Below, piece by piece: positions 1-64,000 of a stretch of 64,000 nucleotides of DNA. The notes beneath the pieces are model-generated. The model ran no database searches. It was given only the letters and a program-made list of their open reading frames with translations, and was not told where the DNA came from. This DNA is from an uncultured Candidatus Saccharibacteria bacterium. GTDB taxonomy: Bacteria; Patescibacteriota; CAZHWT01. The first letter of the stretch is position 1. Each line of letters begins with the position of its first letter. The translations under genes were made by a program, and so were the position numbers. The DNA is taken from contig CAZKPX010000007.1 of NCBI GenBank assembly GCA_964554805.1, forward strand, positions 314-64,313. Reading direction: 5' to 3'.

Positions 1-357
1 TCAGCCGCTTCGCGTACAGTCAAACCGGAAACTCACACACCCCTTCCGGGTGTGCATCTCGGAACACCTTCGGGCAAGCGTGACTGACATCCCTCACACA
101 CCCGGAAGGGGTGAGAAGATTATAAGTTCTCTGCCGATGGTTGGGGGTGTCCCTTCAACTGGTCGGCTATGTATTGGTTGGTATACTGTTGTTGGTGCAG
201 GATTTCTATCTTGCCTCGCTGCGCAGCCGTTATATGTGTCATAATTCCTCCTAGAATCATGGATTCAATGTAACGGTTGCGGTTGGTATTAGAAGTCAAG
301 TAGTCCTGATTACTGCACCTCTGTGCTACAATATGGTCAGGAGGACAGTTTATATTT

Positions 358-1290
358 ATGTTCTATTTTTTTCTCGCCGTGGTCGTAGTCGGACTACTAC
401 TCAGCTTCTTCACCGTTAAGCAGCAAACAGCTGCCATTGTCGAAAGGTTCGGCAAATTTAATAAGGTCGCCAATGCCGGCCTTAATATGAAGATACCCTT
501 CATAGATCGAATCTCAGGCCGCTTAAGCCTGCGCGTTCAGCAGCTTGATGTAAAAGTCGAAACCAAGACTAAAGATAACGTATTTGTCTTTATCGTCGTC
601 AGTGTTCAATACCATGTCATCCCAAACAAGGTTGTGGATGCTTTCTATCGTCTCCAAAATCCTCAAGCGCAAATTACGTCATTCGTCTTTGACACAGTTC
701 GAGCCCGAGTCCCCAATGTCATTCTTGATGACTTGTTCCAGATGAAAGATGATATCGCCAGCGCTGTTAAAACTGAATTAGACCAAGTTATGGACGATTT
801 TGGGTATGGCATTCTCAAGACTTTGGTCACTGATATTGATCCGGATGCCAAAGTAAAGTTAAGCATGAATGAAATCAATGCTGCTCAGCGACTCCGAGTT
901 GCCGCCGTCGAGCAGGCTGAAGCCGATAAAATCCGAGTCGTCAAAGCTGCTGAAGCAGAAGCCGAAAGCAAGGCCTTGCAGGGTAAGGGTATTGCCAACC
1001 AGCGCATGGCTATCATCGACGGACTCAGTGATTCTGTTGAAATGTTCAGCAAAAACGTTAATGGAGCTTCTGCTCAAGAGGTTATGAACCTGGTTTTAAT
1101 GACCCAGTACTTCGACACCATCAAAGATGTCAGCGCTTCTAGCCAAACCAACACTATTCTCATCCCGCACTCTCCTGCCGGTATGAATGATCTGTCAGAG
1201 CAAATTCGCAATGCCATGATTACCGCCAACGAGGTAGATAAGAAATCCGGCCACAGAGTTCCGGCTGACATCCCCCGCCCCAAAGCATAG
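358..1290 (+). CDS. SPFH/band-7 domain membrane protein (stomatin/prohibitin/HflC-like)
   Basis: N-terminal TM helix followed by an SPFH-like core (IVERFGKF..., VKVETKTKDNVFV...) and a coiled-coil Ala/Glu-rich C-terminal region. AGGAGG lies 8 nt upstream and an extended -10 TGcTACAAT at about 318-326. Confidence 0.8.
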   Translation: MFYFFLAVVVVGLLLSFFTVKQQTAAIVERFGKFNKVANAGLNMKIPFIDRISGRLSLRVQQLDVKVETKTKDNVFVFIVVSVQYHVIPNKVVDAFYRLQNPQAQITSFVFDTVRARVPNVILDDLFQMKDDIASAVKTELDQVMDDFGYGILKTLVTDIDPDAKVKLSMNEINAAQRLRVAAVEQAEADKIRVVKAAEAEAESKALQGKGIANQRMAIIDGLSDSVEMFSKNVNGASAQEVMNLVLMTQYFDTIKDVSASSQTNTILIPHSPAGMNDLSEQIRNAMITANEVDKKSGHRVPADIPRPKA

Positions 1291-1410
1291 CTGGCGTCAC
1301 AGCACTATCTCACTGCAACACAGCCCTCCTCAGAAGGGCTGTGTTGGTAAATAACACGTATTGCCTAGGTGTGTTCTTGATCTAGCCGTTGACTCTGTTA
1401 AACTGTCACT

Positions 1411-2343
1411 ATGTCCGATATCGTTGTAAGCGTCAAAAATTTTAAGATGCAATTTGGTCAGAAGCAAGTTATCAAAGATCTGTCTTTTGATATTAAACAG
1501 GGTGAAACGTTCGGTTTCTTGGGATCAAACGGTTCGGGTAAAACTACCACCATCCGAGCTCTAATGGGGATTTATAAACCAACTGCCGGCCAACTGCTGA
1601 TAAACGGTCAGCGATTTAGCCCTTCCATGGGTGGTTATTTGGGCTATCTTCCTGAAGAGCGCGGTCTGTATAAGAAAGAGTCAGTTTTAGATATTATGGT
1701 CTACTTTGGCCAGCTCAAAGGCCTGTCTAAGGCGGAGGCTCGTCAATGGTCGCGCAGCTATTTGGAAAAAGTAGAGCTGAGCGATAAAGCCAATCAATCA
1801 CTAGATAAGCTATCCGGTGGCCAGCAGCAAAAGATCCAACTCGGCGTCACCATTATGAATCGGCCCAAGTTGCTAATCCTCGATGAGCCAACCAAAGGTT
1901 TTGACCCGATCAATCGCCGCCTCATGATGGATATTGTCCAGCAATCAATCAATGATGGCTCAACAATTTTACTGGTCACTCACCAAATGGAAGAAGTCGA
2001 GCGACTGTGCCAACGATTAGCGCTACTCAAAGATGGCCAGCGTCGTCTCTACGGTACTGTAGAAGAAATCCGCCAGCAATATGGATCATCCACTATTGTC
2101 CTCGAATTTAGCGGTCAACTGCAGGAAAATGACAAGCTGTTTCATATAGTCAATCAGACTTCGAATACCGCCGAATTAAAACCGATTGGCCAAACTGACC
2201 CCCAGCAAATCCTAGCCGCTTTAGTTAAGCAGACTAAACTAAAAATTATCAGCTTCGCCATCAAACAAGCTTCGTTGGATGATATTTTTATCGAAATATA
2301 TCAGGATCAACAGTCGCCAGTGCCGGAGGCTTCACATGCATAA
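1411..2343 (+). CDS. ABC transporter ATP-binding protein
   Basis: Walker A GSNGSGKTTT, ABC signature LSGGQQQK and Walker B LLILDEPT. Confidence 0.9.
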   Translation: MSDIVVSVKNFKMQFGQKQVIKDLSFDIKQGETFGFLGSNGSGKTTTIRALMGIYKPTAGQLLINGQRFSPSMGGYLGYLPEERGLYKKESVLDIMVYFGQLKGLSKAEARQWSRSYLEKVELSDKANQSLDKLSGGQQQKIQLGVTIMNRPKLLILDEPTKGFDPINRRLMMDIVQQSINDGSTILLVTHQMEEVERLCQRLALLKDGQRRLYGTVEEIRQQYGSSTIVLEFSGQLQENDKLFHIVNQTSNTAELKPIGQTDPQQILAALVKQTKLKIISFAIKQASLDDIFIEIYQDQQSPVPEASHA

Positions 2344-3541
2344 TCTGTGGACAGTCATCACCTTCGAATTCGTCAGAACCTTGAAAAAGAAATCATTCTG
2401 GCTGAGCGCCTTGGCTTTTCCGCTATTAATGGCAATTATTTTTGCTGTAGTATTTATTTCTCAAGATAGCGCTGAAAAAGCTACCCAGCGAGCAGCTGAG
2501 CAAAAATTCTCAATCGCCATTTATGATCAGTCACAGCTAATTCAGGCCCAGCTTCTACAACAGTCAGAAATCAGCACCGTCGCCTCGAAAGACCAGGGTT
2601 TAACCAAGGTTAAACAGGCTCAAGTTGAGGCTTTTTTCTATTACCCTGCCGATCCTTCCCAGCAGCCAATTGAGATATATGCCAAAGATGTCGGCCTGAT
2701 TGATAATAACCGTTATCAAGCCGTCGCTCAGCAGTTGCTCAGCTCCAGTGTGGCTCAAAATATTAACTCTCCTGTTCAAGTTGCTATTATGCAAGGCCAA
2801 ACCGTCACCAATTTGACTACTTTTACCGATGGTCAGGCTCAGCCCGGCTTTGAACGGGTGGTGGCTCCAGGCCTATTTCTGATTTTATTCTATGCAGTCA
2901 TTGCCTTGCTAGCCAATCGGATGCTAGCCAGTACCACTGAGGAAAAAGAAAACCGGGTCATCGAAATGATCTTAACCACCGTAGAATCCAAAACGCTCAT
3001 CTTAGGCAAGATATTGGCTATGGTCTTGATCGGAGCAGTCCAGATTGCAGTCATTATCATACCGGTTTTGGCGACAAATTATTTCTTTGGCCAGCAATTA
3101 AACCTGCCCAATCTCAACCTGTCAGATAGCTCAATCTCAACCCAGCAATTTGTTATCGGACTTGCCACCTTAATGCTTGGTTTCTTCCTTATGACTGGTT
3201 GTCTGGTAGCTATTGGAGCAGCAGTGCCTACCGCCAAAGAGGCCAACAACTTTTTTGGCATAGTTATCTTGGCCATGCTTATCCCGCTGTATGCATTGAT
3301 GGCCATTATTTCAGACCCCAACCAACCGCTCGTTCAAATCATGACCTACGTCCCCCTCACCTCACCTGTCACCCTTCTGCTTCGCAATGCTGTCGATAAT
3401 CTGCCTCTTTGGCAGGCACTGATTAGTCTAGCCATCTTAGCCGTATCAAGCGTCGCATCCTTAGTTATCGCTGCCCGAACATTTGGCTACGGCACCCTCG
3501 AGTATAGCCGCAAACTGAGCCTCAGAGAAATATTTCGCTAA
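2336..3541 (+). CDS. ABC-2 type transporter permease
   Basis: Multi-TM protein directly downstream of the ABC ATPase. The ATG at 2336 overlaps the ATPase stop (ATGcaTAA), suggesting translational coupling. The six-frame ORF extends further upstream, but that part overlaps the ATPase coding region. Confidence 0.75.
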   Translation: MHNLWTVITFEFVRTLKKKSFWLSALAFPLLMAIIFAVVFISQDSAEKATQRAAEQKFSIAIYDQSQLIQAQLLQQSEISTVASKDQGLTKVKQAQVEAFFYYPADPSQQPIEIYAKDVGLIDNNRYQAVAQQLLSSSVAQNINSPVQVAIMQGQTVTNLTTFTDGQAQPGFERVVAPGLFLILFYAVIALLANRMLASTTEEKENRVIEMILTTVESKTLILGKILAMVLIGAVQIAVIIIPVLATNYFFGQQLNLPNLNLSDSSISTQQFVIGLATLMLGFFLMTGCLVAIGAAVPTAKEANNFFGIVILAMLIPLYALMAIISDPNQPLVQIMTYVPLTSPVTLLLRNAVDNLPLWQALISLAILAVSSVASLVIAARTFGYGTLEYSRKLSLREIFR

Positions 3542-3560
3542 ACAAATAGGGGACTAACAA

Positions 3561-3926
3561 TTAACAGGGATTTTTGGGCAGCAAGCACAAGCCATGTCGC
3601 TTGCTCCAATTAGCCATTTGTTCAAGAATAGGAATGAGGTCTCGCCCTTTATCTGTCAGACTGTATTCGCAGCGAGGTGGAACTTCGGCAAATGATTGAC
3701 GAGTAATGATGCCATGCTCTTGCAGCTTATCAAGTCGAGCTGACAATGTACGCGGATTAATGCCACCCACAGCCTCCTGTATCTGCCCAAATCGAGCTGG
3801 CCCACTGCCGGATAAATATTGCAGCAGCAAAGGAGTCCATTTATCTCCCAAGATCTGAGTGGCCGCCCCCACGCATGTGTCGCCTTGAATATCTTGGTCT
3901 GTGCCGAGAGTAGTTGTAACTGTCAT
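3561..3926 (-). CDS. HxlR-family winged-helix transcriptional regulator
   Basis: About 120 aa with a CxxxxxLxxLGDKWTxLLL... HxlR-type motif. It is divergent from an FMN reductase gene, a common HxlR pairing. Confidence 0.75.
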   Translation of the reverse strand: MTVTTTLGTDQDIQGDTCVGAATQILGDKWTPLLLQYLSGSGPARFGQIQEAVGGINPRTLSARLDKLQEHGIITRQSFAEVPPRCEYSLTDKGRDLIPILEQMANWSKRHGLCLLPKNPC

Positions 3927-3967
3927 AAGTAAATCCTATTATATGCGATTACCCCTTGCTTTCTAAA

Positions 3968-3984
3968 ACTATACAAAGTATAGT
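3968..3984. promoter_or_regulatory. Perfect palindrome ACTATAC-AAA-GTATAGT in the HxlR / FMN-reductase divergent intergenic region (candidate operator)
   Basis: 7-bp arms with a 3-bp spacer, read directly, in an AT-rich promoter region between divergent genes. Confidence 0.35.
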
Positions 3985-4028
3985 AAGTATATAATATATA
4001 GTAAAGATAAAAGCGACAGGAGATTTTT

Positions 4029-4607
4029 ATGAAAATTCAAATAATAGTCGGTAGTACTCGGCCTAATCGATTCGGCATTACGGCAGCCGCCTGGTTTAAC
4101 GGTCTGGCTCAACAGGCCAATATTGATGGGGTTGAGTTTGAGCTAGTAGATCTAGAGCAAGTTAACCTGCCGATGCTTGACGAGTCTGTATCTGCTTCCC
4201 AAAATCAGTATACCAATAAGCACACCAAGGATTGGTCAGCCAAAATTAACCAGGCAGATGGCTATATCTTTGTCACAGCCGAGTACAATCACTCCTTCCC
4301 AGCCTCGCTCAAAAACGCCATCGACTATCTGTATCTTGAATGGAATCACAAGCCGGTAGCTTTTGTGAGCTATGGTGCTGGACAGGGTGGTTCTCGGGCC
4401 ATTGAGCATTTGCGCGGCGTGGCTGGACAGCTCAAAATGTATGATCTGCCAGAATTTGTCAGTGTTCCTAACTATTGGACTCAAATCACAGACTCGGGGT
4501 TTGTGGCGACTGATGACCAGATCAAAGATGCTCAAGGCTTACTGAGTAGCATCGCCTTCTGGTCAGCTGAAATGAAGTCATCTCGAGCCAAGCTGGCTAC
4601 CAAGTAA
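4029..4607 (+). CDS. NADPH-dependent FMN reductase (flavodoxin-like fold)
   Basis: MKIQIIVGSTRPNRFG... N-terminus and the YIFVTAEYNHSFPASLKNAIDYL motif typical of the NADPH-dependent FMN reductase family. GGAG RBS upstream. Confidence 0.85.
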   Translation: MKIQIIVGSTRPNRFGITAAAWFNGLAQQANIDGVEFELVDLEQVNLPMLDESVSASQNQYTNKHTKDWSAKINQADGYIFVTAEYNHSFPASLKNAIDYLYLEWNHKPVAFVSYGAGQGGSRAIEHLRGVAGQLKMYDLPEFVSVPNYWTQITDSGFVATDDQIKDAQGLLSSIAFWSAEMKSSRAKLATK

Positions 4608-4814
4608 TAATTACCAGCAGTTGAATTTTAGATAGCATCACCATAAGAGGCTTCTCGCTGAGGCCTCTTGGTCGGTATTATATGTCTAATCAGGACATAC
4701 AACTGTCCAAAAGTCTCACAAATATGAGCTTCAAATTTTGGCAGGCAGCCGCTTGTGTGATATGCTATATAGCCTAGACGTCCGGCAGTATAGCCATCGG
4801 ACGCAGGGCCTTTC

Positions 4815-6155
4815 ATGGACAAACCTGTCTTACTCAATCGACTCATTTCCATAGATATTCTGAGGGGATACTTTCTTCTTGTCATCATCATAGATCATTT
4901 TGGTCGATTTCCTAACTTTCTGGAGTGGGTCAGCGGCAGAGGAGCCTTGTGGGTGACCGCCGCTGAAGGATTTTTCTTCGTTTCTGGACTCATGCTGGGC
5001 TTAACAGCGGTCCGCAAGCTAAATCAGCGAGGCTTTTGGCCAACTGCCAAAAAAATGTGGCGGCGCAGTGCATTGCTATACATCCTATCTATCGCAACCA
5101 CCCTAGGTTTTACCTATATTGCTTTTCAACTAGGCTGGGCGCCCAAAGGAGGATTGATCGAGACACAGCATTGGCCAACCATCATTAGCCAAACATTGTC
5201 GATGAGCTATGCCTATGGCTGGGCCGATTTCTTGCCTAGGTATGCTCTCTATATGGCCGTCGCGCCAATCGCAGCCTACCTATTAATTCGTGGATACTGG
5301 TGGGCTGTTGTCTGGATGAGCGGCCTGGTCTGGCTAGCCATCGGTCCGACCAACTTTACGTATGCCTGGCAAATTCTGTTCTTCCTCGGCATGGTATTTG
5401 GCTATTATTTACCCCAAACCAAAGCCTGGGCTTCATCGTGGAGCCAACCAAAACAAACCATGATGTACCGATCGAGTATTGCTCTGTCTGCAGTCCTTCT
5501 GGTAGCTAGTGTGGTTGTTTGTCTTTTCCCCATGATGGTGTATGATTACAGCCGGTTTACTACCCCCATCATCACCTCCTTTAGCACCTTAGCTGAGCGC
5601 GACAATCTAGTTAACTATTTGACTTCCATCAACACAGACTTATCCGGCTGGTTGAGTCATCAATTTATGGGCCCTGGTCGCATTGCCCTATTCCTGCTGT
5701 ATTTTGGAACCGCCTTTGCAGTACTGCAAAGGCATGGTCAAAAGGTTGCTCATGGCTTGGGTTGGCTACTTTTCCCCTTAGGTAAAAATTCACTCCTGAC
5801 CTACATTACTCATGCTTGTGTCTTATTTGCACTTGATATATATGTCCTCCGCCAGCCTGGCTTTAAGTGGAACTTTTTGCATACTATACTAGCCATCGGC
5901 TTGGTCTGGTCAATGGTAGTCATCGTCTCAAACAAACATCGACTATTGCCAGCAGTTAAACAAGCCCTAGTCCAGCTCCCCGCAGCACGACAAGTCCTAG
6001 CCAACCCGGCTGCCTCATTCAAGTACCAGCTATCTACCAGCAGCTCTCTTTTTAGCCATCAAGCAGGGTCAGCCACCAAATCCGTCGCCGTTGCGGTGCC
6101 ATTAATCGCCATCTTTGTCCTGGCCGCCATTCTGACAGTTAGGTCTTTGTTGTAG
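4815..6155 (+). CDS. Integral membrane protein, acyltransferase-3 / OpgC-like
   Basis: Ten or more predicted TM helices. The N-terminal motif LISIDILRGYFLLVIIIDH resembles the first conserved block of family-3 acyltransferases. Confidence 0.45.
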   Translation: MDKPVLLNRLISIDILRGYFLLVIIIDHFGRFPNFLEWVSGRGALWVTAAEGFFFVSGLMLGLTAVRKLNQRGFWPTAKKMWRRSALLYILSIATTLGFTYIAFQLGWAPKGGLIETQHWPTIISQTLSMSYAYGWADFLPRYALYMAVAPIAAYLLIRGYWWAVVWMSGLVWLAIGPTNFTYAWQILFFLGMVFGYYLPQTKAWASSWSQPKQTMMYRSSIALSAVLLVASVVVCLFPMMVYDYSRFTTPIITSFSTLAERDNLVNYLTSINTDLSGWLSHQFMGPGRIALFLLYFGTAFAVLQRHGQKVAHGLGWLLFPLGKNSLLTYITHACVLFALDIYVLRQPGFKWNFLHTILAIGLVWSMVVIVSNKHRLLPAVKQALVQLPAARQVLANPAASFKYQLSTSSSLFSHQAGSATKSVAVAVPLIAIFVLAAILTVRSLL

Positions 6156-6163
6156 AGAGCGCT

Positions 6164-8608
6164 TTGCCATTACAGATAGTTCTGTATAATGATGGTATGA
6201 GCCAAGTCGCGCCACCTATCATCGGACCACAATTGGCTGGACTCACCTCCAAGCAAGCCGCCCAATTGTTGCAAGCAGGCAAAAACAATATTCAAACTAC
6301 TCGATCAGCTCGGCCGTATTCTAGAATTATTCTAGAAAACGTTTTCAGCTTTTTTAACATTCTATTGTTCTCGTCTATTGCTGTAGTGGTGTATGCCGGG
6401 GGGAGTCGAGATGTAATCTTTCCGACAAGTCTGCTGCTATTCAATATCAGCCTGAGTCTTATCCAAGAGATTAAAGCTCGTAAATCGCTCGATAAACTGT
6501 CTATGCTCAGCCAGCACTCGGTAACAGCCAGGCGTGATGGGCACGATCTAGTAATTCCGATTCAGGATATTGTCAGCAACGACCTGGTCGTCATCAGTCC
6601 TGGCCAAACCATTGTCGTTGACGGGCCAGTATTGCTATCCAACAATCTAGAAGTAAATGAGTCATCGTTAACAGGAGAGTCGCATGACATCGCCAAGCGG
6701 GAATCAGACCAGCTAACCTCCGGCTCCTACTGTACGGCCGGATCAGGTATCATGCAGGCCGGCAAAATCGGTCCAGCTAGTTATATAAATCGCATGGCTC
6801 AGTCAGCCAAGATATTTCAACGCCAGCTGACGCCTGTCCAAAAGCGCCTCAACGCCGTACTGCGATATATGATCATCGCCATCGCCATTTTTGCCCCACT
6901 CACCCTTATCTCAGGCATAAACATCAACCTAGGCCTGACCAACTCCATAGAGAATATGATCAGCCTACTAACCAGCTTAGTCCCACAAGGTTTAATTGCT
7001 AGCGTAGCTATCTTGTACACCTATGGCGCTATTCGTATTAGTCGATCGCACACCTTAGTCCAGCGCATCAATGCTGTAGAGTCAATTGGGGCTGTCACGG
7101 TTCTGTGCACCGATAAGACCGGCACCTTAACCGAGAATAAGCTAGCAGTTCATCAGCTGATTCCACTTCACCAAGATACCCCGGAGCAACTCCAGCAACT
7201 TATTGGCAGTTTTGCTGCCTCAGTCTCCACGCCCAATGGCACCACCACTGCCATGGCTGCCTATGCTCCTGCTCAGTCGTGGCATATAGATCACGAGGTA
7301 GCATTCAAGTCACAGCGAAAATGGAGCGGAGTAACTGTCACTCAAAACAGCAAAACCGTCTCCTACATACTCGGAGCTCCTGAAGTAATTCTCAGCAAGC
7401 AATCGCTCCATGATCATCAAGAGATAATTAATCGATTAACCTCCACTGGCTTGAGAGTCATCGCCCTTATTCAATCCAGCCAAGCTCTGTCTTCGACCAA
7501 GCCTCAGTTGCCAACCAAGTCCCAACCAGTGGCTCTTATAGTCCTGGGAGATCAGGTCAGAACAGACGTCCAAAAGACCCTGGCCGATTTTTATCAACTT
7601 GGTATACAAGTTAAGGTTATCTCTGGAGACAATCTAGCTACGGTCCAGGCAATAGCAGCCCAGTCAGGATTGACGGCAGCCTCGGCCTTGACTCAATCTG
7701 ACCTAGAGGTGCTTGACCAAGATCATTTTGACCAAATTGTCAGTAAAACCGACATCTTTGCTCGGATTACCCCTGATATGAAGCAAAAGATAATCGAATC
7801 GCTCAAGAAAGCTGGCGAGCATGTAGCCATGATCGGCGATGGTGTCAACGATGTGCCCGCCCTCAAACAAGCCAATGCCTCAATCGCCATGAATAGCGGT
7901 GCTCAGATTGCCAAAGATGTTGCCGATGTGGTGTTGCTCAATAACGCCTTTTCTACATTACCCAAGGCTATCGCCGAGGGTCGGGACATTTCACAGCGGA
8001 TTTACGCCATTGCCAAGATATTTCTGACCAAAGCTATCTACCTCATGATCCTATTCGTTCTGGCTGGCTTTGCGAGCATTCCGTTTCCGATCGATCTGCG
8101 CCAAACCACCTTGCTGGGCTTCGTCATAACAGGCTTGCCAATCGCCTGTATCGCTATCAAGATCATTGATGTGTCCAAGCCAAAAGACCCTGCCAAAGAT
8201 TTTCTTATTTACACCATTCTGGGTGGCGTTATCGGCGGCTTGGCCCTGGCCTACCTAAGTATCGTTACCTTTTCTGTCTTCAATCAGCCCATCGAGGTCA
8301 GCAAAACTATGATTACCATCTTTGCCATCATGTACAGCAGCTGTATTCTATGGCAAGTAAGTGGCATTACAATTTGGGATTTTTTATTAGTCCGGCGAAC
8401 AACACAAATCTTCTTGCTCTGCACGCTAACAGTCATTGCCATCGGCGTACCAGCTCTGTGGTTTCCAAGCGTCTTCCATCTGGTGCCGCTTGGTTTTGCC
8501 AGACTGCTATTCTTGGCAGGTCTAGCCTTATTGTGCGCCGTATTGTTGCAGTACTTCACCGACAAACTATCCCAGAACAGTTTTTTGGCAAAGCTGCATC
8601 AAAAGTAG
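6164..8608 (+). CDS. P-type cation-transporting ATPase (HAD superfamily, P2-type-like)
   Basis: Phosphorylation motif CTDKTGTLTEN, hinge MIGDGVNDVPALKQANASIAM, and TM segments on both sides. The start could instead be the internal Met at about 6197. Confidence 0.9.
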   Translation: MPLQIVLYNDGMSQVAPPIIGPQLAGLTSKQAAQLLQAGKNNIQTTRSARPYSRIILENVFSFFNILLFSSIAVVVYAGGSRDVIFPTSLLLFNISLSLIQEIKARKSLDKLSMLSQHSVTARRDGHDLVIPIQDIVSNDLVVISPGQTIVVDGPVLLSNNLEVNESSLTGESHDIAKRESDQLTSGSYCTAGSGIMQAGKIGPASYINRMAQSAKIFQRQLTPVQKRLNAVLRYMIIAIAIFAPLTLISGININLGLTNSIENMISLLTSLVPQGLIASVAILYTYGAIRISRSHTLVQRINAVESIGAVTVLCTDKTGTLTENKLAVHQLIPLHQDTPEQLQQLIGSFAASVSTPNGTTTAMAAYAPAQSWHIDHEVAFKSQRKWSGVTVTQNSKTVSYILGAPEVILSKQSLHDHQEIINRLTSTGLRVIALIQSSQALSSTKPQLPTKSQPVALIVLGDQVRTDVQKTLADFYQLGIQVKVISGDNLATVQAIAAQSGLTAASALTQSDLEVLDQDHFDQIVSKTDIFARITPDMKQKIIESLKKAGEHVAMIGDGVNDVPALKQANASIAMNSGAQIAKDVADVVLLNNAFSTLPKAIAEGRDISQRIYAIAKIFLTKAIYLMILFVLAGFASIPFPIDLRQTTLLGFVITGLPIACIAIKIIDVSKPKDPAKDFLIYTILGGVIGGLALAYLSIVTFSVFNQPIEVSKTMITIFAIMYSSCILWQVSGITIWDFLLVRRTTQIFLLCTLTVIAIGVPALWFPSVFHLVPLGFARLLFLAGLALLCAVLLQYFTDKLSQNSFLAKLHQK

Positions 8609-8677
8609 TTGACGATGTTTTAAGTCCCGTGTAAGCTTCTATTATGTATGGCTGATTTTTAGCCCCAGGATCTTACT

Positions 8678-9202
8678 ATGGCCAAACAAGAACAACTCCA
8701 AATCCAAGAAGAGCGATCCCGGCGTCGTCGGCATGTCATCAAAAGCTATAAGCAACGAGCCAATGCCAAGCGATCTTTTATTGACATCGTGGCCGATTGG
8801 ATGACTAATAAGTTTGGTACGGTTACCTTCCTTATAGCCAATCTGATAGTTTTTGCAATTTGGTTGGCCATTAACTCTCAGACGTTTCCCTGGATACACT
8901 CCTTCGATCCATTCCCTTATGGTTTACTAACCATGGCTATGTCCATAGAGGCCATTATCTTAGCCATTATTGTTCTTATATCTCAGAATCGAGAAGCTCG
9001 TATCTCTGAAATCAGAGAAGAAATCGATCTGCAGGTCAACCTTATCTCCGAAGAAGAAAATGTCAAAATTTTGGAGCTGCTCAGTCGATTAATGGAAAAA
9101 GAAGGTATCGACCTCAGCCAAGACCAAGAGCTGCAAACCATGTTGAGACCTATCAGAAATATTCGTATCGAAGAGCGCATCGAAAAACAATTATCAGACT
9201 AG
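8678..9202 (+). CDS. DUF1003 family membrane protein
   Basis: Two TM helices followed by a coiled-coil tail; the motifs FPWIHSFDPFPYGLLTMAMSIEAI match the DUF1003 architecture. Confidence 0.6.
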   Translation: MAKQEQLQIQEERSRRRRHVIKSYKQRANAKRSFIDIVADWMTNKFGTVTFLIANLIVFAIWLAINSQTFPWIHSFDPFPYGLLTMAMSIEAIILAIIVLISQNREARISEIREEIDLQVNLISEEENVKILELLSRLMEKEGIDLSQDQELQTMLRPIRNIRIEERIEKQLSD

Positions 9203-9266
9203 TGGACTCGCATCAGGTATGATATAAACTGCAAGATAGTCAGTAAGACAAATATAAGCTACCGCA

Positions 9267-10445
9267 GTGACCTCAGCATCTTCCAAGCCCTCCACCATTA
9301 CCATATCTCGCCAGCAAGCTGTTAACTTTTTGCTCAGACACCATGGCCTCAATCAAGCTCCTTCGGTATCAAGCTGGCAAACAATTGATCAAGTCTTCCA
9401 GCATCTGCGGGCAATTCAGTTTGATCCGCTTAAGCCATGTGGCAATAATGTCGACCTAGTCCTCCAGTCGCGATTGCGGGATATCCATCCGGGCGACTAT
9501 GCCAACTGGCTTTATCAGCGTCGACAAGGAGTAGAGTACTTTGACAAAGTCTTATGCCTGCTACCAATTGAAGACTTGCCATATACCTACGCCAAGCGTT
9601 TACAAATTGCCCAGAATCCTCGACTCAAACAGTTTGTCGATCGACATAGTTCAGAGATGGTTGCCATAATACAACGCATCGACCAAACCGGCCCTATCTC
9701 ATCGCAACATATAATTGATGACCGGATTATTGATTGGTCGTGGAGTCAAGCTAGATGGGGCAGAGCGGCTCTTGAGGCACTATGGGAAACCGGCCAAGTA
9801 GTTGTTTCGTATCGAAAACAGGGTCGCAAATATTACGATTTACCAGCCAAAGTTTACGGCCAGGCGTATAATTCTCTGGGTTCAGCCGTTATCGATCATG
9901 GTCATATCCTGCGCCGACTTCAATCAACAGGCTTTCTGCCTGCTTCAGGTGCAGGTACGGGCTGGCTTGGCCTAACTCCCGGCCCACTTAAGCAGCAGGC
10001 CATCAAACAGGCGGTGCAATCTGGTCAAGCCCAACTGATTACCATCGAAGGTTTAGCCAAGCCATTCATTATCCAGACCAAGCATCTGGATCAGCTGCAA
10101 AACTCACCAAATCCCCAACAATCTCTTCAATTCATCGCCCCCTTAGATAATTTCATCTGGGATAGACTGTCAATCAAAGCTTTATTCAAATTTGATTATA
10201 AATGGGAAGTCTATACACCAGCTCTACAGCGACGTTTTGGGTATTATGCCCTTCCCATGCTGTATGGCTCTCAATTAATCGGACGCATCGAGCCTGTCTT
10301 CAAGGAGGGTCAACTAATCATCAACAACAAGTGGCTAGAGCAGGGAGTGGTCTGGGATAAGCATCTGCGGGCAGCCTATCAGCAGGCTGTCGAGCAATTT
10401 GCAGCGTATCTTCAGACTCAAGTCATCATTGATCGCTCTCAGTAG
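9267..10445 (+). CDS. Winged-helix DNA-binding protein, YcaQ/AlkZ-like (DUF1006) candidate
   Basis: About 390 aa soluble protein with a QFDPL motif and overall YcaQ-like composition. Weak call by motif only. Confidence 0.45.
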   Translation: MTSASSKPSTITISRQQAVNFLLRHHGLNQAPSVSSWQTIDQVFQHLRAIQFDPLKPCGNNVDLVLQSRLRDIHPGDYANWLYQRRQGVEYFDKVLCLLPIEDLPYTYAKRLQIAQNPRLKQFVDRHSSEMVAIIQRIDQTGPISSQHIIDDRIIDWSWSQARWGRAALEALWETGQVVVSYRKQGRKYYDLPAKVYGQAYNSLGSAVIDHGHILRRLQSTGFLPASGAGTGWLGLTPGPLKQQAIKQAVQSGQAQLITIEGLAKPFIIQTKHLDQLQNSPNPQQSLQFIAPLDNFIWDRLSIKALFKFDYKWEVYTPALQRRFGYYALPMLYGSQLIGRIEPVFKEGQLIINNKWLEQGVVWDKHLRAAYQQAVEQFAAYLQTQVIIDRSQ

Positions 10446-10669
10446 ATGGCGGCAAGGAATAGTAAATTCATTTCCCTCCTTGCATCTTTGTATATCTAGC
10501 TGTATACTCATGCCAGCTGCAGGATAGTGCTTTGTGTTCTTTTAGTCATTTCTGTTACAGATTTGCGCCGTACGTAACATAAGCCATCAGGAAACAATTT
10601 CCCGGCTTGTGGGTATCAAAGAAAACTCTTGCGCGTATCTTTAACAGAAATGAGGTGACTTACACATTT

Positions 10670-10957
10670 ATGGCAACTAAACTATTTATTGGTGGAATTA
10701 CTTGGGGCACGACTGACGAAATGCTAGCTGAAGCTTTTGCACAAGCTGGCGAAGTAGTATCGGCACAAGTTATGAAAGACCGCGAAACCGGTCGATCACG
10801 TGGATTTGCTTTCGTTGAAATGGCTACTGATGAAGCAGCTCAAGCAGCGATCGCTATGTGGAACGACCAGGAACTGGACGGCCGCACAATTATCGTTAAC
10901 GAAGCTCGCCCACGCGAAGACAGCCGCCCTAACACTAATCGCGGTAACCGCTATTAA
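10670..10957 (+). CDS. RRM-type RNA-binding protein
   Basis: RNP-2 KLFIGGI and RNP-1 RGFAFVEM motifs with a Gly/Arg-rich C-terminus. Start chosen at the Met preceding KLFIGG. Confidence 0.8.
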   Translation: MATKLFIGGITWGTTDEMLAEAFAQAGEVVSAQVMKDRETGRSRGFAFVEMATDEAAQAAIAMWNDQELDGRTIIVNEARPREDSRPNTNRGNRY

Positions 10958-11020
10958 CCGTTAGGTACTCAGTGATTTGGTTATTTGTATTTGCAGCCTT
11001 GACTTGAACACACAATAAAA

Positions 11021-11046
11021 ACAGGAGCGAAAGCTCCTGTTTTTTG
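11021..11046. terminator. Rho-independent terminator (bidirectional) between convergent genes
   Basis: ACAGGAGC-GAAA-GCTCCTGT hairpin followed by TTTTTT on the + strand, and a T-run on the - strand as well. Confidence 0.7.
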
Positions 11047-11105
11047 TTGAGTATCTATATAGCTGATAGCCTACTGAGCCATCGACTATCTAGTTAAGCT
11101 AGTTA

Positions 11106-12659
11106 CTATTTTGCCTTCAGCGACTTTTTTATTGGCAGAATAATTGAAAAGCATGAACCCTTACCAAGTTTGCTTTGAACAGCAATTCTTCCTTCATGCT
11201 GCGCCACAATCTGCTGACTTATGTACAAACCGATGCCCAAGCCTGGGTAAGATTTCTTATTAGGGGAGTTAGCTTGGAAGAACAAATCAAATATTTTATT
11301 CTGATCCGGCTCAGCGATACCAATACCCTGGTCAATCACTTTAACGATTGTTCGTGTTTTTGTCTGGCTGACCGAAATGGTAATCGAAGAATCATGAGCT
11401 GAGTACTTGACAGCGTTGGCCAACAAATTAGCAACCACCTGCTGGATCTTTGGCCCATCTATCAGCACTGGGATAAGAGCCTCGCCTTCAATTTGTATCT
11501 TTTGACTAGCGGATGGTTGAATAATCTCCACCGCCTCGCATACAAGTGGGCCAAGTCGCTGCTCTTTAAAGCTATATTCGGTCTTATTTGATTGAAGCCG
11601 ACTCAAATCCAGCAGCTCGGTCATCAAGCTAGCTAGCCTTGTTACTTGTCGATTTGCTTTATGAATCAAATCCAATCGGCCAGCCTCATCGAGGATATTT
11701 GCTTGCTTCTCAAGCAATTGAAGATAGATCTTGAGGCTAGTGACCGGTGTTTTTAATTCATGGCTGGCAATACTTATAAATTCATCCTTGCGCTGCTCAA
11801 GCTCTTTAGCCAGGCTTATGTCTAATATGGTTGCGATAGCAGCGATTGGCTTTCCTTGCAGACTGTAAACTGGAGCAGCATTTATTTTTAGGTGGGCTGC
11901 CTGACCATCTACGCGCATGTAGTGGACTTCTTGATCGGTGATTGTTTCCAAACTCTGTAGTGTTTTGTGCAGTGGCCAGTCTGATTGAGCCAACTCGCCT
12001 TCCAGATCAATAGGGAATGAATCAGCTAGGGTAGAATTTTTATCAAAGGAGATTCCAAGCAAATTCTCGGCCTGGTGGTTGCTATAACTAATATGGTGAT
12101 CAGCCATATCAACAATCATAACCCCAACTGGCATATGCTGGAGGATTATTTCAAGCTGCCTCTGTCTGTCTTCTGCTTCGGATCGGGCCAGTCGCTCCGA
12201 GTCCAAGGTGGCATCCAACTTTGTCCGAAGCCGGCCTAGCAATATAGCCATGATGAAATTTGCTATACCAAAGACAACGTTTATTCTCAAACTTTCTTCA
12301 AACGATAGGTTGTCATAAGCAAAATAGCGATAGGCTATATAGGCAGTTGATATACTAGCCACAGTCAATCCTGCTTTGAAGCCAAAGGCATTAGCTGAAA
12401 TAGTCACTAGAGCCAACGAGCCAACCAGAAGCAGCAGTCGAATCCAAGAATTAGCCTGCAAGTCAAGGAGAGTTAAGAGTTCGGCCACAAGGATAAAACA
12501 AATACTCAGTACCGTGGCTCTAGTCACCAACATCCCTGCCGAGCGACGCGGCAAAATAGTTCTTTGGTCCAGTTGTAGGTATCGCATTGAAGGCATGCTA
12601 TGTTCCGTAACTGGGCAGTCAGTTACTTCAGTTATACAGGCAAGGCTGCCAGTTCGCAA
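11106..12659 (-). CDS. Sensor histidine kinase with N-terminal membrane domain and PAS domain
   Basis: Five to six N-terminal TM helices, a central PAS-like region, H-box ASHELKTPVTS and an ATPase G-box GLGIGLYISQQIV. Confidence 0.85.
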   Translation of the reverse strand: MRTGSLACITEVTDCPVTEHSMPSMRYLQLDQRTILPRRSAGMLVTRATVLSICFILVAELLTLLDLQANSWIRLLLLVGSLALVTISANAFGFKAGLTVASISTAYIAYRYFAYDNLSFEESLRINVVFGIANFIMAILLGRLRTKLDATLDSERLARSEAEDRQRQLEIILQHMPVGVMIVDMADHHISYSNHQAENLLGISFDKNSTLADSFPIDLEGELAQSDWPLHKTLQSLETITDQEVHYMRVDGQAAHLKINAAPVYSLQGKPIAAIATILDISLAKELEQRKDEFISIASHELKTPVTSLKIYLQLLEKQANILDEAGRLDLIHKANRQVTRLASLMTELLDLSRLQSNKTEYSFKEQRLGPLVCEAVEIIQPSASQKIQIEGEALIPVLIDGPKIQQVVANLLANAVKYSAHDSSITISVSQTKTRTIVKVIDQGIGIAEPDQNKIFDLFFQANSPNKKSYPGLGIGLYISQQIVAQHEGRIAVQSKLGKGSCFSIILPIKKSLKAK

Positions 12660-12759
12660 GACGGCAAAATTAAGTTAGTGTACGGAACGCGCTGGAGTGT
12701 GTACAATATCTATATAAGCTTGCCTGCTAACAGGCAATAGTTGTACAGGACGTTTTTCT

Positions 12760-13971
12760 ATGGCGGATACAAGAATTGTTATCGTAGGCGGCGGATTTGC
12801 GGGCGTAAAAGCCGCTCGACAATTAGCCAACCGGTCTGGATTATCTGTAACCCTAGTCAGCAATAAGGACTACTTTTGCTACTATCCAACCCTATATCAT
12901 TCAGCCACTGGGCATCCGGGGTCTGAATCATCCATCCCACTAGCAGAAATTTTTAAAGGCACGAATGTCAATCTAATTATCGATACAGTCACCGAGCTTC
13001 ACAGTCGCAGCAAAACAGTAGTCACCCAATCAGCGCAAAAGATCGCTTTTGACGAACTTATTTTGGCCCTGGGAGTAGTGACAAGCTATTTTGGTATCGC
13101 TGGACTAGAGGAATATTCGTATGGTGTCAAAAGTATTGATCAGCTTCTTGAACTAAAGAATCATTTCCATCAATTGATGGTCGATGAGCATCAGCCGGAC
13201 ACAAGCTATTTAGTCGTTGGAGCTGGTCCAACCGGTGTCGAACTATCTGCCGCTATGGGGGCTTACCTCAAGCAGGTAGCCAGGCACTACAAGCTACGCA
13301 AGACTCGTATTAATATCTGCCTTATTGAAGCTGCCCCAAGGGTGTTACCTCGATCATCAGAGAGAGCGTCCAAGTTAGTTACTCGACGCCTACGTCAGCT
13401 TGGCGTCAAGGTTATGACAAACCAAAAAGTCGAAGGCAGTACCGCGGAGTCATTGACGGTAAGTGGCCAGAAAATACCGAGCCAGACAGTTATTTGGACT
13501 GCCGGTGTCACCAACCACCCCTTCTTCAAAGATCACCCCAATGACTTTTCATTAAATGAGAGAGGCAAGGTCGTCGTCGATAAGCATCTTTTAGCTGCTC
13601 CGCATATCTATGTTATTGGCGACAATGCTGCCACCCCGTTTAGTGGTCTGGCTCAGATTGCCGTTCACGATGGATCATTTGTTGCCGACCACATTCTCCG
13701 TCTAGCTGCTGGCCAGCAACCCGTAGAGTACCATAGCCAAGCTCCAACCACCGTTGTTCCAGTGGGGCACAATTGGGCGATTGTTGAAATGGGCAAAATA
13801 AGCTTTGGTGGGTTGGCTGGACATTTGTTGCGTCGAGCCGCAGACTTGGTAGGCTACTGGGATATCCTGCCCGCCTCAACAGCTCTCAAATTGTGGTTGG
13901 CTAGACATGATCATCAGGAAGACTATCTGGCAGTCTCCAAACATAGCAAGTCGACAGTTGCCGTTAAGTAA
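12760..13971 (+). CDS. Type II NADH dehydrogenase (NDH-2) / FAD-dependent pyridine nucleotide-disulfide oxidoreductase
   Basis: N-terminal Rossmann motif IVIVGGGFAGVKAA and a second dinucleotide-binding motif VVGAGPTGVE. About 400 aa. Confidence 0.75.
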   Translation: MADTRIVIVGGGFAGVKAARQLANRSGLSVTLVSNKDYFCYYPTLYHSATGHPGSESSIPLAEIFKGTNVNLIIDTVTELHSRSKTVVTQSAQKIAFDELILALGVVTSYFGIAGLEEYSYGVKSIDQLLELKNHFHQLMVDEHQPDTSYLVVGAGPTGVELSAAMGAYLKQVARHYKLRKTRINICLIEAAPRVLPRSSERASKLVTRRLRQLGVKVMTNQKVEGSTAESLTVSGQKIPSQTVIWTAGVTNHPFFKDHPNDFSLNERGKVVVDKHLLAAPHIYVIGDNAATPFSGLAQIAVHDGSFVADHILRLAAGQQPVEYHSQAPTTVVPVGHNWAIVEMGKISFGGLAGHLLRRAADLVGYWDILPASTALKLWLARHDHQEDYLAVSKHSKSTVAVK

Positions 13972-14051
13972 TAAAATTTAGTGGCCATGATAACAGTTTG
14001 GCAAAATGCTTGCTACTTGCCAAAAAACATCCAAGATGATAGACCTGGCAT

Positions 14052-14453
14052 ATGCCAACTTATTATGCCATTTTGGGTGTTGATCCGACGGCTGACCGGG
14101 CAACTATCAAAAAGGCTTACTTAACACAAATCAAAAAGTATCATCCCGACTCTCTAGTCCATCACGGGGCTCACTCTTCTGCTGAGCAAAAAGTAGCAGT
14201 CACCATCAATAAAGCCTACGCAATCCTTAGTGATGATCACCTGCGGTTAGAGTATGATGCTCATCTCCAGTTACTTAAGCCAAAAGCCAGGCCTGCTAGC
14301 TCGCCTCCAACCAAGCCGGCCAAGAACCAATTGAGTATCTGGTCTAGTTTGGTGATGCTCGGTTTATGGTGTCTGGCGCTGCTCCTTGTTTATTTCTTCC
14401 AAAGTTTCACTATGCCCAATCAATTCTCCAGCCTTCTCCGTTTTGGACAATAA
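14052..14453 (+). CDS. J-domain (DnaJ-like) protein with C-terminal membrane anchor
   Basis: YYAILGV...YHPD J-domain signature including the HPD tripeptide, and a C-terminal hydrophobic helix. Confidence 0.7.
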   Translation: MPTYYAILGVDPTADRATIKKAYLTQIKKYHPDSLVHHGAHSSAEQKVAVTINKAYAILSDDHLRLEYDAHLQLLKPKARPASSPPTKPAKNQLSIWSSLVMLGLWCLALLLVYFFQSFTMPNQFSSLLRFGQ

Positions 14454-14495
14454 GAGCTACTGTCTCCTAGGAGCACAGCTTTGCCAAACAAAGCG

Positions 14496-14650
14496 AATAT
14501 CGAGACAGGGATATCTGTCCTACGGCCAGGGATTCGGATATCGTAAAAACCACCAAAACCAAAAGTCCTGGATTCAGCCCTTTCCATATCCAACATCCGT
14601 GTCTCATGTCTCCATATCCGCCACCAAAGGTGGCCCACTCTACTGGCATT
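14496..14650. repeat. Intergenic hairpin-containing repeat, family 1, copy R1
   Basis: Shares the modules GGATATCGTAAAA, CGAGACA(C)GG / CCGTGTCTC, CCAGGGATTCG and ATATCCGCCAC-N4-GTGGC with copies at 42996-43125 and 54478-54600. Internal inverted repeats are present. Confidence 0.6.
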
Positions 14651-14966
14651 CAATACCAGATGAACGAGACTGACTCTCGCATGGCTCATCTTGCTCGCTT
14701 AAGACCCGCTCAGAAGCAGTCGGTTGAGTTTGATAGCTGCTTTGTCGGTGCCAAGCAAGCCCAAGCACGCTTATTCCAATCACCAATAACACCAGGCTCA
14801 GTACGCCCGGCAATAATCGGCTTCTTTCAATAGAGATATGGGCAGTTTTGAATGACATGGAGGTTTAGGCTATTAAAAACACATTTAGTATGTAGCTATG
14901 CTAAGGCAATCTATTGGCGACTGCAAGTCCTGGCAACCTCTCATAATATTATTAGGCTATAAAAGG

Positions 14967-14972
14967 TATAAT
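14967..14972 (+). promoter_or_regulatory. Candidate -10 box TATAAT only 6 nt upstream of the response-regulator ATG (possible leaderless transcript)
   Basis: TATAAT at 14967-14972 and ATG at 14979; no SD is possible in 6 nt. Confidence 0.25.
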
Positions 14973-14978
14973 AACTGC

Positions 14979-15665
14979 ATGAGATTACTTTTAGTTGAAG
15001 ACGAGATCAAATTAGCCAGCTCCTTGGCCAAAGTCCTTCAAGGCCAGGGATATACAATCGACGTATTCCATGATGGTCAGCAAGGCTATTTTCAAGCTGC
15101 CACCGAAAACTACGATCTCATCCTGCTTGATATCGGACTGCCTTCAATGGACGGTCTGGGAATATGCGCAGCTCTTAGAAAAGAAGGCAACCAAGCTCCC
15201 ATCCTCATGCTAACCGCCCGAGATGATACCGCCGATAAGATTTCCGGTCTCGATGGCGGAGCCGATGATTATCTGGTTAAGCCATTCCAGGTCGATGAGC
15301 TGCTAGCCCGCATACGATCTCTGCTTCGTCGAGGCAAGTCTGACCCCTTGATCCTGCAGGTTGGTTCGCTAGAGCTCAATCCCGCCACCAGGCAAGTCAC
15401 TCGCAGCGGCCAAGCTATTGAGTTGTCTGCCCGTGAGTATGCGTTACTAGAGTTTTTTATGCGTCATCCCAAGCATATTTTATCCAAACAACAGCTCCTT
15501 GATCATGTCTGGGGTGGAGAAGTCGACCCATTCTCAAATGTCATTGATGTATATATGGGTTATTTGCGCAACAAAATCGATCGACCTTTCCCAGATCAAC
15601 CCGCTCTCATCACAACCGTCAAAGGCTTAGGCTATAAGATAGATTTCCTAAATCCTAAATCCTAA
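14979..15665 (+). CDS. OmpR-family response regulator
   Basis: Receiver domain (LLVEDE, phospho-acceptor D in LILLDIGLP, conserved K in DDYLVKPF) and a winged-helix output domain (GYLRNKID...VKGLGYK). Confidence 0.9.
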   Translation: MRLLLVEDEIKLASSLAKVLQGQGYTIDVFHDGQQGYFQAATENYDLILLDIGLPSMDGLGICAALRKEGNQAPILMLTARDDTADKISGLDGGADDYLVKPFQVDELLARIRSLLRRGKSDPLILQVGSLELNPATRQVTRSGQAIELSAREYALLEFFMRHPKHILSKQQLLDHVWGGEVDPFSNVIDVYMGYLRNKIDRPFPDQPALITTVKGLGYKIDFLNPKS

Positions 15666-15690
15666 TCCGCCAGCTGGTGGACTAAATCCT
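15647..15690. repeat. TAAATCC-hairpin-TAAATCC short repeat, family 2, copy at the response-regulator 3' end
   Basis: CCTAAATCCTAAATCCTAATCCGCCAGCTGGTGGACTAAATCCT; the response-regulator stop codon TAA lies inside it. Related copies at 27909-27988 and 33910-33944. Confidence 0.55.
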
Positions 15691-15699
15691 ACAATACCT

Positions 15700-16710
15700 A
15701 TGATCAACAACATCTTCTTCTCGACGCGTATCAAGTTAACCATCTGGTATATGGTTATTAGTTATGCCATGCTCGCCTTCTTTACCTTAGCGGTCATAGC
15801 CGCTCACAACCAAACCTTCAAAGTAGTTGAACAAGCCATTGAAGAGCAAGGCAAAGGGATTGTTTTTAATGTTGCCTTACAGCAGCAGATTAGCAGTTTC
15901 ACGGTCAACTTCATCCAACGGCTGATTATTTTTGACTTGATTATTGCCGTGGCCGCAGGTTTGGCAAGTTATATCTTAAGCGGTCGAACCCTCCGACCCA
16001 TCGAACATATGTTGACCCAACAGCAGCAGTTTGCTGCCGATGCTTCTCACGAGCTTCGCACCCCCTTGGCCAACATAACTATGGAGATAGCAGCCTATCG
16101 CCAAGACGGGCATCGCCTATCATCTCAGCAAGCAGAACTCCTAGACAGTATAGAAGCAGAAACTCAGCGAATGACCTCTATAGTGGCTGGCTTACTCAGC
16201 TTGGTTAGAGCCAGCCGACCCACAGCAGCGCCACAACTCCTTGATGTTGACCAGCTTATCCGATCAGTTATGTCGGCCATTGAGCCTCGATACCGACAAT
16301 CAGCCATTAATCTGGAATACCATCAAACTGACAAGCGCAGTCCTCAGATAATCGCTCAGCCGGATGAACTCCGTCAGCTACTACTTATACTACTCGAAAA
16401 CGCCTTGCTCTATAGTCATCCCCATACTACAGTCACCATCAATCTTGATACCCATGCCAACCAACTCAGATTAACCGTTAACAATCATGGCCCCGTCATT
16501 CCAGCCAGAGAGCTGTCTAAAATTTTCAGTCGTTTTTACCGCGGCTCCCAAGCCACAGCCAGCGGCACTGGCTTAGGCTTAGCCATAGCCCAAGCAATTG
16601 TGAATCGACATCAAGGCACAATTGCGGTCGCCAGTAATAGCAAAAATGGCACTACTTTCAGAGTTTTATTGCCCTATAAATCACTCTCTGAAACGTCGGA
16701 CTCACTATAG
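15700..16710 (+). CDS. Sensor histidine kinase
   Basis: Two TM helices, H-box ADASHELRTPLANI, and N/G boxes (LENALLYS, GTGLGLAIAQAIV). Immediately downstream of the response regulator. Confidence 0.85.
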   Translation: MINNIFFSTRIKLTIWYMVISYAMLAFFTLAVIAAHNQTFKVVEQAIEEQGKGIVFNVALQQQISSFTVNFIQRLIIFDLIIAVAAGLASYILSGRTLRPIEHMLTQQQQFAADASHELRTPLANITMEIAAYRQDGHRLSSQQAELLDSIEAETQRMTSIVAGLLSLVRASRPTAAPQLLDVDQLIRSVMSAIEPRYRQSAINLEYHQTDKRSPQIIAQPDELRQLLLILLENALLYSHPHTTVTINLDTHANQLRLTVNNHGPVIPARELSKIFSRFYRGSQATASGTGLGLAIAQAIVNRHQGTIAVASNSKNGTTFRVLLPYKSLSETSDSL

Positions 16711-17171
16711 TCAGTCTTTAGCTGATTAGCTGCGTGAGCGCTTTGCTGAAAAATTTGGGCAGTTTTGGTTGATAATAAACTATCGCCAGCCCCTTCAACA
16801 GCCAAACTTCTCATGGTAAAAGACAAAACCTCGGCTAATTTAAGGGTCTCTCGCACCTCTCCATCGAGCTCGACTGGGTGAGTGGTTCTCTGGAGATCAA
16901 GAATAATACTATCAACAGACTGCTGCAGAGGTTGCAGGTCTCGGGCCATCTTTTCTTTGGATTGCGGTTGATTCGCCGCCTTATAGCATAGCTGGCTAGC
17001 CGCTTCAGCCGCTTCAACCAGCTGCTGTTGATTCGCCTTTAGCTCAATACTGGTCAGCATTTGTTTGCTATTTAGAAAATAAGGCACAAAAATGACAATG
17101 TTGGCCGCTACTATGAGAGTCACCAGAATGGTCAAAATTATCAGATTACGTCGCGATGCTATATGGGTCAT
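16674..17171 (-). CDS. Hypothetical single-pass membrane protein
   Basis: ORF with an N-terminal TM helix (LIILTILVTLIVAANIVIF) and a helical soluble region; divergent from the nuclease gene. The start is uncertain (Met at 17171 or 17204) and the 3' end overlaps the kinase stop. Confidence 0.35.
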   Translation of the reverse strand: MTHIASRRNLIILTILVTLIVAANIVIFVPYFLNSKQMLTSIELKANQQQLVEAAEAASQLCYKAANQPQSKEKMARDLQPLQQSVDSIILDLQRTTHPVELDGEVRETLKLAEVLSFTMRSLAVEGAGDSLLSTKTAQIFQQSAHAANQLKTDYSESDVSESDL

Positions 17172-17279
17172 GCTATGAAGTCCATCGGCAGCTATTACAG
17201 CCATAGTATAGCTCCTATAGGCAAGATGCAAGTAGCTAGAAAGCTGCGTTGCTTGAAGTCTAGGCAACAACTAGGCATA

Positions 17280-18173
17280 ATGGAGAATAAGAATCATCCT
17301 CAACTGTCTTTTTTAATGCGTATTCCTGCCCAGCTGTTCCAACTCAATCACAAACCACTTTGGCAAAAAACCATCCTTGGCATTGGAGTTATTGCTTTGC
17401 TCTTCGTGGCGTGGCCATTAGCGGTGGCGGCTGTGTATACTCTTGTCGTGCTGCGGACTATGCGTCAACCTCAAACCAGAATAGCCCTAATCGCGGCCAT
17501 GATTATTCCAGCCTTGATCATGGAGTTTGCCTGGGGGAATGGAATTATTAGCAGCCTGTCAGCGCCAGATACGACCAACCAGCAGGCTCAATCCCCGGCC
17601 AAAAAGACAACCGCCTCAGTCACGTCCAATCAGGTCAAAAGCGCTACCGCTACCCAGTTGACGGTCAAAGTTTTGCAGGCTGTCAGTGGCGATACGCTAG
17701 ATGTTGACCAAAATGGTCAACCATATCGAATTAAGTTGATTGGTCTTCTGGCTCCAGCCATGATCAGCAAATCAACAACCAAAGCTGAATGTTTTGGTCC
17801 AGAATCACAAATGTTCCTTGATAGCTTGCTGCGCGGTCGCCAAGTAAAACTAGAATTCGATCAAACACAAAGCGAAGATGCGCAGTCTGCTGTCGTTTCA
17901 AGATATGTCATGATGGATGATGGCACCCAAGTCAATCGGTTAATGCTTGAGGCCGGACTGGCTCGTCCTGACACGAGCGCAGATTTCGACCTGCAAGCTG
18001 AGTTTAAGGCTTACGCCGAGTCGGCCAAAGCGGCCAAGAAAGGTCTTTGGCTCAATTGCGATAAACCTGCCGCAACTCCAACTCCTACCCCTCCAATTAC
18101 CCCAACTAAGTCGGTAGTCACTCCTACGCCCACCTTTGTTAATCCAACTGCTGTGGCCCCTATCATCCCTTAG
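17280..18173 (+). CDS. Membrane-anchored thermonuclease (SNase-like) with Pro/Thr-rich C-terminal tail
   Basis: SNase core motifs VSGDTLDV, YRIKLIGLLAPAM and DGTQVNRLMLEAGLA. Two N-terminal TM helices and a C-terminal PTPTPPITPT...PTPT linker. Confidence 0.7.
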   Translation: MENKNHPQLSFLMRIPAQLFQLNHKPLWQKTILGIGVIALLFVAWPLAVAAVYTLVVLRTMRQPQTRIALIAAMIIPALIMEFAWGNGIISSLSAPDTTNQQAQSPAKKTTASVTSNQVKSATATQLTVKVLQAVSGDTLDVDQNGQPYRIKLIGLLAPAMISKSTTKAECFGPESQMFLDSLLRGRQVKLEFDQTQSEDAQSAVVSRYVMMDDGTQVNRLMLEAGLARPDTSADFDLQAEFKAYAESAKAAKKGLWLNCDKPAATPTPTPPITPTKSVVTPTPTFVNPTAVAPIIP

Positions 18174-18879
18174 CCCCCATCAGGCCCTGTTCATAAAAAC
18201 TAAAATAAGTATTTTGGCTAACAATGAGATGGTCCATGACAGGAATACCGACAATCTTACCGGCAGTCTGTAGCCGTTTAGTAATCAATCGATCATCTTC
18301 CGAAGGTTGACAGTCACCAGATGGATGATTATGACAAACAATGATCTTGGCTGCTCGGCGACGGATAGCCATCGCAAAAGTCTCTCTCGGATGAACCAAT
18401 GCGGCATCTATAATTCCCACCGACACCGCGTCAATGGCAATAACATGATTACGGCTACTCAGACTTATAACCCAATAATGTTCTTGGTCTCGAATAGCAA
18501 AGCCGTTCCTTAGCAGTTCTGCCAGCCGTGACGGATTGTCGGCTGACGCTTGGGTCTCTCCAGCCAACCTCTCTTCTTGATGAACTCGCCGAGCAAACTC
18601 CAAGCAAGCCAATAGTCGACAAGCCTTAGCCGGACCTAGGCCGTCTATGCTCCGGAGTTCCTCCAACGAAGTCGCACCCAAACTGCGCAAATCACCAAAG
18701 TGTCGAAGGATAAGCTGGCTGGTCATCATAACCGGCTTGCCAGCGGTACCCATACCTAAAATTATTGCCAACAATTCACTGGAAGACAAGGATTGTACCC
18801 CATGCGACTGCATCCGTTCTCGAGGCCTCTCCGCAGCAGGCAGATCGTGTAGGGTTGGTATTGACTGAATAAATGACAT
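18163..18879 (-). CDS. radC: RadC-family (JAMM/MPN+) protein
   Basis: HhH-containing N-terminal region and JAMM motif HNHPSGDCQPSEDD. Start taken at MSFIQSIP (about 239 aa). Confidence 0.85.
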   Translation of the reverse strand: MSFIQSIPTLHDLPAAERPRERMQSHGVQSLSSSELLAIILGMGTAGKPVMMTSQLILRHFGDLRSLGATSLEELRSIDGLGPAKACRLLACLEFARRVHQEERLAGETQASADNPSRLAELLRNGFAIRDQEHYWVISLSSRNHVIAIDAVSVGIIDAALVHPRETFAMAIRRRAAKIIVCHNHPSGDCQPSEDDRLITKRLQTAGKIVGIPVMDHLIVSQNTYFSFYEQGLMGAKG

Positions 18880-18960
18880 AGTTCCCTCTGGGCAGCCAAT
18901 AATAATCACAACATACTGTTTAGAGATCAATCCGTCAACAAACAACCATAACTAAATAAA

Positions 18961-18995
18961 AATACCGCCTCTCAGCGGTATTTTCATTGTCAACA
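18961..18995 (-). terminator. Rho-independent terminator downstream of ppa (minus strand)
   Basis: ATACCGC-CTCTCA-GCGGTAT hairpin with a T-run when read on the minus strand. Confidence 0.5.
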
Positions 18996-19087
18996 AGACA
19001 ATGACTTTTAGTACAAGTTTTCGTTAACCCAGCGATCAAGGTATAAATTACTCATCCTGGTCCTTGTGCTCGTCACAAGCGAAGCCC

Positions 19088-19609
19088 TTAGCCTTCCTTG
19101 TTAAATTTCTCGATCGCCTCTTGAATCATCGAGTAAGCCTCTTCGCGACTCTTCCAGCCAGCAACTTCGGCCCACTTGTTTTCCAGATCCTTATAGCGAG
19201 AGAAGAAATGACCAATCTCAGCTTTTAAATGCTCATTAACGTCATCTAGCTCTTTGACGTTATGGAAATGAGGATCCTTGGCAGCCACCGCCAAAAGTTT
19301 AGGATCGTGACCCTCTTCATCCTTCATATCCAAAATGCCAATTGGGCGAGCCTTTAACACGCAACCAGGAAAAGTTGGGTAAGTTGTTAATACCATCACA
19401 TCCAAATGATCACCATCGTCACTGCGAGTACCTGGCACAAAGCCATACTCAGTTGGGTAGAACATTGGTGAGTGAAGTACGCGATCAAGTACTATCTCAT
19501 CCAGTTCTTCATCATATTCAAATTTATTGCTGGTTCGAGTAGGGATTTCGATGACAACATTAATGACTTCTGGGGCTTTATCTCCCAAAGGGACTTTTGC
19601 ATAACTCAT
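19088..19609 (-). CDS. ppa: Inorganic pyrophosphatase (family I)
   Basis: 173 aa with EIPTRTSNKFEYD and DGDHLDVMVL motifs characteristic of soluble family-I PPases. Confidence 0.92.
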   Translation of the reverse strand: MSYAKVPLGDKAPEVINVVIEIPTRTSNKFEYDEELDEIVLDRVLHSPMFYPTEYGFVPGTRSDDGDHLDVMVLTTYPTFPGCVLKARPIGILDMKDEEGHDPKLLAVAAKDPHFHNVKELDDVNEHLKAEIGHFFSRYKDLENKWAEVAGWKSREEAYSMIQEAIEKFNKEG

Positions 19610-19766
19610 ACAGGTACTCCTTGATAGTTCATTTTGAGGGCAGACAAATTCATAATAACATACCCTGTCATCTGATATCAGGGATTGATTTAAATCCGTA
19701 AAGGCGGTAAAAAGTCATTAAGCGGCCAAGCATCGTGCAAGTGCCGGCAAAAGGGAGTAGGGAGTC

Positions 19767-20267
19767 GTGTTGTTGGAAACTGATCAACAGTTACCCAACC
19801 TGAACGATAGACGGCTGGGCTTGTCATGCCATATGTGTGGCAGGAAGTCAGGCTCCAAAGGTCAAAATGACAAACCGGTCGTTCTGAAGCCGCATCACGT
19901 CTTACTGCGCAAGCATAGACAGGATGCTCATCGAATGTTGCGGCATCAAATTCGGGTTTACCGGCTACCAAATGGCCAGGAAATTCAAATTGACGAACTG
20001 GTCCCGGTCTGCACCTGTTGCCACAACAAGTACCACACTGCCATCAACGAGTACGAGGCCGGCCAACTGGGCGGAATATCTCTGGATGAGTGGTTTGAGC
20101 TCTATCCAACCTACGCCTACCTCATCTACGCCGAGCCGCCCAAGGGTTCGAGGGCCAACAAGTCACGCAGCCATATTGAGCAGCGCCGAACTCGCAATGC
20201 CGTCGCTTCCGTGCCACCCGGACAACCGCGAGCCGCCTTCCTGGCCAGACAGTTACAGTCAGTCTAG
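19767..20267 (+). CDS. HNH (His-Me finger) endonuclease-like protein in a GC-rich patch
   Basis: Cys/His spacing CHMC...KPHHV...N...VPVCTCCHNKYH fits an HNH zinc-finger nuclease motif. Local GC is clearly above flanking DNA, and long overlapping ORFs on other frames are a high-GC artefact. Confidence 0.4.
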   Translation: MLLETDQQLPNLNDRRLGLSCHMCGRKSGSKGQNDKPVVLKPHHVLLRKHRQDAHRMLRHQIRVYRLPNGQEIQIDELVPVCTCCHNKYHTAINEYEAGQLGGISLDEWFELYPTYAYLIYAEPPKGSRANKSRSHIEQRRTRNAVASVPPGQPRAAFLARQLQSV

Positions 20268-20426
20268 AAAGAGAGCAGAGAATAGGGCGCAGCAACGAAG
20301 CTGCGCCCTACTTCTTTTTGCTAAAACACAAGTTTAATGATCTTTCGAATTTTTTAGTAAAAGACACAAGTATGCCATACCTCAGGAATATGGAGTACTA
20401 ATGGTTGTTATCACTCGAGGCCAATT

Positions 20427-21113
20427 TTGACACTCCTATACATATCTGTGTATGCTGGATTTAATATATATTCAGGAGTTTACTATCACATGGGATTAAA
20501 AGAGCAATTCAGTACTATTTTTGGTGGGAACAAAAACGAATTTGACGCCAACGGTAACAAAATAGTAGCCGGGTCGGATGCAAATGGTGAAAGCACTGTC
20601 AAGCGTGATAGTCAAGGCAATCCAATAGCTAGTGAGGGTCCAATTGATGCGGATGCTTACTTGGCTGATGCCAAAAAACCAACAGCAGACTTAACTGCAG
20701 AGCAAGTACAAGCTAGGCAGCAAGTGGTTCAAGATGCATCAGTCAACGGCAATTTAAATATCGATAAAAGGTCATACCAAGAGTCTGTAAATGCAAATTT
20801 TGAACAACCGAATAACATCGTTGAATTTCCCACGGTATCTGAGGCATTGCCGGCAAGTATTGTTGAGCCATCTCAGGAACCTACCCAAGTTCAGGTTGAG
20901 TCTAGTACCATCAATCCAAATATTGAGTTTGTAAATCATGCTCAGCCAGAACAAGATTTAACAGATAATGCACAAACGGCAACAGATACAAGCCCTGATC
21001 TGAAGTCAGTAGAAGAAGAATTAGCTGAAGGCGGCATCCAAGTTATTAGCGGGCAGAACTCTGATCAAGTGAAGCCTGTAAATAGTGAAAACCAATCAGA
21101 CGAAGCAGCTTAA
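20427..21113 (+). CDS. Hypothetical acidic low-complexity protein
   Basis: ORF with no recognisable domain; the start may be the internal Met at about 20490. A terminator follows. Confidence 0.3.
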   Translation: MTLLYISVYAGFNIYSGVYYHMGLKEQFSTIFGGNKNEFDANGNKIVAGSDANGESTVKRDSQGNPIASEGPIDADAYLADAKKPTADLTAEQVQARQQVVQDASVNGNLNIDKRSYQESVNANFEQPNNIVEFPTVSEALPASIVEPSQEPTQVQVESSTINPNIEFVNHAQPEQDLTDNAQTATDTSPDLKSVEEELAEGGIQVISGQNSDQVKPVNSENQSDEAA

Positions 21114-21142
21114 AAACTGACCACAGTGAAACAAACTAAAAA

Positions 21143-21170
21143 CCCGGCTATATGGCCGGGTTTTTAGTTT
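21143..21170. terminator. Bidirectional rho-independent terminator between convergent genes
   Basis: ACCCGGC-TATAT-GCCGGGT hairpin flanked by an A-run upstream and TTTTT downstream. It overlaps the last codons of the minus-strand gene. Confidence 0.6.
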
Positions 21171-22236
21171 GTTCGTGGTTCAAGTTATGCTGTTGTTGAA
21201 TCAGATAGTTAATCGCCAGCAAGATTAAGATATTGGCAAACAAGATTGTCACCGCGCTCAACTGCTCCATATAGAAGGCAAAGAACTGCGTCAAGAATAT
21301 ATTGACCAACAACGAACGTTGGAATAACTGCAACGCTTGGATGCGAGACCACCGCAATCGAAGTACGCCAGCCACAAGCAGCGCGCTACCCACCAACGAA
21401 GACAATAAATATCCCCACGCCACCACGGTCGGCATATCGGTAAAGAGTATGCCCAGGGGCTCTTCGATAGAAAAAGATACAGATAACACCACAGCAGCTT
21501 CAGTCAAAACCAATACTGCCTGAAAAATAAAATACAGACTCAGTCCAGTATTAAACCATTTCGTCTGCAGTATAGCCGTAACTCGCTGGCTCCAGTACGC
21601 CTTTTGCATATCCAGCCAATTCGGATCTTCCGATACCAATCGACTAGATTCAACAATTGCGCGAAGTTGATTAGTCAGCGGATGCCTTTTGTCCGAGTTA
21701 TCAAGATAATCCAACAGCTTCTGTTTCTCTTCAGCATCCATGCGCTGCAGAGCCGTCTCTTCCAGCAGATGAAGAGCATTCAGCAAGTACTCTTGCTTGC
21801 TGTGATTCCGTCGCTGCTCAATAAAGCGGAAGCACAGAAAAATACAGATAAAAATGATATACACCAACGCAATAGCCGGCTGGAAAAAATAGTTTGCATC
21901 ATTCGTCACAAACTTGCCCAACTCATCAATAAACAAGCCAAATCCCACCCCACCGGTCAAGGCCGCCCACAGCCGAACTTCGCGCCCCAGATAGGCCAAA
22001 CTAATAGTGATCGAAATTAACATCAGCATGCCACCAAATAACACATGAGCGATATGCAGGCCGCCTCCACCAATCTGCGGATAGCCGGTCATGTAGAGGT
22101 ATAAACGAGTAATCAATAGCGAACCAACTGCCGAAATCAAAAATAATTCCAACCACTGACCAGCTTCCAGATTCACAACTAACCGAGGAGTAATTTTACG
22201 CATACCAGTATTATCGCATACTCGCCAACCATGCAC
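21148..22236 (-). CDS. Hypothetical polytopic membrane protein
   Basis: 362-aa ORF with eight or more hydrophobic helices and no recognisable motif. Confidence 0.4.
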   Translation of the reverse strand: MHGWRVCDNTGMRKITPRLVVNLEAGQWLELFLISAVGSLLITRLYLYMTGYPQIGGGGLHIAHVLFGGMLMLISITISLAYLGREVRLWAALTGGVGFGLFIDELGKFVTNDANYFFQPAIALVYIIFICIFLCFRFIEQRRNHSKQEYLLNALHLLEETALQRMDAEEKQKLLDYLDNSDKRHPLTNQLRAIVESSRLVSEDPNWLDMQKAYWSQRVTAILQTKWFNTGLSLYFIFQAVLVLTEAAVVLSVSFSIEEPLGILFTDMPTVVAWGYLLSSLVGSALLVAGVLRLRWSRIQALQLFQRSLLVNIFLTQFFAFYMEQLSAVTILFANILILLAINYLIQQQHNLNHEQTKNPAI

Positions 22237-22569
22237 CTCATTTAAGCCTCGGAATTGACACTATATGATATAATACATAGCATGAATCAAAAGAATTTGC
22301 TTCTACAAAGCCTAGAATATATATTCAATCAACCCAAGACCTACGAAATATTATTAGCCACCAGTCTCGTAGTCTTTATCATGACTATTTTATCGGCCCT
22401 CTATACTTTTAACCAACCACCCACCCCCGCTGTTTACTACAATATAAATAGTACTGGCCACCTCCAACCAGCCCAAACCATCCCCTCCACCGCCTGGTCC
22501 AACCAAGACAAAGCCGTCCTCGGCGAGCAAATCGAACGCTAGATGTACCTTTAATGGCATGTATAAAGC

Positions 22570-22598
22570 ATTGACAAAAAGCCTATAGCGTTATAGAA
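22570..22598 (+). promoter_or_regulatory. Sigma70-like promoter (TTGACA -17 bp- TAGAAT) upstream of the 22639 ORF
   Basis: TTGACA at 22570-22575, a 17-nt spacer, then TAGAAT at 22593-22598. Confidence 0.4.
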
Positions 22599-22638
22599 TG
22601 AAAAAGTACCGTTAGGTGATGCATAGAAAGGTCTTGCA

Positions 22639-22998
22639 GTGGGAGCTCAATTCCTGGTCCTAGGGTCCTTGCTATTCGGAGCACTGGTTGCTATGCTCAT
22701 CAACTTGGCTGCATTGTGGCTAATCTTCACCTACTTAACCCGGCCATTGCCGCGGCTGAGTAAGAAGTGGCTGCGACCGAAGATCGAGGAGATATACAAT
22801 CCGTACAGCATACAAGTCGGGCTGTTGGCACCTACTCTAACAGCCCTAGTAGGTATAATAGTCTCAGTATTGCTGGCTTTCGGGGTTGTGTCGCCTGCCT
22901 TCGCTGTATTTGTCTGGGCAGCTACATTTCTCTATCCGGGCTTAGCATTGCACGCATTCTGGCGCGACGGTTGCAATTTCCGCAGCCACTTTCTGTAG
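22639..22998 (+). CDS. Hypothetical small membrane protein
   Basis: 119-aa ORF with three to four TM helices, preceded by the promoter above. Confidence 0.3.
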   Translation: MGAQFLVLGSLLFGALVAMLINLAALWLIFTYLTRPLPRLSKKWLRPKIEEIYNPYSIQVGLLAPTLTALVGIIVSVLLAFGVVSPAFAVFVWAATFLYPGLALHAFWRDGCNFRSHFL

Positions 22999-23106
22999 AC
23001 TCTGTAACACAAACAAGGCTTTTCAATCCGTGAAGTCCACGGAGGAGTTTGAGTCAATCAAACTTTTCACCTGACTTAATCAGCCTCAAGTTGGTAGATT
23101 CAGGAA

Positions 23107-23145
23107 AATAAACGACCCAGCAATAGGTCGTTTATTTTTTCTAAT
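23107..23145 (+). terminator. Rho-independent terminator
   Basis: AAACGACC-CAGCAATA-GGTCGTTT hairpin followed by ATTTTTTCT. Confidence 0.55.
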
Positions 23146-23273
23146 CAACCTTGTGCATCACAAGTCTATAAGACGCCCAGGATACGGATATCTTGACAAA
23201 GAGACCTATAGTGTGATACATTGAATAATGTAATATACAAGAGTGATCGTTTTCTTAGGAGAGAGGCGCAATC

Positions 23274-23786
23274 ATGGGTAGGACTCCCTCGGTTACAAAA
23301 CCACACGGACAGGCAGGACAGGCAGTAGTGGCTCAGCTTCAGCTTCAGGTTCTGGCTATGTTGGAGCCGCTATTGATTGCTCCGGGCAGGCGAGTGCGTC
23401 TGCTTGACACCCAACTAACCGTTAGCCGGCTCGCCTTGCTCATGGCAGCCTATCAACACCATCTGGCGCCGCCTCAGTATTTCAAGCCCAGTCAGATCTG
23501 GCAGCACTTGATGACTGCTGAGCCGTTGGAAGTTGAGACAGGCAATCTGTCAGCCTCAGTCAGTGTCCCATCCTTACAGCAAGTCTACATTGATGCCGGT
23601 GTTTTACGGCAGAAAGGCTTGCTCGCCCTGATCGACGCTGATACGAAGGGGCCTACCTACTCCATCACCCAATTTGGCGCAGAAGTTATGACCAGCGCCC
23701 TAGTGAGAATCGCCAGGCCGCTGGTCGATCTGCTGTCTCAGATCTCGTCTAGCGATCTGGATCTGCCCACACAGCCCAAGTCGTAA
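23274..23786 (+). CDS. Hypothetical protein (possible winged-helix regulator) in a GC-rich patch
   Basis: 170-aa ORF with GC well above the surroundings. Weak wHTH-like segment LRQKGLLALIDADTKGPTYSITQFG. A terminator hairpin follows at 23801-23840. Confidence 0.3.
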   Translation: MGRTPSVTKPHGQAGQAVVAQLQLQVLAMLEPLLIAPGRRVRLLDTQLTVSRLALLMAAYQHHLAPPQYFKPSQIWQHLMTAEPLEVETGNLSASVSVPSLQQVYIDAGVLRQKGLLALIDADTKGPTYSITQFGAEVMTSALVRIARPLVDLLSQISSSDLDLPTQPKS

Positions 23787-23800
23787 CCTCTATTCGACAC

Positions 23801-23840
23801 CCAGGCTCCCGCCTTAAGCGGGAGCCTGATTTCGTTTTAA
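23801..23840 (+). terminator. Rho-independent terminator
   Basis: CAGGCTCCCGC-TTAA-GCGGGAGCCTG hairpin followed by a T-rich tract. Confidence 0.5.
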
Positions 23841-23861
23841 GAACCATCACATAAACAAACA

Positions 23862-24030
23862 GATAGGCAAGATAGGCAAGATAGGCAAGGTCCGACCTTG
23901 CTAGGCAGGGCCAAGGTCCGACCTTCGGCAGTTTAAGTAGGCCATTGCTGTGTTGTGCATGAATTAAGGAAAATTAAGGTCCGACCTTATTGAGCACAAG
24001 GAAGGTCAGACCTCCTGTTTTTTATCCGTG
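23862..24030. repeat. Tandem 9-mer (ATAGGCAAG x3) followed by three copies of the near-palindrome AAGGTCCGACCTT
   Basis: Read directly: GATAGGCAAGATAGGCAAGATAGGCAAG, then AAGGTCCGACCTT at about 23888, 23914 and 23975 (a variant AAGGTCAGACCT at about 24001). Confidence 0.55.
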
Positions 24031-24086
24031 GCCTTGCGCATCCAATCGTCCTTTCTTTGCATCGCGTTAGGCTATATAATGCCTCC

Positions 24087-27000
24087 ATGTCAGAAGACCT
24101 TTTCCTCCAGCGCTATTCACAGCTGAATTCCAAACAAAAACAAGCCGTCGATGCTATCGAAGGGCCGGTTATGGTGGTTGCTGGTCCCGGATCGGGCAAA
24201 ACAGAGCTGCTTAGTCTGCGCGTTGCCAATATTTTGCGCAATGCTCCTGATATTACCGCCAGCAACATACTTTGCTTAACCTACACTGAAGCCGGCGCCA
24301 CAAATATGCGCCAGCGGCTAGCTGGGTTAATCGGTCATCAAGCCTACAAGGTCACGATCAACACCTTCCATGGCTTTAGCTCCGACATCATTGGTCGCTA
24401 CGGCGAATATTTTTACAGCGGCGCCACCTTGCAGCCAGCCGACGATCTAACCAAAATAGAAATACTACAGAATATTCTCAATCAACTATCTCACGACGAT
24501 CCATTAGCCAGCCAATTCCTCGGCACCCATACTTATATCAAAGATATATCCTCAGCCATTGGCGATCTCAAAAAAGCCGGACTTACCCCTGATCAATTTG
24601 CCTACCTTTTAGAAAAAAACCAAGTCATGGTTCAAGCGGTTAGCCATGATATTCAAAGTATCTTTAGTGGCACAGTTGATCAAAAAAGTCTCCCCGCTGC
24701 CCAAGAGTTAGTTGCCAAAATGCGGGCCCTCAGTCTCGTAGACCAAGAGCAATCAGCTATTCAGCTGGGGCAATTTGATAACATTCTGACCATTCTTGCC
24801 GACAGCCTCGAATTAGCCATAACCCAATCGCAAGGCATCACCAGATACGCCCCACCACTTACCAAATGGAAAAACGACTTCACCAAAAAAGATGCCACCG
24901 GGCTAGTTCAGCTCAAAGAGCAAGACCGCTTACCCAAACTTTTATCATTAGCTACTATTTACCAGCGATATCAAGAAGCAATGACCGTTCAGCGCTTCTA
25001 CGACTTCGACGACATGGTTCTTGATGTGCTCAACGCCTTAGCCAGCCAACCGGCTCTGGGCTATGCTTTGCAGGAACAATACCAATATATCTTGGTCGAT
25101 GAGTTTCAAGACACAAACGACGCCCAAATGAGATTGCTGGCTCATCTGACTAGCGCCGAACTGCATGAAGGGCGTCCAAATATTATGGTTGTTGGCGACG
25201 ATGACCAGGCAATCTACAAGTTTCAAGGTGCCACCATCAGCAATATCCATCAATTCACCCAGCGCTACTCTGATCCTCAAGTCATCGTCTTGACCGACAA
25301 TTATCGCTCCAGCCAGCGCATCCTAGACGTTTCCAGGCAGATTATCATTCAGGGTCAGGATAGGCTCGAGACAATTCAGACTGATATCATTAAAGAACTA
25401 ACTGCCCAAGGTCAGCATGCACGCCACCAGCATCAGCCTCAGTTTCACCTCTATCAAACACAGGAGCAGGAATTCTCAGCCACCGCTCAAGCCATCAAAG
25501 ATCATCTCGATAGCATCGGCTGGGACAAAGCAGCACACATTGCCGTTATCTGCGCTCGTCGCAAGGACCTTGAGCAGTTTGCCCTCCATTTAGGGCTACT
25601 TGGGGTACCGGTGCGGTACGATCGTCAAAAAGATGTGCTACAAGAGCCACATATTCATCAGCTCATCCAAATGGCTCGGTTTATTGCCAAGCTATCTCGT
25701 CATCAGCAAGCCGAAGCGGATGACCTGCTGCCGGAAATCCTCAGCTATCCATTTTGGAATATTGATCGCCAGACCCTATGGCAACTTGCCGTCAATGCCA
25801 GTTTGGCCAAACAGCAGCAGCGCTTATGGCTAGACCAAATGGACAACTCAGACCATCCTCGCCTGGTTGCCATCTCGCAGTGGTTCAAACAACTTCGCCT
25901 CCTATCCGAAACCGAATCAATAGAAACCATACTCGAGCACCTCATCGGCGCCCATACACCATTACTCCCCGCCGACGAAGACTCCGACATCGACTGGCTG
26001 ACCGATAACCCGTCGCCCGTCGCCCGTCGCCCGTCGCCCGAAGGCGAAGGATTCGCCTTCGCCTCACCCTTCAAAGACTTCTACTTCGATACCTCATCAA
26101 ATCAGGCCATCGATCAGGGCAGGTATGTCAGCTTTTTATCTAGCCTCCAAGTCTTTATCAAAAAACTTCGTGCTTACAGGCCCGGGCAAATGCTCAAGCT
26201 CGATGATTTGCTAACCTTTGTCGACTTGCACTTGGCCAACGATATCAAAATTACTGACACCTCCGTCTATGCCTCAGGCTCGCAAGCCGTTCAACTCTTA
26301 ACTGCTCATGGAGCCAAAGGTCTCGAGTACGATACCGTGTATTTATTGTCCTGCGTGCAGCCAGTTTGGGTATCAAAAGGCTGGACAAACAAGCTAACCT
26401 TTTCGGACAACATGCCTATCGCCATGGATTCAGACAACCTCGACGATAAGCTTAGGCTGTTCTTCGTTGCTGTCACTCGGGCCAAGCAGCAACTCTTCTT
26501 AAGCGCATATAATCAGCAGTCTGATGGCAAGGAAGTCCAACAGCTCGGCTTCTTGGTGGAAGTTCTAGCTGGCCAACAGGTGGATTCGCAGGCAGCTGCT
26601 CTGGATAAGCCAGCTGAAGTTCTGGCAGAATCCTGGAAGACCTACCATCAACCTCCTGTACAAGTGAGTGAACAAGCCATATTGTTGCCGTTGGTAGAGA
26701 ATTATCAGCTCAGCATCACTCACCTTAATGACTTTCTGGATGTGACAAGAAATGGTCCGCAGGACTTTTTGCAACAGCACTTACTAAGATTCCCACAGCC
26801 AAAATCAACGGCCCAAGCTTACGGAACTGCCGTCCATGAAGCTCTTCGCCAGCTCTTCGAAAAGCTTCGTTTTGACACGACCCTACCCTCTATTGATTTT
26901 CTTCAGCAAGCTTTCGTGGCAGCTCTCGAGTCAGAGCGGCTCAACAATCAGGATCATCGCAAATTGCTAGAACGCGGTCAACAAGAATTAGACTTGTACT

Positions 27001-27512
27001 ACCAATCGAAGAGCAGTGCCTTTAATCCCCAGGATATCGTCGAACGAAATTTTGCCAATCAGCAGGTCATAATTGGCCAGGCCTGTCTGGGTGGGAAAAT
27101 TGACCGCATTGTTCAGCTAAGACCCGGAATAGTTAGTGTTCACGACATTAAAACCGGCAAGCCTTCTGATAAATGGACTGGAGCTCAAGATTATCAAAAA
27201 ATCAAACTTACCAAATATCGTCGACAGCTTCTATTTTACAAACTGCTTGTAGAAAATTCTCGTGATTTTGGTGACAAAATGAAAGTAGAGCAGGGCATCC
27301 TCGAGTTTATCGAACCTAATAGCGCTGGGAAATTTGTCGAGCTACCTCTTGAGCTCAATGATCTCCAATCAGATCTTGATCAGCTGCAACAGCTTATTCA
27401 GGTAGTCTATCAGCACATTCAGCAGCTCAATTTCCCAGACACATCTCATTATTCACCAACTTCAGCCGGGGCAGAACAGTTCATTGAAGACTTACTTCAA
27501 GGCACTATTTAA
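24087..27512 (+). CDS. UvrD/PcrA-like superfamily-1 helicase fused to a C-terminal PD-(D/E)XK (RecB/Cas4-like) nuclease domain
   Basis: Walker A VVAGPGSGKTE, a DEFQD-like motif VDEFQDTN, helicase motifs up to VTRAKQQLFL, and a C-terminal region GGKIDRIV...VHDIKTGKP...YRRQLLFYKLL typical of PD-(D/E)XK nucleases. Contains an internal (CGTCGCC)n tract at 26008-26040. Confidence 0.85.
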   Translation: MSEDLFLQRYSQLNSKQKQAVDAIEGPVMVVAGPGSGKTELLSLRVANILRNAPDITASNILCLTYTEAGATNMRQRLAGLIGHQAYKVTINTFHGFSSDIIGRYGEYFYSGATLQPADDLTKIEILQNILNQLSHDDPLASQFLGTHTYIKDISSAIGDLKKAGLTPDQFAYLLEKNQVMVQAVSHDIQSIFSGTVDQKSLPAAQELVAKMRALSLVDQEQSAIQLGQFDNILTILADSLELAITQSQGITRYAPPLTKWKNDFTKKDATGLVQLKEQDRLPKLLSLATIYQRYQEAMTVQRFYDFDDMVLDVLNALASQPALGYALQEQYQYILVDEFQDTNDAQMRLLAHLTSAELHEGRPNIMVVGDDDQAIYKFQGATISNIHQFTQRYSDPQVIVLTDNYRSSQRILDVSRQIIIQGQDRLETIQTDIIKELTAQGQHARHQHQPQFHLYQTQEQEFSATAQAIKDHLDSIGWDKAAHIAVICARRKDLEQFALHLGLLGVPVRYDRQKDVLQEPHIHQLIQMARFIAKLSRHQQAEADDLLPEILSYPFWNIDRQTLWQLAVNASLAKQQQRLWLDQMDNSDHPRLVAISQWFKQLRLLSETESIETILEHLIGAHTPLLPADEDSDIDWLTDNPSPVARRPSPEGEGFAFASPFKDFYFDTSSNQAIDQGRYVSFLSSLQVFIKKLRAYRPGQMLKLDDLLTFVDLHLANDIKITDTSVYASGSQAVQLLTAHGAKGLEYDTVYLLSCVQPVWVSKGWTNKLTFSDNMPIAMDSDNLDDKLRLFFVAVTRAKQQLFLSAYNQQSDGKEVQQLGFLVEVLAGQQVDSQAAALDKPAEVLAESWKTYHQPPVQVSEQAILLPLVENYQLSITHLNDFLDVTRNGPQDFLQQHLLRFPQPKSTAQAYGTAVHEALRQLFEKLRFDTTLPSIDFLQQAFVAALESERLNNQDHRKLLERGQQELDLYYQSKSSAFNPQDIVERNFANQQVIIGQACLGGKIDRIVQLRPGIVSVHDIKTGKPSDKWTGAQDYQKIKLTKYRRQLLFYKLLVENSRDFGDKMKVEQGILEFIEPNSAGKFVELPLELNDLQSDLDQLQQLIQVVYQHIQQLNFPDTSHYSPTSAGAEQFIEDLLQGTI
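25990..26066. repeat. Partial GCGACGRG-type element inside the helicase-nuclease gene: (CCGTCGC)x5 tract plus adjacent palindrome GGCGAAGG-ATTC-GCCTTCGCC
   Basis: Same CGTCGCC octamer arrays as the right terminal repeats of the elements in atpH/atpD; it encodes PSPVARRPSPEGEGFAFASP in frame. Confidence 0.5.
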
Positions 27513-27908
27513 AAAAATTCATAGATTGTTGTAAGCAGACAAGCTTAGCACGAACCCGGCACGGGTCTTTCCCATATCAGCTGGCTTCTATGAATATACT
27601 GTGGAATGAATAACGTACCTAAAATAAACAATCTCGCCCTGCACGAAACTTGGAGGTAATGATTGTAGCAACCTGATAGTACTTTTGGATTACTTATTGT
27701 AAAGCGTAATCAACGAAGCATAGCACGAACCCGGTTCGTGTTTTTGTGTTTTTTGGGTCTAGACAAAAGGCTACAAAAATACCCGCCAATGAGCGGGTTA
27801 GGTACAAGCTAATGATATCATTCTTCCATCCATCCTGTCAAATTTCAGCCAAAATAGACTAGTTTTATTTGCTCGAATTACACACCATCAAAATCATTCC
27901 AGATAGAA

Positions 27909-27988
27909 AATCCTAAATACCGTCCGCCTCCGCCAGCCAGCGAATCCTAAATCCTTCCGCCTCTGCCAGCCGGCGGATCCTAAATCCT
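27909..27988. repeat. Two tandem copies of the TAAATCC-hairpin-TAAATCC repeat (family 2)
   Basis: CTAAATACCGTCCGCCTCCGCCAGCCAGCGAATCCTAAATCCTTCCGCCTCTGCCAGCCGGCGGATCCTAAATCCT in a 530-bp non-coding stretch. Confidence 0.5.
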
Positions 27989-28040
27989 ATATTCTTCCCA
28001 ACCGTCTTGCCAAAACAAACAACCATGCTAGACTAATACT

Positions 28041-28667
28041 ATGATCAGTGATTCAGTTAGAAATTTAACCATCGGCATGAACGATGCCATCAAAGCTTTT
28101 ATTGCCTCAGAAGTACTGCTGTGGTCAGCCTGGAACTTAGTTATCCCCATTGTATCAATCTTTGTCATCGAGAATATTCCCGGAGGCAGTATCCAGATTG
28201 CCGCCTATGCCTTCACCTCGTATCTTGTATCCAGGATGGTATTCGAACTCTATGTCAGCCGACGCATAAGTGGGCTCAGCACAGCGCAGAGAGCTATCAT
28301 TGACATTGCCGGCATGGCAGTCCTCAGCATTGCCTACCTAAGCTTAGCCTTCCAGCCAACCGTCATGATGCTATTTCTGTTCTATATTGCGGTCGGTTTT
28401 GGCTTCGGCATCTCATCCCCCGCCAAATTATCACTTTTTTCCAGCAACCTCGAGCGCAAAACCGAGGCTCGCGTCTGGGGAGTCTATGACGTATCCATTC
28501 TATCCGGCATGGCTGTCGCCACCAGTCTGGGTGGTATTATCGCTGCCGAATTTGGTTTTAAAACTCTCTTCCTCATCTCCGCCGCCGTCAACATCATCGG
28601 CGTCACTCCGTATCTGATCTATATTCGCAATTGGCGCAAAAAACATCACAGCCCTTCAATCAGCTAA
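28041..28667 (+). pseudogene. Probable truncated MFS-type transporter (C-terminal six-TM half only)
   Basis: 208-aa ORF with six TM helices resembling the second half of an MFS permease. It is preceded by 530 bp of repeat-rich non-coding DNA with no N-terminal half. Confidence 0.35.
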
Positions 28668-28914
28668 ATTTTATCTCAGATAAAATAGCCTGCATACCAA
28701 AACATATTTGTAGTAGTAGCTATTGTTTGCCAAAATTTGCATTCCGCTCATCAATCTGCTATAATACTTTCATATCAAGTCGCTCCAAAGGCGGCTATTT
28801 TTATACCTTTTTACAGTAACATTAATTCCATAAAAACTACTATAAGCTTGACTAAGCAAGCATTTGCTGCTATTATTCAATGCATCTTACTGGTACTTAC
28901 CTCGGAGGATATCC

Positions 28915-29475
28915 ATGGTTAGGCGGGTCAGTCAAGATTTTTTGCGAGAGCTTTCATCGCCACATGAGATGCCCCGCAACGTCGGGCAAGATCGCTTTGA
29001 GTTGATGCGAAAAACGAGACGACAAGGAGATCCATCACCGCGGCATGAACCGGCAGCAGCTAGGGCTCGACAAATCGGCATACATCTGCTTGGTGCTGTC
29101 GAGGCACCAAGCCCAGAGATATCCGATGAGTTCAACAAGATTCTCAAAGCGCGAGAGCAGCAGCGCCTAAAGAGCTTCCAGCCACCTCCGCTTCCCGAAG
29201 GTCTGCTGGTCGATATCGGAAGGGACACCTTCGATATCTTCGAAGGGCTGATTATCTGTGGCCACGAAGTGTATGCTTTAGAGCGGGACAGGGGCACCAT
29301 TCGTCGTATCTGGAACACATATGTTCTCTCAGATGGCGGCGATGAATTCCCCAACAATCTTGAGAGGGTACTTGCCGCCCAATCTCTGTACAGCGACTAC
29401 CTGTTTGACAGGGACAGCTATTTGGCTGACCGTGCAGACATTCAGATCGAAGCCGCCCACCCCAATTCGGGGTAG
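28915..29475 (+). CDS. Hypothetical protein in a GC-rich patch
   Basis: GGAGG RBS 7 nt upstream of the ATG at 28915; the terminator hairpin at 29440-29478 overlaps the stop; elevated GC; no recognisable domain. Confidence 0.4.
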   Translation: MVRRVSQDFLRELSSPHEMPRNVGQDRFELMRKTRRQGDPSPRHEPAAARARQIGIHLLGAVEAPSPEISDEFNKILKAREQQRLKSFQPPPLPEGLLVDIGRDTFDIFEGLIICGHEVYALERDRGTIRRIWNTYVLSDGGDEFPNNLERVLAAQSLYSDYLFDRDSYLADRADIQIEAAHPNSG

Positions 29476-29478
29476 GGC
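29440..29478 (+). terminator. Rho-independent terminator (imperfect hairpin plus T6)
   Basis: CCGCCCACCCC-AATTC-GGGGTAGGGCGG followed by TTTTTT. Confidence 0.45.
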
Positions 29479-29659
29479 GGTTTTTTGCATCTTGGAGGTT
29501 TGATTCCAAAATGTAAGCATCGATCCTCAACTCATCTGGTAATCGTGCATTGTAATAAAATAATCCATTCTAAATTAAACTAGCACGCTTGCCTGACATA
29601 TGCTAAGATAAAGTTATATAACGGCCAGGCATGGTCAGAGATTTCTGTTGAGATTTATT

Positions 29660-30469
29660 ATGAAATACCTTTATAGCTTAGTTTTTGTGATGCTCTTGTC
29701 GGTTGGGTTCTTGCATCTCTCTAGTCAATCCGCTCAGGCTGCGGTTTACGGCACTCCCAAATCAAGTTGTGAGTACAAAAAAGGCATGCTGACTGCATAT
29801 GTTGCCAACCTAACCGGTCGGACCACTATTACCAACAAGACCACCAACTGTACTTTTGAAGTTGGCTCCGCCTCATATCGAGCCTACCTGCCGTACTCCA
29901 ACGATCCCAAAAATAAAAACTGGATATATACTCAAACGTATGTCGATCATAAGACTTACACCCTTGGGCCAGGTAAGACTGTTACCCTCCAACCCAAGGT
30001 TGATACAACCTGTGCTTGGCAAGTAGATGCCTATGTTGGTCCAGTTATTAAGAGTTTTCCTAATCATGAGCAGACATATACTGGCCAAGGCACCTACCTG
30101 TCGGGCTGGTATGAAACAACCCTGCCCATGTGCAAAAAAGCCACCCCCACCCCCACTCCTACCCCCACCCCAACTCCATCCAAAGAACCAACCACCACCC
30201 CAACCCCCACACCCAGCCCCACCGTTTCGCCCACCCCTACCCCAGTAGTGCCAAGCCTAACCCCAACTCCATCACCAACTGTCCTTGGAACGACGCCTGT
30301 GCCATTAACTGAGCTGCCATCCACAGGACCAGGCGCAGCCGTAGTTATCACCATTCTTGGCTTAGCAGGCATACTAATAGCTAAGAAACACCATCTTTTC
30401 GACAATCTCGGCAAGAAAAAGAAGACGCCCGCTGAGCCAAAGCCTGAAAAGTATAACCATCACTCTTAA
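29660..30469 (+). CDS. LPXTG-motif cell-wall-anchored surface protein (sortase substrate) with Pro/Thr-rich stalk
   Basis: Signal peptide, then a (PT)n linker PTPTPTPTPTPTPSKEPTTTPTPTPSPT..., the LPSTG motif, a hydrophobic helix and the basic tail KKHH. Confidence 0.8.
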   Translation: MKYLYSLVFVMLLSVGFLHLSSQSAQAAVYGTPKSSCEYKKGMLTAYVANLTGRTTITNKTTNCTFEVGSASYRAYLPYSNDPKNKNWIYTQTYVDHKTYTLGPGKTVTLQPKVDTTCAWQVDAYVGPVIKSFPNHEQTYTGQGTYLSGWYETTLPMCKKATPTPTPTPTPTPSKEPTTTPTPTPSPTVSPTPTPVVPSLTPTPSPTVLGTTPVPLTELPSTGPGAAVVITILGLAGILIAKKHHLFDNLGKKKKTPAEPKPEKYNHHS

Positions 30470-30617
30470 ACCTTGACTGCATAGCTGCTCTTACAGCCTC
30501 AGTCCGACAGCACAAAAACTGGCTCTCATCGTGAGCCAGTTTTTGTGTATAATGAGTCAGCGCTAGCCACTAAGCGGATCAGTGCGCATTTTATTGTCCA
30601 GATGAGTGTATATATCC

Positions 30618-31874
30618 ATGACCCAAGCAGAAGCCCTGACAATGTTAAAAAACGGCCACAATGTTTTCCTGACCGGCCCTGCTGGAAGCGGTAAAACCTA
30701 TGTCCTAAATCAGTTTATTGACCACCTCAAGCAAAACAAACAAGAAGTAGCGGTCACTGCTTCGACCGGTATCGCCTCTACTCATATCGGCGGCGTCACG
30801 ATTCACTCTTGGTCCGGATTGGGCATCAAGGATCAATTGACTGACGATGACATGATAACCTTGTTGGTTCGGTCTTATCTGCGCCAAAGATACATAAAAA
30901 CCAAAGTATTAATAATAGATGAAGTATCGATGCTCCATGCTCATCAGCTCGACTTAATTAACAAATTATGCCAAGCCTTCAGAGACAATACGCAACCCTT
31001 CGGTGGCATTCAAGTTGTATTGTGCGGTGATCTGTTTCAGCTCCCTCCCGTTTCCAAAGGTCGCCAAGAAACCTTTTTTGTTACTGCTTCACAGTCATGG
31101 CAACAGGCTGATTTTAAGGTCTGCTATCTAGAAGAGCAATTCCGTCAAACAGACAGTCAACTTGAATCAGTGCTCAATTCGATTCGCTATGGCGAAGTCG
31201 ATGAAGACGTCTATCTAACCCTCCAACAGCGTTTCGATGCGGCCATCGACGGCTTAGTCGCACCCACCAAACTTTATTCTCACAATATCGACGTCGATGC
31301 TATAAACAATCAACAACTAGAAAAAATTGAAGGGACTGCTCGCAGCTTTGATATGCGCTTATTGGGCCAACCGCAACTCATTCAGTCCTTGGTCAACAGC
31401 TGTTTGGCCCCTCAGAGGTTAAACTTAAAAATCGGCGCCCAAGTTATGTTTGTAAAAAACAACTTTGATAAAGGCTACGTTAACGGCACTATTGGCGAGG
31501 TGGAAGGCTGGGATAGTGAAGGTTTGCCAATCATCAAGACTCTCGATGGCCGATCAATTTATCTGGAAACTGCCTCCTGGAAGGTCGAAGAGGAGGGGAG
31601 AGTCAGAGCCGAGATTATTCAAGTGCCACTCCGACTAGCTTGGGCAATTACCATCCACAAAAGTCAGGGCATGAGCTTGGATGCAGCCGAAATTGATTTG
31701 TCTAAGAGCTTTGTTCCGGGCATGGGTTATGTGGCATTATCTCGAGTTAGAACGCTCGATGGTTTGACCATAAAAGGTATGAACAATACTGCGCTTCGGA
31801 TTAATGAGCAAGTACTCGAACTCGATAACCAACTTCGTCGTCAGTCCCGCCATGATTCTGATCTAGCCATCTAA
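30618..31874 (+). CDS. Pif1/RecD-like superfamily-1 DNA helicase
   Basis: Walker A LTGPAGSGKTY, Walker B LIIDEVSM, and the C-terminal motifs ITIHKSQGMS / ALSRVRTLDGL of the Pif1/RecD family. Confidence 0.8.
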   Translation: MTQAEALTMLKNGHNVFLTGPAGSGKTYVLNQFIDHLKQNKQEVAVTASTGIASTHIGGVTIHSWSGLGIKDQLTDDDMITLLVRSYLRQRYIKTKVLIIDEVSMLHAHQLDLINKLCQAFRDNTQPFGGIQVVLCGDLFQLPPVSKGRQETFFVTASQSWQQADFKVCYLEEQFRQTDSQLESVLNSIRYGEVDEDVYLTLQQRFDAAIDGLVAPTKLYSHNIDVDAINNQQLEKIEGTARSFDMRLLGQPQLIQSLVNSCLAPQRLNLKIGAQVMFVKNNFDKGYVNGTIGEVEGWDSEGLPIIKTLDGRSIYLETASWKVEEEGRVRAEIIQVPLRLAWAITIHKSQGMSLDAAEIDLSKSFVPGMGYVALSRVRTLDGLTIKGMNNTALRINEQVLELDNQLRRQSRHDSDLAI

Positions 31875-31961
31875 CTCAAAAGTATGTAGGGGCAGCAAAA
31901 TAGACACGCCGATGCTAAGCACCATAGTGTCTATTTTGAATCGAGTCAAGGCCAGTAGATG

Positions 31962-32207
31962 TTACTCAGCTTTTTTACGAGGCTGATTGCGCTGCTCTTT
32001 AGCCAGCAGGAGGGCTGCGCGCTTTGCATCGCGGATGATCAAATCTTTGTTCTGCTTATCTTGGCAATCTTGGTCTGGACAAACCATTAAGGTGTGGCGG
32101 GTTGGTTGTCCGACAGTGGCTGATTCAGAAGCTTCTTGCCATTGCTTAAGAATAATTCGTTCTTTTCCACAACGTGGACAAGGGAATGAGTTACTAGTTA
32201 TTGGCAT
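31962..32207 (-). CDS. Small zinc-ribbon protein (hypothetical)
   Basis: CPRCG ... CPDQDC two-pair Cys motif. Downstream (minus-strand sense) of the DEAD-box helicase gene. Confidence 0.3.
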   Translation of the reverse strand: MPITSNSFPCPRCGKERIILKQWQEASESATVGQPTRHTLMVCPDQDCQDKQNKDLIIRDAKRAALLLAKEQRNQPRKKAE

Positions 32208-32310
32208 AAGACACATCACTTTCTAAACTACTTATATGGGTTTGAATGCGTTGGCGTTACCTAACCTGCTGCTTCAACGTCTAGTTGAAACTGGTATTCT
32301 TCGGCAATAC

Positions 32311-33699
32311 TTACCGGCTGCGGCTAAACTGACCGTCAGTCGACAGTGATTTTGGAGATGATTTGCGATCATTCCGTCCACCAAACTGACTGCGCTGTCC
32401 GCCACCAGCAAAAGCCTTAGCAAAAGGTTTGTGGGTTGGGCCAGTATGGCTGCGAGGTTGGGTCTGCATTCGAGGGTTGGGGTATTCATCGCTTGGTGCT
32501 CGACCGACCACAAAGGTCAATGCGTTGCCTGAATTACCTGCTCGACCAGTTCGGCCAATACGATGGGTATAATCGTCATAAGACTGAGGAATGTCATAAT
32601 TAATAACGTGAGTTACGAGTGGAATATCAAGTCCACGAGCAGCCACGTCAGTAGCGATCAAGGCACGAGCCTTTTCTGCCTTAAAGTCATTCAGGGCCCG
32701 CATGCGCTGACCTTGCGTCTTGTCGCCATGAATAGCAGCGGCGCTAACACCGGCCTGCTCTAGCTTGTGAGCAAGTTTCTGAACGCCCCACTTAGTCGCA
32801 CCAAAGACAATCACCTTTGAGAATTCAGGCTTTTCTAGTAGTTCTATCAACATTTCTGCTTTGGCATCTTGAGATGCAACATATATGACGTTTTGCTCAA
32901 CATGATTGCTGGTTTCAGAAACTACCACTGAGATGGTGACAGGATTCTTTTGGAAGGTATGCGCCATGCTTTCAATTTCTCGAGTCATGGTAGCTGAGAA
33001 AAATAACGATTGACGATCATTCGGTGTCATCCCGACAATAGCTCGCATATCATGGATAAATCCCATATCAAGCATACGGTCTACTTCGTCCAATACCAAA
33101 ACCGACACATCATCCAGGCGCAGCTTATTCTGGTTATGTAAATCTTTCAGTCGACCAGGCGTACCAATAATGATTTGCGGGTTACGCTTAAGCTGAGAGA
33201 TTTGGCCGTAAATATTCTGACCGCCTACACATACAGCCGAGCGAATAGCAGTACCCTTAGTAAAGGCAATACATTCATCTTTAATTTGAACAGCTAGCTC
33301 GCGGGTTGGGACCATAATCAGGGCCGGTCCAAGGCGACTATTCTCAAGGTGAGAGTTAATGATCGGTAGCAAGAAGGCAGCGGTTTTACCGGTACCGGTG
33401 TTGGCTAGTCCAATGACGTCCTTGCCTTCCATAACCACTGGGATAGCTTGATCCTGAATAGCAGAAGGCTGCTTGTAGCCTTTGTCTGCTAGGTTAGTGG
33501 CAATCTTAGCCTCAAAACCAAAGTCAGCAAAGGTGTGTTTAGAAACATATGGGGTTTGCTCAGATAGAGCCTGAGCCTTGTTGATAAATCGGTTAATATC
33601 TAGCTGGCTAGATTTCTTAGACGATTTTGGTCCGAGAGCGCGGACTCCGCGAGAGTTACCACCACGATTATGTGGCTTGTTTGAGAAGCTATACTTCAT
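32311..33699 (-). CDS. DEAD-box ATP-dependent RNA helicase
   Basis: Q-motif, motif I GTGKTAAF, PTRELA, DEAD-variant LDEVDRM, SAT, HRIGRTGRAG, and an RG-rich C-terminal tail. Confidence 0.92.
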   Translation of the reverse strand: MKYSFSNKPHNRGGNSRGVRALGPKSSKKSSQLDINRFINKAQALSEQTPYVSKHTFADFGFEAKIATNLADKGYKQPSAIQDQAIPVVMEGKDVIGLANTGTGKTAAFLLPIINSHLENSRLGPALIMVPTRELAVQIKDECIAFTKGTAIRSAVCVGGQNIYGQISQLKRNPQIIIGTPGRLKDLHNQNKLRLDDVSVLVLDEVDRMLDMGFIHDMRAIVGMTPNDRQSLFFSATMTREIESMAHTFQKNPVTISVVVSETSNHVEQNVIYVASQDAKAEMLIELLEKPEFSKVIVFGATKWGVQKLAHKLEQAGVSAAAIHGDKTQGQRMRALNDFKAEKARALIATDVAARGLDIPLVTHVINYDIPQSYDDYTHRIGRTGRAGNSGNALTFVVGRAPSDEYPNPRMQTQPRSHTGPTHKPFAKAFAGGGQRSQFGGRNDRKSSPKSLSTDGQFSRSR

Positions 33700-33909
33700 A
33701 AGATATGGTTTTCTTTCTGCTGACTGTCATAAAGTATGAACAGATGAGCATCAAGGCACCCCATTCACAACATGTGCGTTCAGCACGCACCAGACAAAGC
33801 GGTTATATGTCTTTTATTGTAACATAAACCAAATCATAAGTCAAATGCTATAGGACAAAACACCTAAGATTGACCGTAAAATGAGTTCGTCCAGCAAGTC
33901 ATAGCGACC

Positions 33910-33944
33910 TAATTTCTAATCCGCCAACTGGCGGACTAAATCCT
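33910..33944. repeat. TAAATCC-hairpin repeat (family 2) overlapping the 3' end and stop codon of the Dus gene
   Basis: TAATTTCTAATCCGCCAACTGGCGGACTAAATCCT; the stop (cta on +) and the last codons of the minus-strand gene lie within it. Confidence 0.5.
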
Positions 33945-34926
33945 TTCCCTCCTGCCTCAGCCCGGCCACTATGTCATACACCGCCTTAGCATCAGCTGCC
34001 TCCATTAGCCGGCTCCGTAGTTCTGTTGCCTTTGGTAAGCCATGAACATAGATCTTAAAAAACTTCTTCAGCAAATTAAAGTTCTTGGTGGTTCCCCAAG
34101 TTTGGTCAAACAACTCAACATGATAGTGAAGCAAATCCATCCTTTGATCAAATGTGGCCTGTTCTAGGCTCATGGCCGGATTAAAAATCCACGGATTAGC
34201 AAAAATACCACGTCCAATCATTACCCCATCGACTTTATAGCCAGCTATTTTGCTCAAGCCATCCTGGTAGCTGCTCACATCACCATTACCGATAATCTTT
34301 GTCTGTAATTGTTTAGCATCACGCATGGCCACCGCTTTGGCAATCTCATCCCATCGAGCCGGGAAATGAGACATCTCCTTGGCGATTCTGCCATGGACTG
34401 TTAAGGCAACTATGTTTTGATTAAGGATATGGTCAAGCCATTCCTCGGTTTTCCAGCTTGAAGCGCCACACCGTGTTTTGACACTGACAGGTAGGTTTCC
34501 AGCACCTTCTTTAGTCGCTGCAATAACTTCGGCAGCCTCAGTTGGATGGTTAATAAAACCCGCGCAGCAACCTCGCTTGACAATGCCACGCTCCGGACAG
34601 CCCATATTTATATCGATCCCAGCAAAACCCATTTGGCGCAACTCGCCTGCTGTATGATAGTAATTATCTGGATCTTTGCCCCAGATTTGAGCAATCAATG
34701 GTTGCTCAGCGCTCGTAAATTGCAAGCGATGAATAATCTTGTCGCGCCCAATTGAGCGTAGTCCTTCCACATTAGTAAACTCAGTAAAAAAGATGTCCGG
34801 AGCACCGCACTTCAATAAGACTCGGCGGAACACCGAATCTGTAACGTCTTCCATGGGAGCCTGGATAAAGAGTGGTTTATCAGTCACCCAGGGATTATTG
34901 GGTTGTGGGTTCAATGTATCGCTCAT
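33916..34926 (-). CDS. tRNA-dihydrouridine synthase (Dus family)
   Basis: TIM-barrel Dus motifs LAPMEDVTD-like (QAPMEDVTDSVFR), DINMGCP and VSVKTRCG. Confidence 0.9.
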   Translation of the reverse strand: MSDTLNPQPNNPWVTDKPLFIQAPMEDVTDSVFRRVLLKCGAPDIFFTEFTNVEGLRSIGRDKIIHRLQFTSAEQPLIAQIWGKDPDNYYHTAGELRQMGFAGIDINMGCPERGIVKRGCCAGFINHPTEAAEVIAATKEGAGNLPVSVKTRCGASSWKTEEWLDHILNQNIVALTVHGRIAKEMSHFPARWDEIAKAVAMRDAKQLQTKIIGNGDVSSYQDGLSKIAGYKVDGVMIGRGIFANPWIFNPAMSLEQATFDQRMDLLHYHVELFDQTWGTTKNFNLLKKFFKIYVHGLPKATELRSRLMEAADAKAVYDIVAGLRQEGKDLVRQLAD

Positions 34927-34994
34927 GAAGTTTAAAGTTGTGTAAATTCGCCAGGCAGCTTCTCACAAGTCACTTTTGTCTATATACTTAATCT

Positions 34995-35468
34995 ATGCAA
35001 TTATCTATCGGCCAAATGGCTCCAGAATTCAACCTGCTCGACCAACAGGGTGTTCAACATCGCCTATCAGATTATCTTGGCAGGTGGGTTATAGTATTCT
35101 TTTACCCCAAAGATGACACGCCTGGCTGTACAGTAGAGGCCTGTGGCATGAGAGACACTTTACCACATTTTGACAATAGCCAGGCAGTGGTTCTGGGTAT
35201 TAGCACGGATTCAGTGTCTAGCCATGCCAAATTTGCTCAAAAGCACCAGCTCAATTTTACATTGCTGGCCGATCCCGACACGCTTGCCAGCCAACAGTAT
35301 GGTGTGTGGACTCAAAAGTCTATGTTTGGCAAGAAATATATGGGGATTAATCGCCAAACCTTTATTATTAACCCCCTAGGTGAAATTAGCCACATCTACA
35401 ACAAGGTGAACCCAGCCAAGCATGCTGCAGAGGTCGCCAAAGATTTAGAGCAGCTACAGTCAGTCTGA
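34995..35468 (+). CDS. bcp: Peroxiredoxin Bcp (thiol peroxidase, AhpC/TSA family)
   Basis: VIVFFYPKDDTPGCTVEAC active-site motif; 157 aa. Confidence 0.9.
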   Translation: MQLSIGQMAPEFNLLDQQGVQHRLSDYLGRWVIVFFYPKDDTPGCTVEACGMRDTLPHFDNSQAVVLGISTDSVSSHAKFAQKHQLNFTLLADPDTLASQQYGVWTQKSMFGKKYMGINRQTFIINPLGEISHIYNKVNPAKHAAEVAKDLEQLQSV

Positions 35469-35475
35469 TTCCATT

Positions 35476-35907
35476 ATGTATTACCAATCTGAGCAAAACT
35501 TCCTTCATATTCTTCGGCTTAACAGAGGCGAGCAGGTAGTGGTATCATTAAAAAAGTTCTGTCAACATCAAATGATCGGCGGCGGCTTTTTTTATGGTTT
35601 AGGTGCTGTCGATCAAGCAGAGCTAGCGCTCTATAATGTCGACACCAAGCAATACAGTAAACAACAATTCTCAGAACCGCTTGAAGTAGCCAATATTACC
35701 GGCAGCATTGCCCTTGATCAAGATCAAACTCTCATCCATGCTCACACTACCTTGGGTCGTGCCGATATGTCCGCTCTGGCTGGCCATCTGGTTGAAATGC
35801 GCGTTTCTGGCACTCTTGAACTGATAATTCACGCCACCCAGCCATTGATCAAAGAGGAGGATTCCCAAACCGGCCTCAAAGTCTTCCAACTCCAGGAGTC
35901 CCTCTAA
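35476..35907 (+). CDS. PPC/DUF296 domain protein
   Basis: Motifs GSIALDQDQTLIHAHTTLG and ELIIHAT match the DUF296 (PCC) beta-rich fold. Weak, motif only. Confidence 0.5.
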   Translation: MYYQSEQNFLHILRLNRGEQVVVSLKKFCQHQMIGGGFFYGLGAVDQAELALYNVDTKQYSKQQFSEPLEVANITGSIALDQDQTLIHAHTTLGRADMSALAGHLVEMRVSGTLELIIHATQPLIKEEDSQTGLKVFQLQESL

Positions 35908-37700
35908 TGCTCCGTCGCCTGGTTGCTTTTTGCATAACCTTCTCACTCCTCACCTCTTTCTTCTCGCTTTGGGTCACGCCAGTGGCCAAAGCCGATAACT
36001 CATGGCTGATTGACAGGTTTCATTCCAACATTGTCATTCAGGATGATGGCCTCGTAGCCATAACCGAGACGATACGAGTCGATTTCAAAGCCAATAAACA
36101 TGGCATCGTTCGGCATCTGCCATATCGTTATCAGGCAGCAGAAGGCGATGATATCTACACAGATATTGAGCTAGTTTCGGTGCAAAAAGATAATATTAAT
36201 GAACCCTACACCATTGAAGAAGATCAATATAATTTGCGCCTCAAAATAGGAGATGAGCGAGTTGGCGACCTTAAGGGGGTCTTTACGTATAAGATTAATT
36301 ACATTGTCGAAGGTATTTTGAGAGGCCATACTGGGTTTGATGAGCTGTACTGGAATGTCACAGGCGATGAGTGGGGAGTAGGGATTAATCAGGCGACTGC
36401 CAGTGTCAAATTGCCTCAAGCCGGCGTGGTTCAGCAATCATGCTATCAGGGTGTGTCAGATTCAACCGAAGTCTGTTCCGCGACTGTATTGGCGAATCAA
36501 GAAGTCAGGTTTGCGGCAAGTCGCGCCTTGGGAATGGAACAAGGCTTAACAATTGCCGTTGGATATGACAAAGACATGGTGTCGCTTTTAACTGTTGCAC
36601 CGCCAACGGTTAAAGATAGTCTGATTAAGTATTGGGAGGTGCTGGCAAGTGGGATTGCTGCGGCCCTGATTGGACTAATAGCCATAGTGACGTTATGGTA
36701 CAAGCGTGGACGAGATTGGTGGTGGCAAACGCCTGGCAGTCTGCAAAATAATCCCGAACAGGCCATCCTTAAGCCTATCGGTGCTGGACATCCTGCGGTT
36801 GTAGAATTCACACCGCCTGAAAGCTTAACTCCAGCCTTAATCGGGCTCATCAAAGATCAAAAAGCAGATACTCTCGACATCACTGCCACCATCATAGATT
36901 TGGCCAGTCGCGGCTATCTCACCATAACCGAATTAGATAAAACATGGGCATTCGGTAGCAAAGATTATCGACTCGATCGATCGACTAAGACCGCTACAGA
37001 TCTCTACCAGTACGAACAGTTGCTGCTTAACAGTCTATTTGGTAAAAAGCTGCAGATAAAGTTGTCTTCACTCAAAAATACCTTCTATCAGGATCTGGAT
37101 AAAATCAAAACACAACTATACGAGGAGGGGCAGCGACAACAATTCTTCGTCCAATCCCCGCCGCAGATTACAGCTCTATATATCGGCTTGGCTTTTGCTC
37201 TCATTATCGGCGGATCATTCGCAGCCTGGTTTGTTAATACAGTTCTCCATAACGGTATTCTATTAGGATTGAGCCTCGGTCTTATTTTGCCTGGTGCTGT
37301 GTTGCTGATCGTAGCCAATTTTATGCCACAGCGGACCGCCCATGGTCGAGAGTTATGGCGAAGAATTCAAGGCTATAAACTATTTATTAGCACTGCCGAG
37401 CAACACCGCCAACAATTCTTCGAACAGCAGAATCTATTCAATCAAGTCCTGCCTTATGCCATCATCTTCGGTTTAACTAAAAAATTTGCCAATGCTATGG
37501 ACCAGATAGGCTACCAACCCGCAGATCCAAGCTGGTATTCCGGCACCTCAGCCTTTAATGCAGTTCTATTTGCCAATAATATGGGAAATCTTTCTCAAGC
37601 TATGTCAACCACTATTGCCTCAGCCCCCAGCAGCAGCGGCTCAAGCGGTGGCGGCTCAAGCGGCGGCGGCTTCGGCGGTGGTGGAGGAGGAAGCTGGTAA
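35907..37700 (+). CDS. DUF2207-like membrane protein with Gly-rich C-terminus
   Basis: Signal/TM, extracellular domain, three TM helices and a terminal SSGSSGGGSSGGGFGGGGGGSW tail, a typical DUF2207 architecture. Confidence 0.6.
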   Translation: MLRRLVAFCITFSLLTSFFSLWVTPVAKADNSWLIDRFHSNIVIQDDGLVAITETIRVDFKANKHGIVRHLPYRYQAAEGDDIYTDIELVSVQKDNINEPYTIEEDQYNLRLKIGDERVGDLKGVFTYKINYIVEGILRGHTGFDELYWNVTGDEWGVGINQATASVKLPQAGVVQQSCYQGVSDSTEVCSATVLANQEVRFAASRALGMEQGLTIAVGYDKDMVSLLTVAPPTVKDSLIKYWEVLASGIAAALIGLIAIVTLWYKRGRDWWWQTPGSLQNNPEQAILKPIGAGHPAVVEFTPPESLTPALIGLIKDQKADTLDITATIIDLASRGYLTITELDKTWAFGSKDYRLDRSTKTATDLYQYEQLLLNSLFGKKLQIKLSSLKNTFYQDLDKIKTQLYEEGQRQQFFVQSPPQITALYIGLAFALIIGGSFAAWFVNTVLHNGILLGLSLGLILPGAVLLIVANFMPQRTAHGRELWRRIQGYKLFISTAEQHRQQFFEQQNLFNQVLPYAIIFGLTKKFANAMDQIGYQPADPSWYSGTSAFNAVLFANNMGNLSQAMSTTIASAPSSSGSSGGGSSGGGFGGGGGGSW

Positions 37701-37796
37701 GCCCTAAGCGTAACTGTATAGTCAGTCTCAATAAATGACAAATTCCCTGGCCATGGCCGGGGAATAACTGTCTCGCTACGCTTTCTATGGCTGTGT

Positions 37797-38297
37797 CTAG
37801 GCAGAAAGTGCCGCGCTAAAAGCCTCTGCTTCGCCTACTTGGCTGCCGCTTCGCCACCCATCGCTTCGGTAATCGAAGTGGCCAGCCACTAGACAGGCCC
37901 TATCAAATTGCTGCTGATGGTGACTTAGTTCCTGAAGCATCCAGTGAAGAAACCTGCGATCGCAGAATTTGGCCCCTTGTTTGGCCTCCTCTACTTGACG
38001 CCACAGCTCAGACAAGCATAAGTTTATCTGGTGCTGTAGGTCCGGGTCGCCGATCTGTGTTGGGTACTGACCAAAGAATCTCTTAAAGTCACTCTGTTTC
38101 TGTTTTTCGTTCCCCAGATAAAAGCCCCGGATAGCCGCTGCCAGGCCAAGCGGTATCAGCATGCCGCTAGCCCCCAATGAGTAGGCTGGTGCATGTGATG
38201 ATACAGGGCCAATGGTCAACAGCCATACGACTGCCCAAAAGTAGCAGGACTTTTCTTCGCCTTCACCGATCATTATTCGCTGCTTGCGAGGGTCCAC
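37797..38297 (-). CDS. Hypothetical membrane protein
   Basis: ORF with two to three hydrophobic helices and no motif. Confidence 0.3.
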   Translation of the reverse strand: MDPRKQRIMIGEGEEKSCYFWAVVWLLTIGPVSSHAPAYSLGASGMLIPLGLAAAIRGFYLGNEKQKQSDFKRFFGQYPTQIGDPDLQHQINLCLSELWRQVEEAKQGAKFCDRRFLHWMLQELSHHQQQFDRACLVAGHFDYRSDGWRSGSQVGEAEAFSAALSA

Positions 38298-38419
38298 CGT
38301 CGTCTCCTTTATCCATCTGCAATGATCGAGTAATGACAGTATTATATCACATAAGACCTATAGTCAAGTTATAATAGCATCGGGTATGGTACTATTGATG
38401 GAAGGATAAGGAGTATTTT

Positions 38420-39520
38420 ATGGCCATCAAGATTAGCCAGGACCAAGCCCCCGCAGAATTAGACGAAGTTCAACCAGTTCAAACCATCTCTGAAGATAAA
38501 GCTGATCAAATGGCGGCTCAATCACAGCAAGACCAGGATTGGCCAAACAAAGTGTTTTGGGCAGCTTTATGTATCGGCGGCGGTCTATTGTTGGTAGCTA
38601 TCAATCTTGGATACTTGCCATGGCCTGACTGGATGTATCTGTGGCGACTTTGGCCAATTCTGCTAATTTTTGTGGGAATTAATATATTCCTCGACAAAAA
38701 ACAGATTGGCAAATGGACGATGACCGTCCTAAGTCTAGTGCTGATCTTCGGCGCCTTGTTGTATGGCATGCTCATGACCGATGCTCAACTATATCGAAGT
38801 GCTCGGCAATACGTCCCTTGGTTGCCTGCGGCAGGACAGGATGCTGATCAAAATACTGATCGTCAGTCACTCAAGAGCCAGCAAGTCATCGATCATAAGT
38901 CGGAGTTCGACCAAGCAGCTTCTAGAACCATAAATGTTGACATGGGTCTCGGCTCTATCGATGTCCAGCCAGCTGACATTGATAGTCAAATTGAACTGTA
39001 TAGTCAGGGCAATGCCGACAACACTCAAACCTCATCGCGAGTCAATGTAGATAACAACAAAGTCGTCGTTGATGTTGAGATAAACAACCAGGGATTTGGT
39101 TTTCTGCATATGGGTCGGGATACCAAGTATATTCTCGATATTGGACAGGTCCAACAGCTGACTGAACTGAATGTTGATTTAGGAGCAGGCAATGCCACTC
39201 TCGATCTACAAAAAGATTTCAAATTAAGCGGCGGTAAGTGGGAAGTCGGTGCTGGCAATATGATTGCCAAGCTAGGCCAGTCATCGCTCCCAACCAGCAC
39301 TCTAAAGTTGGATGTAGGTGTTGGGAAAATGACCATCTATGTCCCAGCCAATATTGGCCTACAGATAAAGCACAATGTTGGTGTTGGTAGCTTGGAAGTA
39401 TTTGGGAGTAAGTTAGAAAAAGAGGCAACCTATACTTCGACAAATTACGATCGATCCGCGCAAAAAGTAACCCTCGAGGCAGAAGTGGGAGTTGGCAATT
39501 TAATTATTACCCAGTTGTAA
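38420..39520 (+). CDS. Membrane protein with C-terminal DUF4097/LiaF-like putative adhesin repeat domain
   Basis: Two TM helices, then a beta-rich region with repeated GxG motifs (DVGVGKMTIYV, NVGVGSLEVFG, EVGVGNLIITQL) like LiaF/DUF4097 toast-rack domains. Confidence 0.45.
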   Translation: MAIKISQDQAPAELDEVQPVQTISEDKADQMAAQSQQDQDWPNKVFWAALCIGGGLLLVAINLGYLPWPDWMYLWRLWPILLIFVGINIFLDKKQIGKWTMTVLSLVLIFGALLYGMLMTDAQLYRSARQYVPWLPAAGQDADQNTDRQSLKSQQVIDHKSEFDQAASRTINVDMGLGSIDVQPADIDSQIELYSQGNADNTQTSSRVNVDNNKVVVDVEINNQGFGFLHMGRDTKYILDIGQVQQLTELNVDLGAGNATLDLQKDFKLSGGKWEVGAGNMIAKLGQSSLPTSTLKLDVGVGKMTIYVPANIGLQIKHNVGVGSLEVFGSKLEKEATYTSTNYDRSAQKVTLEAEVGVGNLIITQL

Positions 39521-39762
39521 ACCGCTCAGCTTTGATGAAGTCAGCGATATTTTCGCATAAAAAGGAACTGCGAAAATTAACTGTGCACTAAAATTTAAAA
39601 TCAAAACAGGTTTCCCCGCTGTCAAAGCCTTAGCTAAGACAGCGGGGGTGATGAATTGCCACCAAATGACTCATCCGATGAAGATCTTGCCCCCCTTGAA
39701 AGTGATAGGAGGTGCCGATGTACCGTCGGCCATGGCTACCTTTTTGATCAAGATGACCTTTT

Positions 39763-40005
39763 TCATTGCACAGCCCCTTTCAGGACGTTATCCACACGAA
39801 ACATCAGGACGCGACGACATCGTGACGCGTTTTTCGGCACGAAGAATTGCTTGCACTCAGTCAACTTCATGTGCGGGTTGTTGTTCAGGTAGAGCTGAAT
39901 TCGAGCAACACGCACTTCTTGCTCGTCAGGGCGCACTTCAACTACAGGCATCTCGCGCCTACCTCGAATCCGATTCCACAGGTTAGGCTTAACGGACTTC
40001 TTCAT
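39763..40005 (-). CDS. Small basic hypothetical protein (80 aa)
   Basis: ORF followed on the minus strand by the hairpin CCCGCTGTC-N14-GACAGCGGG (39613-39645). It lies in a GC-rich, otherwise apparently non-coding region. Low confidence. Confidence 0.25.
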   Translation of the reverse strand: MKKSVKPNLWNRIRGRREMPVVEVRPDEQEVRVARIQLYLNNNPHMKLTECKQFFVPKNASRCRRVLMFRVDNVLKGAVQ

Positions 40006-41689
40006 CTGTCTCTCTTCCTCGCTTAAGAGTTCGAAAATGACCGACTTTGCTAGGCATTCTCAAGCTCTCAAATCCAGGATCACTCGTTTTGTCGTCTCTT
40101 AGTAACTCGCAAGTCGCGACGACATCGTTGTGTTCCATTGTCTTCTCAGTGCTCAGGTGAGCTTTTGCATAGTAACTCAGCACCCCAAAATCTGTCAACC
40201 CCTCAAAAGTATCAAAATATTATTGTCATAACAAGCAAAACAATTCACAGCAAAAACGCGAAAGTGCCCGGTTGAAATATCCAACCGGGCTACTCTCTCC
40301 TTTGATTCTGCGCTCCTTCTTGTAAGCTATGGCCAGATCTGCGTTCAATCTAACGGTAGCTCAAAAGCATATGTACTTAGGGTGCATCTGCTGGCTTTTC
40401 ACCAACGTATGACACGATAATGCTGCCATCAATGTAGTAATTAGTGGCACCAGAAACTGCTTCTGGGCCAGGCTCGCGAGTAGCCTTGCCACTTTGCCAC
40501 CAGTGAACAAACCTCTGCCATATGTTGGCAACCAAAAAACTCATGAGAATCCCCCTCTCAGTTTTTCGTGGAATAAATGATGAAATGTCGGATCCAGCAA
40601 TCCAATCAGTAGTGAAGTTTTGCACTACTCATCACCAACAAGCCTGGTTGCTTGTTAAACATATACTAAAACAATAGTTTTTGGCTGTCAAGTCAACCAA
40701 ATGTAATTATATTGATTTTTATGATGGTAATAGGAAAAATTGCCGATTATGTTCAAAGTAGCTATTAAAAGTTGGCAGCTGGCTGGAGATATTCCTCCAG
40801 CCAGCCAGTGCTGACAGCGCCTAGTTGCCGTATTGCGGCCGACCAAGCGGCTCCGACCCGCACTTGCCGCCAGGGCTGATGCGATTGAGGCGGGTGTGGG
40901 TTTCCTCCCTCACTCGGCAGTTTTTGACTGCCTGCTGACGGAAGAACATACTCCTGGTGGGCTTTGTCACCTCTTTGGTGTCAGCCGCGATTCTGGAAGC
41001 CTGGTCTCCGATAACTCCAAAAAACTCATCCGGTCTTGCCACGTCTCGCCTCCGTTGGCGTTTTGGGGCACAATTGCCCCTCTCTGGTCCATCTCTCCAT
41101 TGCAACCCATGGCTGCGGATAGGCCGTCGGCCATTGTACCAAACCATTACTTTACAGGCAAGCAAAAGAGCCCTACCAACCAAACACTTCCGGAAGTAAG
41201 CTTCAAAGTTCAAATCAGGGGCAGATTGACATCTCTGGGGTTGTTTATTTGAGTAGCAATGCAGTAATGTCCATGCGAGTTTGCTCAGGATTTGAGGAAG
41301 TGAGCCGTATTTCTTGTGTCGTGCTGTTTCTCCGAGCAATCAGCCGAATATGGCCATCCGGTGCTATGTACTGGATTTTAATAGTCAGTTTTTCGGGACC
41401 ACGACTGCCTCGAACCGAAGTAATAACTCCCGGCATGATAGTTTGTACTTCAAGCAGGGCCTCAATCGGCTCCAGGGCGGCAATTAAGTTTTCAATAGGG
41501 TGGTGTTTCAGGACAATCTTGCCATACTTCCCACCTCGATGTTGATGAACAGGCATGGAGGTATTATAACGTAAAACGCAAAAGGCAAAAGTCAAAACTG
41601 AAACGAAAAGCTCAAAAGCACTTCTAGGCATAGTTTCAAGTTTCAAAGTATAGCTGTGAGCTTTTAATGTTAAGTTTTGAGTTATCCTC

Positions 41690-42976
41690 CTATTCCAAAA
41701 CAGCCTTGCCATTAAAAGATACAAAATCTGGAACACGCTTAACCGGATAATCTTGAATAGCTCGCGCGGAACTAATAGCATGAGAGCCGTAGCCAGCTTG
41801 AATATCTTGGATAGCTAGTCGCAACTGTCGACCTCGATCGCCATGCCACAGCGTCATCTGCCCATCATCTACGTCCTCCAGCTCAAAGCAGCCTACCGAC
41901 ACCTTGCGAATTGGCCAGCCAATATCAACATACGGATTCGCCTCAGCTTTGCTTATCAAATCCCAAATATACTGATACAACCCATCCCACCCTACAATCT
42001 TGGCCGGACAGCGAGCTTGAGTGTGCCAAAACTGCCATTCGCCCCACATCACATAGACAAACACTCCATCTGCTTGCAGAGATTTTCTGCTCAATCGGGA
42101 TCCAAGTTTATGGCACAGTTTTGAAACAACCGTCTGCAACTCTGCCATATTCCTGGCCGGCTTTGGAAGCGAGTACTCGTGACTCAATGTCCGTCGTTGT
42201 TGAAGGTAGTCATCAACCTCATAGCCATGCATCTTGGCTGCATAATAGAAGCCCAGGATAGATTCAAACGATTGACGAAGAGTGTCGATATTCGCCCGAT
42301 ACATGTCCAGGGGTGTGTAAATGCCATGTTTGCGTAATCGGCTGGCATTTGCTTTAGCTATGCCATGCAAATCTTCTAACTCAAGGCCTGATAGCACCTC
42401 CTCAATGTTCCACCATTGCAATTCTTCTAAACCATCTGGCTTGACCAACCCAGCTGCTTGCTTGGCCAGCCACCGATTAGGCCCAATACCAATTGATACA
42501 CTCATCCACTCCCCGATTTCTTGGCGAATACGTCTCTTCATCTCTTGACCAACAACCAGTAATCCCTGTTCCATCGCAGGTGTATGACCTAAATGAAGTG
42601 CAATTTCGTCAATGCTTCTGACTTCCATGCGGGGTGTATAGCTATAGCAGATCTTAGCCAGTTCTTTATTGATCCAACGGTATTTGGCCGGATCAGTCTG
42701 CACCACAATAACTCCAGGATAGATCTTTTTAGCCTCACTGACCGACATAGCTGTTTTAATACCGTGTCGCTTAGCCTCGATGCTAGGAGACAAAATGCAG
42801 CTATTGCGTCCTGTGTAAGCTGCCACTACGACGGGCCTACCTCGCAGCAGGCTATTGCATTGTTGCTCAACCGTGGCAAAACACGAATTAATATCAACAT
42901 GCAGCACATCAGACTGCTTGTCAATAAAAGGTAAATGCTCTAGTCCGGGTTGAAGAAGATGGGCAAGAGAAGACAT
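41690..42976 (-). CDS. Y-family DNA polymerase (DinB/UmuC-like, translesion synthesis)
   Basis: N-terminal catalytic motif HVDINSCFATVEQ (DxxxF[FA]xxE) and about 428 aa of polymerase-like sequence. Confidence 0.85.
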   Translation of the reverse strand: MSSLAHLLQPGLEHLPFIDKQSDVLHVDINSCFATVEQQCNSLLRGRPVVVAAYTGRNSCILSPSIEAKRHGIKTAMSVSEAKKIYPGVIVVQTDPAKYRWINKELAKICYSYTPRMEVRSIDEIALHLGHTPAMEQGLLVVGQEMKRRIRQEIGEWMSVSIGIGPNRWLAKQAAGLVKPDGLEELQWWNIEEVLSGLELEDLHGIAKANASRLRKHGIYTPLDMYRANIDTLRQSFESILGFYYAAKMHGYEVDDYLQQRRTLSHEYSLPKPARNMAELQTVVSKLCHKLGSRLSRKSLQADGVFVYVMWGEWQFWHTQARCPAKIVGWDGLYQYIWDLISKAEANPYVDIGWPIRKVSVGCFELEDVDDGQMTLWHGDRGRQLRLAIQDIQAGYGSHAISSARAIQDYPVKRVPDFVSFNGKAVLE

Positions 42977-42995
42977 AAAGCTTAGCTCATAGCTA

Positions 42996-43125
42996 CCTGC
43001 GGTAGCGGATATCGAGACACGGATATTGGATATCGTAAAACACTAGCATCCAGCATCCAGAATCAAGCTCTCGCCATATCCCATATCCGCCACTGGAAGT
43101 GGCCCAGTCCCGTGTCTCTATATTC
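42996..43125. repeat. Intergenic hairpin-containing repeat, family 1, copy R2
   Basis: ATATCGAGACACGG, GGATATCGTAAAAC, CCATATCC, ATATCCGCCACTGGAAGTGGCCCAGTCCCGTGTCTC, collinear with copy R1. Sits between the small upstream ORF and the polymerase start. Confidence 0.6.
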
Positions 43126-43149
43126 GCTTTGCCAAGCAAAGCTATGCGA

Positions 43150-43407
43150 TTACCCCGCCAGCCCGTCATCTATTTGACGAAGAGTGAACTTCATATTGGT
43201 CAAGTCCAAGAGCAGCTCAAAATATTGTCCAGCAGCCACACAGCAATACACAATACAGTCTCGCGCGTCTTGGACCATATTAAAAGTATGGTCTAGCCTG
43301 TCGACCTTATAGTTTTTATTGCGCCACTGTATATACAACGGCATAGCCGGCTGCTTGGCTTCCGATAGGAAATAGACTGATACCGGCTCGTCAATTGTTT
43401 GTCTCAT
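43150..43407 (-). CDS. Hypothetical protein co-oriented upstream of the Y-family polymerase
   Basis: GGAGG RBS 5 nt before the ATG at 43407. 85 aa, no recognised motif; it is not a LexA/UmuD-like S24 peptidase. Confidence 0.4.
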   Translation of the reverse strand: MRQTIDEPVSVYFLSEAKQPAMPLYIQWRNKNYKVDRLDHTFNMVQDARDCIVYCCVAAGQYFELLLDLTNMKFTLRQIDDGLAG

Positions 43408-43603
43408 ATTCCTCCTATGAATTAAAAACGTATAATTCAAACGGCAAAACTTCAACTTTAAGCTATGCAACTAATCACCAAAGCCTAAAATTCTGAGTTT
43501 AATTTTGACTGGTAAGTTTTAACGTTTGAGTTGTATATATAATACCCAAACAATACCCGAATATACAAGAGGCAAATTAACCGAGCTAGATTAAGAGATA
43601 AAA

Positions 43604-44893
43604 CTAGCGCAAGTCGTCTTCAGACTCAAAAAACAAAGGCGGCAAATCTGGTATGGAAGCGTGAGCCGCAGGAGGCGTTTCAGTAGACTCTTCGGCTGCC
43701 GGAGCAGGAGAAGGACTTGGCAGTTGAGTATCTAGCCGAGACTCAGAAGGAGCAAATGTAAGCTGTCGTCGCGGGGCAACCGCGTTGGTCGGACTAGGGC
43801 TGATTTTCTGTAACGGCTCGACAGTTTCTGCCGCTGACGATTCAGCAGAAGCCGACTCAGGCTTCATAGCAACTGCCGAGCCCTGCGCTAATCTTACATC
43901 CAGAGGTAGAGTAGAGGATTGAATTATAGGCAAGTCTTCGTTTGTGGCTTCTTCGGTTGCAACGGGCGAAGTTGGGAGTGACTCTCTTCGGATAGGGGCG
44001 AAAGTATACATGGAAGCCTGCGCAGGGCTAGGCGCAGCAACTGGTGCAGTCTGCGTTTTAGGCAGCAAGTCTCGTAGGTCATTGTCCATATTGGTCGGCG
44101 TTAATACCGGAGTATCTCCGACTTCCGGACCATGAACCCCAGCAGTCTCAACGGCTTCAACTTTCGGAAAGTGGGTGCCTGCATCTTCAACAGAGGCCTG
44201 GCCTCGGCGACTCTCTTGTCGAAGGTTGTAGTAGGCAAGCTCCTCGGGTAAGCCGTCTTGTTCAGCCACTGTTTTGGGCCCTTGATGTCGCTCTAAAACA
44301 GCGTAGAGGCGGAAAGATTGCCCATGTTTTTGTGGGTAATACAAATAATTACCTCTTTGATCAGGGTCCGATATTGAGATGCTTGGGTCGCTGATAGGCC
44401 ATTTTGGCAAGTAGGTTTGCATAACTTCGGCAGCCGGCATATCGTAATGTTGCCATTCATTAGTTAGCGTAATGGCGGTAAAGTAACCTTCCTCGTAACT
44501 GCTGGATAAAGGATAGTGACCATAGCCATCGTAGTAGGCTTCAAAGGCCTCTGTAATCAAGGCCAGATCCTGTCGTCGACGATCATCTCGATGACGAGCC
44601 CGTTTGATCATTATCAGATTGAAGCTGGCCAATGCTCCAGCAAAAAGTAACATGCCGCCCACTGAGACAAGTATCGGTAGCCAAGCCGTGCCCGACTCCC
44701 CACTTTGGGTATCTCCCGATGCCAGCAGCTCACCATTTGGCAAGCTCAAAACTGGGTTGTCCGGCGCAGCTGGATTGGCTTCTGATACCTGAGAAAAAAA
44801 CCATAAGCTATTAAGCAAAACCAAGATGATGAGCAAGCTGCTTGCTAGCCAAATAATGAGACGCCGATGTTGATCAATAAAGGTTCTAATCAT
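43604..44893 (-). CDS. Membrane-anchored pseudopilin-like protein, long paralogue (two TM helices) with Ser/Pro/Ala-rich C-terminal tail
   Basis: After the second TM helix comes RRRQDLALITEAFEAYYDGYGHYP, resembling the GspG/pseudopilin KxDLxxIxxALxMYxxDxGxYP block. Paralogous to 45540-46574, with shared WPISDPSI and YLYYP..GQSF.LYA motifs. Confidence 0.55.
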   Translation of the reverse strand: MIRTFIDQHRRLIIWLASSLLIILVLLNSLWFFSQVSEANPAAPDNPVLSLPNGELLASGDTQSGESGTAWLPILVSVGGMLLFAGALASFNLIMIKRARHRDDRRRQDLALITEAFEAYYDGYGHYPLSSSYEEGYFTAITLTNEWQHYDMPAAEVMQTYLPKWPISDPSISISDPDQRGNYLYYPQKHGQSFRLYAVLERHQGPKTVAEQDGLPEELAYYNLRQESRRGQASVEDAGTHFPKVEAVETAGVHGPEVGDTPVLTPTNMDNDLRDLLPKTQTAPVAAPSPAQASMYTFAPIRRESLPTSPVATEEATNEDLPIIQSSTLPLDVRLAQGSAVAMKPESASAESSAAETVEPLQKISPSPTNAVAPRRQLTFAPSESRLDTQLPSPSPAPAAEESTETPPAAHASIPDLPPLFFESEDDLR

Positions 44894-44898
44894 AAAGG

Positions 44899-45543
44899 TT
44901 AGTAGCAGGCCAATTCAAAGGTATAAATTGCATAGCCCCAGCCTGGCCTTGCTGGATCAACAAACTCTTTTAGTGGTTCGGCGTTGGCTGGCTGAGTATT
45001 GAGCTGACTCCCATCGTAGGGGGGCCGTTGGCAGTAGGCATCTGGCTGCGCCTGGCTATTAAGGCCGGTCCGAGGAGTGCACCAGTTAAAGACTTTGTAT
45101 CCAATGCCCCCCGAAAGATAAATGTAGCCTGATGATTTGCAGCTTGGCGATGCGCCTTGCAGGGGATCGAGTGGCAAGCTCGATAGATATTTTTGTTCCA
45201 CCAAGGCAGGAATCCAATTATCTTTTGTATAGGCTTGATTAGTTTCTGACTCCATCTCCGCCCCATCCCATCCGCAGTTATAGCAGCTATAATAGCCTGC
45301 GCCGCTCGCCACTGGTGGATATTGGCCATCGTGATCGTCAGCGTACTTTTGAAGAGCTTCTTTAAGAACTGTTAAATCAGCTTTGCGTTGAGCGTCTTGA
45401 TTTTCTAGGACAAGCTGGGCTGGGCGACTAGTGGTAAAAATTACGCTAAGTACTAAGCCAATTGCGCAAAATAGTAATAGCCATTCAGCCAAGCCCAGTC
45501 GGCCATAATTAAACGATTTCCATGTTGGAAAACCAGCTTTCAT
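44899..45543 (-). CDS. Membrane-anchored pseudopilin-like protein, short paralogue, Cys-rich
   Basis: Single TM then QRKADLTVLKEALQKYADDHDGQYPP. The C-terminal block YCQRPPYDGS...FVDPARPGWGYAIYT..LAC is shared with 46582-47304. No GFTLIE-type prepilin leader. Confidence 0.55.
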   Translation of the reverse strand: MKAGFPTWKSFNYGRLGLAEWLLLFCAIGLVLSVIFTTSRPAQLVLENQDAQRKADLTVLKEALQKYADDHDGQYPPVASGAGYYSCYNCGWDGAEMESETNQAYTKDNWIPALVEQKYLSSLPLDPLQGASPSCKSSGYIYLSGGIGYKVFNWCTPRTGLNSQAQPDAYCQRPPYDGSQLNTQPANAEPLKEFVDPARPGWGYAIYTFELACY

Positions 45544-46574
45544 TGCTGAGAGCCCTCGGGTAAAATATCGGTAACAGGTAGGTCCATATTCTCATGAATC
45601 GCTTGCTTGGTCGAAACTGCCTGACTTAAAACGCCAAATTGATCCTTGTTGGTACTAGGTACAGCTGGGCTAGGAGCACTCATGGTATCGGGTAGTGGAG
45701 GTTTGACATCAGCCACCACTTCGTCAGCCAAAAAGTTAATCTCAGCATTGATTTCGTGACTGTCGCTGGGGATAGTCTGCTCGACGATCATTTGCTGCAT
45801 AGCTGCGCTCTCGGATGCCATATTCTGTTGGGAGGGTAGGGCAATACTATGCGGTTGCGATGTTGAGTTTGAGTCTGAGCTAAGGCTAGAAATTTTATAA
45901 TTATATGAACCCCAAGCCCGAAGTAGGTTATCTAAGACATTGTAGTCAGTTTGTTCGCCTGGCTTCGGCAACTCCAAGTGAGCATATAGATCAAACGAGC
46001 GACCGGTGTTGCGTGGATAGTATAAATATTGATTAACCTGATTGGAGCCATGGTAGTCAATTGACGGATCGCTCAACGGCCAGTCTTTAATAATCGTTTT
46101 CATCTGGTCAGCATTCGGCAGTCCGTAGTAATTCCAATCCTTGGATAGATTAATACCCGTGTAATATTCCGGCTGATACGTTGATGACATGGGATAGTGG
46201 CCGTGAATAGATTTATAGGTCTCAAAACCTTGGCGAAGTTGCTCAAGATCGCGGCGTCGACGCTCATCCCTTTCAATCTTTTGATGCTTCATATGACCAA
46301 ACAAAGAAAAGCCAGTCAAAGCCAATAAGGCCAGGATAACTAACAGGCTAATACCAATCAGACCACCCAAATTAGTCCCAGATTCAAGCAGCTCAGATCC
46401 ATGTACCTCTACACCGCTAGCCAGAGGCGGCATGACAATACTACTACTATCCAAGACTGGCCGATAATTGGGTAGTATTATATAAAACAACACCAAAAAG
46501 ACCGTCGAAAAAGCAATAATCGCCAGCGAAATAGTTAAAATTAAATTGGTGTATCGCTCAAACAAATGGTTCAT
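45540..46574 (-). CDS. Membrane-anchored pseudopilin-like protein, long paralogue (two TM helices) with Ser-rich tail
   Basis: RRRRDLEQLRQGFETYKSIHGHYPMSS after TM2. ATGA overlap with the downstream gene. Confidence 0.55.
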   Translation of the reverse strand: MNHLFERYTNLILTISLAIIAFSTVFLVLFYIILPNYRPVLDSSSIVMPPLASGVEVHGSELLESGTNLGGLIGISLLVILALLALTGFSLFGHMKHQKIERDERRRRDLEQLRQGFETYKSIHGHYPMSSTYQPEYYTGINLSKDWNYYGLPNADQMKTIIKDWPLSDPSIDYHGSNQVNQYLYYPRNTGRSFDLYAHLELPKPGEQTDYNVLDNLLRAWGSYNYKISSLSSDSNSTSQPHSIALPSQQNMASESAAMQQMIVEQTIPSDSHEINAEINFLADEVVADVKPPLPDTMSAPSPAVPSTNKDQFGVLSQAVSTKQAIHENMDLPVTDILPEGSQQ

Positions 46575-46581
46575 ATAAAAC

Positions 46582-47304
46582 TTATAGGCAAGCTAAACCA
46601 GGGGTGTAAATTGCGTAGGCGTATTGGTATCGTGCGGGGTCAACATACGGCTTAAGCGCCACATCTCTGAATGGGTTGGCAGCTAGTTTGGAACTGTCGT
46701 AAGGTGGTCGCTTGCTGCAGTAATCACTCTTCGGCTTGGCCGTTCCTTGGTTTAGAGCGTATCCAGGTGGAGTGCACTGAGCGATAACTTTGTAGTCAGT
46801 GTTGTATGGTGGGGCAGGGGAGTAGTAGATATAACCAGCAAATGAATTATTGGCGCTAGGCTGGCAGACGGTGCCTCTAAGATTGGCAGGGTCTTGAGGC
46901 AAAGCGTCAATATAGCCATCCTTAACTAAGCCAGGAATCCAGTCATTGGCTCCCTTAGCCTCATATTCATCATAGGTGCAGTTTTCGCACCAATACTCCC
47001 CATTCGTTGAAGGATAAGTGCCTTGGTGAGCAGCTGAATATCGTTCAAGAGCTTGCTGTAAGTCAGTCAGTTGTTGCTGGCGCTCAAGATTCTCAGCCTG
47101 CACTTGCTTTTGGTGAGGATTTATAGCCAAGCTAACCAGAGCTGCTACCAAACATAGCCCAGCCAAAACTGCGCTAATTTTTGATAGCGTAATGCGGTCG
47201 AAGCTAGGAGAGGGGAGCTTTGTAGTTGCTGCAGTCTCCTGATCGGGGGCAGCTGCAGGAGCAGATTGCGTTGTATCTCGTGCTGTTGGGGCAAAATCAG
47301 CCAT
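46582..47304 (-). CDS. Membrane-anchored pseudopilin-like protein, short paralogue, Cys-rich
   Basis: Forty-residue cytoplasmic N-terminus, a TM helix, ERQQQLTDLQQALERYSAAHQGTYPS, and the shared C-terminal YCSKRPPYDSS...YVDPARYQYAYAIYTPGLACL. Confidence 0.55.
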   Translation of the reverse strand: MADFAPTARDTTQSAPAAAPDQETAATTKLPSPSFDRITLSKISAVLAGLCLVAALVSLAINPHQKQVQAENLERQQQLTDLQQALERYSAAHQGTYPSTNGEYWCENCTYDEYEAKGANDWIPGLVKDGYIDALPQDPANLRGTVCQPSANNSFAGYIYYSPAPPYNTDYKVIAQCTPPGYALNQGTAKPKSDYCSKRPPYDSSKLAANPFRDVALKPYVDPARYQYAYAIYTPGLACL

Positions 47305-47451
47305 AGGAATAGTCTACCTGTATGCTTGGCTGGTGTAAAGGTATCGCCATCAGCCATGTTCCGCACATCCTCATAACTTGCTACGCAACAGGCAAGAGGG
47401 TGGCCTCGGTAGGGCCAATGTTGGCTACAGCAAGCGAACCAAATTTCAGTT

Positions 47452-48660
47452 TTGCCTTTTACTCTTGGACTTAGTACCATATATAGTATGCCCGTTAAAA
47501 CAATCAATCTTGACCAGCCCGCTCCTCCGAAAAATAAGCCAACCAAAACAGTTTCTCCCAAATCAAACACCTCAGGTTTCAAAATCTGGCTTACGAAGCA
47601 TCGTCGACTAGTCACTAGCTGTGGTCTTATTTGTATGGTCTTGGCCGCGGCGACTGCCTATGTGGTGATTAATAGTCAGGCATCTTCACCTGTGCCTCAG
47701 CAAACAGTCAAAACTACTCCCACCCCAACGCCAGAAATCCCTACTATCCCTAATCCGCTAAATGGTGTGCTCTATACCAAAGCCGAAGCTGAGATTCACG
47801 CCAACCGTCGGCCGCTGGCTGTGATGGTGGAAAACCATATCGAATCCCGCCCTCAAGCCGGTCTATCCCAGGCTGAGATTATCTATGAAGCAATGGCCGA
47901 AGGCGGTATTACTCGTTTTATGGCGATGTATCTTCACAACGAGACCCCACAAATTGGGCCAATACGATCGGCTCGTCTCCACTATGTTAATTGGGCAGCT
48001 GAATATGATGCTGCTTATGCTCATTGGGGCGGCAGTTCGGAAGCCTTGGCCTACCTACAGAACCACAATCGACCTCAAGACATTGATCAATTTTACAATG
48101 CCGCAGCCTTCTATCGAGACTATGCTGGTGGTCGCTCTCTTGAACATACGGGCTACAGTTCAACCGAAGCGCTGCGGCAAGTCGTAAATGCCAAGGGCCT
48201 AGAAGAATTACCTACGTTCAAATCGTGGCAGTTTAAAAATGATATTGCTCAAGCTGACCGGCCAGCTAGTCAGGCAGTGACAGTCGACTTTTTGGGCAAT
48301 AATGGTTATAAGGGGTTATTTGATTATCGCCCGCTGACCAATGACTACGCTCGTTCAACTGCCGGCGCTCCGCATTTAGACAGCCAAGGACAGCAGCTCT
48401 CTGCCAAAGCCATTGTTTTTCAGTTTCAAAACGTTCTTCAGTTCACGGATAACTCTGGTCATCCAGCTGTCGATGTCACCACCACCGGTTCCGGCCAGGC
48501 TGTTATTATTCAAGATGGTGCTGCCATAGAAGGGACCTGGTCCAAGACTGCTGCCAATGTCAGAACAAGCTTCACCGATGCCAATGGCAAAGATATCCCT
48601 CTAAATCGTGGTTTGATCTGGGTAGTGTCTGTCCCTATCGGCAGCAACTACAGCTACTAA
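47452..48660 (+). CDS. DUF3048-like secreted/lipoprotein-type protein with Pro/Thr linker
   Basis: N-terminal TM/signal, a TPTPTPEIPTIPNP linker, and motifs MAEGGITRFMAMY and AHWGG characteristic of DUF3048. Confidence 0.6.
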   Translation: MPFTLGLSTIYSMPVKTINLDQPAPPKNKPTKTVSPKSNTSGFKIWLTKHRRLVTSCGLICMVLAAATAYVVINSQASSPVPQQTVKTTPTPTPEIPTIPNPLNGVLYTKAEAEIHANRRPLAVMVENHIESRPQAGLSQAEIIYEAMAEGGITRFMAMYLHNETPQIGPIRSARLHYVNWAAEYDAAYAHWGGSSEALAYLQNHNRPQDIDQFYNAAAFYRDYAGGRSLEHTGYSSTEALRQVVNAKGLEELPTFKSWQFKNDIAQADRPASQAVTVDFLGNNGYKGLFDYRPLTNDYARSTAGAPHLDSQGQQLSAKAIVFQFQNVLQFTDNSGHPAVDVTTTGSGQAVIIQDGAAIEGTWSKTAANVRTSFTDANGKDIPLNRGLIWVVSVPIGSNYSY

Positions 48661-48791
48661 CCAACACGCTTCTGGCAACTCGCAAGCACAAGTGACGAGC
48701 ACGAGTAAGGAGTGTTTGTATTGAACATTAGTGAAATATACTCGTCCTCATCATTTCTTCAACCTCCCACCTTCAACCTCCCACCTCCCAT

Positions 48792-50288
48792 CTAGTGCCA
48801 TTGTCGACCATCCCGAGCCAGCAACTCATCAGCCTCCGCCGGCCCCCAACTTCCCGCCTCATACAAAAATGGCTCAATATGTTGGTCATCCCATTCACCG
48901 AGCGCCGGACTAATTGACGACCAACTGCCTTCAACCTCGTCGTTGCCTAGGAATAAAGCCTGATCTCCATTAATGGCATCGAGCAAGAGCCGCTCATAGG
49001 CATCAGGACTGTCACCAAAAGCATCTCGATACGAAAATGACATGGTAGTTGGCTGCAGCCTCATAGCCAATCCGGGTTCCTTGACTGACATTCGCAATGA
49101 TATGCCTTCGTCCGGCTGAATCCGTAACCGCAACACATTAGAAGTAACTGTGTGCATAGCCTGACCAAAGATGTTAGCCTCCGACTTGCGATATTCAATT
49201 GATATTTCAGTCACCCGATCAGATAATCGTTTACCTGTTCGAATGTAGAATGGCACATCCTGCCAGCGAGAATTTTGCACCTCTAGCTTCATAGCGACAT
49301 AAGTACCAGTAGTTGAACCGGCTCGCACCTTAGGTTCTTGACGATAAGCAGGCACCACTTGACCTTTAATCAAGCCGGCTCCGTATTGTCCTCGAATCCA
49401 TGGTCGCTGATTGTCTTTGGCCAAACTAAGTTGATTCAGCACAGCCATTTTTGCCTTCCGAATATCTTGTGCCTTTAGGCTGTCAGGCTGCTCCATAGCC
49501 ACCAGCGCCAGTAGTTGCAAGACATGGTTTTGGGCCACATCCCTCAAAGCCCCCGCCATATCATAGTAGTCACCTCGGTTTTCCACGCCCAGAGTTTCGG
49601 CGACTGTAATCTGAACATTATCTATATAAGCAGTGTTCCAAGTCGGTTCAAACAAATAGTTAGCAAATCGGAAAGCCAGAATATTCTGAACAGATTCTTT
49701 GCCTAAATAGTGGTCAATTCTATAAATATACTCCTCATCAAACACCTCCAAGAGCAAGCTATTCAAAGCGCGAGCTGTTGGCAAGTCATGACCAAACGGT
49801 TTTTCAATAATAATCCTGGGGTTTTGACTATCCTGCTGCAAAGGCCGATGAAGGTTAGCAGATTTAATACGCTGCAGAATTGAACTGTAAGCAGCCGGAG
49901 TAGTGGCCAGATAAAAGAGAACCGTATGATCAAGACCTGTTTGAGCATCCAGGGCTTGTATGGCTTCAGTTAATGTTTCATAACCCGCTTTTTGGTCAAA
50001 GTCGCCCTGAATATAATTAATATGATCAGCAAACTCCTGCCACGACCGATCATCCAGATCGTGTCGATAATGCTCAGCTATAGCCGGACGAATATCTTCC
50101 GCAAAACCACTCGAGCTAAACTCGCGCCGGGCAAAAGCCATGATCTGATAGCTGTCGGGCAACGCCTGGATGCGCGATAAATGATAGAGAGCTGGCAGAA
50201 GTTTTCTCTTAGTCAAATCTCCTGTGGCTCCCATAATCACCATAATAAATGGCTGGCTGGTCAGGTTGCTGGTCAAAGAAGTATCCAT
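48792..50288 (-). CDS. zwf: Glucose-6-phosphate 1-dehydrogenase
   Basis: N-terminal NADP motif [15 protein letters not shown] and active-site signature RIDHYLGKE. Start taken at MDTSLTS. Confidence 0.93.
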
Positions 50289-50390
50289 ATATAAGGTAGT
50301 ATAGCAATCCTGGCTCAATCTGTGTGTTTTTGGAAAGTAGATCCGTACTTCTATACACAACAACCATCTCTTTTGTATAATGTAATATAT

Positions 50391-51494
50391 ATGACCAAAA
50401 CTGCCCGAATTTTGTACTGTCTCAGCTGCCTAGCGCTGGTTGCCGCCACTTTTGTAGCCCCTCAAATTATCTGGGCTGACAATCCCTCTAGCACCAACTA
50501 TGTTCTGGATAATTATGGCTTTGGCTCTGGCGGAACAGATGCCGATATGAACTCTGGATCTTTTAGATTGTACGGCATTGCCGGAGAGGACAATCTCCTG
50601 AACGCGTCCAGTACCAACTATACCTTTGGTGGTGGCCTTGTCTACAATATGCAGTCACCCATTCCTGATGTACCGAGTCTGGAAAATTTAGCTAATTATT
50701 ACGATCGCTTAAAAGCCACTCTCAATCCCACTTCCGATATTGACTCACATACCTACGCTATGGCCATCAGCAAAGATGACTTTGCTACGATTCACTATCT
50801 GACAGATCAGGGCACTCTCAAATCCAATCTCGAGCCCACCGATTTTCATACTTATGATCAGTGGGGTGGAGAAGATGGAATTTTAGTCAGCGGACTGGAA
50901 GCCAATCAAGACTACAAGCTCAAAGTAGCTGCTATTCAAGGAACCTATACCCAATCAGAGTTTAGCCAGGAAGCTCAAGCCCAAACTGATTTACCCACCC
51001 TAACCTTTAGTGTTGATGGCAATGCCAATATGGGTGTCTGGAATGAAGATAATAACTACAGCTCAACCGCCGTTTCCACACTTACCACCTCAACCAACGC
51101 CTATAACGGCTACAGTGTGTACGCTTTTGCTACCCAGCCTCTGACTCGCCAAAATGGCAACCAGACTATCGCCAATTACAGTGGCAGCTACAGCAGCCCC
51201 GGCTCATGGATGAGCGGACTCGGCTTTGGTTACACTACCAGTGATACATCGGTTGGGGGATCTCCAAAATGGAACTCTGCCACCTGTCCGGCTGATGACG
51301 GCCCTCCTCTTTGTTACGCAGCCTTTAATCAATCAGCACCCGGTGACGTAGTTGTTGATCATCTCGATCCACTCAACGATGGGCCGATTGAAGATCAAGA
51401 ATTTGAAGTAACCTATAAAGTGGTCACCCAATCCAGCCAGCCCGCCGGAACCTACAGCACCTCAATCATCTATACTATCGTGCCTATATATTAA
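50391..51494 (+). CDS. Secreted hypothetical protein (signal peptide, beta-rich)
   Basis: N-terminal signal peptide [29 protein letters not shown]; 367 aa; no recognised domain. Confidence 0.5.
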
Positions 51495-51579
51495 GATATG
51501 CCAGAGATGTTGAGTCTATTGCTTGCTTGCTTCTAAAGATGTAAACTAGACAGGTAAGCAATACCGTTACTTTAATGCC

Positions 51580-53634
51580 ATGCTGCCCAGAAAATGTATC
51601 TCTAGCCCAACTTTATTCAAAACTTCCTTCTCGGTAATTGCCGTAGCAGTCCTGGTTCTGGCTGGCTCTTTATTGGCCGCGCCAGATGCCCAAGCCGCTC
51701 CGGGCATTAATCAGACTATCAACTTTCAAGGGAAGCTAGCCAATCCCAATGGCACCAACTTAGCCAATGGCACCTATTCGGTTGTCTTTGCTCTCTACAC
51801 CGCCAGTTCCGGAGGTTCGCCCATTTGGACTGAAACCCAAAATGTCACCACCACTGCAGGCCTATTCAGAATTTCTTTAGGCTCAGTCGATACGTTATCG
51901 GGTGTCAATTTTAATCAAGATAGCCTTTATTTAGGCATGACCGTCGAGTCTGATAGTGAAATGTCACCCCGGCTTCAGTTCAGTGCCGTTCCATACGCCT
52001 TTAATGCCAAGCAAGTCAACGGCTTATCGGTCACCAACAATGGAGGCAACTCATTAAATATCGCCGCCAACAAAGGGTTAACTGTATCCAACACCCTGAC
52101 GCTTACCGGCGTTGACAGTAGTAGTATTAACTTTGGCTCTGGCGGCACTGTTTGTTACACTGATGCGAGCTGTGTGACAGCTGATTCGCTCGATTTCAGC
52201 CACTTGGCTGATTCAATGTCTTTGGATGTCTCGACCTCAATCAACCTCGGATCAAACAATCTCAGTCTTGCAGGCACCGGTCAAGTCAATTTTGCCCATA
52301 CCGGTCTAACAACATTTGCTGGAGACGTTTCGATTGGTACGCACACCGCCACCACCAAACTCGATGTCGACGGTTTGATTCGAGTTCGTAACCCTCAAGG
52401 TGAGACCGCTGCTCCGACCCGCACCAACAATGGCGAGTTTGCCTTTGCCAATGTCAGCTCTGAAGGGCGTCTCTACTTCCGCACCAACGGCGCTGATTAT
52501 TATATCAACAGCTCAGGCACCGGTGACTACTCAGAGTATTTCCTTAAGTCCGATCCGGCTGAGAAATTCCCTGTCGGCATGATCACCAGCCTAGAGGACG
52601 GTCGCCTCCGCAAAACGCAAGCCAATAGCCAGGTCTTAGGTGTTGTATCAGCTTTTGGTACCAGAGGCAATGATAGTCTGGATGGGGAGCGACACCAGGA
52701 CAAGAAGTACGCCAATGTCGGTCTGATGGGTCAATTACCCGTCTTGGTTAGCTCAGAGCAGGGAGCGATACCTGTCGGTCAGAAAATCGGTCATCCTCAG
52801 GCTATTGCCGGTGTAGGCGTTAAGTCTCAATCAGACCAATCCTGGCTGGCTATTGCTATGCAAGCCTTCAACCCCTCCGCTAGTTGTCCAACTGTTTCAT
52901 CAATAGCAGCCATTAATTGGCCCAAAGAAGTCAAAAACCATAATCCTGACAATGTATGTTTCACGCTGCCAAGCGGGACCGTTATTGGTCGAATTATGGC
53001 CTACATCTCGCCTTCAACAGCCAACGGTCAGGCCGCCACCACTCAGGCCCTGGTTACGGCCATGGGGCTCAATGCTGATAATACACAGCTAAGCACTAGT
53101 TTGGATCTGAGTGTCAATGGCACGCTTCGAGCCCAAGGAGGCCTTATCGTTGGTGGCCCAGCCGAATTCCAGGGCCCAGCCATCTTTAAGGCTATAGCTG
53201 AGTTTATTGACACGGTTATATTTAGAAACAATGTTACCTTTGAACGTGACGTGGCTATCGACGGCACGCTGTGGCTAAACAAAGACACTGCTGGCCTAGC
53301 TCGCATCAACCCAGGACAAAAGACCGTTCGAATCACCTTTGATGGTCAATATGAGGACCAACCGGTTGTTAGCACCAGTCTTAACGACACAACCGTAACC
53401 ACCGAAGCCTACCAAGCTTACATCACCTCTGGCTTATGTGATATTGCGAACGGACCAGCAGGTTGTCAAGACAAGCTCCGACAGGCACTGCTAAGCCAGG
53501 ATGTACGATTTATCATTGCTCATCAGGACAATACCGGCTTTACGGTGGAATTAGAAAAACCTACTCAACAGCAACTTACCTTCAGCTGGATAGCCTTGAT
53601 GGTCAAAGATAAAAAGACGGTTACTAACCCGTAG
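51580..53634 (+). CDS. Large secreted hypothetical protein (possible surface fibre/adhesin)
   Basis: Signal peptide, then INFQGKLANPNGTNLANGTYSVVFALYTASSGGSPIWTETQNVTTTAGLFRISLG, a motif pattern seen in many large surface or tail-fibre-like proteins. 684 aa, beta-rich. Confidence 0.5.
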   Translation: MLPRKCISSPTLFKTSFSVIAVAVLVLAGSLLAAPDAQAAPGINQTINFQGKLANPNGTNLANGTYSVVFALYTASSGGSPIWTETQNVTTTAGLFRISLGSVDTLSGVNFNQDSLYLGMTVESDSEMSPRLQFSAVPYAFNAKQVNGLSVTNNGGNSLNIAANKGLTVSNTLTLTGVDSSSINFGSGGTVCYTDASCVTADSLDFSHLADSMSLDVSTSINLGSNNLSLAGTGQVNFAHTGLTTFAGDVSIGTHTATTKLDVDGLIRVRNPQGETAAPTRTNNGEFAFANVSSEGRLYFRTNGADYYINSSGTGDYSEYFLKSDPAEKFPVGMITSLEDGRLRKTQANSQVLGVVSAFGTRGNDSLDGERHQDKKYANVGLMGQLPVLVSSEQGAIPVGQKIGHPQAIAGVGVKSQSDQSWLAIAMQAFNPSASCPTVSSIAAINWPKEVKNHNPDNVCFTLPSGTVIGRIMAYISPSTANGQAATTQALVTAMGLNADNTQLSTSLDLSVNGTLRAQGGLIVGGPAEFQGPAIFKAIAEFIDTVIFRNNVTFERDVAIDGTLWLNKDTAGLARINPGQKTVRITFDGQYEDQPVVSTSLNDTTVTTEAYQAYITSGLCDIANGPAGCQDKLRQALLSQDVRFIIAHQDNTGFTVELEKPTQQQLTFSWIALMVKDKKTVTNP

Positions 53635-53755
53635 AGTATTCTTAGATCGTTCTTATATCAATCAAGCATACTAAGCTTATAAATCCATGGTCTTGCATAG
53701 ACTATCTATTATCAGGTAACATATAAACTAATCAATTAAGGGAGCTATCTTCTAC

Positions 53756-54412
53756 ATGTTTACAACAAAAAATATTATTATTGCTGTTATGGTTGTGGTG
53801 CTATTAGGTTTGGGCGGAACAGCTGCTTACTTCTATATGCAGTATCAACAGAGTCAAGAAAAATTAAACAATCCGGAAAAGGTAGACAAAGAAGAAACGC
53901 AATCGTTGATCGACCGCATGTCCAAGCTAATCACGTTGCCTGAATCCAATCTTGATGAGGGCGAACCAACCTTAGCCACTGTCTTAGACAAAGAAAAACT
54001 CAAAGAGCAGGAATTCTTCGCCAGTGCTGAAAATGGCGACAAGATGCTTATCTATACCAAAGCACAGAAGGCATATCTTTACCGCCCTTCAACCGGCATT
54101 ATTATTAACGTGGCCCCCGTTAACCTAGGTGCTAACTTGCCTACCACGGTTCTACGTAACGGCACAACTTCTACGGCTGTTATCGACAATGCCAAGACAG
54201 AGCTAACCAGCTTGGCCAATATCACTACCAGCGAAAATGCTGCTCGTACCAATTACACGGCAACCATCGTCGTTGATGTAAATGGCAACAAAGCTGAGCA
54301 AGCCAAAGCTATTGCTGATCAGTTAGGCGTTGCCGTCACCAATACCCTCCCTTCTGGCGAATCCAAGCCTGAAGCTGATATTCTAGTCATCGTCGGTACC
54401 GATCAACAGTAA
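53756..54412 (+). CDS. LytR_C (cell-envelope-related transcriptional attenuator C-terminal) domain membrane protein
   Basis: N-terminal TM, then a C-terminal block ATIVVDVNGNKAEQAKAIADQLGVAV...ADILVIVGTD resembling the LytR_C domain. Confidence 0.55.
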   Translation: MFTTKNIIIAVMVVVLLGLGGTAAYFYMQYQQSQEKLNNPEKVDKEETQSLIDRMSKLITLPESNLDEGEPTLATVLDKEKLKEQEFFASAENGDKMLIYTKAQKAYLYRPSTGIIINVAPVNLGANLPTTVLRNGTTSTAVIDNAKTELTSLANITTSENAARTNYTATIVVDVNGNKAEQAKAIADQLGVAVTNTLPSGESKPEADILVIVGTDQQ

Positions 54413-54436
54413 TCAAGACTCCGCTCACATATAAAA

Positions 54437-54466
54437 AATCCCCGCTCAACCGGGGATTTTTTATGC
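54437..54466. terminator. Bidirectional rho-independent terminator
   Basis: AAAAAATCCCCG-CTCAAC-CGGGGATTTTTT. Confidence 0.65.
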
Positions 54467-54477
54467 CCGCAACGCAC

Positions 54478-54600
54478 AGCCACCAAAGATGGCGGATATC
54501 TGTCCTGCAGCCAGGGATTCGAGACACGGATATCGTAAAATGCCAGAATCTAGCTTCCTCTATATCCTATATCCAAATATTCGCCAGCGCCACTGACTCC
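54478..54600. repeat. Intergenic hairpin-containing repeat, family 1, copy R3 (opposite orientation), upstream of the atp cluster
   Basis: CCACCAAAGATGGCGGATATCTGTCC, CCAGGGATTCGAGACACGGATATCGTAAAA ... ATATCC modules shared with R1 and R2. Confidence 0.55.
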
Positions 54601-54627
54601 ATCCCCATCTCCCGCTTGACGCTTGTC

Positions 54628-54636
54628 TGCTATAAT
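54628..54636 (+). promoter_or_regulatory. Extended -10 element TGcTATAAT upstream of the atp cluster
   Basis: TGCTATAAT at 54628-54636. The nearby TTGACG is only 9 bp upstream, so it is not a canonical -35. Confidence 0.3.
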
Positions 54637-54712
54637 CTGTAAACTAATCACTGTAGACAAACTTGTTTTGCCATCATTTTGAAGTCTTCACCTTCATCTA
54701 GGACATCTGCCC

Positions 54713-55567
54713 ATGTTCACCGTTGTAGCCGCTATTGTTTTTATAGTCATCGTTATTATTCTCGTCTCCTTGTACGTAGTTCTTCATCGTCGCGAGCAAA
54801 AACTAGTCAAAGAGCTCAAAGATACCAAGCAAAAAGCTGCTGATGGCGGTTTCTTAGAAAATAGACTCCAAGAAATCCAATCCAGAGCGCTGCAGCAAGA
54901 GCAAAAAATCCTCGAAGATGCTCAGGTTCAAGCTAGTACTGTGGTTACCCAAGCCCAGCAACAAGCCAGCCAAGCAATCGCTGGAGCCCAGGCTCAAGCG
55001 GAGCAGGTGGTCAGTCAAGCGCAGACTCAAGTTCAGCAGTCATTGACCCAAGCTCAACAGCAAGCCACACAGTTAACAACCGCTGCCAGTCAGCAAGCGC
55101 AACAATTAGTTGAGCAAACCGCTACTACCCTCAAAACCATTGAGACCGAATTTCAGCAGAACGAAGAGCAGCAATTAGCGCCGGTTTATGATCAGGCGGC
55201 TCAAAGTGTTACCAATGTCACTAGTCAGCTTGAAGAAAAAACCCAGCAGCTGTTCGACAAGATGCAAACCGAGATGACCGCTCAGATCCAGACTCGCTAT
55301 CAAGAAATGGATAGCAAGATGGAAGGGGAGTGGGCTGCCGCGCGAGCCAACATTGAAGAATACAAAAAGCAGAAGCAAGCAGAAGCTGATCAGTGGAAGG
55401 CTGACTCGGAAAAGCGACTTGAGGACAATATTTTAGAACTACTGTCAGAAACTCTCAAAACCACCATCCATGTTACCCTTACTCCCAAAGAGCACCAAAA
55501 GCTAGTTTTTGATGCTCTGGAACAAGCCAAGGAGAATAATGCCTTTACAGCCGCAGATCCAAAGTGA
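54713..55567 (+). CDS. atpF: F-type ATP synthase subunit b-like (elongated, Gln/Ala-rich coiled coil)
   Basis: Single N-terminal TM helix, then a long predicted coiled coil with low-complexity QAQQQASQ repeats. Position immediately upstream of delta-alpha-gamma-beta-epsilon. At 284 aa it is far longer than typical b subunits. Confidence 0.55.
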   Translation: MFTVVAAIVFIVIVIILVSLYVVLHRREQKLVKELKDTKQKAADGGFLENRLQEIQSRALQQEQKILEDAQVQASTVVTQAQQQASQAIAGAQAQAEQVVSQAQTQVQQSLTQAQQQATQLTTAASQQAQQLVEQTATTLKTIETEFQQNEEQQLAPVYDQAAQSVTNVTSQLEEKTQQLFDKMQTEMTAQIQTRYQEMDSKMEGEWAAARANIEEYKKQKQAEADQWKADSEKRLEDNILELLSETLKTTIHVTLTPKEHQKLVFDALEQAKENNAFTAADPK

Positions 55568-55571
55568 TGTC

Positions 55572-56216
55572 ATGGCATTGATTGCCACCATCCCTACAGT
55601 CAAAGAGGCTGTTTTAACCAAGCAGGGCTTGCGTAGTTTGCGTGATGAAATTCTCTACCGCAATGCCAAGAATCCGCTTAAGGCCAATGACAACGAGCGG
55701 CTGCAGTCGCTTGGGCTAGGGCAGCTTGTCATGGACTGGTTGGTCTCCGAAGGCGGTCGGACTGCGTTTGATGATATTAAAAACTGCGGTCCGGACGCCA
55801 TTCTGCAGGCCTTTGACGCCGGTCTTAAACAGGTTGAATTGGTCCAGCTAACACTGGCCTATGTCGCTTCGGTCGATGATGCTGTACGGTACCATAAATG
55901 GTTTAATCAAGTCTTAAATCGCCCGGTTATGCTTGATTTGCGTCTCAACCCTCAGCTTTTGGCAGGCGTCATGTTTGTTTATCAAAATCATCTCTATGAT
56001 TACAGTCTGCGTCGCCAAATGCCCCAACTCCAACAAGCTCTATTAGAAAACTACAAACAATTCACGGCTAGCCAATCTACGCCTGCAACAAGCGACGAGT
56101 CACAAGCGACGAGTCAATTAACTCAAGATGTAGACAAAAATACAGAAGTCGGTACTAATACTCGTCGCCAGTCGCCAGTCGCCAGTACTCTTCATGACGG
56201 AGCAATTCCGTCATGA
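55572..56216 (+). CDS. atpH: F-type ATP synthase subunit delta (OSCP-like) with repeat-derived C-terminal extension
   Basis: Position between b and alpha; ATG 4 nt after the atpF stop; ATGA overlap with atpA. The C-terminus (...ATSDESQATSQ...RRQSPVAS...) is encoded by a GCGACGRG-type element. Confidence 0.6.
   Translation: MALIATIPTVKEAVLTKQGLRSLRDEILYRNAKNPLKANDNERLQSLGLGQLVMDWLVSEGGRTAFDDIKNCGPDAILQAFDAGLKQVELVQLTLAYVASVDDAVRYHKWFNQVLNRPVMLDLRLNPQLLAGVMFVYQNHLYDYSLRRQMPQLQQALLENYKQFTASQSTPATSDESQATSQLTQDVDKNTEVGTNTRRQSPVASTLHDGAIPS
56088..56188. repeat. GCGACGRG-type inverted-repeat element, copy A (in the atpH 3' coding region)
   Basis: Left end GCGACGAGTCACAAGCGACGAGTC (56092-56115); right end CTCGTCGCCAGTCGCCAGTCGCCAG (56161-56185), the reverse complement of GCGACGRG arrays. 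In frame. Confidence 0.6.
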
Positions 56217-57883
56217 AGAAGACGTACCAAGAGTACATTAACGAAGGTCACGAATCCGGCGCCATTATGTCTGCTCAGGGTTTTACAGCCATCGCTCAAG
56301 GCTTGCCTTCGATTGCAGTCAACGAACTGGTCCAAACCGAATCAGGTGCCCAAGCCATCGTCAACTCCCTGTATGAAGATACAGTTGAACTACTAATGAT
56401 CGACAGAGGCAGTGCCTCAAAAGGTGAGCCACTAGTAGCCATCAATCAGATTTTATCAGTACCATGCGGACCGTCATTAAAAGGTCGCATGATTAGCCCA
56501 TTAGGCGAACCATTGGACGGCAAAGAAGAGTTGACCGATGTCCAAATGATGCCCTTAGAGAATGAAGCCCCGCCAATTTATAAACGATCTAAGATTAGAG
56601 ACCAGCTTATTACCGGCATAATGCTATCAGACCTATTGGTTCCACTGGGACGCGGCCAACGTGAGGTTGTAATGGGAGACGCTAAGAGTGGTAAGACCAG
56701 TTTCTTACTGCCAATCCTGATGCATGCCAAAGAAGAAAATATGGTCGGTGTCTATGTTGGCATTGGTAAAACTCGCTCCGAATTGCGTCGTATCGCCACT
56801 CAATTAATCGACAACAATCCTGGCAGCGATATTGTGGTGGTGGGTACCTCATCATCTGATTCAGTCACCATGCAATACTTAGCTCCTTATGCCGGCATGA
56901 CTATGGCTGAATATTTCCGCGATCAGGGGCAGGACGTTTTCTTAGTTCTAGATGATCTGGGCAATCATGCCAAAGCTTACCGTGAAATCTCACTATTAAA
57001 TAATCGACTGCCTGGTCGAGACTCCTATCCTGGAGATATTTTCTATGCCCACTCTCGATTATTGGAGCGAGGTGGGTGCGTGGTCGGTCCTCAAGGTCAA
57101 CCAAACACCATCACCCTTATGCCAATCATCGAAACTATTGGCGGTGATGTGACTGGCTATGTCCAAACCAACCTCATTTCAATGTCGGATGGACACACCC
57201 TTTTTGATCTCGAAACCTTCTACAAAGGTATTCGCCCAGCTATCAATATTGGTTTGTCAGTCTCTCGTGTTGGTAAGCAGACTCAAACCAAGCTCCAAAA
57301 GTTCGTAGCTAGCGAATTGCGGGTCATGATAGCTCAGTATCAGGATGCCAAAAACTTCGTTCGTTTCGGTGCCGAACTAACTGACAAAACCAAACTGCTC
57401 TTCTTACGAGGCACCATTTTCGACGAACTGATCAAGCAGGACCTCAGCACTCATCTCAAGCGTCATGAGCAGTTACTGGTCATGTTGGCTCTCCTGGATG
57501 GCTTCTATGACCCATTTCCTCTCAAGGAAATACTGCAGGTCCGCAAAAAACTGCTGGAAATCTTTGCTCAGTCTCAATATGAGCAACTGCGCCAAGCCTT
57601 ATTAGACAGTGCTGATCCAGAAGTCCGTCAGCCTCTTTTGGATGCCATTTACAAGGAGGTCGCTCAGGCCTACGGGCTAAAAGATGGCACCGCTTCACCA
57701 GTAGCAGCCTCCACTCAAGCCCAGCTCGGCCGCGGCCAGGACGCCACTACGCCAGAACTAGAAGGTGGAACTAGTACTAGTGCCGACACCATGCAACCAC
57801 AATCACCTTCTAGTTCTAGTTCTAGTTCTAGTCCTAGTCCTAGTCCTAGTCCTAGTTCTAGTTCTGAAGGAGGTACTAAATAA
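56213..57883 (+). CDS. atpA: F-type ATP synthase subunit alpha with Ser/Pro-rich C-terminal extension
   Basis: P-loop GDAKSGKT, alpha-type core (PLGRGQREVVMGD, PGRDSYPGDIFYAHSRLLERG). An extra 50-aa or so low-complexity C-terminal tail is encoded partly by a hexanucleotide repeat. Confidence 0.85.
   Translation: MKKTYQEYINEGHESGAIMSAQGFTAIAQGLPSIAVNELVQTESGAQAIVNSLYEDTVELLMIDRGSASKGEPLVAINQILSVPCGPSLKGRMISPLGEPLDGKEELTDVQMMPLENEAPPIYKRSKIRDQLITGIMLSDLLVPLGRGQREVVMGDAKSGKTSFLLPILMHAKEENMVGVYVGIGKTRSELRRIATQLIDNNPGSDIVVVGTSSSDSVTMQYLAPYAGMTMAEYFRDQGQDVFLVLDDLGNHAKAYREISLLNNRLPGRDSYPGDIFYAHSRLLERGGCVVGPQGQPNTITLMPIIETIGGDVTGYVQTNLISMSDGHTLFDLETFYKGIRPAINIGLSVSRVGKQTQTKLQKFVASELRVMIAQYQDAKNFVRFGAELTDKTKLLFLRGTIFDELIKQDLSTHLKRHEQLLVMLALLDGFYDPFPLKEILQVRKKLLEIFAQSQYEQLRQALLDSADPEVRQPLLDAIYKEVAQAYGLKDGTASPVAASTQAQLGRGQDATTPELEGGTSTSADTMQPQSPSSSSSSSSPSPSPSPSSSSEGGTK
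57809..57862. repeat. Hexanucleotide microsatellite (YCTAGT)x9 inside the atpA C-terminal extension
   Basis: TCTAGT x4, CCTAGT x4, TCTAGT x1 read directly; encodes SSSSSSSSPSPSPSPSSSS. Confidence 0.9.
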
Positions 57884-58794
57884 TGCAAAAACTCAAACAG
57901 ATCGAACAACAGTTATCCGATGTCGGCCTACTCCAAGAGCTAACATCTACCTTCGAATCAATCGCTGCTCAGAATCTGGCCAATACTCGAGACAAAGTTT
58001 TGTCAGCCAGACAATTTCTCGAAGAAGCGCAGCAAATCTACACTGAAGCCCGCGATATCTTCGTCGCCCAACATAAGCTGACCGAGAAAAAGCTGGAGTA
58101 TCACCAGCAGCTTTCGATTCGTCAAGACAACGGCAAGCATCTGTCGATTGTCATCGCCCCGAACACCAAACTCTATGGCGCCTTGCCTGACCAGCTGCTC
58201 AACTCGGTAGTCGAATCGATTCGCAAAGAGCCGCGCGATGTCTTGGTTTTAGGTAAGGTTGGGGTAGAGCATTTTGCTCGTCTCAAGCCTGCTATCCCAT
58301 ATACAACGCTGGATATTGGCAACGAAGATTACTCCATGGAGCAAGTCCGCGCTATTGTGCAATTTGTATCGCAGTATCGCAAGGTTACGGCCTATTACAA
58401 TCACTTCAGAACAATCCTAACCTCGGAGGTTCTCGAAGCTTCACTCAACCTTACCACAGCCCCGAGTGTCCAAACAGACCAGCCTGCAGAGCCAGAAAAA
58501 CCAGCCAAAGGGCTCAACAAGTTTATTGCCAAGCAAGACGCTCTAGTCGAGCCGTCGCTCGAAGAAGTACTCAACTTCTTCGAGACAGTTATCCTCAAAA
58601 CCATTCTGCAGCAAAAAGTCCGCGAATCGCTGCTATCCCGCTATGCGGCCCGTATGGTTGCCATGGATGTAGCCACCGAGAATGCCAAAGAGGAGTCCAA
58701 GCGATTACTCCAAGCCAGACGTCGAGCCAAGCGAGTTAAAGCCAATCAAAAAATGCTCGATAGCTACTCAGGTTTAAGTTTATGGATGAAATAG
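57883..58794 (+). CDS. atpG: F-type ATP synthase subunit gamma
   Basis: Position between alpha and beta; N- and C-terminal helices typical of gamma (C-terminal ...QKMLDSYSGLSLW-like); 303 aa. Confidence 0.75.
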   Translation: MQKLKQIEQQLSDVGLLQELTSTFESIAAQNLANTRDKVLSARQFLEEAQQIYTEARDIFVAQHKLTEKKLEYHQQLSIRQDNGKHLSIVIAPNTKLYGALPDQLLNSVVESIRKEPRDVLVLGKVGVEHFARLKPAIPYTTLDIGNEDYSMEQVRAIVQFVSQYRKVTAYYNHFRTILTSEVLEASLNLTTAPSVQTDQPAEPEKPAKGLNKFIAKQDALVEPSLEEVLNFFETVILKTILQQKVRESLLSRYAARMVAMDVATENAKEESKRLLQARRRAKRVKANQKMLDSYSGLSLWMK

Positions 58795-61159
<2,365 letters not shown>

Positions 61160-61162
<3 letters not shown>

Positions 61163-61420
61163 CCTCACGTCAAACCAACTTTCCATCTACGCATCAGCAA
61201 TCCGGAACGGGTATTCTTTGATGGCAACGCCTATAGTCTGTCATCAAAAAATAACTCCGGCCCTTTCGACATTCTCCCTGATCACGCTCAATTTATATCG
61301 CTCCTCAATCAGGCCGAAGTATCTGTCCATCAAGAAGACGACAAAACCCAAACCTACGCCATCAACCGCGGTCTCATATCAGCCAAGGGCAATATTGTTA
61401 GGGTGTTTGTAGACATCTAG
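61160..61420 (+). CDS. atpC: F-type ATP synthase subunit epsilon
   Basis: 86 aa; the epsilon-like beta-sandwich N-terminus (RISNPERVFFDGNAYSL) follows beta directly; AAGGAG RBS. Confidence 0.75.
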
Positions 61421-61498
61421 TATTGGTAAACTGAGAACAGAGAGCGGAAAGCGGAATAATTATGTTTGCTTGTTGACTATGGCATTACAATATAAGTT

Positions 61499-61870
61499 AT
61501 GCAGCAGTCAAAGGCTTCATACGAAAAGCTAATTGTATGGCAAAGATCAATAGCTCTTACCGTAAGGGTTTATAAACTAACTTCTAGTTTTCCCGACGAA
61601 GAAAAGTATGCATTAAAGAATCAAATACAGAGAGCTGCTGTATCTATAGCAAGCAATATAGCCGAGGGCTATGGTAGAAATAGCACTAAAGAATTTTCAA
61701 GATTTTTACTAATTGCAAACGGGTCAGCAGCCGAATTAGCCACACAATTAGTTGTAGTTAAGTCTATTGGCTTATTGTCATCTGATGAGTGTGATCATGT
61801 GTTAACAGAAATTAACAGCATTAAGGCAATGATATTTAGTCTAGTTAAAAAATTAAAAGCTACTAGTTAA
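61499..61870 (+). CDS. Four-helix-bundle protein (TIGR02436 / 23S rRNA intervening-sequence protein / Avd-like)
   Basis: About 120 aa with YEKLIVWQRS...ALTVRVYKLTSSFP...KNQIQRAAVSIASNIAEGYGR...LLIANGSAAELATQL, the canonical four-helix-bundle family pattern. Flanked by 11-bp direct repeats TATAAGTTATG (61491-61501 and 61929-61939). Confidence 0.8.
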   Translation: MQQSKASYEKLIVWQRSIALTVRVYKLTSSFPDEEKYALKNQIQRAAVSIASNIAEGYGRNSTKEFSRFLLIANGSAAELATQLVVVKSIGLLSSDECDHVLTEINSIKAMIFSLVKKLKATS

Positions 61871-61934
61871 ATTTAGCCAACAACCCTCTGCTCCCCGCTT
61901 ACTGCTCGCCGCTTTCCAATTTTTGACTTATAAG

Positions 61935-62939
61935 TTATGAGTTATGAGTTTTTGAAGATCCCGTCAGCCTCTTTAATCGATAGTACTTTCGAGACAGCAA
62001 AAGTCCCACCACTACCACTGCTATTACTCCTACCACCACTGCAGCTTGCCATGGGAATGCCCAAAAGCTAGCCTGAGTCTTAATCGAATAATTATTGCTA
62101 CCAAAGACGAGATTCAACTCGGCTTGATAGGGGCCAATGATCAGATTGCGTTGCCACTCTGAAGCAAACTGTCGTTGACTATTCGGCAAAACAGCTCGAT
62201 CCTCAACCGGGATCTTGGCTATTTCTCGGCCAAATTGACTGATAGTAATAGTTCCCTTGGGTCGCACATGAACATTGCCGGTATTGCTAAAAATAAACTG
62301 AAATGGCACCGGCCCTTTATCCAAAAATGATGGAACGCTAAAGCCGCACACCACCGCCGTACACCGACCATCGCCGCTATCACCCAGCAACTGACCTGCC
62401 TCAATAATATCTCCGCTAACCGTAAAGTAGAGCAGAGACACCATCCGTGACGTCACCACTACCTTGGAATCACGAGAACTATTCATATCTGGCTGACTAA
62501 TCTGCTCAAACATCACGCTGGCATATTTGCCACCCGGCTCAGCTTGAGGCGGAACAATATATTGGACTGTCACCGTAGCACTATCATCAGCCGGAATAAG
62601 CAAGTTGCTAGTCGACAAATGCACCCATTCCGCCGCCGCGTAACTCATACTATTATCATCAGCAAAAGTCAGCTCGCCATTAGTTCCCTTGGCTGAAAAG
62701 TTGCGAACATACACCCTAACCGCCTGCGCCTCACCGCTCTTATTAAATAAAGAAATATCAAAATTCCCCTGATCCCCCGGATCAACCTTAATCTCTTTGA
62801 GGGCAGGGGTAATTTGAAAGGTCGTAGACTGGGCAATGGCTGGAGCCGTCACAGCCAGTATTGCAGCAGAGGTTAGAACAAATATACTTAGCGTTATTAA
62901 TAATGGACTACCTTTTAAATGGGGAAGTGCGCGGAGCAT
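61935..62939 (-). CDS. Secreted hypothetical protein with C-terminal membrane anchor
   Basis: Signal peptide (LLITLSIFVLTSAAILAVTAPAIA), a beta-rich body, and a C-terminal hydrophobic helix plus basic tail (VVVGLLLSRKYYRLKRL). Sits between the two four-helix-bundle genes. Confidence 0.5.
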   Translation of the reverse strand: MLRALPHLKGSPLLITLSIFVLTSAAILAVTAPAIAQSTTFQITPALKEIKVDPGDQGNFDISLFNKSGEAQAVRVYVRNFSAKGTNGELTFADDNSMSYAAAEWVHLSTSNLLIPADDSATVTVQYIVPPQAEPGGKYASVMFEQISQPDMNSSRDSKVVVTSRMVSLLYFTVSGDIIEAGQLLGDSGDGRCTAVVCGFSVPSFLDKGPVPFQFIFSNTGNVHVRPKGTITISQFGREIAKIPVEDRAVLPNSQRQFASEWQRNLIIGPYQAELNLVFGSNNYSIKTQASFWAFPWQAAVVVGVIAVVVVGLLLSRKYYRLKRLTGSSKTHNS

Positions 62940-62978
62940 ACTTGGTATTATAGGGGAGAGTGGAGATATAAATCAAAA

Positions 62979-63012
62979 GGCAAAAGGCAAAGGGCAAAAA
63001 TTAAAGTGAAAA
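62979..63012. repeat. Left arm of the perfect 34-bp inverted repeat flanking the second four-helix-bundle gene
   Basis: GGCAAAAGGCAAAGGGCAAAAATTAAAGTGAAAA; its reverse complement is at 63469-63502. Confidence 0.9.
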
Positions 63013-63093
63013 TTAAAAAGTTTCTCACTTAACCCCCGCATAAGCTATGCTTGGCTGTTGACGTTATTATGACTTTATTGTTATATACTCTAT

Positions 63094-63453
63094 ATGCAAA
63101 ATGCGCAGAGGGATGACCTGAAAAACCGAGCTTATCGATTTAGTTTGGCTTTGATCCAGATGATTAGTATAGCGAACAAAGGTATGTCGAATGAAATTAT
63201 TTGTAGACAGTTACTGCGATCGGGAACGAGCATTGGTGCTAATCTGGTGGAAGCTCGAGCATCAACATCTCGCCTTGAATATAAAAAGTTTCATGAGATA
63301 GCACTAAAGAGTGCCAACGAAACAATCTACCGGTTAGATCTATTAAGAGATTCAAACAACAGAGCGCCAAGTACTATTGATACTCTAAGAAACGAAGTAG
63401 ATCAGCTGTCCAGGATGATTGGCTCCGGAGTTATAAAACTTAAGTCTAAATAA
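63094..63453 (+). CDS. Four-helix-bundle protein (TIGR02436 / IVS-protein / Avd-like), second copy
   Basis: AYRFSLALIQMISIANKG...QLLRSGTSIGANLVEARAS...FHEIALKSANETIYRLDLL, the family pattern. Flanked by a 34-bp perfect inverted repeat. Confidence 0.8.
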   Translation: MQNAQRDDLKNRAYRFSLALIQMISIANKGMSNEIICRQLLRSGTSIGANLVEARASTSRLEYKKFHEIALKSANETIYRLDLLRDSNNRAPSTIDTLRNEVDQLSRMIGSGVIKLKSK

Positions 63454-63468
63454 GACCCAGCTTTAAAT

Positions 63469-63502
63469 TTTTCACTTTAATTTTTGCCCTTTGCCTTTTG
63501 CC
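63469..63502. repeat. Right arm of the 34-bp inverted repeat
   Basis: TTTTCACTTTAATTTTTGCCCTTTGCCTTTTGCC, the exact reverse complement of 62979-63012. Confidence 0.9.
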
Positions 63503-63917
63503 CTCTAACTTTAACAGTTCAAAAACAACACCGTTTCATCCTCCCCTCGCAACAGCATAAACGCACATTTAACCTATTGACATAATCATCCAACCATTGC
63601 ATCATGGAACAAGCAGGCATTATGTTTGCTAATTATTCAGTATCATTTGAGCTGCTCCATAGCTTCAGAAGATTATTGAATCAAGTCGAAAGTGAGGTGG
63701 TAGCAAGACAGAACATAATTTACTTTATGCTAGTAGGCGCTAGATTGCGCCTGGTTTCCAGCGGTACTGGAGCCTGCCTTATTCGGCATCTAAAGTTACC
63801 ATCAAAATTCGCAATAAAGCAGGCGTAACCAAGCGCCTATTCGTTAGAAAGACCGTATTTAAACGGCAAATTATTAGAAACTCATCGGCTTCGTCCGATA
63901 GAAAGAGGAAATTAGAT

Positions 63918-64000
63918 ATGCATATATCTTCTGCCCACAAAAGTAGCCTGGCAAAAGTTGCTCGTATAGCAACTGCTGGCGCCATGGTAGTCGGTTCTTT
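63918..64000 (+). CDS. 5' end of an ORF running off the window (unknown product)
   Basis: AAAGAGGAAA RBS then ATG at 63918; MHISSAHKSSLAKVARIATAGAMVVGS...; partial. Confidence 0.3.
   Translation, partial: MHISSAHKSSLAKVARIATAGAMVVGS

Follow-up and report, generated by a model that had tools for sequence, protein, structure and literature searches.

What are the three stretches of related, non-coding DNA that lie between genes in this window (the whole stretch of DNA analysed here, 64,000 nucleotides long), and how did they come to be there? An initial annotation had described three intergenic, hairpin-bearing repeats, and its central observation holds: three scattered non-coding elements of ~110–165 bp, each able to form hairpins, occupy the places it gave and adjoin the genes it named. 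The limits that it drew, on the other hand, had to be moved, as they left out terminal hairpins at 14478–14494 in copy 1 and at 42992–43006 and 43126–43142 in copy 2. As refined here, and with no strand assigned to the whole elements, copy 1 spans 14473–14640 (168 bp), copy 2, the most complete palindrome, spans 42987–43149 (163 bp), and copy 3, which is degenerate and rearranged, spans 54474–54584 (111 bp).

The relationship among the three copies is genuine and far exceeds what chance would produce. There are three exact matches to the 13-mer GGATATCGTAAAA in the window, one per element and all on the + strand (starting at 14536, 43028 and 54528), for a chance expectation of about 1.2 matches in the window even when two mismatches are allowed; likewise, all four sites in the window that match CGAGACACGGATAT with at most two mismatches fall inside the elements (0.29 expected). 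Pairwise nhmmer E-values, obtained alongside word-7 blastn comparisons, were 3.4e-9 for copies 1 and 2, 6e-6 for copies 1 and 3, and 7e-5 to 1e-5 for copies 2 and 3, and a profile of the core recovered the copies at 6.8e-15, 4e-17 and 4.6e-10, respectively. Neither method found a fourth copy in the 64-kb window. Likeness between any two copies reaches only 65–80%, the order of modules varies from copy to copy, and the alignment is confined to the elements themselves. Since the flanks of the three copies are unrelated and the copies are spaced 28.5 kb and 11.5 kb apart, they are not the outcome of a segmental duplication. The elements are non-coding. The open reading frames over them differ between copies, none of the ten reading frames over or beside the elements was present in the protein collection, and a phmmer search with the 58-aa reading frame of copy 2 against 1.84 billion representatives returned spurious tandem-repeat proteins only.

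Each element is a mosaic. Copy 1 begins with an end unit on the + strand (14478–14500), in which GCACA stands in front of the hairpin GCTTTG-CCAAA-CAAAGC (in full GCTTTGCCAAACAAAGC) and GAATAT follows, with CGAGACAGG directly behind it at 14501–14509. Directly after the second GATATC comes a module that we call X, here TGTCCTACGGCCAGGGATTC (14516–14535, +), followed by the core (14536–14591, +), which consists of GGATATCGTAAAA, a variable stretch, CCTGGATTCAGC and then CCATATCC. The right end unit (14597–14640) reads on the − strand as GAGTGG, the hairpin GCCACC-TTT-GGTGGC, GGATAT and GGAGACATGAGACACGG; in + reading, this terminus is CCGTGTCTC-ATGTCTCC-ATATCC and then the hairpin GCCACCAAAGGTGGC. 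The left end unit of copy 2 (42992–43027, +) is preceded by TCATA and is composed of the hairpin GCTACC-TGC-GGTAGC, GGATAT, CGAGACACGG and ATATT. Its core (43028–43088, +) contains GGATATCGTAAAA, a variable stretch, CCAGAATCAAGC and then CCATATCC-C-ATATCC, and is joined by an internal hairpin module on the − strand (43083–43109; GACTGG, hairpin GCCACT-TCC-AGTGGC, GGATAT) and by a right end unit, also on the − strand (43110–43147; GCATA, hairpin GCTTTGC-TTG-GCAAAGC, GAATAT, AGAGACACGG). Read on the + strand, the right part of copy 2 thus runs through a GCCAC..GTGGC hairpin, CCAGTC, CCGTGTCTC-T-ATATTC, the hairpin GCTTTGCCAAGCAAAGC and TATGC. Copy 3 starts with GCACA in front of an imperfect hairpin, GCCACC-AAA-GATGGC (in full GCCACCAAAGATGGC), and GGATATC (end unit 54479–54500, +), and carries its version of module X, TGTCCTGCAGCCAGGGATTC (54501–54520, +), between the first GATATC and GAGACACGG. 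The core and right side (54520–54584, +) comprise CGAGACACGG overlapping GGATATCGTAAAA, then CCAGAATCTAGC, CTATATCC-T-ATATCC and ATATTCGC. This copy is degenerate: all that remains of its right side is ATATCC-T-ATATCC-AA-ATATTCGC, with neither CCGTGTCTC nor a right-hand hairpin.

The relations among these parts are of several kinds. The two ends of copy 2 mirror each other (42987–43022 against 43110–43147), the left end of copy 1 is the inverted counterpart of the right end of copy 2 (82% complementary over 38 nt), and the internal hairpin module of copy 2 is 83% identical to the right end of copy 1 as a direct repeat. Copy 2 lacks module X (TGTCCTRCRGCCAGGGATTC, 20 nt), which is 93% identical between copies 1 and 3; it always lies immediately 3' of a GATATC, but at two different internal positions, and the GCCAC hairpin block takes three different positions in the three copies. 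The modules had been presented as shared by all copies and arranged in one order, a picture that does not survive closer reading: CCAGGGATTC is limited to copies 1 and 3 and CCGTGTCTC to copies 1 and 2, and the GCCAC hairpin follows CCGTGTCTC in copy 1, precedes it in copy 2 and sits at the left end in copy 3. Nor is copy 3 inverted as a whole, because its core aligns plus to plus with both others and only the hairpin-GGATAT module is flipped. The loop of this hairpin, given before as N4, has 3 nt if the stem is counted as 6 bp and 5 nt if it is counted as 5 bp, and the stem in copy 3 contains a mismatch; the pattern with an N4 loop yields a single match.

What recurs throughout is a small structural unit. 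Most end units consist of a hairpin, GRATAT and then (C/A/G)GAGACA(C/G)GG, and the units at the two ends of an element are in inverted orientation. The unit hairpins are 15–17 nt long, with conserved neighbours (5' CAYA and 3' GRATAT), and there are five with perfect stems and one with an imperfect stem, all of them intergenic. Perfect hairpins with stems of 5 bp or more that run directly into GRATAT occur at five sites in the window, compared with 0.43 in shuffled sequence, and 5/5 lie inside copies 1 and 2. Three stem types can be distinguished (GCTTTG/CAAAGC, GCTACC/GGTAGC and GCCACC/GGTGGC); read directly from the sequence, they differ at four positions with complementarity kept, while the GC clamp and the adjoining GRATAT stay constant. 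A single element can bear two of these types, namely GCTTTG and GCCACC in copy 1, and GCTACC and GCTTTG in copy 2. The elements make up 442 bp, or 0.7% of the window, yet they hold 13 of its 43 GGATAT sites and all five of its GAGACASGG sites. The hexamers are arranged with invariable symmetry around the GGATATCGTAAAA core, with GGATAT to the left and ATATCC to the right. Beyond GCAYA-hairpin-GRATAT, no precisely common termini can be defined.

The capacity to fold as a whole differs between the copies. The single-stranded DNA of copy 2 has a folding energy of −27 kcal/mol (z −4.1) and that of copy 1 one of −21.6 kcal/mol (z −3.4), and in neither case did any of 200 shuffled sequences fold as well. 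As RNA, copy 2 gave z −3.1 on the + strand and −2.0 on the − strand, and copy 1 gave z −2.6; in copy 3 a stable fold is absent (z +0.6). The only helices common to all three copies are two nested GGATAT/ATATCC stems, and these are invariant and therefore provide no evidence from covariation.

All three elements lie shortly after the end of a gene, at distances of 2–61 nt. Copy 1 starts 19 nt past the stop codon of a DnaJ-domain gene and ends 338 nt before the ATG of a response-regulator gene, the first of a pair encoding an OmpR-type response regulator and a histidine kinase. Copy 2 fills the gap between the stop of an 85-aa gene (43150–43152) and the ATG of dinB (42976), both on the − strand; counting the GCATA flank, it begins 2 nt past the former and ends 10–15 nt before the latter. 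Copy 3 follows the stop of a 218-aa gene by 61 nt, just after that gene's terminator-like hairpin at 54430–54462, and precedes the first gene of the atp cluster by 128 nt. The neighbours are housekeeping genes in conserved order rather than gene cassettes. The earlier suggestion that such elements might carry promoters or terminators finds no counterpart here, as no sigma-70-like promoter or intrinsic terminator consensus was found inside any copy, and no role in rearrangement was seen other than the shuffling of modules within the elements themselves. One candidate for a weak promoter, GAGACA-16 nt-TAAAAC in copy 2, was discarded because its spacing is not preserved in copies 1 and 3.

Searches for a mobilising enzyme and for relatives of the repeat elsewhere were negative within their scope. 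The window reading frames scanned with Pfam, the Logan gene tables and the loci of relatives revealed no transposase, RAYT or integrase, and the window contains no parent insertion sequence with the same ends. Inspection of the flanks revealed no direct repeat at any of the three copies, so the target-site duplications for which the initial annotation had proposed to look are not visible at any of them. No tRNA genes were found. Rfam 15 gave no match at the gathering score, and up to an E-value of 10 only sub-threshold chance matches. On genome contigs, the pattern GGATATCGTAAAAN{15,45}ATATCC proved too loose, with 119 chance matches in unrelated taxa, none of them with GAGACACGGATAT. The pattern TCGAGACASGGATATN{0,28}CGTAAAA, which matches all three copies, returned a single chance match from JGI metagenomes, inside a coding gene of a low-GC organism, and no match from viral contigs; distant-mode blastn with copy 2 against plasmids and phages found no match either. 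By these sequence searches the repeat family appears to be rare outside its host lineage, and on its abundance within that lineage the metagenome and viral scans are silent.

How the elements came to lie between genes can be read from related genomes. The order of genes around dinB is conserved in two relatives, L128 and L129, but the spacer between the stop of the small gene and the dinB ATG is not. In the window it measures 173 bp and contains copy 2. In L129, whose DinB is 72% identical, it measures 16 bp (TAA-TCCGCCAAGGACTGCC-ATG), and in L128, with DinB 83% identical, it measures 153 bp and contains an unrelated A-rich palindromic repeat. The window and L129 spacers differ by 157 bp, which is the length of copy 2 as delimited by its inverted ends, and copy 2 is thus a clean insertion of ~157 bp. 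The elements came into intergenic DNA immediately 3' of genes by insertion, as the ~157 bp gained by a 16-bp spacer demonstrates at dinB, the one locus at which an empty site was recovered, from a fairly distant relative. A possible homology of copy 2 to the 153-bp repeat of L128 was rejected as not significant (35 of 300 shuffled sequences scored equally), and ~62 kb of sequence from relatives contained no copy of the three-copy family. At the other two loci there was no orthologous site to compare: the DnaJ-domain neighbour of copy 1 has no homologue except itself, and, around copy 3, only 91 bp of L132 precede its atp cluster, and L130 and L131 do not reach the site. Separately, the small gene directly upstream of dinB is itself conserved in the window (43150–43407, −), L128 (7395–7652) and L129 (9733–9984); it encodes a protein of 83–85 aa without a recorded Pfam hit, and its position 16 bp from dinB at the empty site suggests a dinB-linked operon partner.

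The lineage that hosts the elements probably belongs to the Patescibacteria. Both AtpA and DinB of the window have a handful of relatives at 64–87% identity, with the next matches at ~40%. Among the latter, the named DinB matches are all from Patescibacteria, and the named AtpA matches are from Patescibacteria (WWE3, Levybacteria and others), Acidobacteriota and Aminicenantes. Tracing the genes at the edges of the window did not extend the sequence beyond it. The Logan contigs that match the window come from SRR16798008, SRR16798009 and SRR16797978, and two independent contigs of the same organism break off inside copies 2 and 3. Such placement is unlikely by chance and fits a repeat, a palindrome or a polymorphism; candidate causes are k-mers shared with copies elsewhere, loss of coverage at palindromes, and presence/absence variation. 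This evidence is only suggestive, given that other contigs also end in ordinary genes. The L132 contig (SRR28413663) also starts close to the position of copy 3 in the window (its first 91 bp, 1–91, precede the atp cluster), so that a repeat may break the assembly there too.

To which class of repeats might these elements belong? Correia/NEMIS, ERIC/IRU, pneumococcal BOX and RUP elements are bacterial MITEs or modular intergenic repeats. Bacterial MITEs are typically imperfect palindromes of 100–160 bp with inverted ends, located between genes, often co-transcribed with them and polymorphic for insertion between relatives, and BOX elements have a modular build. The elements studied here resemble these groups in size, inverted ends, modular build, intergenic siting and insertion polymorphism. 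They differ from them in showing no sequence similarity (there is no Rfam match), in having no TA or other target-site duplication, and in ends that bear complete small hairpins. Two further classes agree less well. Elements derived from IS200/IS605 have subterminal hairpins on the same strand and no inverted repeats, whereas the end units here are inverted; integron attC sites have R''/L''...L'/R' boxes, a GTTRRRY core and adjoining gene cassettes, and no GTTRRRY occurs at either end of our elements. Nor do they match any curated RNA family of Rfam 15 at the gathering score.

REP elements and their composites offer a closer comparison. REP/BIME palindromes are 20–40 nt long and imperfect, number tens to hundreds per genome and, like REPINs, have a cognate RAYT gene (for a Y1/HUH transposase) with repeats on either side of it. 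REP/BIME sequences are found in enterobacteria and pseudomonads, where they are associated with RAYT/TnpA-REP (PMC3333891, PMC2817692), and REP-like repeats typically sit shortly after the ends of genes (PMC3333891). Our elements share with them the extragenic location near gene ends, the construction from short, imperfectly palindromic units whose hairpin foot bears a conserved motif, the mosaic of modules and, in copies 1 and 2, the inverse pairing of units around a linker; copy 3 has one unit only. They also vary in their stems with complementarity kept, in the same way as the E. coli REP types, some stem bases of which differ in this manner (PMC3333891, PMC2817692). Nevertheless, in E. coli REPs the 5' foot of the palindrome bears a conserved GTAG tetranucleotide (PMC3333891), and here there is no GTAG/CTAC, only GRATAT on the 3' side and CAYA on the 5' side; furthermore, the linker of ~100 bp has a conserved core of its own, the host is probably a member of the Patescibacteria, and no RAYT gene was seen among the window reading frames. 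The REPIN, a REP doublet that forms a hairpin and whose spacer, up to 110 bp long, is poorly conserved apart from pairing (PMC3116915, PMC3337134), is likewise matched in overall design, as two inverted hairpin-bearing units surround a spacer and a single long hairpin can form from the entire element. Copies 1 and 2 form such a hairpin and copy 3 does not (z +0.6). Both REPs of a REPIN come from a single group, and REPINs are reported never to mix groups (PMC3337134), whereas here the end stems differ within one element and the spacer holds an invariant 13-mer. With no GTAG and with different stems on the two ends of one element, the copies cannot be assigned to any named family by sequence.

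The reading that we prefer, with a probability of about two in three, is that the three loci are a non-coding, non-autonomous palindromic mosaic repeat of the REP/BIME/REPIN- or MITE-like class, of which three copies are known. The MITE/REP-like nature proposed by the initial annotation is in this respect well founded, as the copies are dispersed 11–28 kb apart, have inverted hairpin-bearing ends and are matched by an empty orthologous site at dinB. The general class is already known, and the sequence family seems to be new to the libraries, at least to judge from its absence in every one searched. A more specific variant of the same reading is that these are parts of a REPIN-like system of the probable Patescibacteria lineage, in which the enzyme would read structure plus GGATAT rather than the stem sequence, and in which mosaics could nest within themselves. 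The X block (20 nt) and the GCCAC block (~30 nt) would then insert or recombine independently beside GGATAT(C) junctions, which would explain why X is found at two GATATC positions and the hairpin block at three positions. We consider this variant quite unlikely as it stands.

Three other explanations have to be weighed against the preferred one. The elements could be classical MITEs, that is, deletion derivatives of an insertion sequence with a DDE transposase, moved by cut-and-paste through their terminal inverted repeats. Much of the anatomy agrees with this: the inverted ends of copy 2 extend over ~36 nt, the left end of copy 1 matches the right end of copy 2, the size of 110–165 bp and the non-coding, intergenic and dispersed character are as expected, and presence/absence polymorphism is evident at one site, with 16 bp in L129 against 173 bp in the window. 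However, a target-site duplication is missing at every copy, and the TA beside both ends of copy 2 is no substitute, being part of the conserved CAYA and replaced by CA in copies 1 and 3. The inverted repeats of DDE elements, moreover, do not usually contain complete hairpins with differing stems, and no parent insertion sequence was seen in the window. We therefore regard a DDE-type origin as unlikely; the ends are closer to the REP units that Y1/HUH enzymes read (PMC3333891, PMC3337134) than to the ends of DDE-type MITEs.

The repeats could instead be a cis-regulatory array of the host, in which clustered GGATAT/ATATCC sites for a regulator, or a structured leader RNA, would govern expression of the two-component operon, dinB and the atp cluster; all three copies do lie upstream of operons, copy 1 precedes the gene of an OmpR-type response regulator, and GGATAT is strongly enriched and symmetrically arranged. 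The dinB site speaks against such an array, since it is empty in L129 and occupied by a different repeat in L128, so that the sequence is not a conserved regulatory region. The orientation of the core relative to the downstream gene is also inconstant (the same in copies 1 and 3, opposite in copy 2), the hexamers are spaced 7, 14, 27 and 34 nt apart and hence out of helical phase, the downstream start codon is anywhere from 10 to 338 nt away, and Rfam offers no match. We judge this explanation very unlikely. That there might be no element family at all, and only chance resemblance or a local segmental duplication, could be argued from the small number of known copies, three, and from their divergence. 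The statistics contradict it (E-values down to 3e-9, an exact 13-mer present three times, GAGACASGG confined to the elements at 5/5 sites), as do unrelated flanks on copies that lie 11–28 kb apart, and this explanation is hardly credible.

Under the preferred reading of a non-autonomous palindromic mosaic, the building block is a short, GC-clamped hairpin with a variable stem, followed by GRATAT and, mostly, by (C/A/G)GAGACA(C/G)GG. Two such blocks face each other around the core (GGATATCGTAAAA ... CCWGRATYNAGC ... ATATCC-N-ATATCC), and for this reason an intact element can fold into a long hairpin or cruciform with small side hairpins. The elements would have been copied by an enzyme supplied in trans; variable stems next to a fixed motif, and the lack of a target-site duplication, suggest an HUH/Y1 (RAYT-like) enzyme acting on hairpins of single-stranded DNA rather than to a DDE transposase. 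Modules could later have been shuffled at the repeated GATATC junctions, with copy 3 as a decayed remnant. By analogy with REP/BIME sequences, a transcribed element such as copy 2 may form a stem-loop of about −50 to −65 kcal/mol, which could stabilise the upstream message or dampen the downstream gene at the small gene–dinB junction. Any such effect on expression, whether stabilising a message or damping dinB, is suggested by that analogy.

If the repeat is abundant in the genome, it would represent a palindromic repeat system specific to the lineage of an uncultured bacterium with a small genome, probably of the Patescibacteria. The combination of a variable-stem hairpin with a fixed motif offers a clean substrate for studying how enzymes that recognise hairpins select their target DNA. 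For practical purposes the elements mark break points of assemblies, and where they interrupt an operon, as they do at least once, between the small gene and dinB, they may change its expression. As matters stand, with three diverged copies and no enzyme seen, they are a routine item of annotation rather than a discovery.

Other repeats in the window and its relatives were observed along the way. At 62970–63511, inverted repeats of 51 nt with an A-rich motif (AAAGGCAAAAGGCAAAGGGCAAAAATT...) and 86% complementarity (arms 62970–63020 and 63461–63511) flank a 119-aa gene (63094–63453) of the 23S_rRNA_IVP/bAvd-like family (PF05635, E 1e-17), an arrangement that resembles a small gene cassette bounded by inverted ends. 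Another gene of the 23S_rRNA_IVP family lies at 61499–61870, and a relative, L121, has three, one of them between atpG and atpD. Gene-less, MITE-like palindromic versions of the A-rich repeat, which we refer to as family 2, occur at several intergenic or intra-operon sites across the lineage: at 41565–41690 and ~43425–43530 in the window, upstream of dinB in L128 (7653–7805), and between atpA and atpG in L121–L126 (11636–11731 in L121). The Logan contigs L135 and L136 end in an arm of this family. A third small repeat is found between genes at 15654–15690 and 33908–33944 (89% identical), with a related tandem pair at 27920–27985. It consists of a hairpin, TCCGCCAGCTGGTGGA, flanked by CCTAAATCCTAA / CTAAATCCT, and could represent a further REP-like unit or a terminator common to these sites.

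The atp cluster downstream of copy 3 (54713–61420) has features of its own. It encodes a Q-rich b-like protein (284 aa), a 235-aa protein and then the alpha, gamma, beta and epsilon subunits, and no genes for the a or c subunits were found upstream of it; the L132 orthologue of the Q-rich protein has a weak ATP-synt_B hit. For AtpA of the window, the precomputed hits include none to the N-terminal beta-barrel domain (PF02874), which also holds for some homologues in Patescibacteria. The beta-like reading frame (58798–61092) is 764 aa long, ~290 aa above the usual length, and the orthologue in a relative has 737 aa. Near both of its ends it contains DNA repeats rich in the heptamer CAGTCGC (58850–58945, 60434–60549 and 60737–60867), and similar heptamer runs are present at 26008–26051, 56160–56189 and 61104–61133.

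Follow-up and report, generated by a model that had tools for sequence, protein, structure and literature searches.

What role can a pilin-like protein have when it is barred from the filament? The question is raised by four adjacent genes in the 64,000-nucleotide stretch of DNA analysed here (hereafter, the window), which the initial annotation had taken for pilin-fold proteins repurposed as membrane-anchored surface components, perhaps of a novel filament-base system. As far as is known, Saccharibacteria rely chiefly on type IV pili to locate their host bacteria and to cling to them (PMC11623550, PMC9894109), and their set of pilins is strongly diverged and for the most part uncharacterised.

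Organization of the locus

The genes lie in the order S2-L2-S1-L1, a short, Cys-rich type with one transmembrane (TM) helix alternating with a long type that has two. S2 (46582–47304, minus strand) encodes a short GspG-like pilin homologue of 240 amino acids and is followed after 7 bp by L2 (45540–46574, minus strand), which encodes a long pilin-derived protein of 344 amino acids. S1 (44899–45543, minus strand; 214 amino acids), a diverged paralogue of S2, overlaps L2 through a 4-bp ATGA, and a gap of 5 bp separates it from L1 (43604–44893, minus strand; 429 amino acids), the second long pilin-derived protein. The assignments derive from the open reading frame (ORF) list, supplemented by alignment for S1 and L1, by hydropathy for L1 and L2, and by AlphaFold (AF2) for L2. 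Sizes, strand and spacing are exactly as the initial annotation gave them, and its counts of TM helices are borne out by hydropathy and AlphaFold alike. The short type is Cys-rich, as described, with 6–8 cysteines, while 12 of 14 long-type proteins contain none.

A search for homologous tetrads, as had been proposed, showed the arrangement to be conserved in three genomes with intact ORFs of kept length. No pilB, pilC, pilD, pilM, pilN or pilO gene occurs within the 64-kb window, and T2SS (gsp) genes are absent both near the tetrad and from the window as a whole. The linked pilB, pilC or prepilin-peptidase genes that had been looked for are thus missing from these 64 kb, and nothing in them shows a novel filament-base system. 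The window contains no tRNA or Rfam elements, and its promoter- and terminator-like sites are no commoner than in shuffled sequence and so are uninformative on operon boundaries.

The division into two paralogue types is upheld by the identity of L1 with L2 (46% over 92 amino acids, E 2e-26) and of S1 with S2 (37% over 218 amino acids, E 2e-34). Between the types the direct sequence match is weak (L2 against S2, E 3e-5); a profile-profile comparison joins them over 129 columns with 96.6% probability (E 4.7e-10). L1 and L2 are 37% identical in the pilin-like domain and belong to different deep clades of the wider long-type family, so that the tetrad is not a simple recent duplication; an origin of L1 and L2 as recent tandem duplicates was ruled out on both grounds. 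The block that follows the last TM helix, which had been described as the same in every member, is present in all four proteins but not identical: S2 has Q where the other three have D, L1 has I in place of L and YG in place of HG, and the short type carries one extra residue ahead of G-x-Y-P. Aligning the four proteins leaves R, L, Y, G, Y and P as the sole invariant residues of the block. The C-terminal blocks reported as specific to each type were found in the sequences and alignments.

Homology to GspG-like pilins

Searches of the four proteins against Pfam, NCBIfam, PHROGs and PADLOC returned nothing above cut-off, the sole lead being a sub-threshold match of S2 to the GspG model TIGR01710 (E 0.0011, 19 bits versus a cut-off of 88.85); S1, L1 and L2 did not match this model, and single-sequence searches of the PDB found nothing relevant. 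A profile of the short family, compared with known structures, matched geopilin (7tgg, E 2.5e-7) and GspG (5wda, E 1.1e-5), and a profile of the long-type domain reached canonical N_methyl plus T2SSG pilins at about 1e-12 in a search of 1.8 billion proteins. Reciprocally, an HMM built from eight canonical pilins scored S2 at 44 bits, S1 at 46 bits and L1 at 74 bits, with all four proteins between 44 and 82 bits. Together, these values rule out a chance resemblance of motifs and point to true homology for both types, which places the likeness to GspG and type IV pilins noted initially on a firmer footing.

All four proteins share with GspG-like type IV pilins (PF07963 plus PF08334, T2SSG) the hydrophobic alpha1 helix, the basic stretch R-D-x-x-R-(K/R)-x-D-L...Y...G-x-Y-P and the strands Y-x-Y-Y...G-x-x-(F/Y)-x-L-Y-A-x-L-E; the pilin examples used, which come from a metagenome-wide protein search, are taken to be of the CPR/Patescibacteria kind. 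The alpha1 helix is about 50 residues long with a membrane-anchoring N-terminal half (residues 69–124 in L2; 36–92, at low confidence, in S2), in line with hydropathy, and leads into a globular alpha-beta head homologous to those of T2SSG and GspG. The same helix, small-sheet head and post-helix motif are seen in GspG of the T2SS (TIGR01710; PDB codes 5wda, 3fu1 and 1t92). In comparison to these pilins, and besides the low TIGR01710 score of S2, the window proteins lack Gly at -1, none rises above Pfam or NCBIfam cut-offs, and neither a prepilin signal nor T2SS genes are present; in the long proteins, moreover, the whole leader and cleavage site are missing, and their place is taken by an architecture with a second TM helix, a loop and a long disordered tail.

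The AlphaFold check suggested with the initial annotation shows the L2 domain as a long helix with a small beta-sheet, comprising a 56-residue helix (69–124) and strands at 184–188, 193–198 and 226–229, with pLDDT 80–95 over residues 70–230. The model of S2 has a helix at 36–92 followed by strands, at a pLDDT of 52.6 that is too poor for claims about the fold. Foldseek returned no significant match in the PDB for either model; several of the weak top matches of L2 were type IV pilins.

Degenerate processing signals in the short proteins

A class III signal was taken to consist of Gly(-1), a hydrophobic +1 residue and Glu(+5), located where a hydrophobic helix begins. A regular-expression search found no canonical signal of this kind in any of the six frames of the window, PF07963 matches none of the four proteins, and Gly at -1 is absent from each of them. 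The stop-to-stop frames exceed the ORFs by only 3–16 codons and the motif is missing from the sequence, so that re-annotation of the starts yields no signal; mis-annotated starts were ruled out by the same two results. The absence of a class III signal reported initially therefore survives, by regular expression and by alignment, whereas the "cytoplasmic N-terminal extensions" reported alongside it were an assumption and not an observation.

In S2, the degenerate position was located by column-by-column alignment with relatives having G/FVLAE or G/FTIVE (the slash separating -1 from +1) and lies at residues 36–42 (47179–47199, minus strand), where D-R/I-T-L-S-K has Arg in place of Gly(-1) and Lys in place of Glu(+5). 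This Lys is kept in all four proteins of the S2 clade. The position aligned in S1, residues 13–20 (45484–45507, minus strand), reads Y-G-R/L-G-L-A-E, with Arg at -1, Gly moved to -2 and Glu(+5) kept; three of the four S1-clade proteins, orthologues with an overall identity of 64–66%, share the stretch GRLGLAEWL unchanged. The L004 sister-genome orthologue of S1 has a canonical MWRHNQG/LVLAE, and other, more distant saccharibacterial relatives of the short type carry canonical G/F(T/V)LxE signals, including matches to PF07963. The short type is therefore not the signal-less family it had been thought to be, nor is the module intrinsically signal-less, and the state of S1 and S2 is a derived loss. 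The head motifs and conserved cysteines are invariant across the short-type relatives aligned which, together with the retention of GRLGLAEWL, argues that selection has been maintained on the S genes. The locus would thus be a natural case of a pilin without its processing site yet under selection. The S heads are presumably exported and probably disulfide-bonded.

The degenerate signals could also be a sign that these pilin genes have lost their function and are decaying after a pilus system was lost or reduced, a reading that we find scarcely credible. Gly(-1) is indeed lost from both S proteins and Glu(+5) from S2, and the family is rare, a search of 5.8 billion clusters having yielded 12 matches to S2 and 3 to S1. 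However, the integrity of all four ORFs and the constancy of their lengths across the three genomes, the invariant Cys and head motifs, the conservation of the altered N-terminal motifs themselves (K+5 in 4/4, GRLGLAEWL in 3/4) and the overlapping, coupled gene arrangement all speak against decay.

It is rather unlikely, in our view, that S1 and S2 are working minor pilins of the saccharibacterial type IV pilus, either cut elsewhere than at the canonical position (in S1, for instance, behind the Gly at -2) or entering the pilus uncleaved during priming or at its tip, with the L proteins as accessory assembly or priming factors. Consistent with such a role are the prepilin ancestry of the short family, the Glu(+5) and nearby Gly retained in S1, the canonical sister-genome orthologue and the further canonical pilins that adjoin the module in relatives, as well as the near-universal occurrence of type IV pili in Saccharibacteria, where PilX1 and PilX2 of TM7x work without predicted PilD signals (PMC11623550). 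It is less easily reconciled with the loss of both Gly and Glu in S2, with Lys at +5, with leaders as long as 30–37 amino acids in the S2 clade (36, rich in Ala, Pro, Ser and Thr, in S2 itself), with the lack of any pil machinery gene within 64 kb, and with a two-TM L protein that cannot itself join a filament. The need for Gly at -1, reportedly established by Strom and Lory in P. aeruginosa, comes from other bacteria and may not hold for saccharibacterial PilD.

Architecture of the long proteins

The long proteins belong to a family of about 24 clusters at 50% identity (E<1e-25) that neither Pfam nor NCBIfam contains and of which the literature searched yielded no description. As defined here, its members comprise a basic N-terminal tail, TM1, a Lys/Arg-poor loop of 20–30 amino acids, TM2 running on into a pilin-like helix and head with the motifs W-P-x-S-D-P and Y-L-Y-Y-P...G-x-x-F-x-L-Y-A-H-L-E, and a disordered tail, and are encoded directly downstream of a pilin gene; every one of these features is found in L1 as well as in L2. 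No member has a conserved Gly/Glu site ahead of TM2. The definition gives annotation pipelines a signature for genes labelled "hypothetical" or, misleadingly, "PulG".

In L2, TM1 (residues ~8–37) and the loop precede TM2 (~65–96), which extends as a long helix into a globular region reaching to residue ~232. The pilin-like module, composed of the TM2/alpha1 helix and the GspG-type head domain, spans residues 66–232 (45879–46379, minus strand), and that of L1 spans residues ~66–230 (44204–44698, minus strand). The disordered tail of L2 ends in ...ILPEGSQQ, and the tail of L1 is rich in Ala, Pro, Ser and Thr and ends in ...DLPPLFFESEDDLR.

Pairing with upstream pilin genes

A pilin gene lies 0–13 bp upstream of the long-type gene in 15/15 cases with visible upstream sequence, distributed over at least 10 contigs, and most of these pilins have a normal signal where the N-terminus is visible. 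What recurs is a unit of two genes, with a long-type gene immediately behind a pilin gene, rather than the set of four genes initially described, and the branching of the S tree matches that of the L tree; the locus thereby defines a conserved family of two-TM, pilin-derived, putative partner proteins. The two-gene module has so far been seen in Saccharibacteria-type contigs, and the relative with an organism name is a Candidatus Saccharibacteria. One locus was returned by a scan of GTDB genome contigs and one short locus by a scan of metagenome contigs. Apart from the proteins of the window itself, none of the family members retrieved came from NCBI, which suggests that cultivated strains may lack the family.

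The reading that we favour, and to which we give about an even chance, is that of two tandem modules, each a pilin with a pilin-derived membrane partner, in which the pilins are uncleavable here and the S-L partnership is a prediction. The S proteins are GspG-type, Cys-rich pilin homologues whose counterparts in most relatives are ordinary prepilins. From the missing Gly(-1) in both copies, and the missing Glu(+5) in S2, we infer that prepilin peptidase could not cut them and that they would stay in the membrane, anchored by the alpha1 helix. The L proteins keep alpha1 and head, have an additional N-terminal TM helix and the 20–30-residue loop in place of leader and cleavage site, and carry besides a long disordered tail whose C-terminal end bears a short conserved motif; they can never be released into a filament. 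Each might serve the product of the pilin gene immediately before its own as a dedicated membrane partner, at a ratio of roughly 1:1, holding or docking that pilin via helix-helix contacts in the bilayer and via the conserved loop. The outcome in this lineage would be a permanent membrane-embedded S-L complex and not a pilus subunit.

Membrane topology of the long proteins

Whether the pilin fold can function at the inner, cytoplasmic face of the membrane is a further question that the locus opens. The charge distribution of the L proteins predicts an N-in/loop-out/C-in arrangement, which would put the pilin-like domain in the cytoplasm. Within the 15 residues ahead of TM2, nine of ten members read by eye have no Lys or Arg, and the tenth has one Arg. 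Because canonical exported pilins, too, are basic just after the helix, a positive-inside count alone cannot settle the topology; the charges favour a cytoplasmic domain. The pilin-fold part of the initial description stands by homology, but the label "surface component" goes unproven in the case of the long proteins, whose charges point to the cytoplasm.

In its full form, that description would have all four proteins display pilin heads on the outside and build a surface or filament-base structure independent of prepilin peptidase, which we regard as distinctly improbable. The pilin homology of the four proteins, the lack of a class III signal, the tight operon and the retention of the tetrad in three genomes all fit, but the basic L N-tails would have to be translocated and the acidic loop left in the cytoplasm, against the positive-inside rule in every member examined. 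The tails carry no sign of an outside location, since similar Ala/Pro/Ser/Thr-rich extensions occur in this window on the alpha and beta subunits of F1-ATPase, which are cytoplasmic, and no filament-forming feature was found.

Alongside the favoured reading of paired S-L modules, we tentatively suggest, as a somewhat doubtful further step, that the L proteins could be topology-inverted pilins. The N-terminal signal-anchor would force the pilin helix to run from outside to inside, the Cys-free head and the disordered tail would be cytoplasmic, and only the conserved loop of 20–30 residues would face outwards, towards the exported pilin of the upstream gene. With the L domain in the cytoplasm, head-to-head pairing of S and L would be impossible, and TM and loop contacts alone would remain. 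If true, the pilin fold would have been taken over for a task on the cytoplasmic face, where it would partner or regulate one specific pilin across the membrane. No topology-inverted pilin arrangement was found in the literature searched, and we know of none in which a pilin head on the cytoplasmic face is paired with a specific pilin.

Comparison with other pilin-derived systems

By description, the pilin-like genes of TM7x are also saccharibacterial and lie away from the machinery loci, some being T2SS-pseudopilin-like and some having non-canonical signals (PMC11623550). PilX1 and PilX2, likewise compared by description only, have large C-terminal adhesin domains and not a second TM helix. 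The Pam pili of CPR bacteria are described (bioRxiv 10.64898/2026.03.03.709456) as built from pilins of Ig-like fold with donor-strand exchange and chaperone/usher-like partners; on that description, a link was ruled out by the long helix and small sheet predicted here, which are not Ig-like.

Archaeal FlaF, which like PilX1 and PilX2 of TM7x offers a precedent for the favoured reading, has an incomplete archaellin domain, lacks a class III signal and is a membrane-anchored component (PMC4425475). It differs in having no detectable sequence relation to the window proteins, a beta-sandwich fold, one TM helix and a gene inside the archaellum operon. The likeness of FlaF and FlaG (ArlF/ArlG) is one of functional analogy, as both are signal-less, pilin- or archaellin-derived proteins anchored by an N-terminal helix at the base of a machine (PMC4425475).

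Organization of the gene tetrad

The tetrad comprises four minus-strand genes in the order S2-L2-S1-L1, with ORFs of 240 aa (S2, 46582–47304), 344 aa (L2, 45540–46574), 214 aa (S1, 44899–45543) and 429 aa (L1, 43604–44893); an ORF check of the window places all four where the initial annotation had drawn them. The intervals, in that order, are 7 bp, a 4-bp overlap with the sequence ATGA (confirmed by direct reading) and 5 bp. The proposed alternation of two paralogue types is borne out by pairwise comparison (L1 versus L2, E 2e-26; S1 versus S2, E 2e-34). Hydropathy and AlphaFold agree on one transmembrane (TM) helix in the short (S) proteins and two in the long (L) proteins; the S proteins contain 6–8 cysteines, and 12 of the 14 L proteins contain none. 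Between the types the pairwise match is weak (E 3e-5), but alignment of the S and L family profiles with hhalign gives a probability of 96.6% (E 4.7e-10) over 129 columns running from the TM helix into the beta-strands. The sequence block described as common to all four proteins after the last helix is present but looser than claimed, as invariance across the four is limited to R, L, Y, G, Y and P.

In the family alignment of the S proteins (window 46582–47304 and 44899–45543), six invariant or near-invariant cysteines are common to all members. They include a C-x-x-C (W-C-E-N-C-T in S2) immediately C-terminal to the G-x-Y-P motif, a pattern pointing to either three disulfides or metal binding in the head.

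Both protein types are pilin homologues

None of the four proteins is recognized by the curated Pfam and NCBIfam libraries, in which the sole lead is a sub-threshold match of S2 to GspG (TIGR01710; E 0.0011, with 19 bits where the cut-off is 88.85). A large protein search returned only 12 relatives of S2, the distant ones having the N_methyl domain PF07963 or the JGI name prepilin/PulG. Distant S relatives, including those on contigs L009 and L014, have textbook class III sites after leaders of 15–25 residues (...SSG↓FVLAEILL, ...SQG↓FVLVEMLL, ...DDG↓FTIVELLV; the arrow follows position -1). The S family profile matches the solved structures of geopilin (7tgg, 2.5e-7), 9egp (3.7e-6) and GspG (5wda, 1.1e-5), the last aligning over approximately 100 residues that include the L-P-x-D-P loop.

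The L family gave 12 word-index matches and approximately 24 clusters (50% identity) at E<1e-25. A profile of its second TM helix (TM2) and the adjoining domain, searched exhaustively against 1.84 billion representatives, matched 6558 proteins at E<=1e-3. Outside the L family, many of the best matches (about 1e-12) are proteins of 140–210 residues whose alignment starts in the N-terminal helix and runs almost to the end of the domain. Eight of these were fetched, and all are canonical pilins with PF07963, six also having the T2SSG domain PF08334; an example is P0048, QSG↓FTLIEIIIV...RKSDLAQIQRGLELYYQDHGQYP...YVYYSTANGQTYYLYASLE. In reverse, an HMM built solely from those eight pilins recovers L2 (82 bits), L1 (74), S1 (46) and S2 (44), with zero matches in other frames of the window. 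Because the searches succeed in both directions, the likeness to the GspG motif noted in the initial annotation represents true homology, and both S and L proteins are pilin homologues. Their descent places them in the GspG-like type IV pilin superfamily, but the superfamily's defining signal is missing.

The AlphaFold model of L2, from a 12-sequence alignment, has pLDDT 80–95 over residues 70–230 and a disordered tail. It comprises a continuous helix (69–124), two short helices and strands at 184–188, 193–198 and 226–229. The S2 model is poor (pLDDT 52.6), with the same outline as L2. The pilin fold is thus supported mainly by the sequence profiles, with which the modest structural evidence is consistent.

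Loss of the class III signal

The class III site is absent from both S and both L copies in the window. In S2 (D-R↓I-T-L-S-K) the family alignment places Arg at -1 and Lys at +5; the other S2-clade proteins have Thr, Lys or Gln at -1, and Lys occupies +5 in all four members of the clade. S1 of the window and two orthologues (G-R↓L-G-L-A-E-W-L) retain Glu at +5 with Arg at -1, the Gly having moved to -2, and S1 of the sister genome L004 has both Gly(-1) and Glu(+5) (MWRHNQG↓LVLAE). In the L sequences and their alignment, no conserved Gly or Glu precedes TM2. Re-annotation of the starts does not rescue a signal, since the stop-to-stop frames are just 3–16 codons longer than the called starts allow and a six-frame regex search finds no class III motif in the window. 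Judged from the alignments, the missing signal in this window is a derived state.

Simple decay of the genes is a rival reading; against it, the changed N-termini of the S proteins are themselves conserved and their heads keep all invariant cysteines. Gly(-1) is essential for prepilin peptidase, as established in P. aeruginosa and other systems. S1 and S2 would, in our proposal, be uncleaved and membrane-anchored, with their Cys-rich heads outside; an alternative is that they are processed non-canonically and continue in a minor-pilin role. Lys(+5) is confined to the S2 clade, that is, to genomes in which an S1 with Glu(+5) is also retained. As speculation, this pattern would fit a charge pair between two uncleaved helices, although it represents a single evolutionary event.

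The closest functional precedent is provided by archaeal FlaF and FlaG, archaellin-derived, membrane-anchored components that likewise have no class III signal (PMC4425475). Among Saccharibacteria, orphan pilins have already been reported, as have pilins that lack a predicted PilD signal (PMC11623550). For the two-TM pilin-derived family, no description was found in Pfam, NCBIfam or the literature searched; JGI annotates one L member as 'PulG'.

Architecture and topology of the L proteins

All full-length L sequences read are built alike, from a short, basic N-tail through TM1, a loop of 20–30 residues and TM2, which continues into a conserved domain of approximately 135 residues, to a disordered tail. 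The tail varies in length, from near absent in the shortest and most distant members to at most approximately 260 residues. The exception is P0038 (243 aa), in which a single TM helix is seen, perhaps because the call is truncated. The end of the tail (window 43607–43650 in L1, 45543–45590 in L2) is conserved in two clade-specific forms, ...(D/E)(L/I)P(V/L)xxILPE(G/D) in the L2 clade and ...(D/M)(L/A)PPLF... in the L1 clade and the single sequence P0018; both resemble short linear binding motifs.

The initial annotation suggested that the tetrad encodes an external surface structure. Across the L family there are 1–3 Lys/Arg in the N-tail, 0–3 in the loop and 5–10 in the first 25 residues beyond TM2; in nine of the ten members read by eye, the 15 residues leading up to TM2 contain zero. 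By the positive-inside rule, this distribution therefore predicts an N-in, loop-out, C-in topology, under which the pilin-like head and the tail would both be cytoplasmic. The Cys-free state of the L proteins weakens the intuition that the C-terminus is outside, and their Ala/Pro/Ser/Thr-rich tails are not an external marker here, since the window's F1 alpha and beta subunits, which are cytoplasmic, have similar extensions. An external head is favoured by the extracellular ancestry of the domain and by the occurrence of the basic R-D-x-x-R-K-x-D-L stretch in canonical exported pilins as well. Overall, C-in appears somewhat more likely than C-out, and a cytoplasmic orientation, if true, would make the finding of substantially greater interest.

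The low-complexity extensions of the F-type ATPase subunits, rich in Ala/Pro/Ser/Thr/Gln, are long and unusual for cytoplasmic F1 subunits. They cover residues 4–80 and 514–739 of beta (58798–61092, plus strand, 764 aa), with a near-identical peptide at both ends (...ATSDE(Q/P)QATAPQPA...IADSTS(R/H)(P/Q)SPVASRSEA...), and residues 488–556 of alpha (56213–57883, plus strand, 556 aa). The ORF upstream of the delta-like gene (54713–55567, plus strand, 284 aa) has such a segment at residues 53–167.

A recurring pilin–L module

The window otherwise has ordinary housekeeping content (F-type ATPase, DinB, AddA-like helicase, LiaF, two-component systems), and none of pilB, pilC, pilD, pilM, pilN, pilO or pilT lies within its 64 kb. 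The single match among GTDB representative genomes, a MAG labelled uncultured Candidatus Saccharibacteria, is 49% identical, and its contig has DUF3048, G6PD, S, L, DUF2103 and DUF2207 in common with the window. The S-L-S-L order recurs on two further metagenomic contigs, flanked upstream by a divergent DUF3048 gene and downstream by DinB, and L002, L008 and L009 carry a single S and L pair. On L010 and L011 the pair is followed by a different canonical pilin, which on L011 precedes a second, distant L-type gene; L013 has a pilin of that type before its L gene. Among distant L clades, the upstream pilin of L014 is canonical (RRQSG↓FTYIELL) and that of L015 is an S-type C-terminal fragment.

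A same-strand pilin gene lies directly upstream in 15 of 15 L-type genes with a visible upstream region, a count that includes the distant clades; the one ambiguous case is a 988-bp contig. The S and L trees are congruent; like the wider L tree, they were built by plain neighbour joining and have no support values. Pilin and L genes are strictly paired, translationally close and co-diverging, within a small family known only from metagenomes and on short contigs. In the wider L tree there are several deep clades; because L1 and L2 fall in different ones and are 37% identical in the domain, the tetrad is two old modules in tandem rather than a fresh duplication. We propose that the L proteins, with their extra TM helix, would be permanent membrane proteins that partner the upstream pilin via bilayer helices and the conserved loop.

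The second pilin type (approximately 196 aa; L010 1900–2421, L011 1825–2415, L013 156–653, all plus strand) has a distinct C-terminus (...YGEFE...). The two copies with a visible N-terminus, L010 and L011, show a canonical signal preceded by a leader of approximately 29 residues (...SHG↓FTIIELL, ...SLG↓FTLIELL). This pilin type follows the first S-L pair on L010 and L011 and precedes the distant L-type gene on L011 and L013. L009 (11937–12545), L011 (3552–4187) and L002 (3140–3736), all minus strand, encode a further pilin-like protein immediately behind the S-L module but in the opposite orientation, beside a DUF2103 gene; nothing comparable is encoded there in the window. The L009 and L011 proteins, of approximately 200 aa, have a very short leader immediately preceding the N_methyl signal; L009 shows a weak PsbP_2-like match in addition, and the L002 gene has no recorded Pfam match.

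Other ORFs of the window

Between L1 and the DinB gene lies a small minus-strand ORF (43150–43470; 106 aa from a TTG start), called at 83–85 aa in L001, L004 and L007. Its place is the same across the three tetrad genomes; neither Pfam, PHROGs nor PADLOC gives a match, and the product lacks a TM segment. At 28041–30469 (plus strand), a 208-aa ORF matching only the first half of MFS_1 (profile positions 6–172 of 347) is followed by two ORFs of 203 and 273 aa without family match, the latter with an Ala/Pro/Ser/Thr-rich stretch; the region may be a split or decayed transporter gene. Sizeable ORFs without a Pfam family (166, 228, 362, 170, 390 and 218 aa) occupy 19767–23786 and 50322–54412, together with a 684-aa ORF whose only match, to Peptidase_G2, is sub-threshold. 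L001 and L004 share synteny with the window across the 390-684-218 aa block.

Follow-up and report, generated by a model that had tools for sequence, protein, structure and literature searches.

Free-standing cassettes resembling 23S rRNA intervening sequences: two four-helix-bundle genes between inverted heptamer arrays in a Candidatus Saccharibacteria genome

Organization of the Locus

The window, that is, the whole 64-kb stretch of DNA analyzed here, carries two small genes, p1 and p2, downstream of atpC, with an oppositely oriented gene for a secreted protein lying between them. Each small gene is placed between inverted arrays of tandem heptamers, hereafter termed arms, and the arm-ORF-arm unit is termed a cassette. 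The following features were distinguished, including an ORF-less hairpin located elsewhere in the window:

41557-41689, minus strand: ORF-less degenerate hairpin between a dinB-like gene and the next small gene
61431-61458, plus strand: cassette 1 left arm, four tandem heptamers CTGAGAA CAGAGAG CGGAAAG CGGAATA
61499-61870, plus strand: p1, four-helix-bundle protein of 123 aa, PF05635/TIGR02436
61884-61918, plus strand: cassette 1 right arm, five tandem heptamers CCCTCTG CTCCCCG CTTACTG CTCGCCG CTTTCCA
61935-62939, minus strand: secreted protein of 334 aa, C-terminally anchored; host gene outside both cassettes
62970-63020, plus strand: cassette 2 left arm, TAA followed by seven heptamers, in the layout of the family consensus arm
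63058-63093, plus strand: promoter-like TTGACG-17 nt-TTATAT (or TATATA), with the p2 ATG 6-7 nt later
63094-63453, plus strand: p2, four-helix-bundle protein of 119 aa, PF05635/TIGR02436
63461-63511, plus strand: cassette 2 right arm, (TTTTGNN)-type heptamers with a perfect core at 63469-63502

The preliminary description of this DNA had assigned both genes to four-helix-bundle proteins, and the profile search confirmed the assignment, since each matched PF05635 and TIGR02436 over the whole domain and above the curated cut-offs. For p1, the scores were 132 bits against PF05635 (E 1.2e-38, cut-off 33.8) and 132 bits against TIGR02436 (cut-off 24); for p2, they were 64.7 bits (E 1e-17) and 73.6 bits against the same cut-offs. 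The two proteins shared only 27% identity and were the sole PF05635-type copies in the window. The nearest solved structure to p1 was 2GSC (XCC0516, pentamer-forming), and that to the p2 subfamily was 2RLD. The p2 subfamily was distributed CPR-wide, and relatives of p1 with 50-60% identity were found in Bacteroidota, Firmicutes, Acidobacteriota, and CPR; in Bacteroidota, p1-type genes were located within trp and cys operons, with heptamer arms of their own.

The product of the gene between p1 and p2 had been described as secreted and membrane-anchored, in agreement with the N-terminal signal-like segment and the C-terminal hydrophobic anchor of its sequence. A homolog of this protein gave a weak match to the WxL-interacting peptidoglycan-binding domain, and orthologs were present in three related genomes (L009, L098, and L099). 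The promoter-like sequence of the gene, TTGATT-18-TATAAT-7-ATG (62976-62947), overlaps the outer end of the cassette 2 left arm.

Inverted Heptamer Arrays Around p1 and p2

The perfect 34-bp inverted repeat reported previously around p2 was reproduced: positions 62979-63012 are the exact reverse complement of 63469-63502 (34/34). The repeat lengthens to 62970-63020 and 63461-63511 (51 nt at 86%), and no other widely spaced inverted repeat in the 64 kb comes near it in length. The left-arm heptamers are ATCAAAA GGCAAAA GGCAAAG GGCAAAA ATTAAAG TGAAAAT TAAAAAG. The long stem expected from this repeat also appeared when the transcript 62950-63530 was folded, with the stem enclosing the entire gene (MFE -158 kcal/mol, z -4.8). 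When cassette 2 was aligned with the cassette of L098, the right arms were well conserved and the left arms differed. The perfect 34-bp repeat most likely reflects a recent conversion event, with the right arm as donor and the left as recipient, and not a rule of the family.

The same alignment showed that the TGCTTGG.TGTTGACGT core of the cassette 2 promoter region was kept in L098. The promoter-like sequence upstream of p2 suggests that cassette 2 carries its own promoter inside the arms and yields a leaderless mRNA. Since the consensus promoter scan flagged none of the proposed internal cassette promoters, that of cassette 2 is treated as putative; the case for a promoter belonging to cassette 1 was not convincing.

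The inverted heptamer arms of cassette 1 had been overlooked at first reading. Its left-arm units are of the CRGARAG type, and the arm starts 11 nt past the atpC stop codon (61418-61420). The right-arm heptamers are the complement of the left-arm CRGNRAG units, and TRF reported a period-14 array within them (61888-61914). In both the MFE and the centroid folds, the left arm pairs with 61884-61921, and the predicted stem extends outward to 61422. The stem is imperfect, with an arm duplex of -36.6 kcal/mol.

An 11-bp direct repeat, TATAAGTTATG, had been taken for a target duplication around p1; this interpretation was abandoned. The repeat is present twice (61491-61501 and 61929-61939) and is at chance level, because five exact direct repeats of 11-12 nt share the surrounding 2.7 kb. 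The first copy lies inside cassette 1, at the p1 ATG and internal to the left arm, and the second falls within a (TGAGTTA)x3.9 array located where the neighboring gene has its 3' end. Thus, the repeat is not a target-site duplication.

Variation of the Locus Among Related Genomes

A comparison of synteny around 61935-62939 showed that the locus differs among four related genomes, which carry two cassettes, one, none, and a different one. Both the p1 and p2 cassettes are present in the genome of the window. In L098, whose AtpC is 89% identical, a single p2-type cassette lies beyond the opposite end of the secreted-protein gene, and the locus of L099 has no cassette. In L009, the one relative returned by the genome-contig scan, site 1 is occupied by a REP-like hairpin that recurs in several atp spacers, and site 2 by a GxxExxY/PDDEXK_3 gene (PD-(D/E)XK) with a 59-nt inverted repeat built of repeat units. 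Exact look-ups of p2 and P0001 matched no contig, and those with p1, AtpC, and the secreted protein all led to a single set of three short Logan contigs, which offered no strain-level empty site. Viral contigs scanned with the p2 alignment and, separately, with the GxxExxY protein of L009 yielded no relatives, and PADLOC assigned none of four proteins (p1, p2, GxxExxY, and secreted) to a defense system.

This comparison bears on the proposal, made in the preliminary description, of a degenerate Avd-target arrangement, in which p1 and p2 would be remnants or parts of a diversity-generating retroelement (DGR), namely Avd-like accessory proteins beside a variable secreted target. Certain features are in line with it: PF05635 is the family found most often near DGR reverse transcriptases (PMC10053308), and the secreted protein sits between p1 and p2. 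Like Avd, both proteins belong to a pentamer-forming four-helix-bundle superfamily. The profile matches are weak. The bAvd-type models PF22296 (E 6e-6) and phrog_3206 (E 1e-8) were matched by p1, but the Avd models stayed under their cut-offs (PF22296, 27.1 against 40 for p1 and no match for p2; NF033474, 22.9 against 80). No reverse transcriptase was found in the 30 of the window's largest ORFs that were scanned (at least 214 aa), and the longest direct repeat in 61300-64000 was 16 nt, so that a TR/VR pair of about 100-150 nt is absent. Unlike the Avd genes of DGRs, p1 and p2 have neither a reverse transcriptase nor a TR/VR pair nor a target gene, and their neighbors are atp genes, the secreted-protein gene, and a non-coding region. 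In L099 and L009, the secreted protein holds its place with no four-helix-bundle neighbor, and p2 homologs occupy dozens of unrelated operons, which also argues against a DGR. Given the absence of a reverse transcriptase and a TR/VR pair, the cassettes are not a DGR, and we regard this origin as exceedingly improbable.

The ORF-less hairpin at 41557-41689 is made of CAAAA-type heptamers like those of cassette 2 (GTCAAAA GGCAAAA CGCAAAA CGTAAAA on the plus strand, regex scan) and folds with -30.7 kcal/mol (z -2.35). It is probably the remnant of a p2-type cassette without its cargo. Clear ORF-less arm-arm hairpins were also found in L042 and L028 (z -5.2 and -4.3).

Arms and Ends Across the p2 Family

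We compared 58 non-redundant p2 homologs from CPR metagenomes with 219 control ORFs, counting a flanking inverted repeat if it scored at least 30. Such repeats flanked 79% of the homologs versus 4% of the controls, and most of the outlying controls belonged to other cassettes or were RAYT/IS200-like transposase genes with REP flanks. The arms followed the consensus TAA-(NNCAAAA)x4-WTACAAK-2 units, with a lag-7 autocorrelation of 0.47-0.49 versus 0.26-0.30 elsewhere. The upstream arm reaches into the ORF, taking in the ATG and roughly its first 10 codons. In one locus (L005), the gene predicted on the upstream side of the cassette was called into the upstream arm.

The neighboring genes were mostly co-oriented with the p2 homologs (41/56 upstream and 47/52 downstream), at median gaps of 26 and 54 nt; therefore, the arms fill the spacers between host genes. 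Cassettes with 81-89% identity were found in unrelated flanks, and the homology between near-identical cassettes began and ended at the outer ends of the arms (TAAKTCAAAA...TTTTGAMTTA). In two such comparisons between occupied sites (L024/L040 and L043/L083), the flanks showed no duplication. Neither an empty target site at nucleotide resolution, nor a target duplication, nor a mobility enzyme was found. The arm units differed between cargo subfamilies within one genome.

These data allow us to weigh the possibility that p1 and p2 are ordinary resident genes and that the repeats are terminators or reflect a general tendency toward 7-nt repeats. Period-7 arrays were indeed common across the window, also inside AtpD (9 exact arrays versus 0.1 expected), and CAAAA arrays occurred within host coding sequence in L047. 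Against this, one arm consensus goes with p2 homologs in many CPR genomes, the arms are strongly enriched over control ORFs, homology breaks exactly where the arms end, and the cargo was swapped at a syntenic site. We therefore consider the resident-gene explanation very unlikely.

Pairing of the Arms and DNA-Level Alternatives

Direct indications of a role for the stem in RNA were absent. In the p2 family, same-locus and cross-locus arms gave nearly the same alignment score (37 versus 36), duplex energy (-28.8 versus -28.9 kcal/mol), and Watson-Crick pairing (73.8% versus 74.3%). The G-U-type mismatches had no strand bias, hints of covariation were limited to 2-3 positions of the central unit, and typical stems were weak, with a median of -29 kcal/mol versus -24 for coding-sequence controls. 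A block-permutation test looked positive and was discarded, as its window had been picked to maximize the observed value. Because same-locus pairing was not above cross-locus pairing, excision by RNase III without re-ligation, as defined for IVSs of rRNA, gains no independent support from the sequences.

An alternative is that the arms act at the DNA level only, as MITE-like, TIR-bounded, or REPIN-like ends moved by a remote transposase or by the cargo protein, and that any stem in RNA is incidental. The sequence of the arms, rather than their pairing, is conserved across the p2 family, and this consensus amounts to conserved terminal inverted repeats in many copies, as in TIR elements and MITEs. 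The sharp ends of the cassettes and the ORF-less derivatives favor the same reading, as do the L009 hairpin repeated across atp spacers and the RAYT/IS200-like Y1 transposase genes with REP palindromes on two CPR contigs shared with p2 homologs. However, no transposase with matching arms and no target duplication were seen, and the palindromes flanking the RAYT-like genes (L045 and L080) differ from the cassette arms. A single trans-acting enzyme would not explain why arm units differ by cargo subfamily, and the co-orientation with host genes together with the exact stop-to-start placement indicates a constraint at the transcript level. In addition, the homologous rRNA intervening sequence (IVS) is demonstrably processed as RNA (PMC4990558). 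Hence, action at the DNA level alone is considered unlikely, although less so than the two preceding alternatives.

Among known DNA elements, REPIN-RAYT systems resemble the cassettes in having one small gene between inverted copies of a short repeat and cargo-less hairpin doublets in spacers. They differ in cargo, which is a HUH/Y1 transposase instead of a four-helix-bundle protein or GxxExxY nuclease, and in arms, as a single REP palindrome takes the place of arrays about 50 nt long made up of 5-7 units in tandem. An identity with REPIN-RAYT was rejected, the cargo being PF05635. Free-standing homing endonuclease genes of phages and MITEs are likewise small selfish genes wedged between conserved genes and polymorphic for presence and absence, and the alternative cassette cargo is a protein of the PD-(D/E)XK nuclease fold. 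They differ in that homing genes of this kind lack inverted arms and in that MITEs, being devoid of an ORF, have the same ends as a known transposase; neither was shown for the cassettes. Integron gene cassettes, which have one attC site at the 3' side and are arrayed beside an integrase, were also dismissed, in view of the arms on both sides, the single dispersed copies, and the lack of an integrase among the scanned ORFs.

Comparison With 23S rRNA Intervening Sequences

In the 23S rRNA IVS of Coxiella, the terminal stem measures 28 bp, and the S23p ATG is immediately preceded by 3-4 tandem heptamers (GACAGAT), the first of which is the site of RNase III cleavage (PMC4990558). The ORF-containing IVSs of Coxiella and Leptospira resemble the cassettes in length (about 430-540 nt), in the long stem formed by their terminal inverted repeats, in carrying an S23p/PF05635 ORF with tandem heptamers right before its ATG, and in a sporadic distribution that suggests horizontal transfer (PMC4990558). 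At the locus studied here, the terminal repeats close a stem with a perfect core in cassette 2 and an imperfect one in cassette 1, heptamer arrays occur in all four arms, and sporadic presence is seen both in the polymorphism of the locus and in near-identical cassettes within unrelated flanks. Both kinds of element exist with and without an ORF; ORF-less IVSs are found in Salmonella, Yersinia, and Campylobacter.

The main difference is the location. IVSs lie in helix 25 or 45 of 23S rRNA, whereas the cassettes lie between protein-coding genes and, in the window, after atpC and between the secreted-protein gene and a conserved non-coding region. Unlike IVSs, the two cassettes carry, or may carry, their own promoters, and their cutting by RNase III is a prediction. 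The Rfam search returned no match in the window at the gathering threshold, rRNA included, and none in 63480-64000 with E relaxed to 1; the tRNA search of the window was likewise negative. Exact matches to six conserved rRNA motifs were absent from the 80 metagenome loci obtained with the p2 query and from the other loci retrieved up to that stage, and because of this, a link to rRNA insertion in this lineage was not demonstrated.

Proposed Explanation and Implications

The suggestion that the locus contains mobilized or escaped, free-standing IVS-like cassettes is thus supported by the heptamer arms, the conserved arm-ORF-arm unit, and the polymorphism of the locus. In our opinion, the cassettes are probably dispensable, mobile elements of the IVS type that reside outside rRNA; we infer both their processing by RNase III and the mechanism of their mobility. 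According to this explanation, p1 and p2 would be the cargo of discrete cassettes of about 450-540 bp, equivalent in kind to the 23S rRNA IVSs that contain an ORF but placed between protein-coding genes. The arms would be inverted arrays of short tandem repeats whose unit goes with the cargo subfamily, and a cassette with both arms would move or be exchanged as one, leading to gain, loss, or replacement at a given locus.

By analogy with the Coxiella and Leptospira IVSs, the arms may pair in the transcript to form a long stem that RNase III could cut, which would free the cassette RNA and leave the neighboring messages intact. Such release would explain how most members of the family can sit exactly stop-to-start in operons. 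Both copies in the window appear to occupy places where read-through from the host would be weak or absent, cassette 1 after the last atp gene and cassette 2 between divergent promoters. As a working guess, the four-helix-bundle pentamer may bind its own repeat arrays. A broader and more tentative proposal, which we put forward as possible but doubtful, is that a very widespread, undescribed class of minimal mobile cassettes has the S23p/Avd-like pentamers and the GxxExxY PD-(D/E)XK proteins as its active components and the rRNA IVSs as a subset. Each protein subfamily would then recognize a repeat unit of its own, the p2 subfamily CAAAA heptamers, the CPR GxxExxY proteins CGAAT units, and others different units.

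In the literature searched on PF05635, GxxExxY, PF13366, TIGR02436/TIGR04256, and S23 proteins with inverted repeats, free-standing cassettes were not described, and cassettes related to those of p1 and p2 were found in many bacteria. The questions of the origin and mobility of rRNA IVSs date from about 1990, and that of the role of the S23p ORF from a few years later. Few unexplained small genes are as common in Bacteroidota, Cyanobacteria, and CPR as those of the PF05635 and GxxExxY families. The arms also have practical consequences: they break short-read assemblies, as seen from the Logan contigs that end within an arm, and they may be mistaken for coding sequence, as in the L005 gene call and perhaps also in the extensions of AtpD that repeats encode. 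If free-standing copies have the architecture of IVSs, sharply bounded mobile ends, and exchangeable cargo, the cutting of mRNA arms by RNase III, the binding of heptamers by the pentamer, and the mobility of the unit become directly testable. If recognition by subfamily is also true, the IVSs would be elements that happened into rRNA helices, and tens of thousands of operon-wedged genes annotated as "four helix bundle protein" would be copies of such elements.

Two four-helix-bundle genes bounded by inverted heptamer arrays

The preliminary description had recognised two Avd/IVS-protein-like four-helix-bundle genes, and both, p1 and p2, indeed matched PF05635 (E 1.2e-38 and 1e-17, respectively) and TIGR02436 ("four helix bundle protein"). 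They were the sole two copies of the family within the 64 kb and shared only 27% identity. The nearest solved structure to p1 was XCC0516 (2GSC), which forms pentamers, and that to the p2 subfamily was 2RLD. No rRNA or tRNA gene was found in the 64-kb window, and p1, p2, the secreted protein and the L009 GxxExxY protein (see below) had no match among defence-system models. A Saccharibacteria-like CPR bacterium is indicated as the host by the genes of the window and by the one GTDB relative that was recovered.

Features of the two cassettes (window coordinates)
61431-61458: left arm of cassette 1, four units CTGAGAA-CAGAGAG-CGGAAAG-CGGAATA
61499-61870 (+): p1
61884-61918: right arm of cassette 1, five units complementary to the left-arm units
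61935-62939 (-): secreted-protein gene
62979-63012 and 63469-63502: 34-bp inverted repeat of cassette 2
63094-63453 (+): p2
Left arm of cassette 2: heptamer array TAA-ATCAAAA-GGCAAAA-GGCAAAG-GGCAAAA-ATTAAAG-TGAAAAT-TAAAAAG
Right arm of cassette 2: heptamer array, complement of the left arm

The arms of both cassettes are inverted arrays of heptamers. The perfect 34-bp inverted repeat reported around p2 was exact, extended to 51 nt at 86%, and was unrivalled among the widely spaced inverted repeats of the window; folding of 62950-63530 placed the entire p2 gene within the predicted stem (z -4.8). The arms of cassette 1 also paired with each other in the predicted fold (duplex -36.6 kcal/mol), and it is these arrays, not direct repeats as proposed, that bound the cassette. 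The 11-bp direct repeats described there do exist; however, they are one among five exact repeats of 11-12 nt within 2.7 kb, a chance-level number, and their positions are wrong for a target-duplication footprint, one copy lying within cassette 1 at the ATG and the other in a (TGAGTTA)n array located 3'-terminally in the neighbouring gene. The 34-bp repeat also breaks de Bruijn assemblies: two independent short-read contigs of the same organism (Logan L001 and L002) end inside the left arm of cassette 2, at window position ~63008.

Family-wide architecture

Homologues of p2 were collected from 80 metagenome loci (48-62% identity), all CPR-like. At a score of at least 30, a flanking inverted repeat accompanied 79% of 58 non-redundant p2-type genes versus 4% of 219 other ORFs from the same loci. 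The control ORFs above the threshold were mainly further cassettes, together with RAYT/IS200-like genes with REP palindromes; one was a GxxExxY/PDDEXK_3 gene whose inverted repeat, 51 nt long and near-perfect, consisted of CGAAT units. In the p2 family, lag-7 autocorrelation reached 0.47-0.49 in the arms, compared with 0.26-0.30 for distal or coding sequence. With the ATG as anchor, the arms follow the layout TAA, four NNCAAAA units, WTACAAK, and two further units; the upstream arm includes the start codon and codes for the conserved N-terminus MQNYNSKFKS. Neighbouring genes were mostly co-oriented (41/56 upstream, 47/52 downstream), with median gaps of 26 and 54 nt, so that the arms make up the entire intergenic spacer.

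Other four-helix-bundle subfamilies at these loci had their own units, of the ATAACAT, AAATAAT, or CCAAA type. Beyond CPR, one relative of p1, in Maribacter, separates trpG from trpD and has (TAGATNN) arms; another lies between cysD and cysN of a 4.9-Mb genome, where a PDDEXK_3 gene with inverted arms lies nearby. The arm-ORF-arm architecture is a property of the family that reaches beyond CPR. Apart from the L009 gene described below, PDDEXK_3 genes with inverted arms are located at L088 1636-2016 (CGAAT units) and L097 850-1227. In contig L047, CAAAA-type heptamer arrays (1558-1585, 1947-1974) lie in frame within a 409-aa ORF, a putative glycosyltransferase, and are translated as QKSKVKSQ-like sequence; repeat arrays can thus enter host coding sequence.

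A polymorphic locus in related genomes

Occupancy of two sites flanking the secreted-protein gene, site 1 on its atpC side and site 2 on its far side
Window: site 1, p1 cassette; site 2, p2 cassette
L098 (AtpC 89% identical): site 1, one p2-type cassette; site 2, none
L099: none at either site
L009: site 1, REP-like hairpin; site 2, 134-aa GxxExxY/PD-(D/E)XK gene (PF13366, TIGR04256; 5770-6351) with inverted repeat, syntenic to cassette 2

The L098 cassette aligned with that of the window from end to end, including the TGCTTGG.TGTTGACGT core. The secreted-protein gene (L098 1098-2078; L099 1047-2090) and atpC converge in the window and in L009, whereas the two are co-directional in L098 and L099. 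Since the p2-type cassette adjoins the 5' end of this gene in the window as well as in L098, the switch of orientation implies that an inversion took place whose end points fall at, or close to, the arms of the cassette. Between these two cassettes the right arms are well conserved while the left arms diverge, and in the window the left arm reproduces the right perfectly. The perfect 34 bp are probably the product of a recent arm-to-arm conversion rather than a requirement of the family, and may be linked to the inversion by which these genomes differ.

A degenerate Avd-target arrangement, or DGR remnant, had been offered as an alternative. It is excluded for practical purposes: no reverse transcriptase was detected in the 30 large ORFs scanned and no TR/VR-like repeat in 61300-64000, Avd models scored below the cut-off, and relatives keep the secreted protein without four-helix-bundle neighbours.

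The inverted repeat of the L009 GxxExxY gene measures 59 nt, with GCGAAT-type units (duplex -77 kcal/mol), and the gene has its own TTGATT-17-TATAAG-6-ATG. The atp-operon spacers of L009 (7361-7477, 7775-7889, 9972-10191, 12981-13090) share one REP/REPIN-like hairpin, with arm core AAGAGTCCAAATGCCAAGG, and it is this hairpin that occupies the site of cassette 1. Relatives have other small accessory genes at the locus: in L099 the secreted-protein gene is followed by a gene with a CdiA_C-like toxin domain (2135-2515), and L009 has a MazE/MazF pair (2671-3271).

Discreteness and relocation of the cassettes

Cassette pairs at 81-89% nucleotide identity sit within unrelated flanks, and in L024/L040 and L043/L083 the limits of homology coincide exactly with the outer arm ends, TAAKTCAAAA...TTTTGAMTTA. 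Hairpins of ~110 nt joining arm to arm, with no ORF, occur in L042 (immediately before atpD), L028, and L081 (z -5.2, -4.3, and -2.75), and a degenerate one lies within the window (41557-41689, -). The cassette appears to be a discrete, dispensable unit that relocates. No target duplication, nucleotide-resolution empty site, or mobility enzyme was found in the loci compared. Two CPR contigs bearing four-helix-bundle cassettes also carry RAYT/IS200-like Y1 transposase genes with perfect REP-type palindromes (L045 2761-3393, L080 4575-5159).

The genome is truly rich in period-7 arrays. An explanation by ordinary genes together with genome-wide heptamer slippage is contradicted by the enrichment of inverted repeats around p2-type genes and by the cassettes of 81-89% identity whose homology ends at the arm ends.

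Pairing of the arms

In the p2 family, arms were no more complementary within a locus than across loci: alignments scored 37 and 36, duplexes had energies of -28.8 and -28.9 kcal/mol, and Watson-Crick pairs made up 73.8% and 74.3% (16 same-register loci), respectively. Mismatches of the G-U type were not in excess on the sense strand, and hints of covariation were confined to 2-3 positions of the central unit. Complementarity of ~74% is inherent in the conserved consensus. The data therefore demonstrate that the sequence of the arms and their inverted arrangement are under selection, but not specifically that RNA pairing is. A purely DNA-level TIR/REPIN-like element is a less likely possibility that agrees in part with the IVS-type reading. 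Because 5/7 bases are conserved per unit and units differ by cargo subfamily, our guess is that the arms might be recognised by a sequence-specific binder, possibly the encoded pentamer.

Other features of the neighbourhood

Several genes at the window locus and in L009 lack a Shine-Dalgarno sequence, and their -10 box ends only 6-7 nt short of the ATG (window 62947-62976, -, and 63058-63096, +; L009 ~6250-6290), an arrangement suggestive of leaderless transcripts. The outermost heptamer in the left arm of cassette 2 shares bases with the -35 of the secreted-protein gene.

Period 7 was the leading tandem-repeat period of the window, with 9 exact arrays measuring 17 nt or more (0.1 expected from shuffles), outnumbering those of periods 6 or 9; it accounted for 22/54 TRF rows in the window and 8/24 in L009, several within coding regions. 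In the ATP synthase beta subunit (58798-61092; 764 aa) both termini bear long extensions of low complexity; three direct repeats of 56-84 nt (58850-58945, 60434-60547, 60737-60865), full of CCAGTCG, CACCAGT, and GCGACGA arrays, encode them. Over the core (residues 33-522) the protein shares 78% identity with its L009 counterpart; the AtpD ORF of L009 is likewise long (688 aa) and matched over the core only. A 57-nt tandem duplication (61043-61099 / 61111-61167; 75% identity) affects the junction with AAAGGAGAATAAGTAATGC, the ribosome-binding site and start of atpC, which recurs at the atpD end.

A conserved non-coding stretch (window 63577-63850; L098 2150-2430; L099 2750-3208; L009 ~5290-5700) lies upstream of the ORF starting at 63919; it contains a conserved inverted repeat (63734-63757 / 63816-63839) as well as TTGACA-17-CATCAT, which resembles a promoter; a 74-aa ORF within it is not conserved. 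The stretch had no match in Rfam and is a candidate small RNA or long structured leader.

Relation to rRNA intervening sequences

The Coxiella burnetii IVS (428-444 nt) lies in helix 45, has a 28-bp stem of terminal inverted repeats, and carries 3 or 4 tandem GACAGAT heptamers, their number differing among strains, directly 5' of the S23p ATG; RNase III cleaves where the first heptamer begins. Leptospira IVSs are similar, and enterobacteria have ORF-less IVSs (PMC4990558). The window cassettes have all the structural features of the Coxiella type in common, but lie outside rRNA. By homology with the rRNA elements, and from the way in which cassettes in operons fit exactly between stop and start codons, processing by RNase III is predicted. 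We found no description of a widespread free-standing cassette type in the literature. The proposal of IVS-like cassettes at this locus is supported and holds more generally, for a widespread type of cassette that we regard as an IVS-type element located outside rRNA and whose mechanism and mobility we infer.
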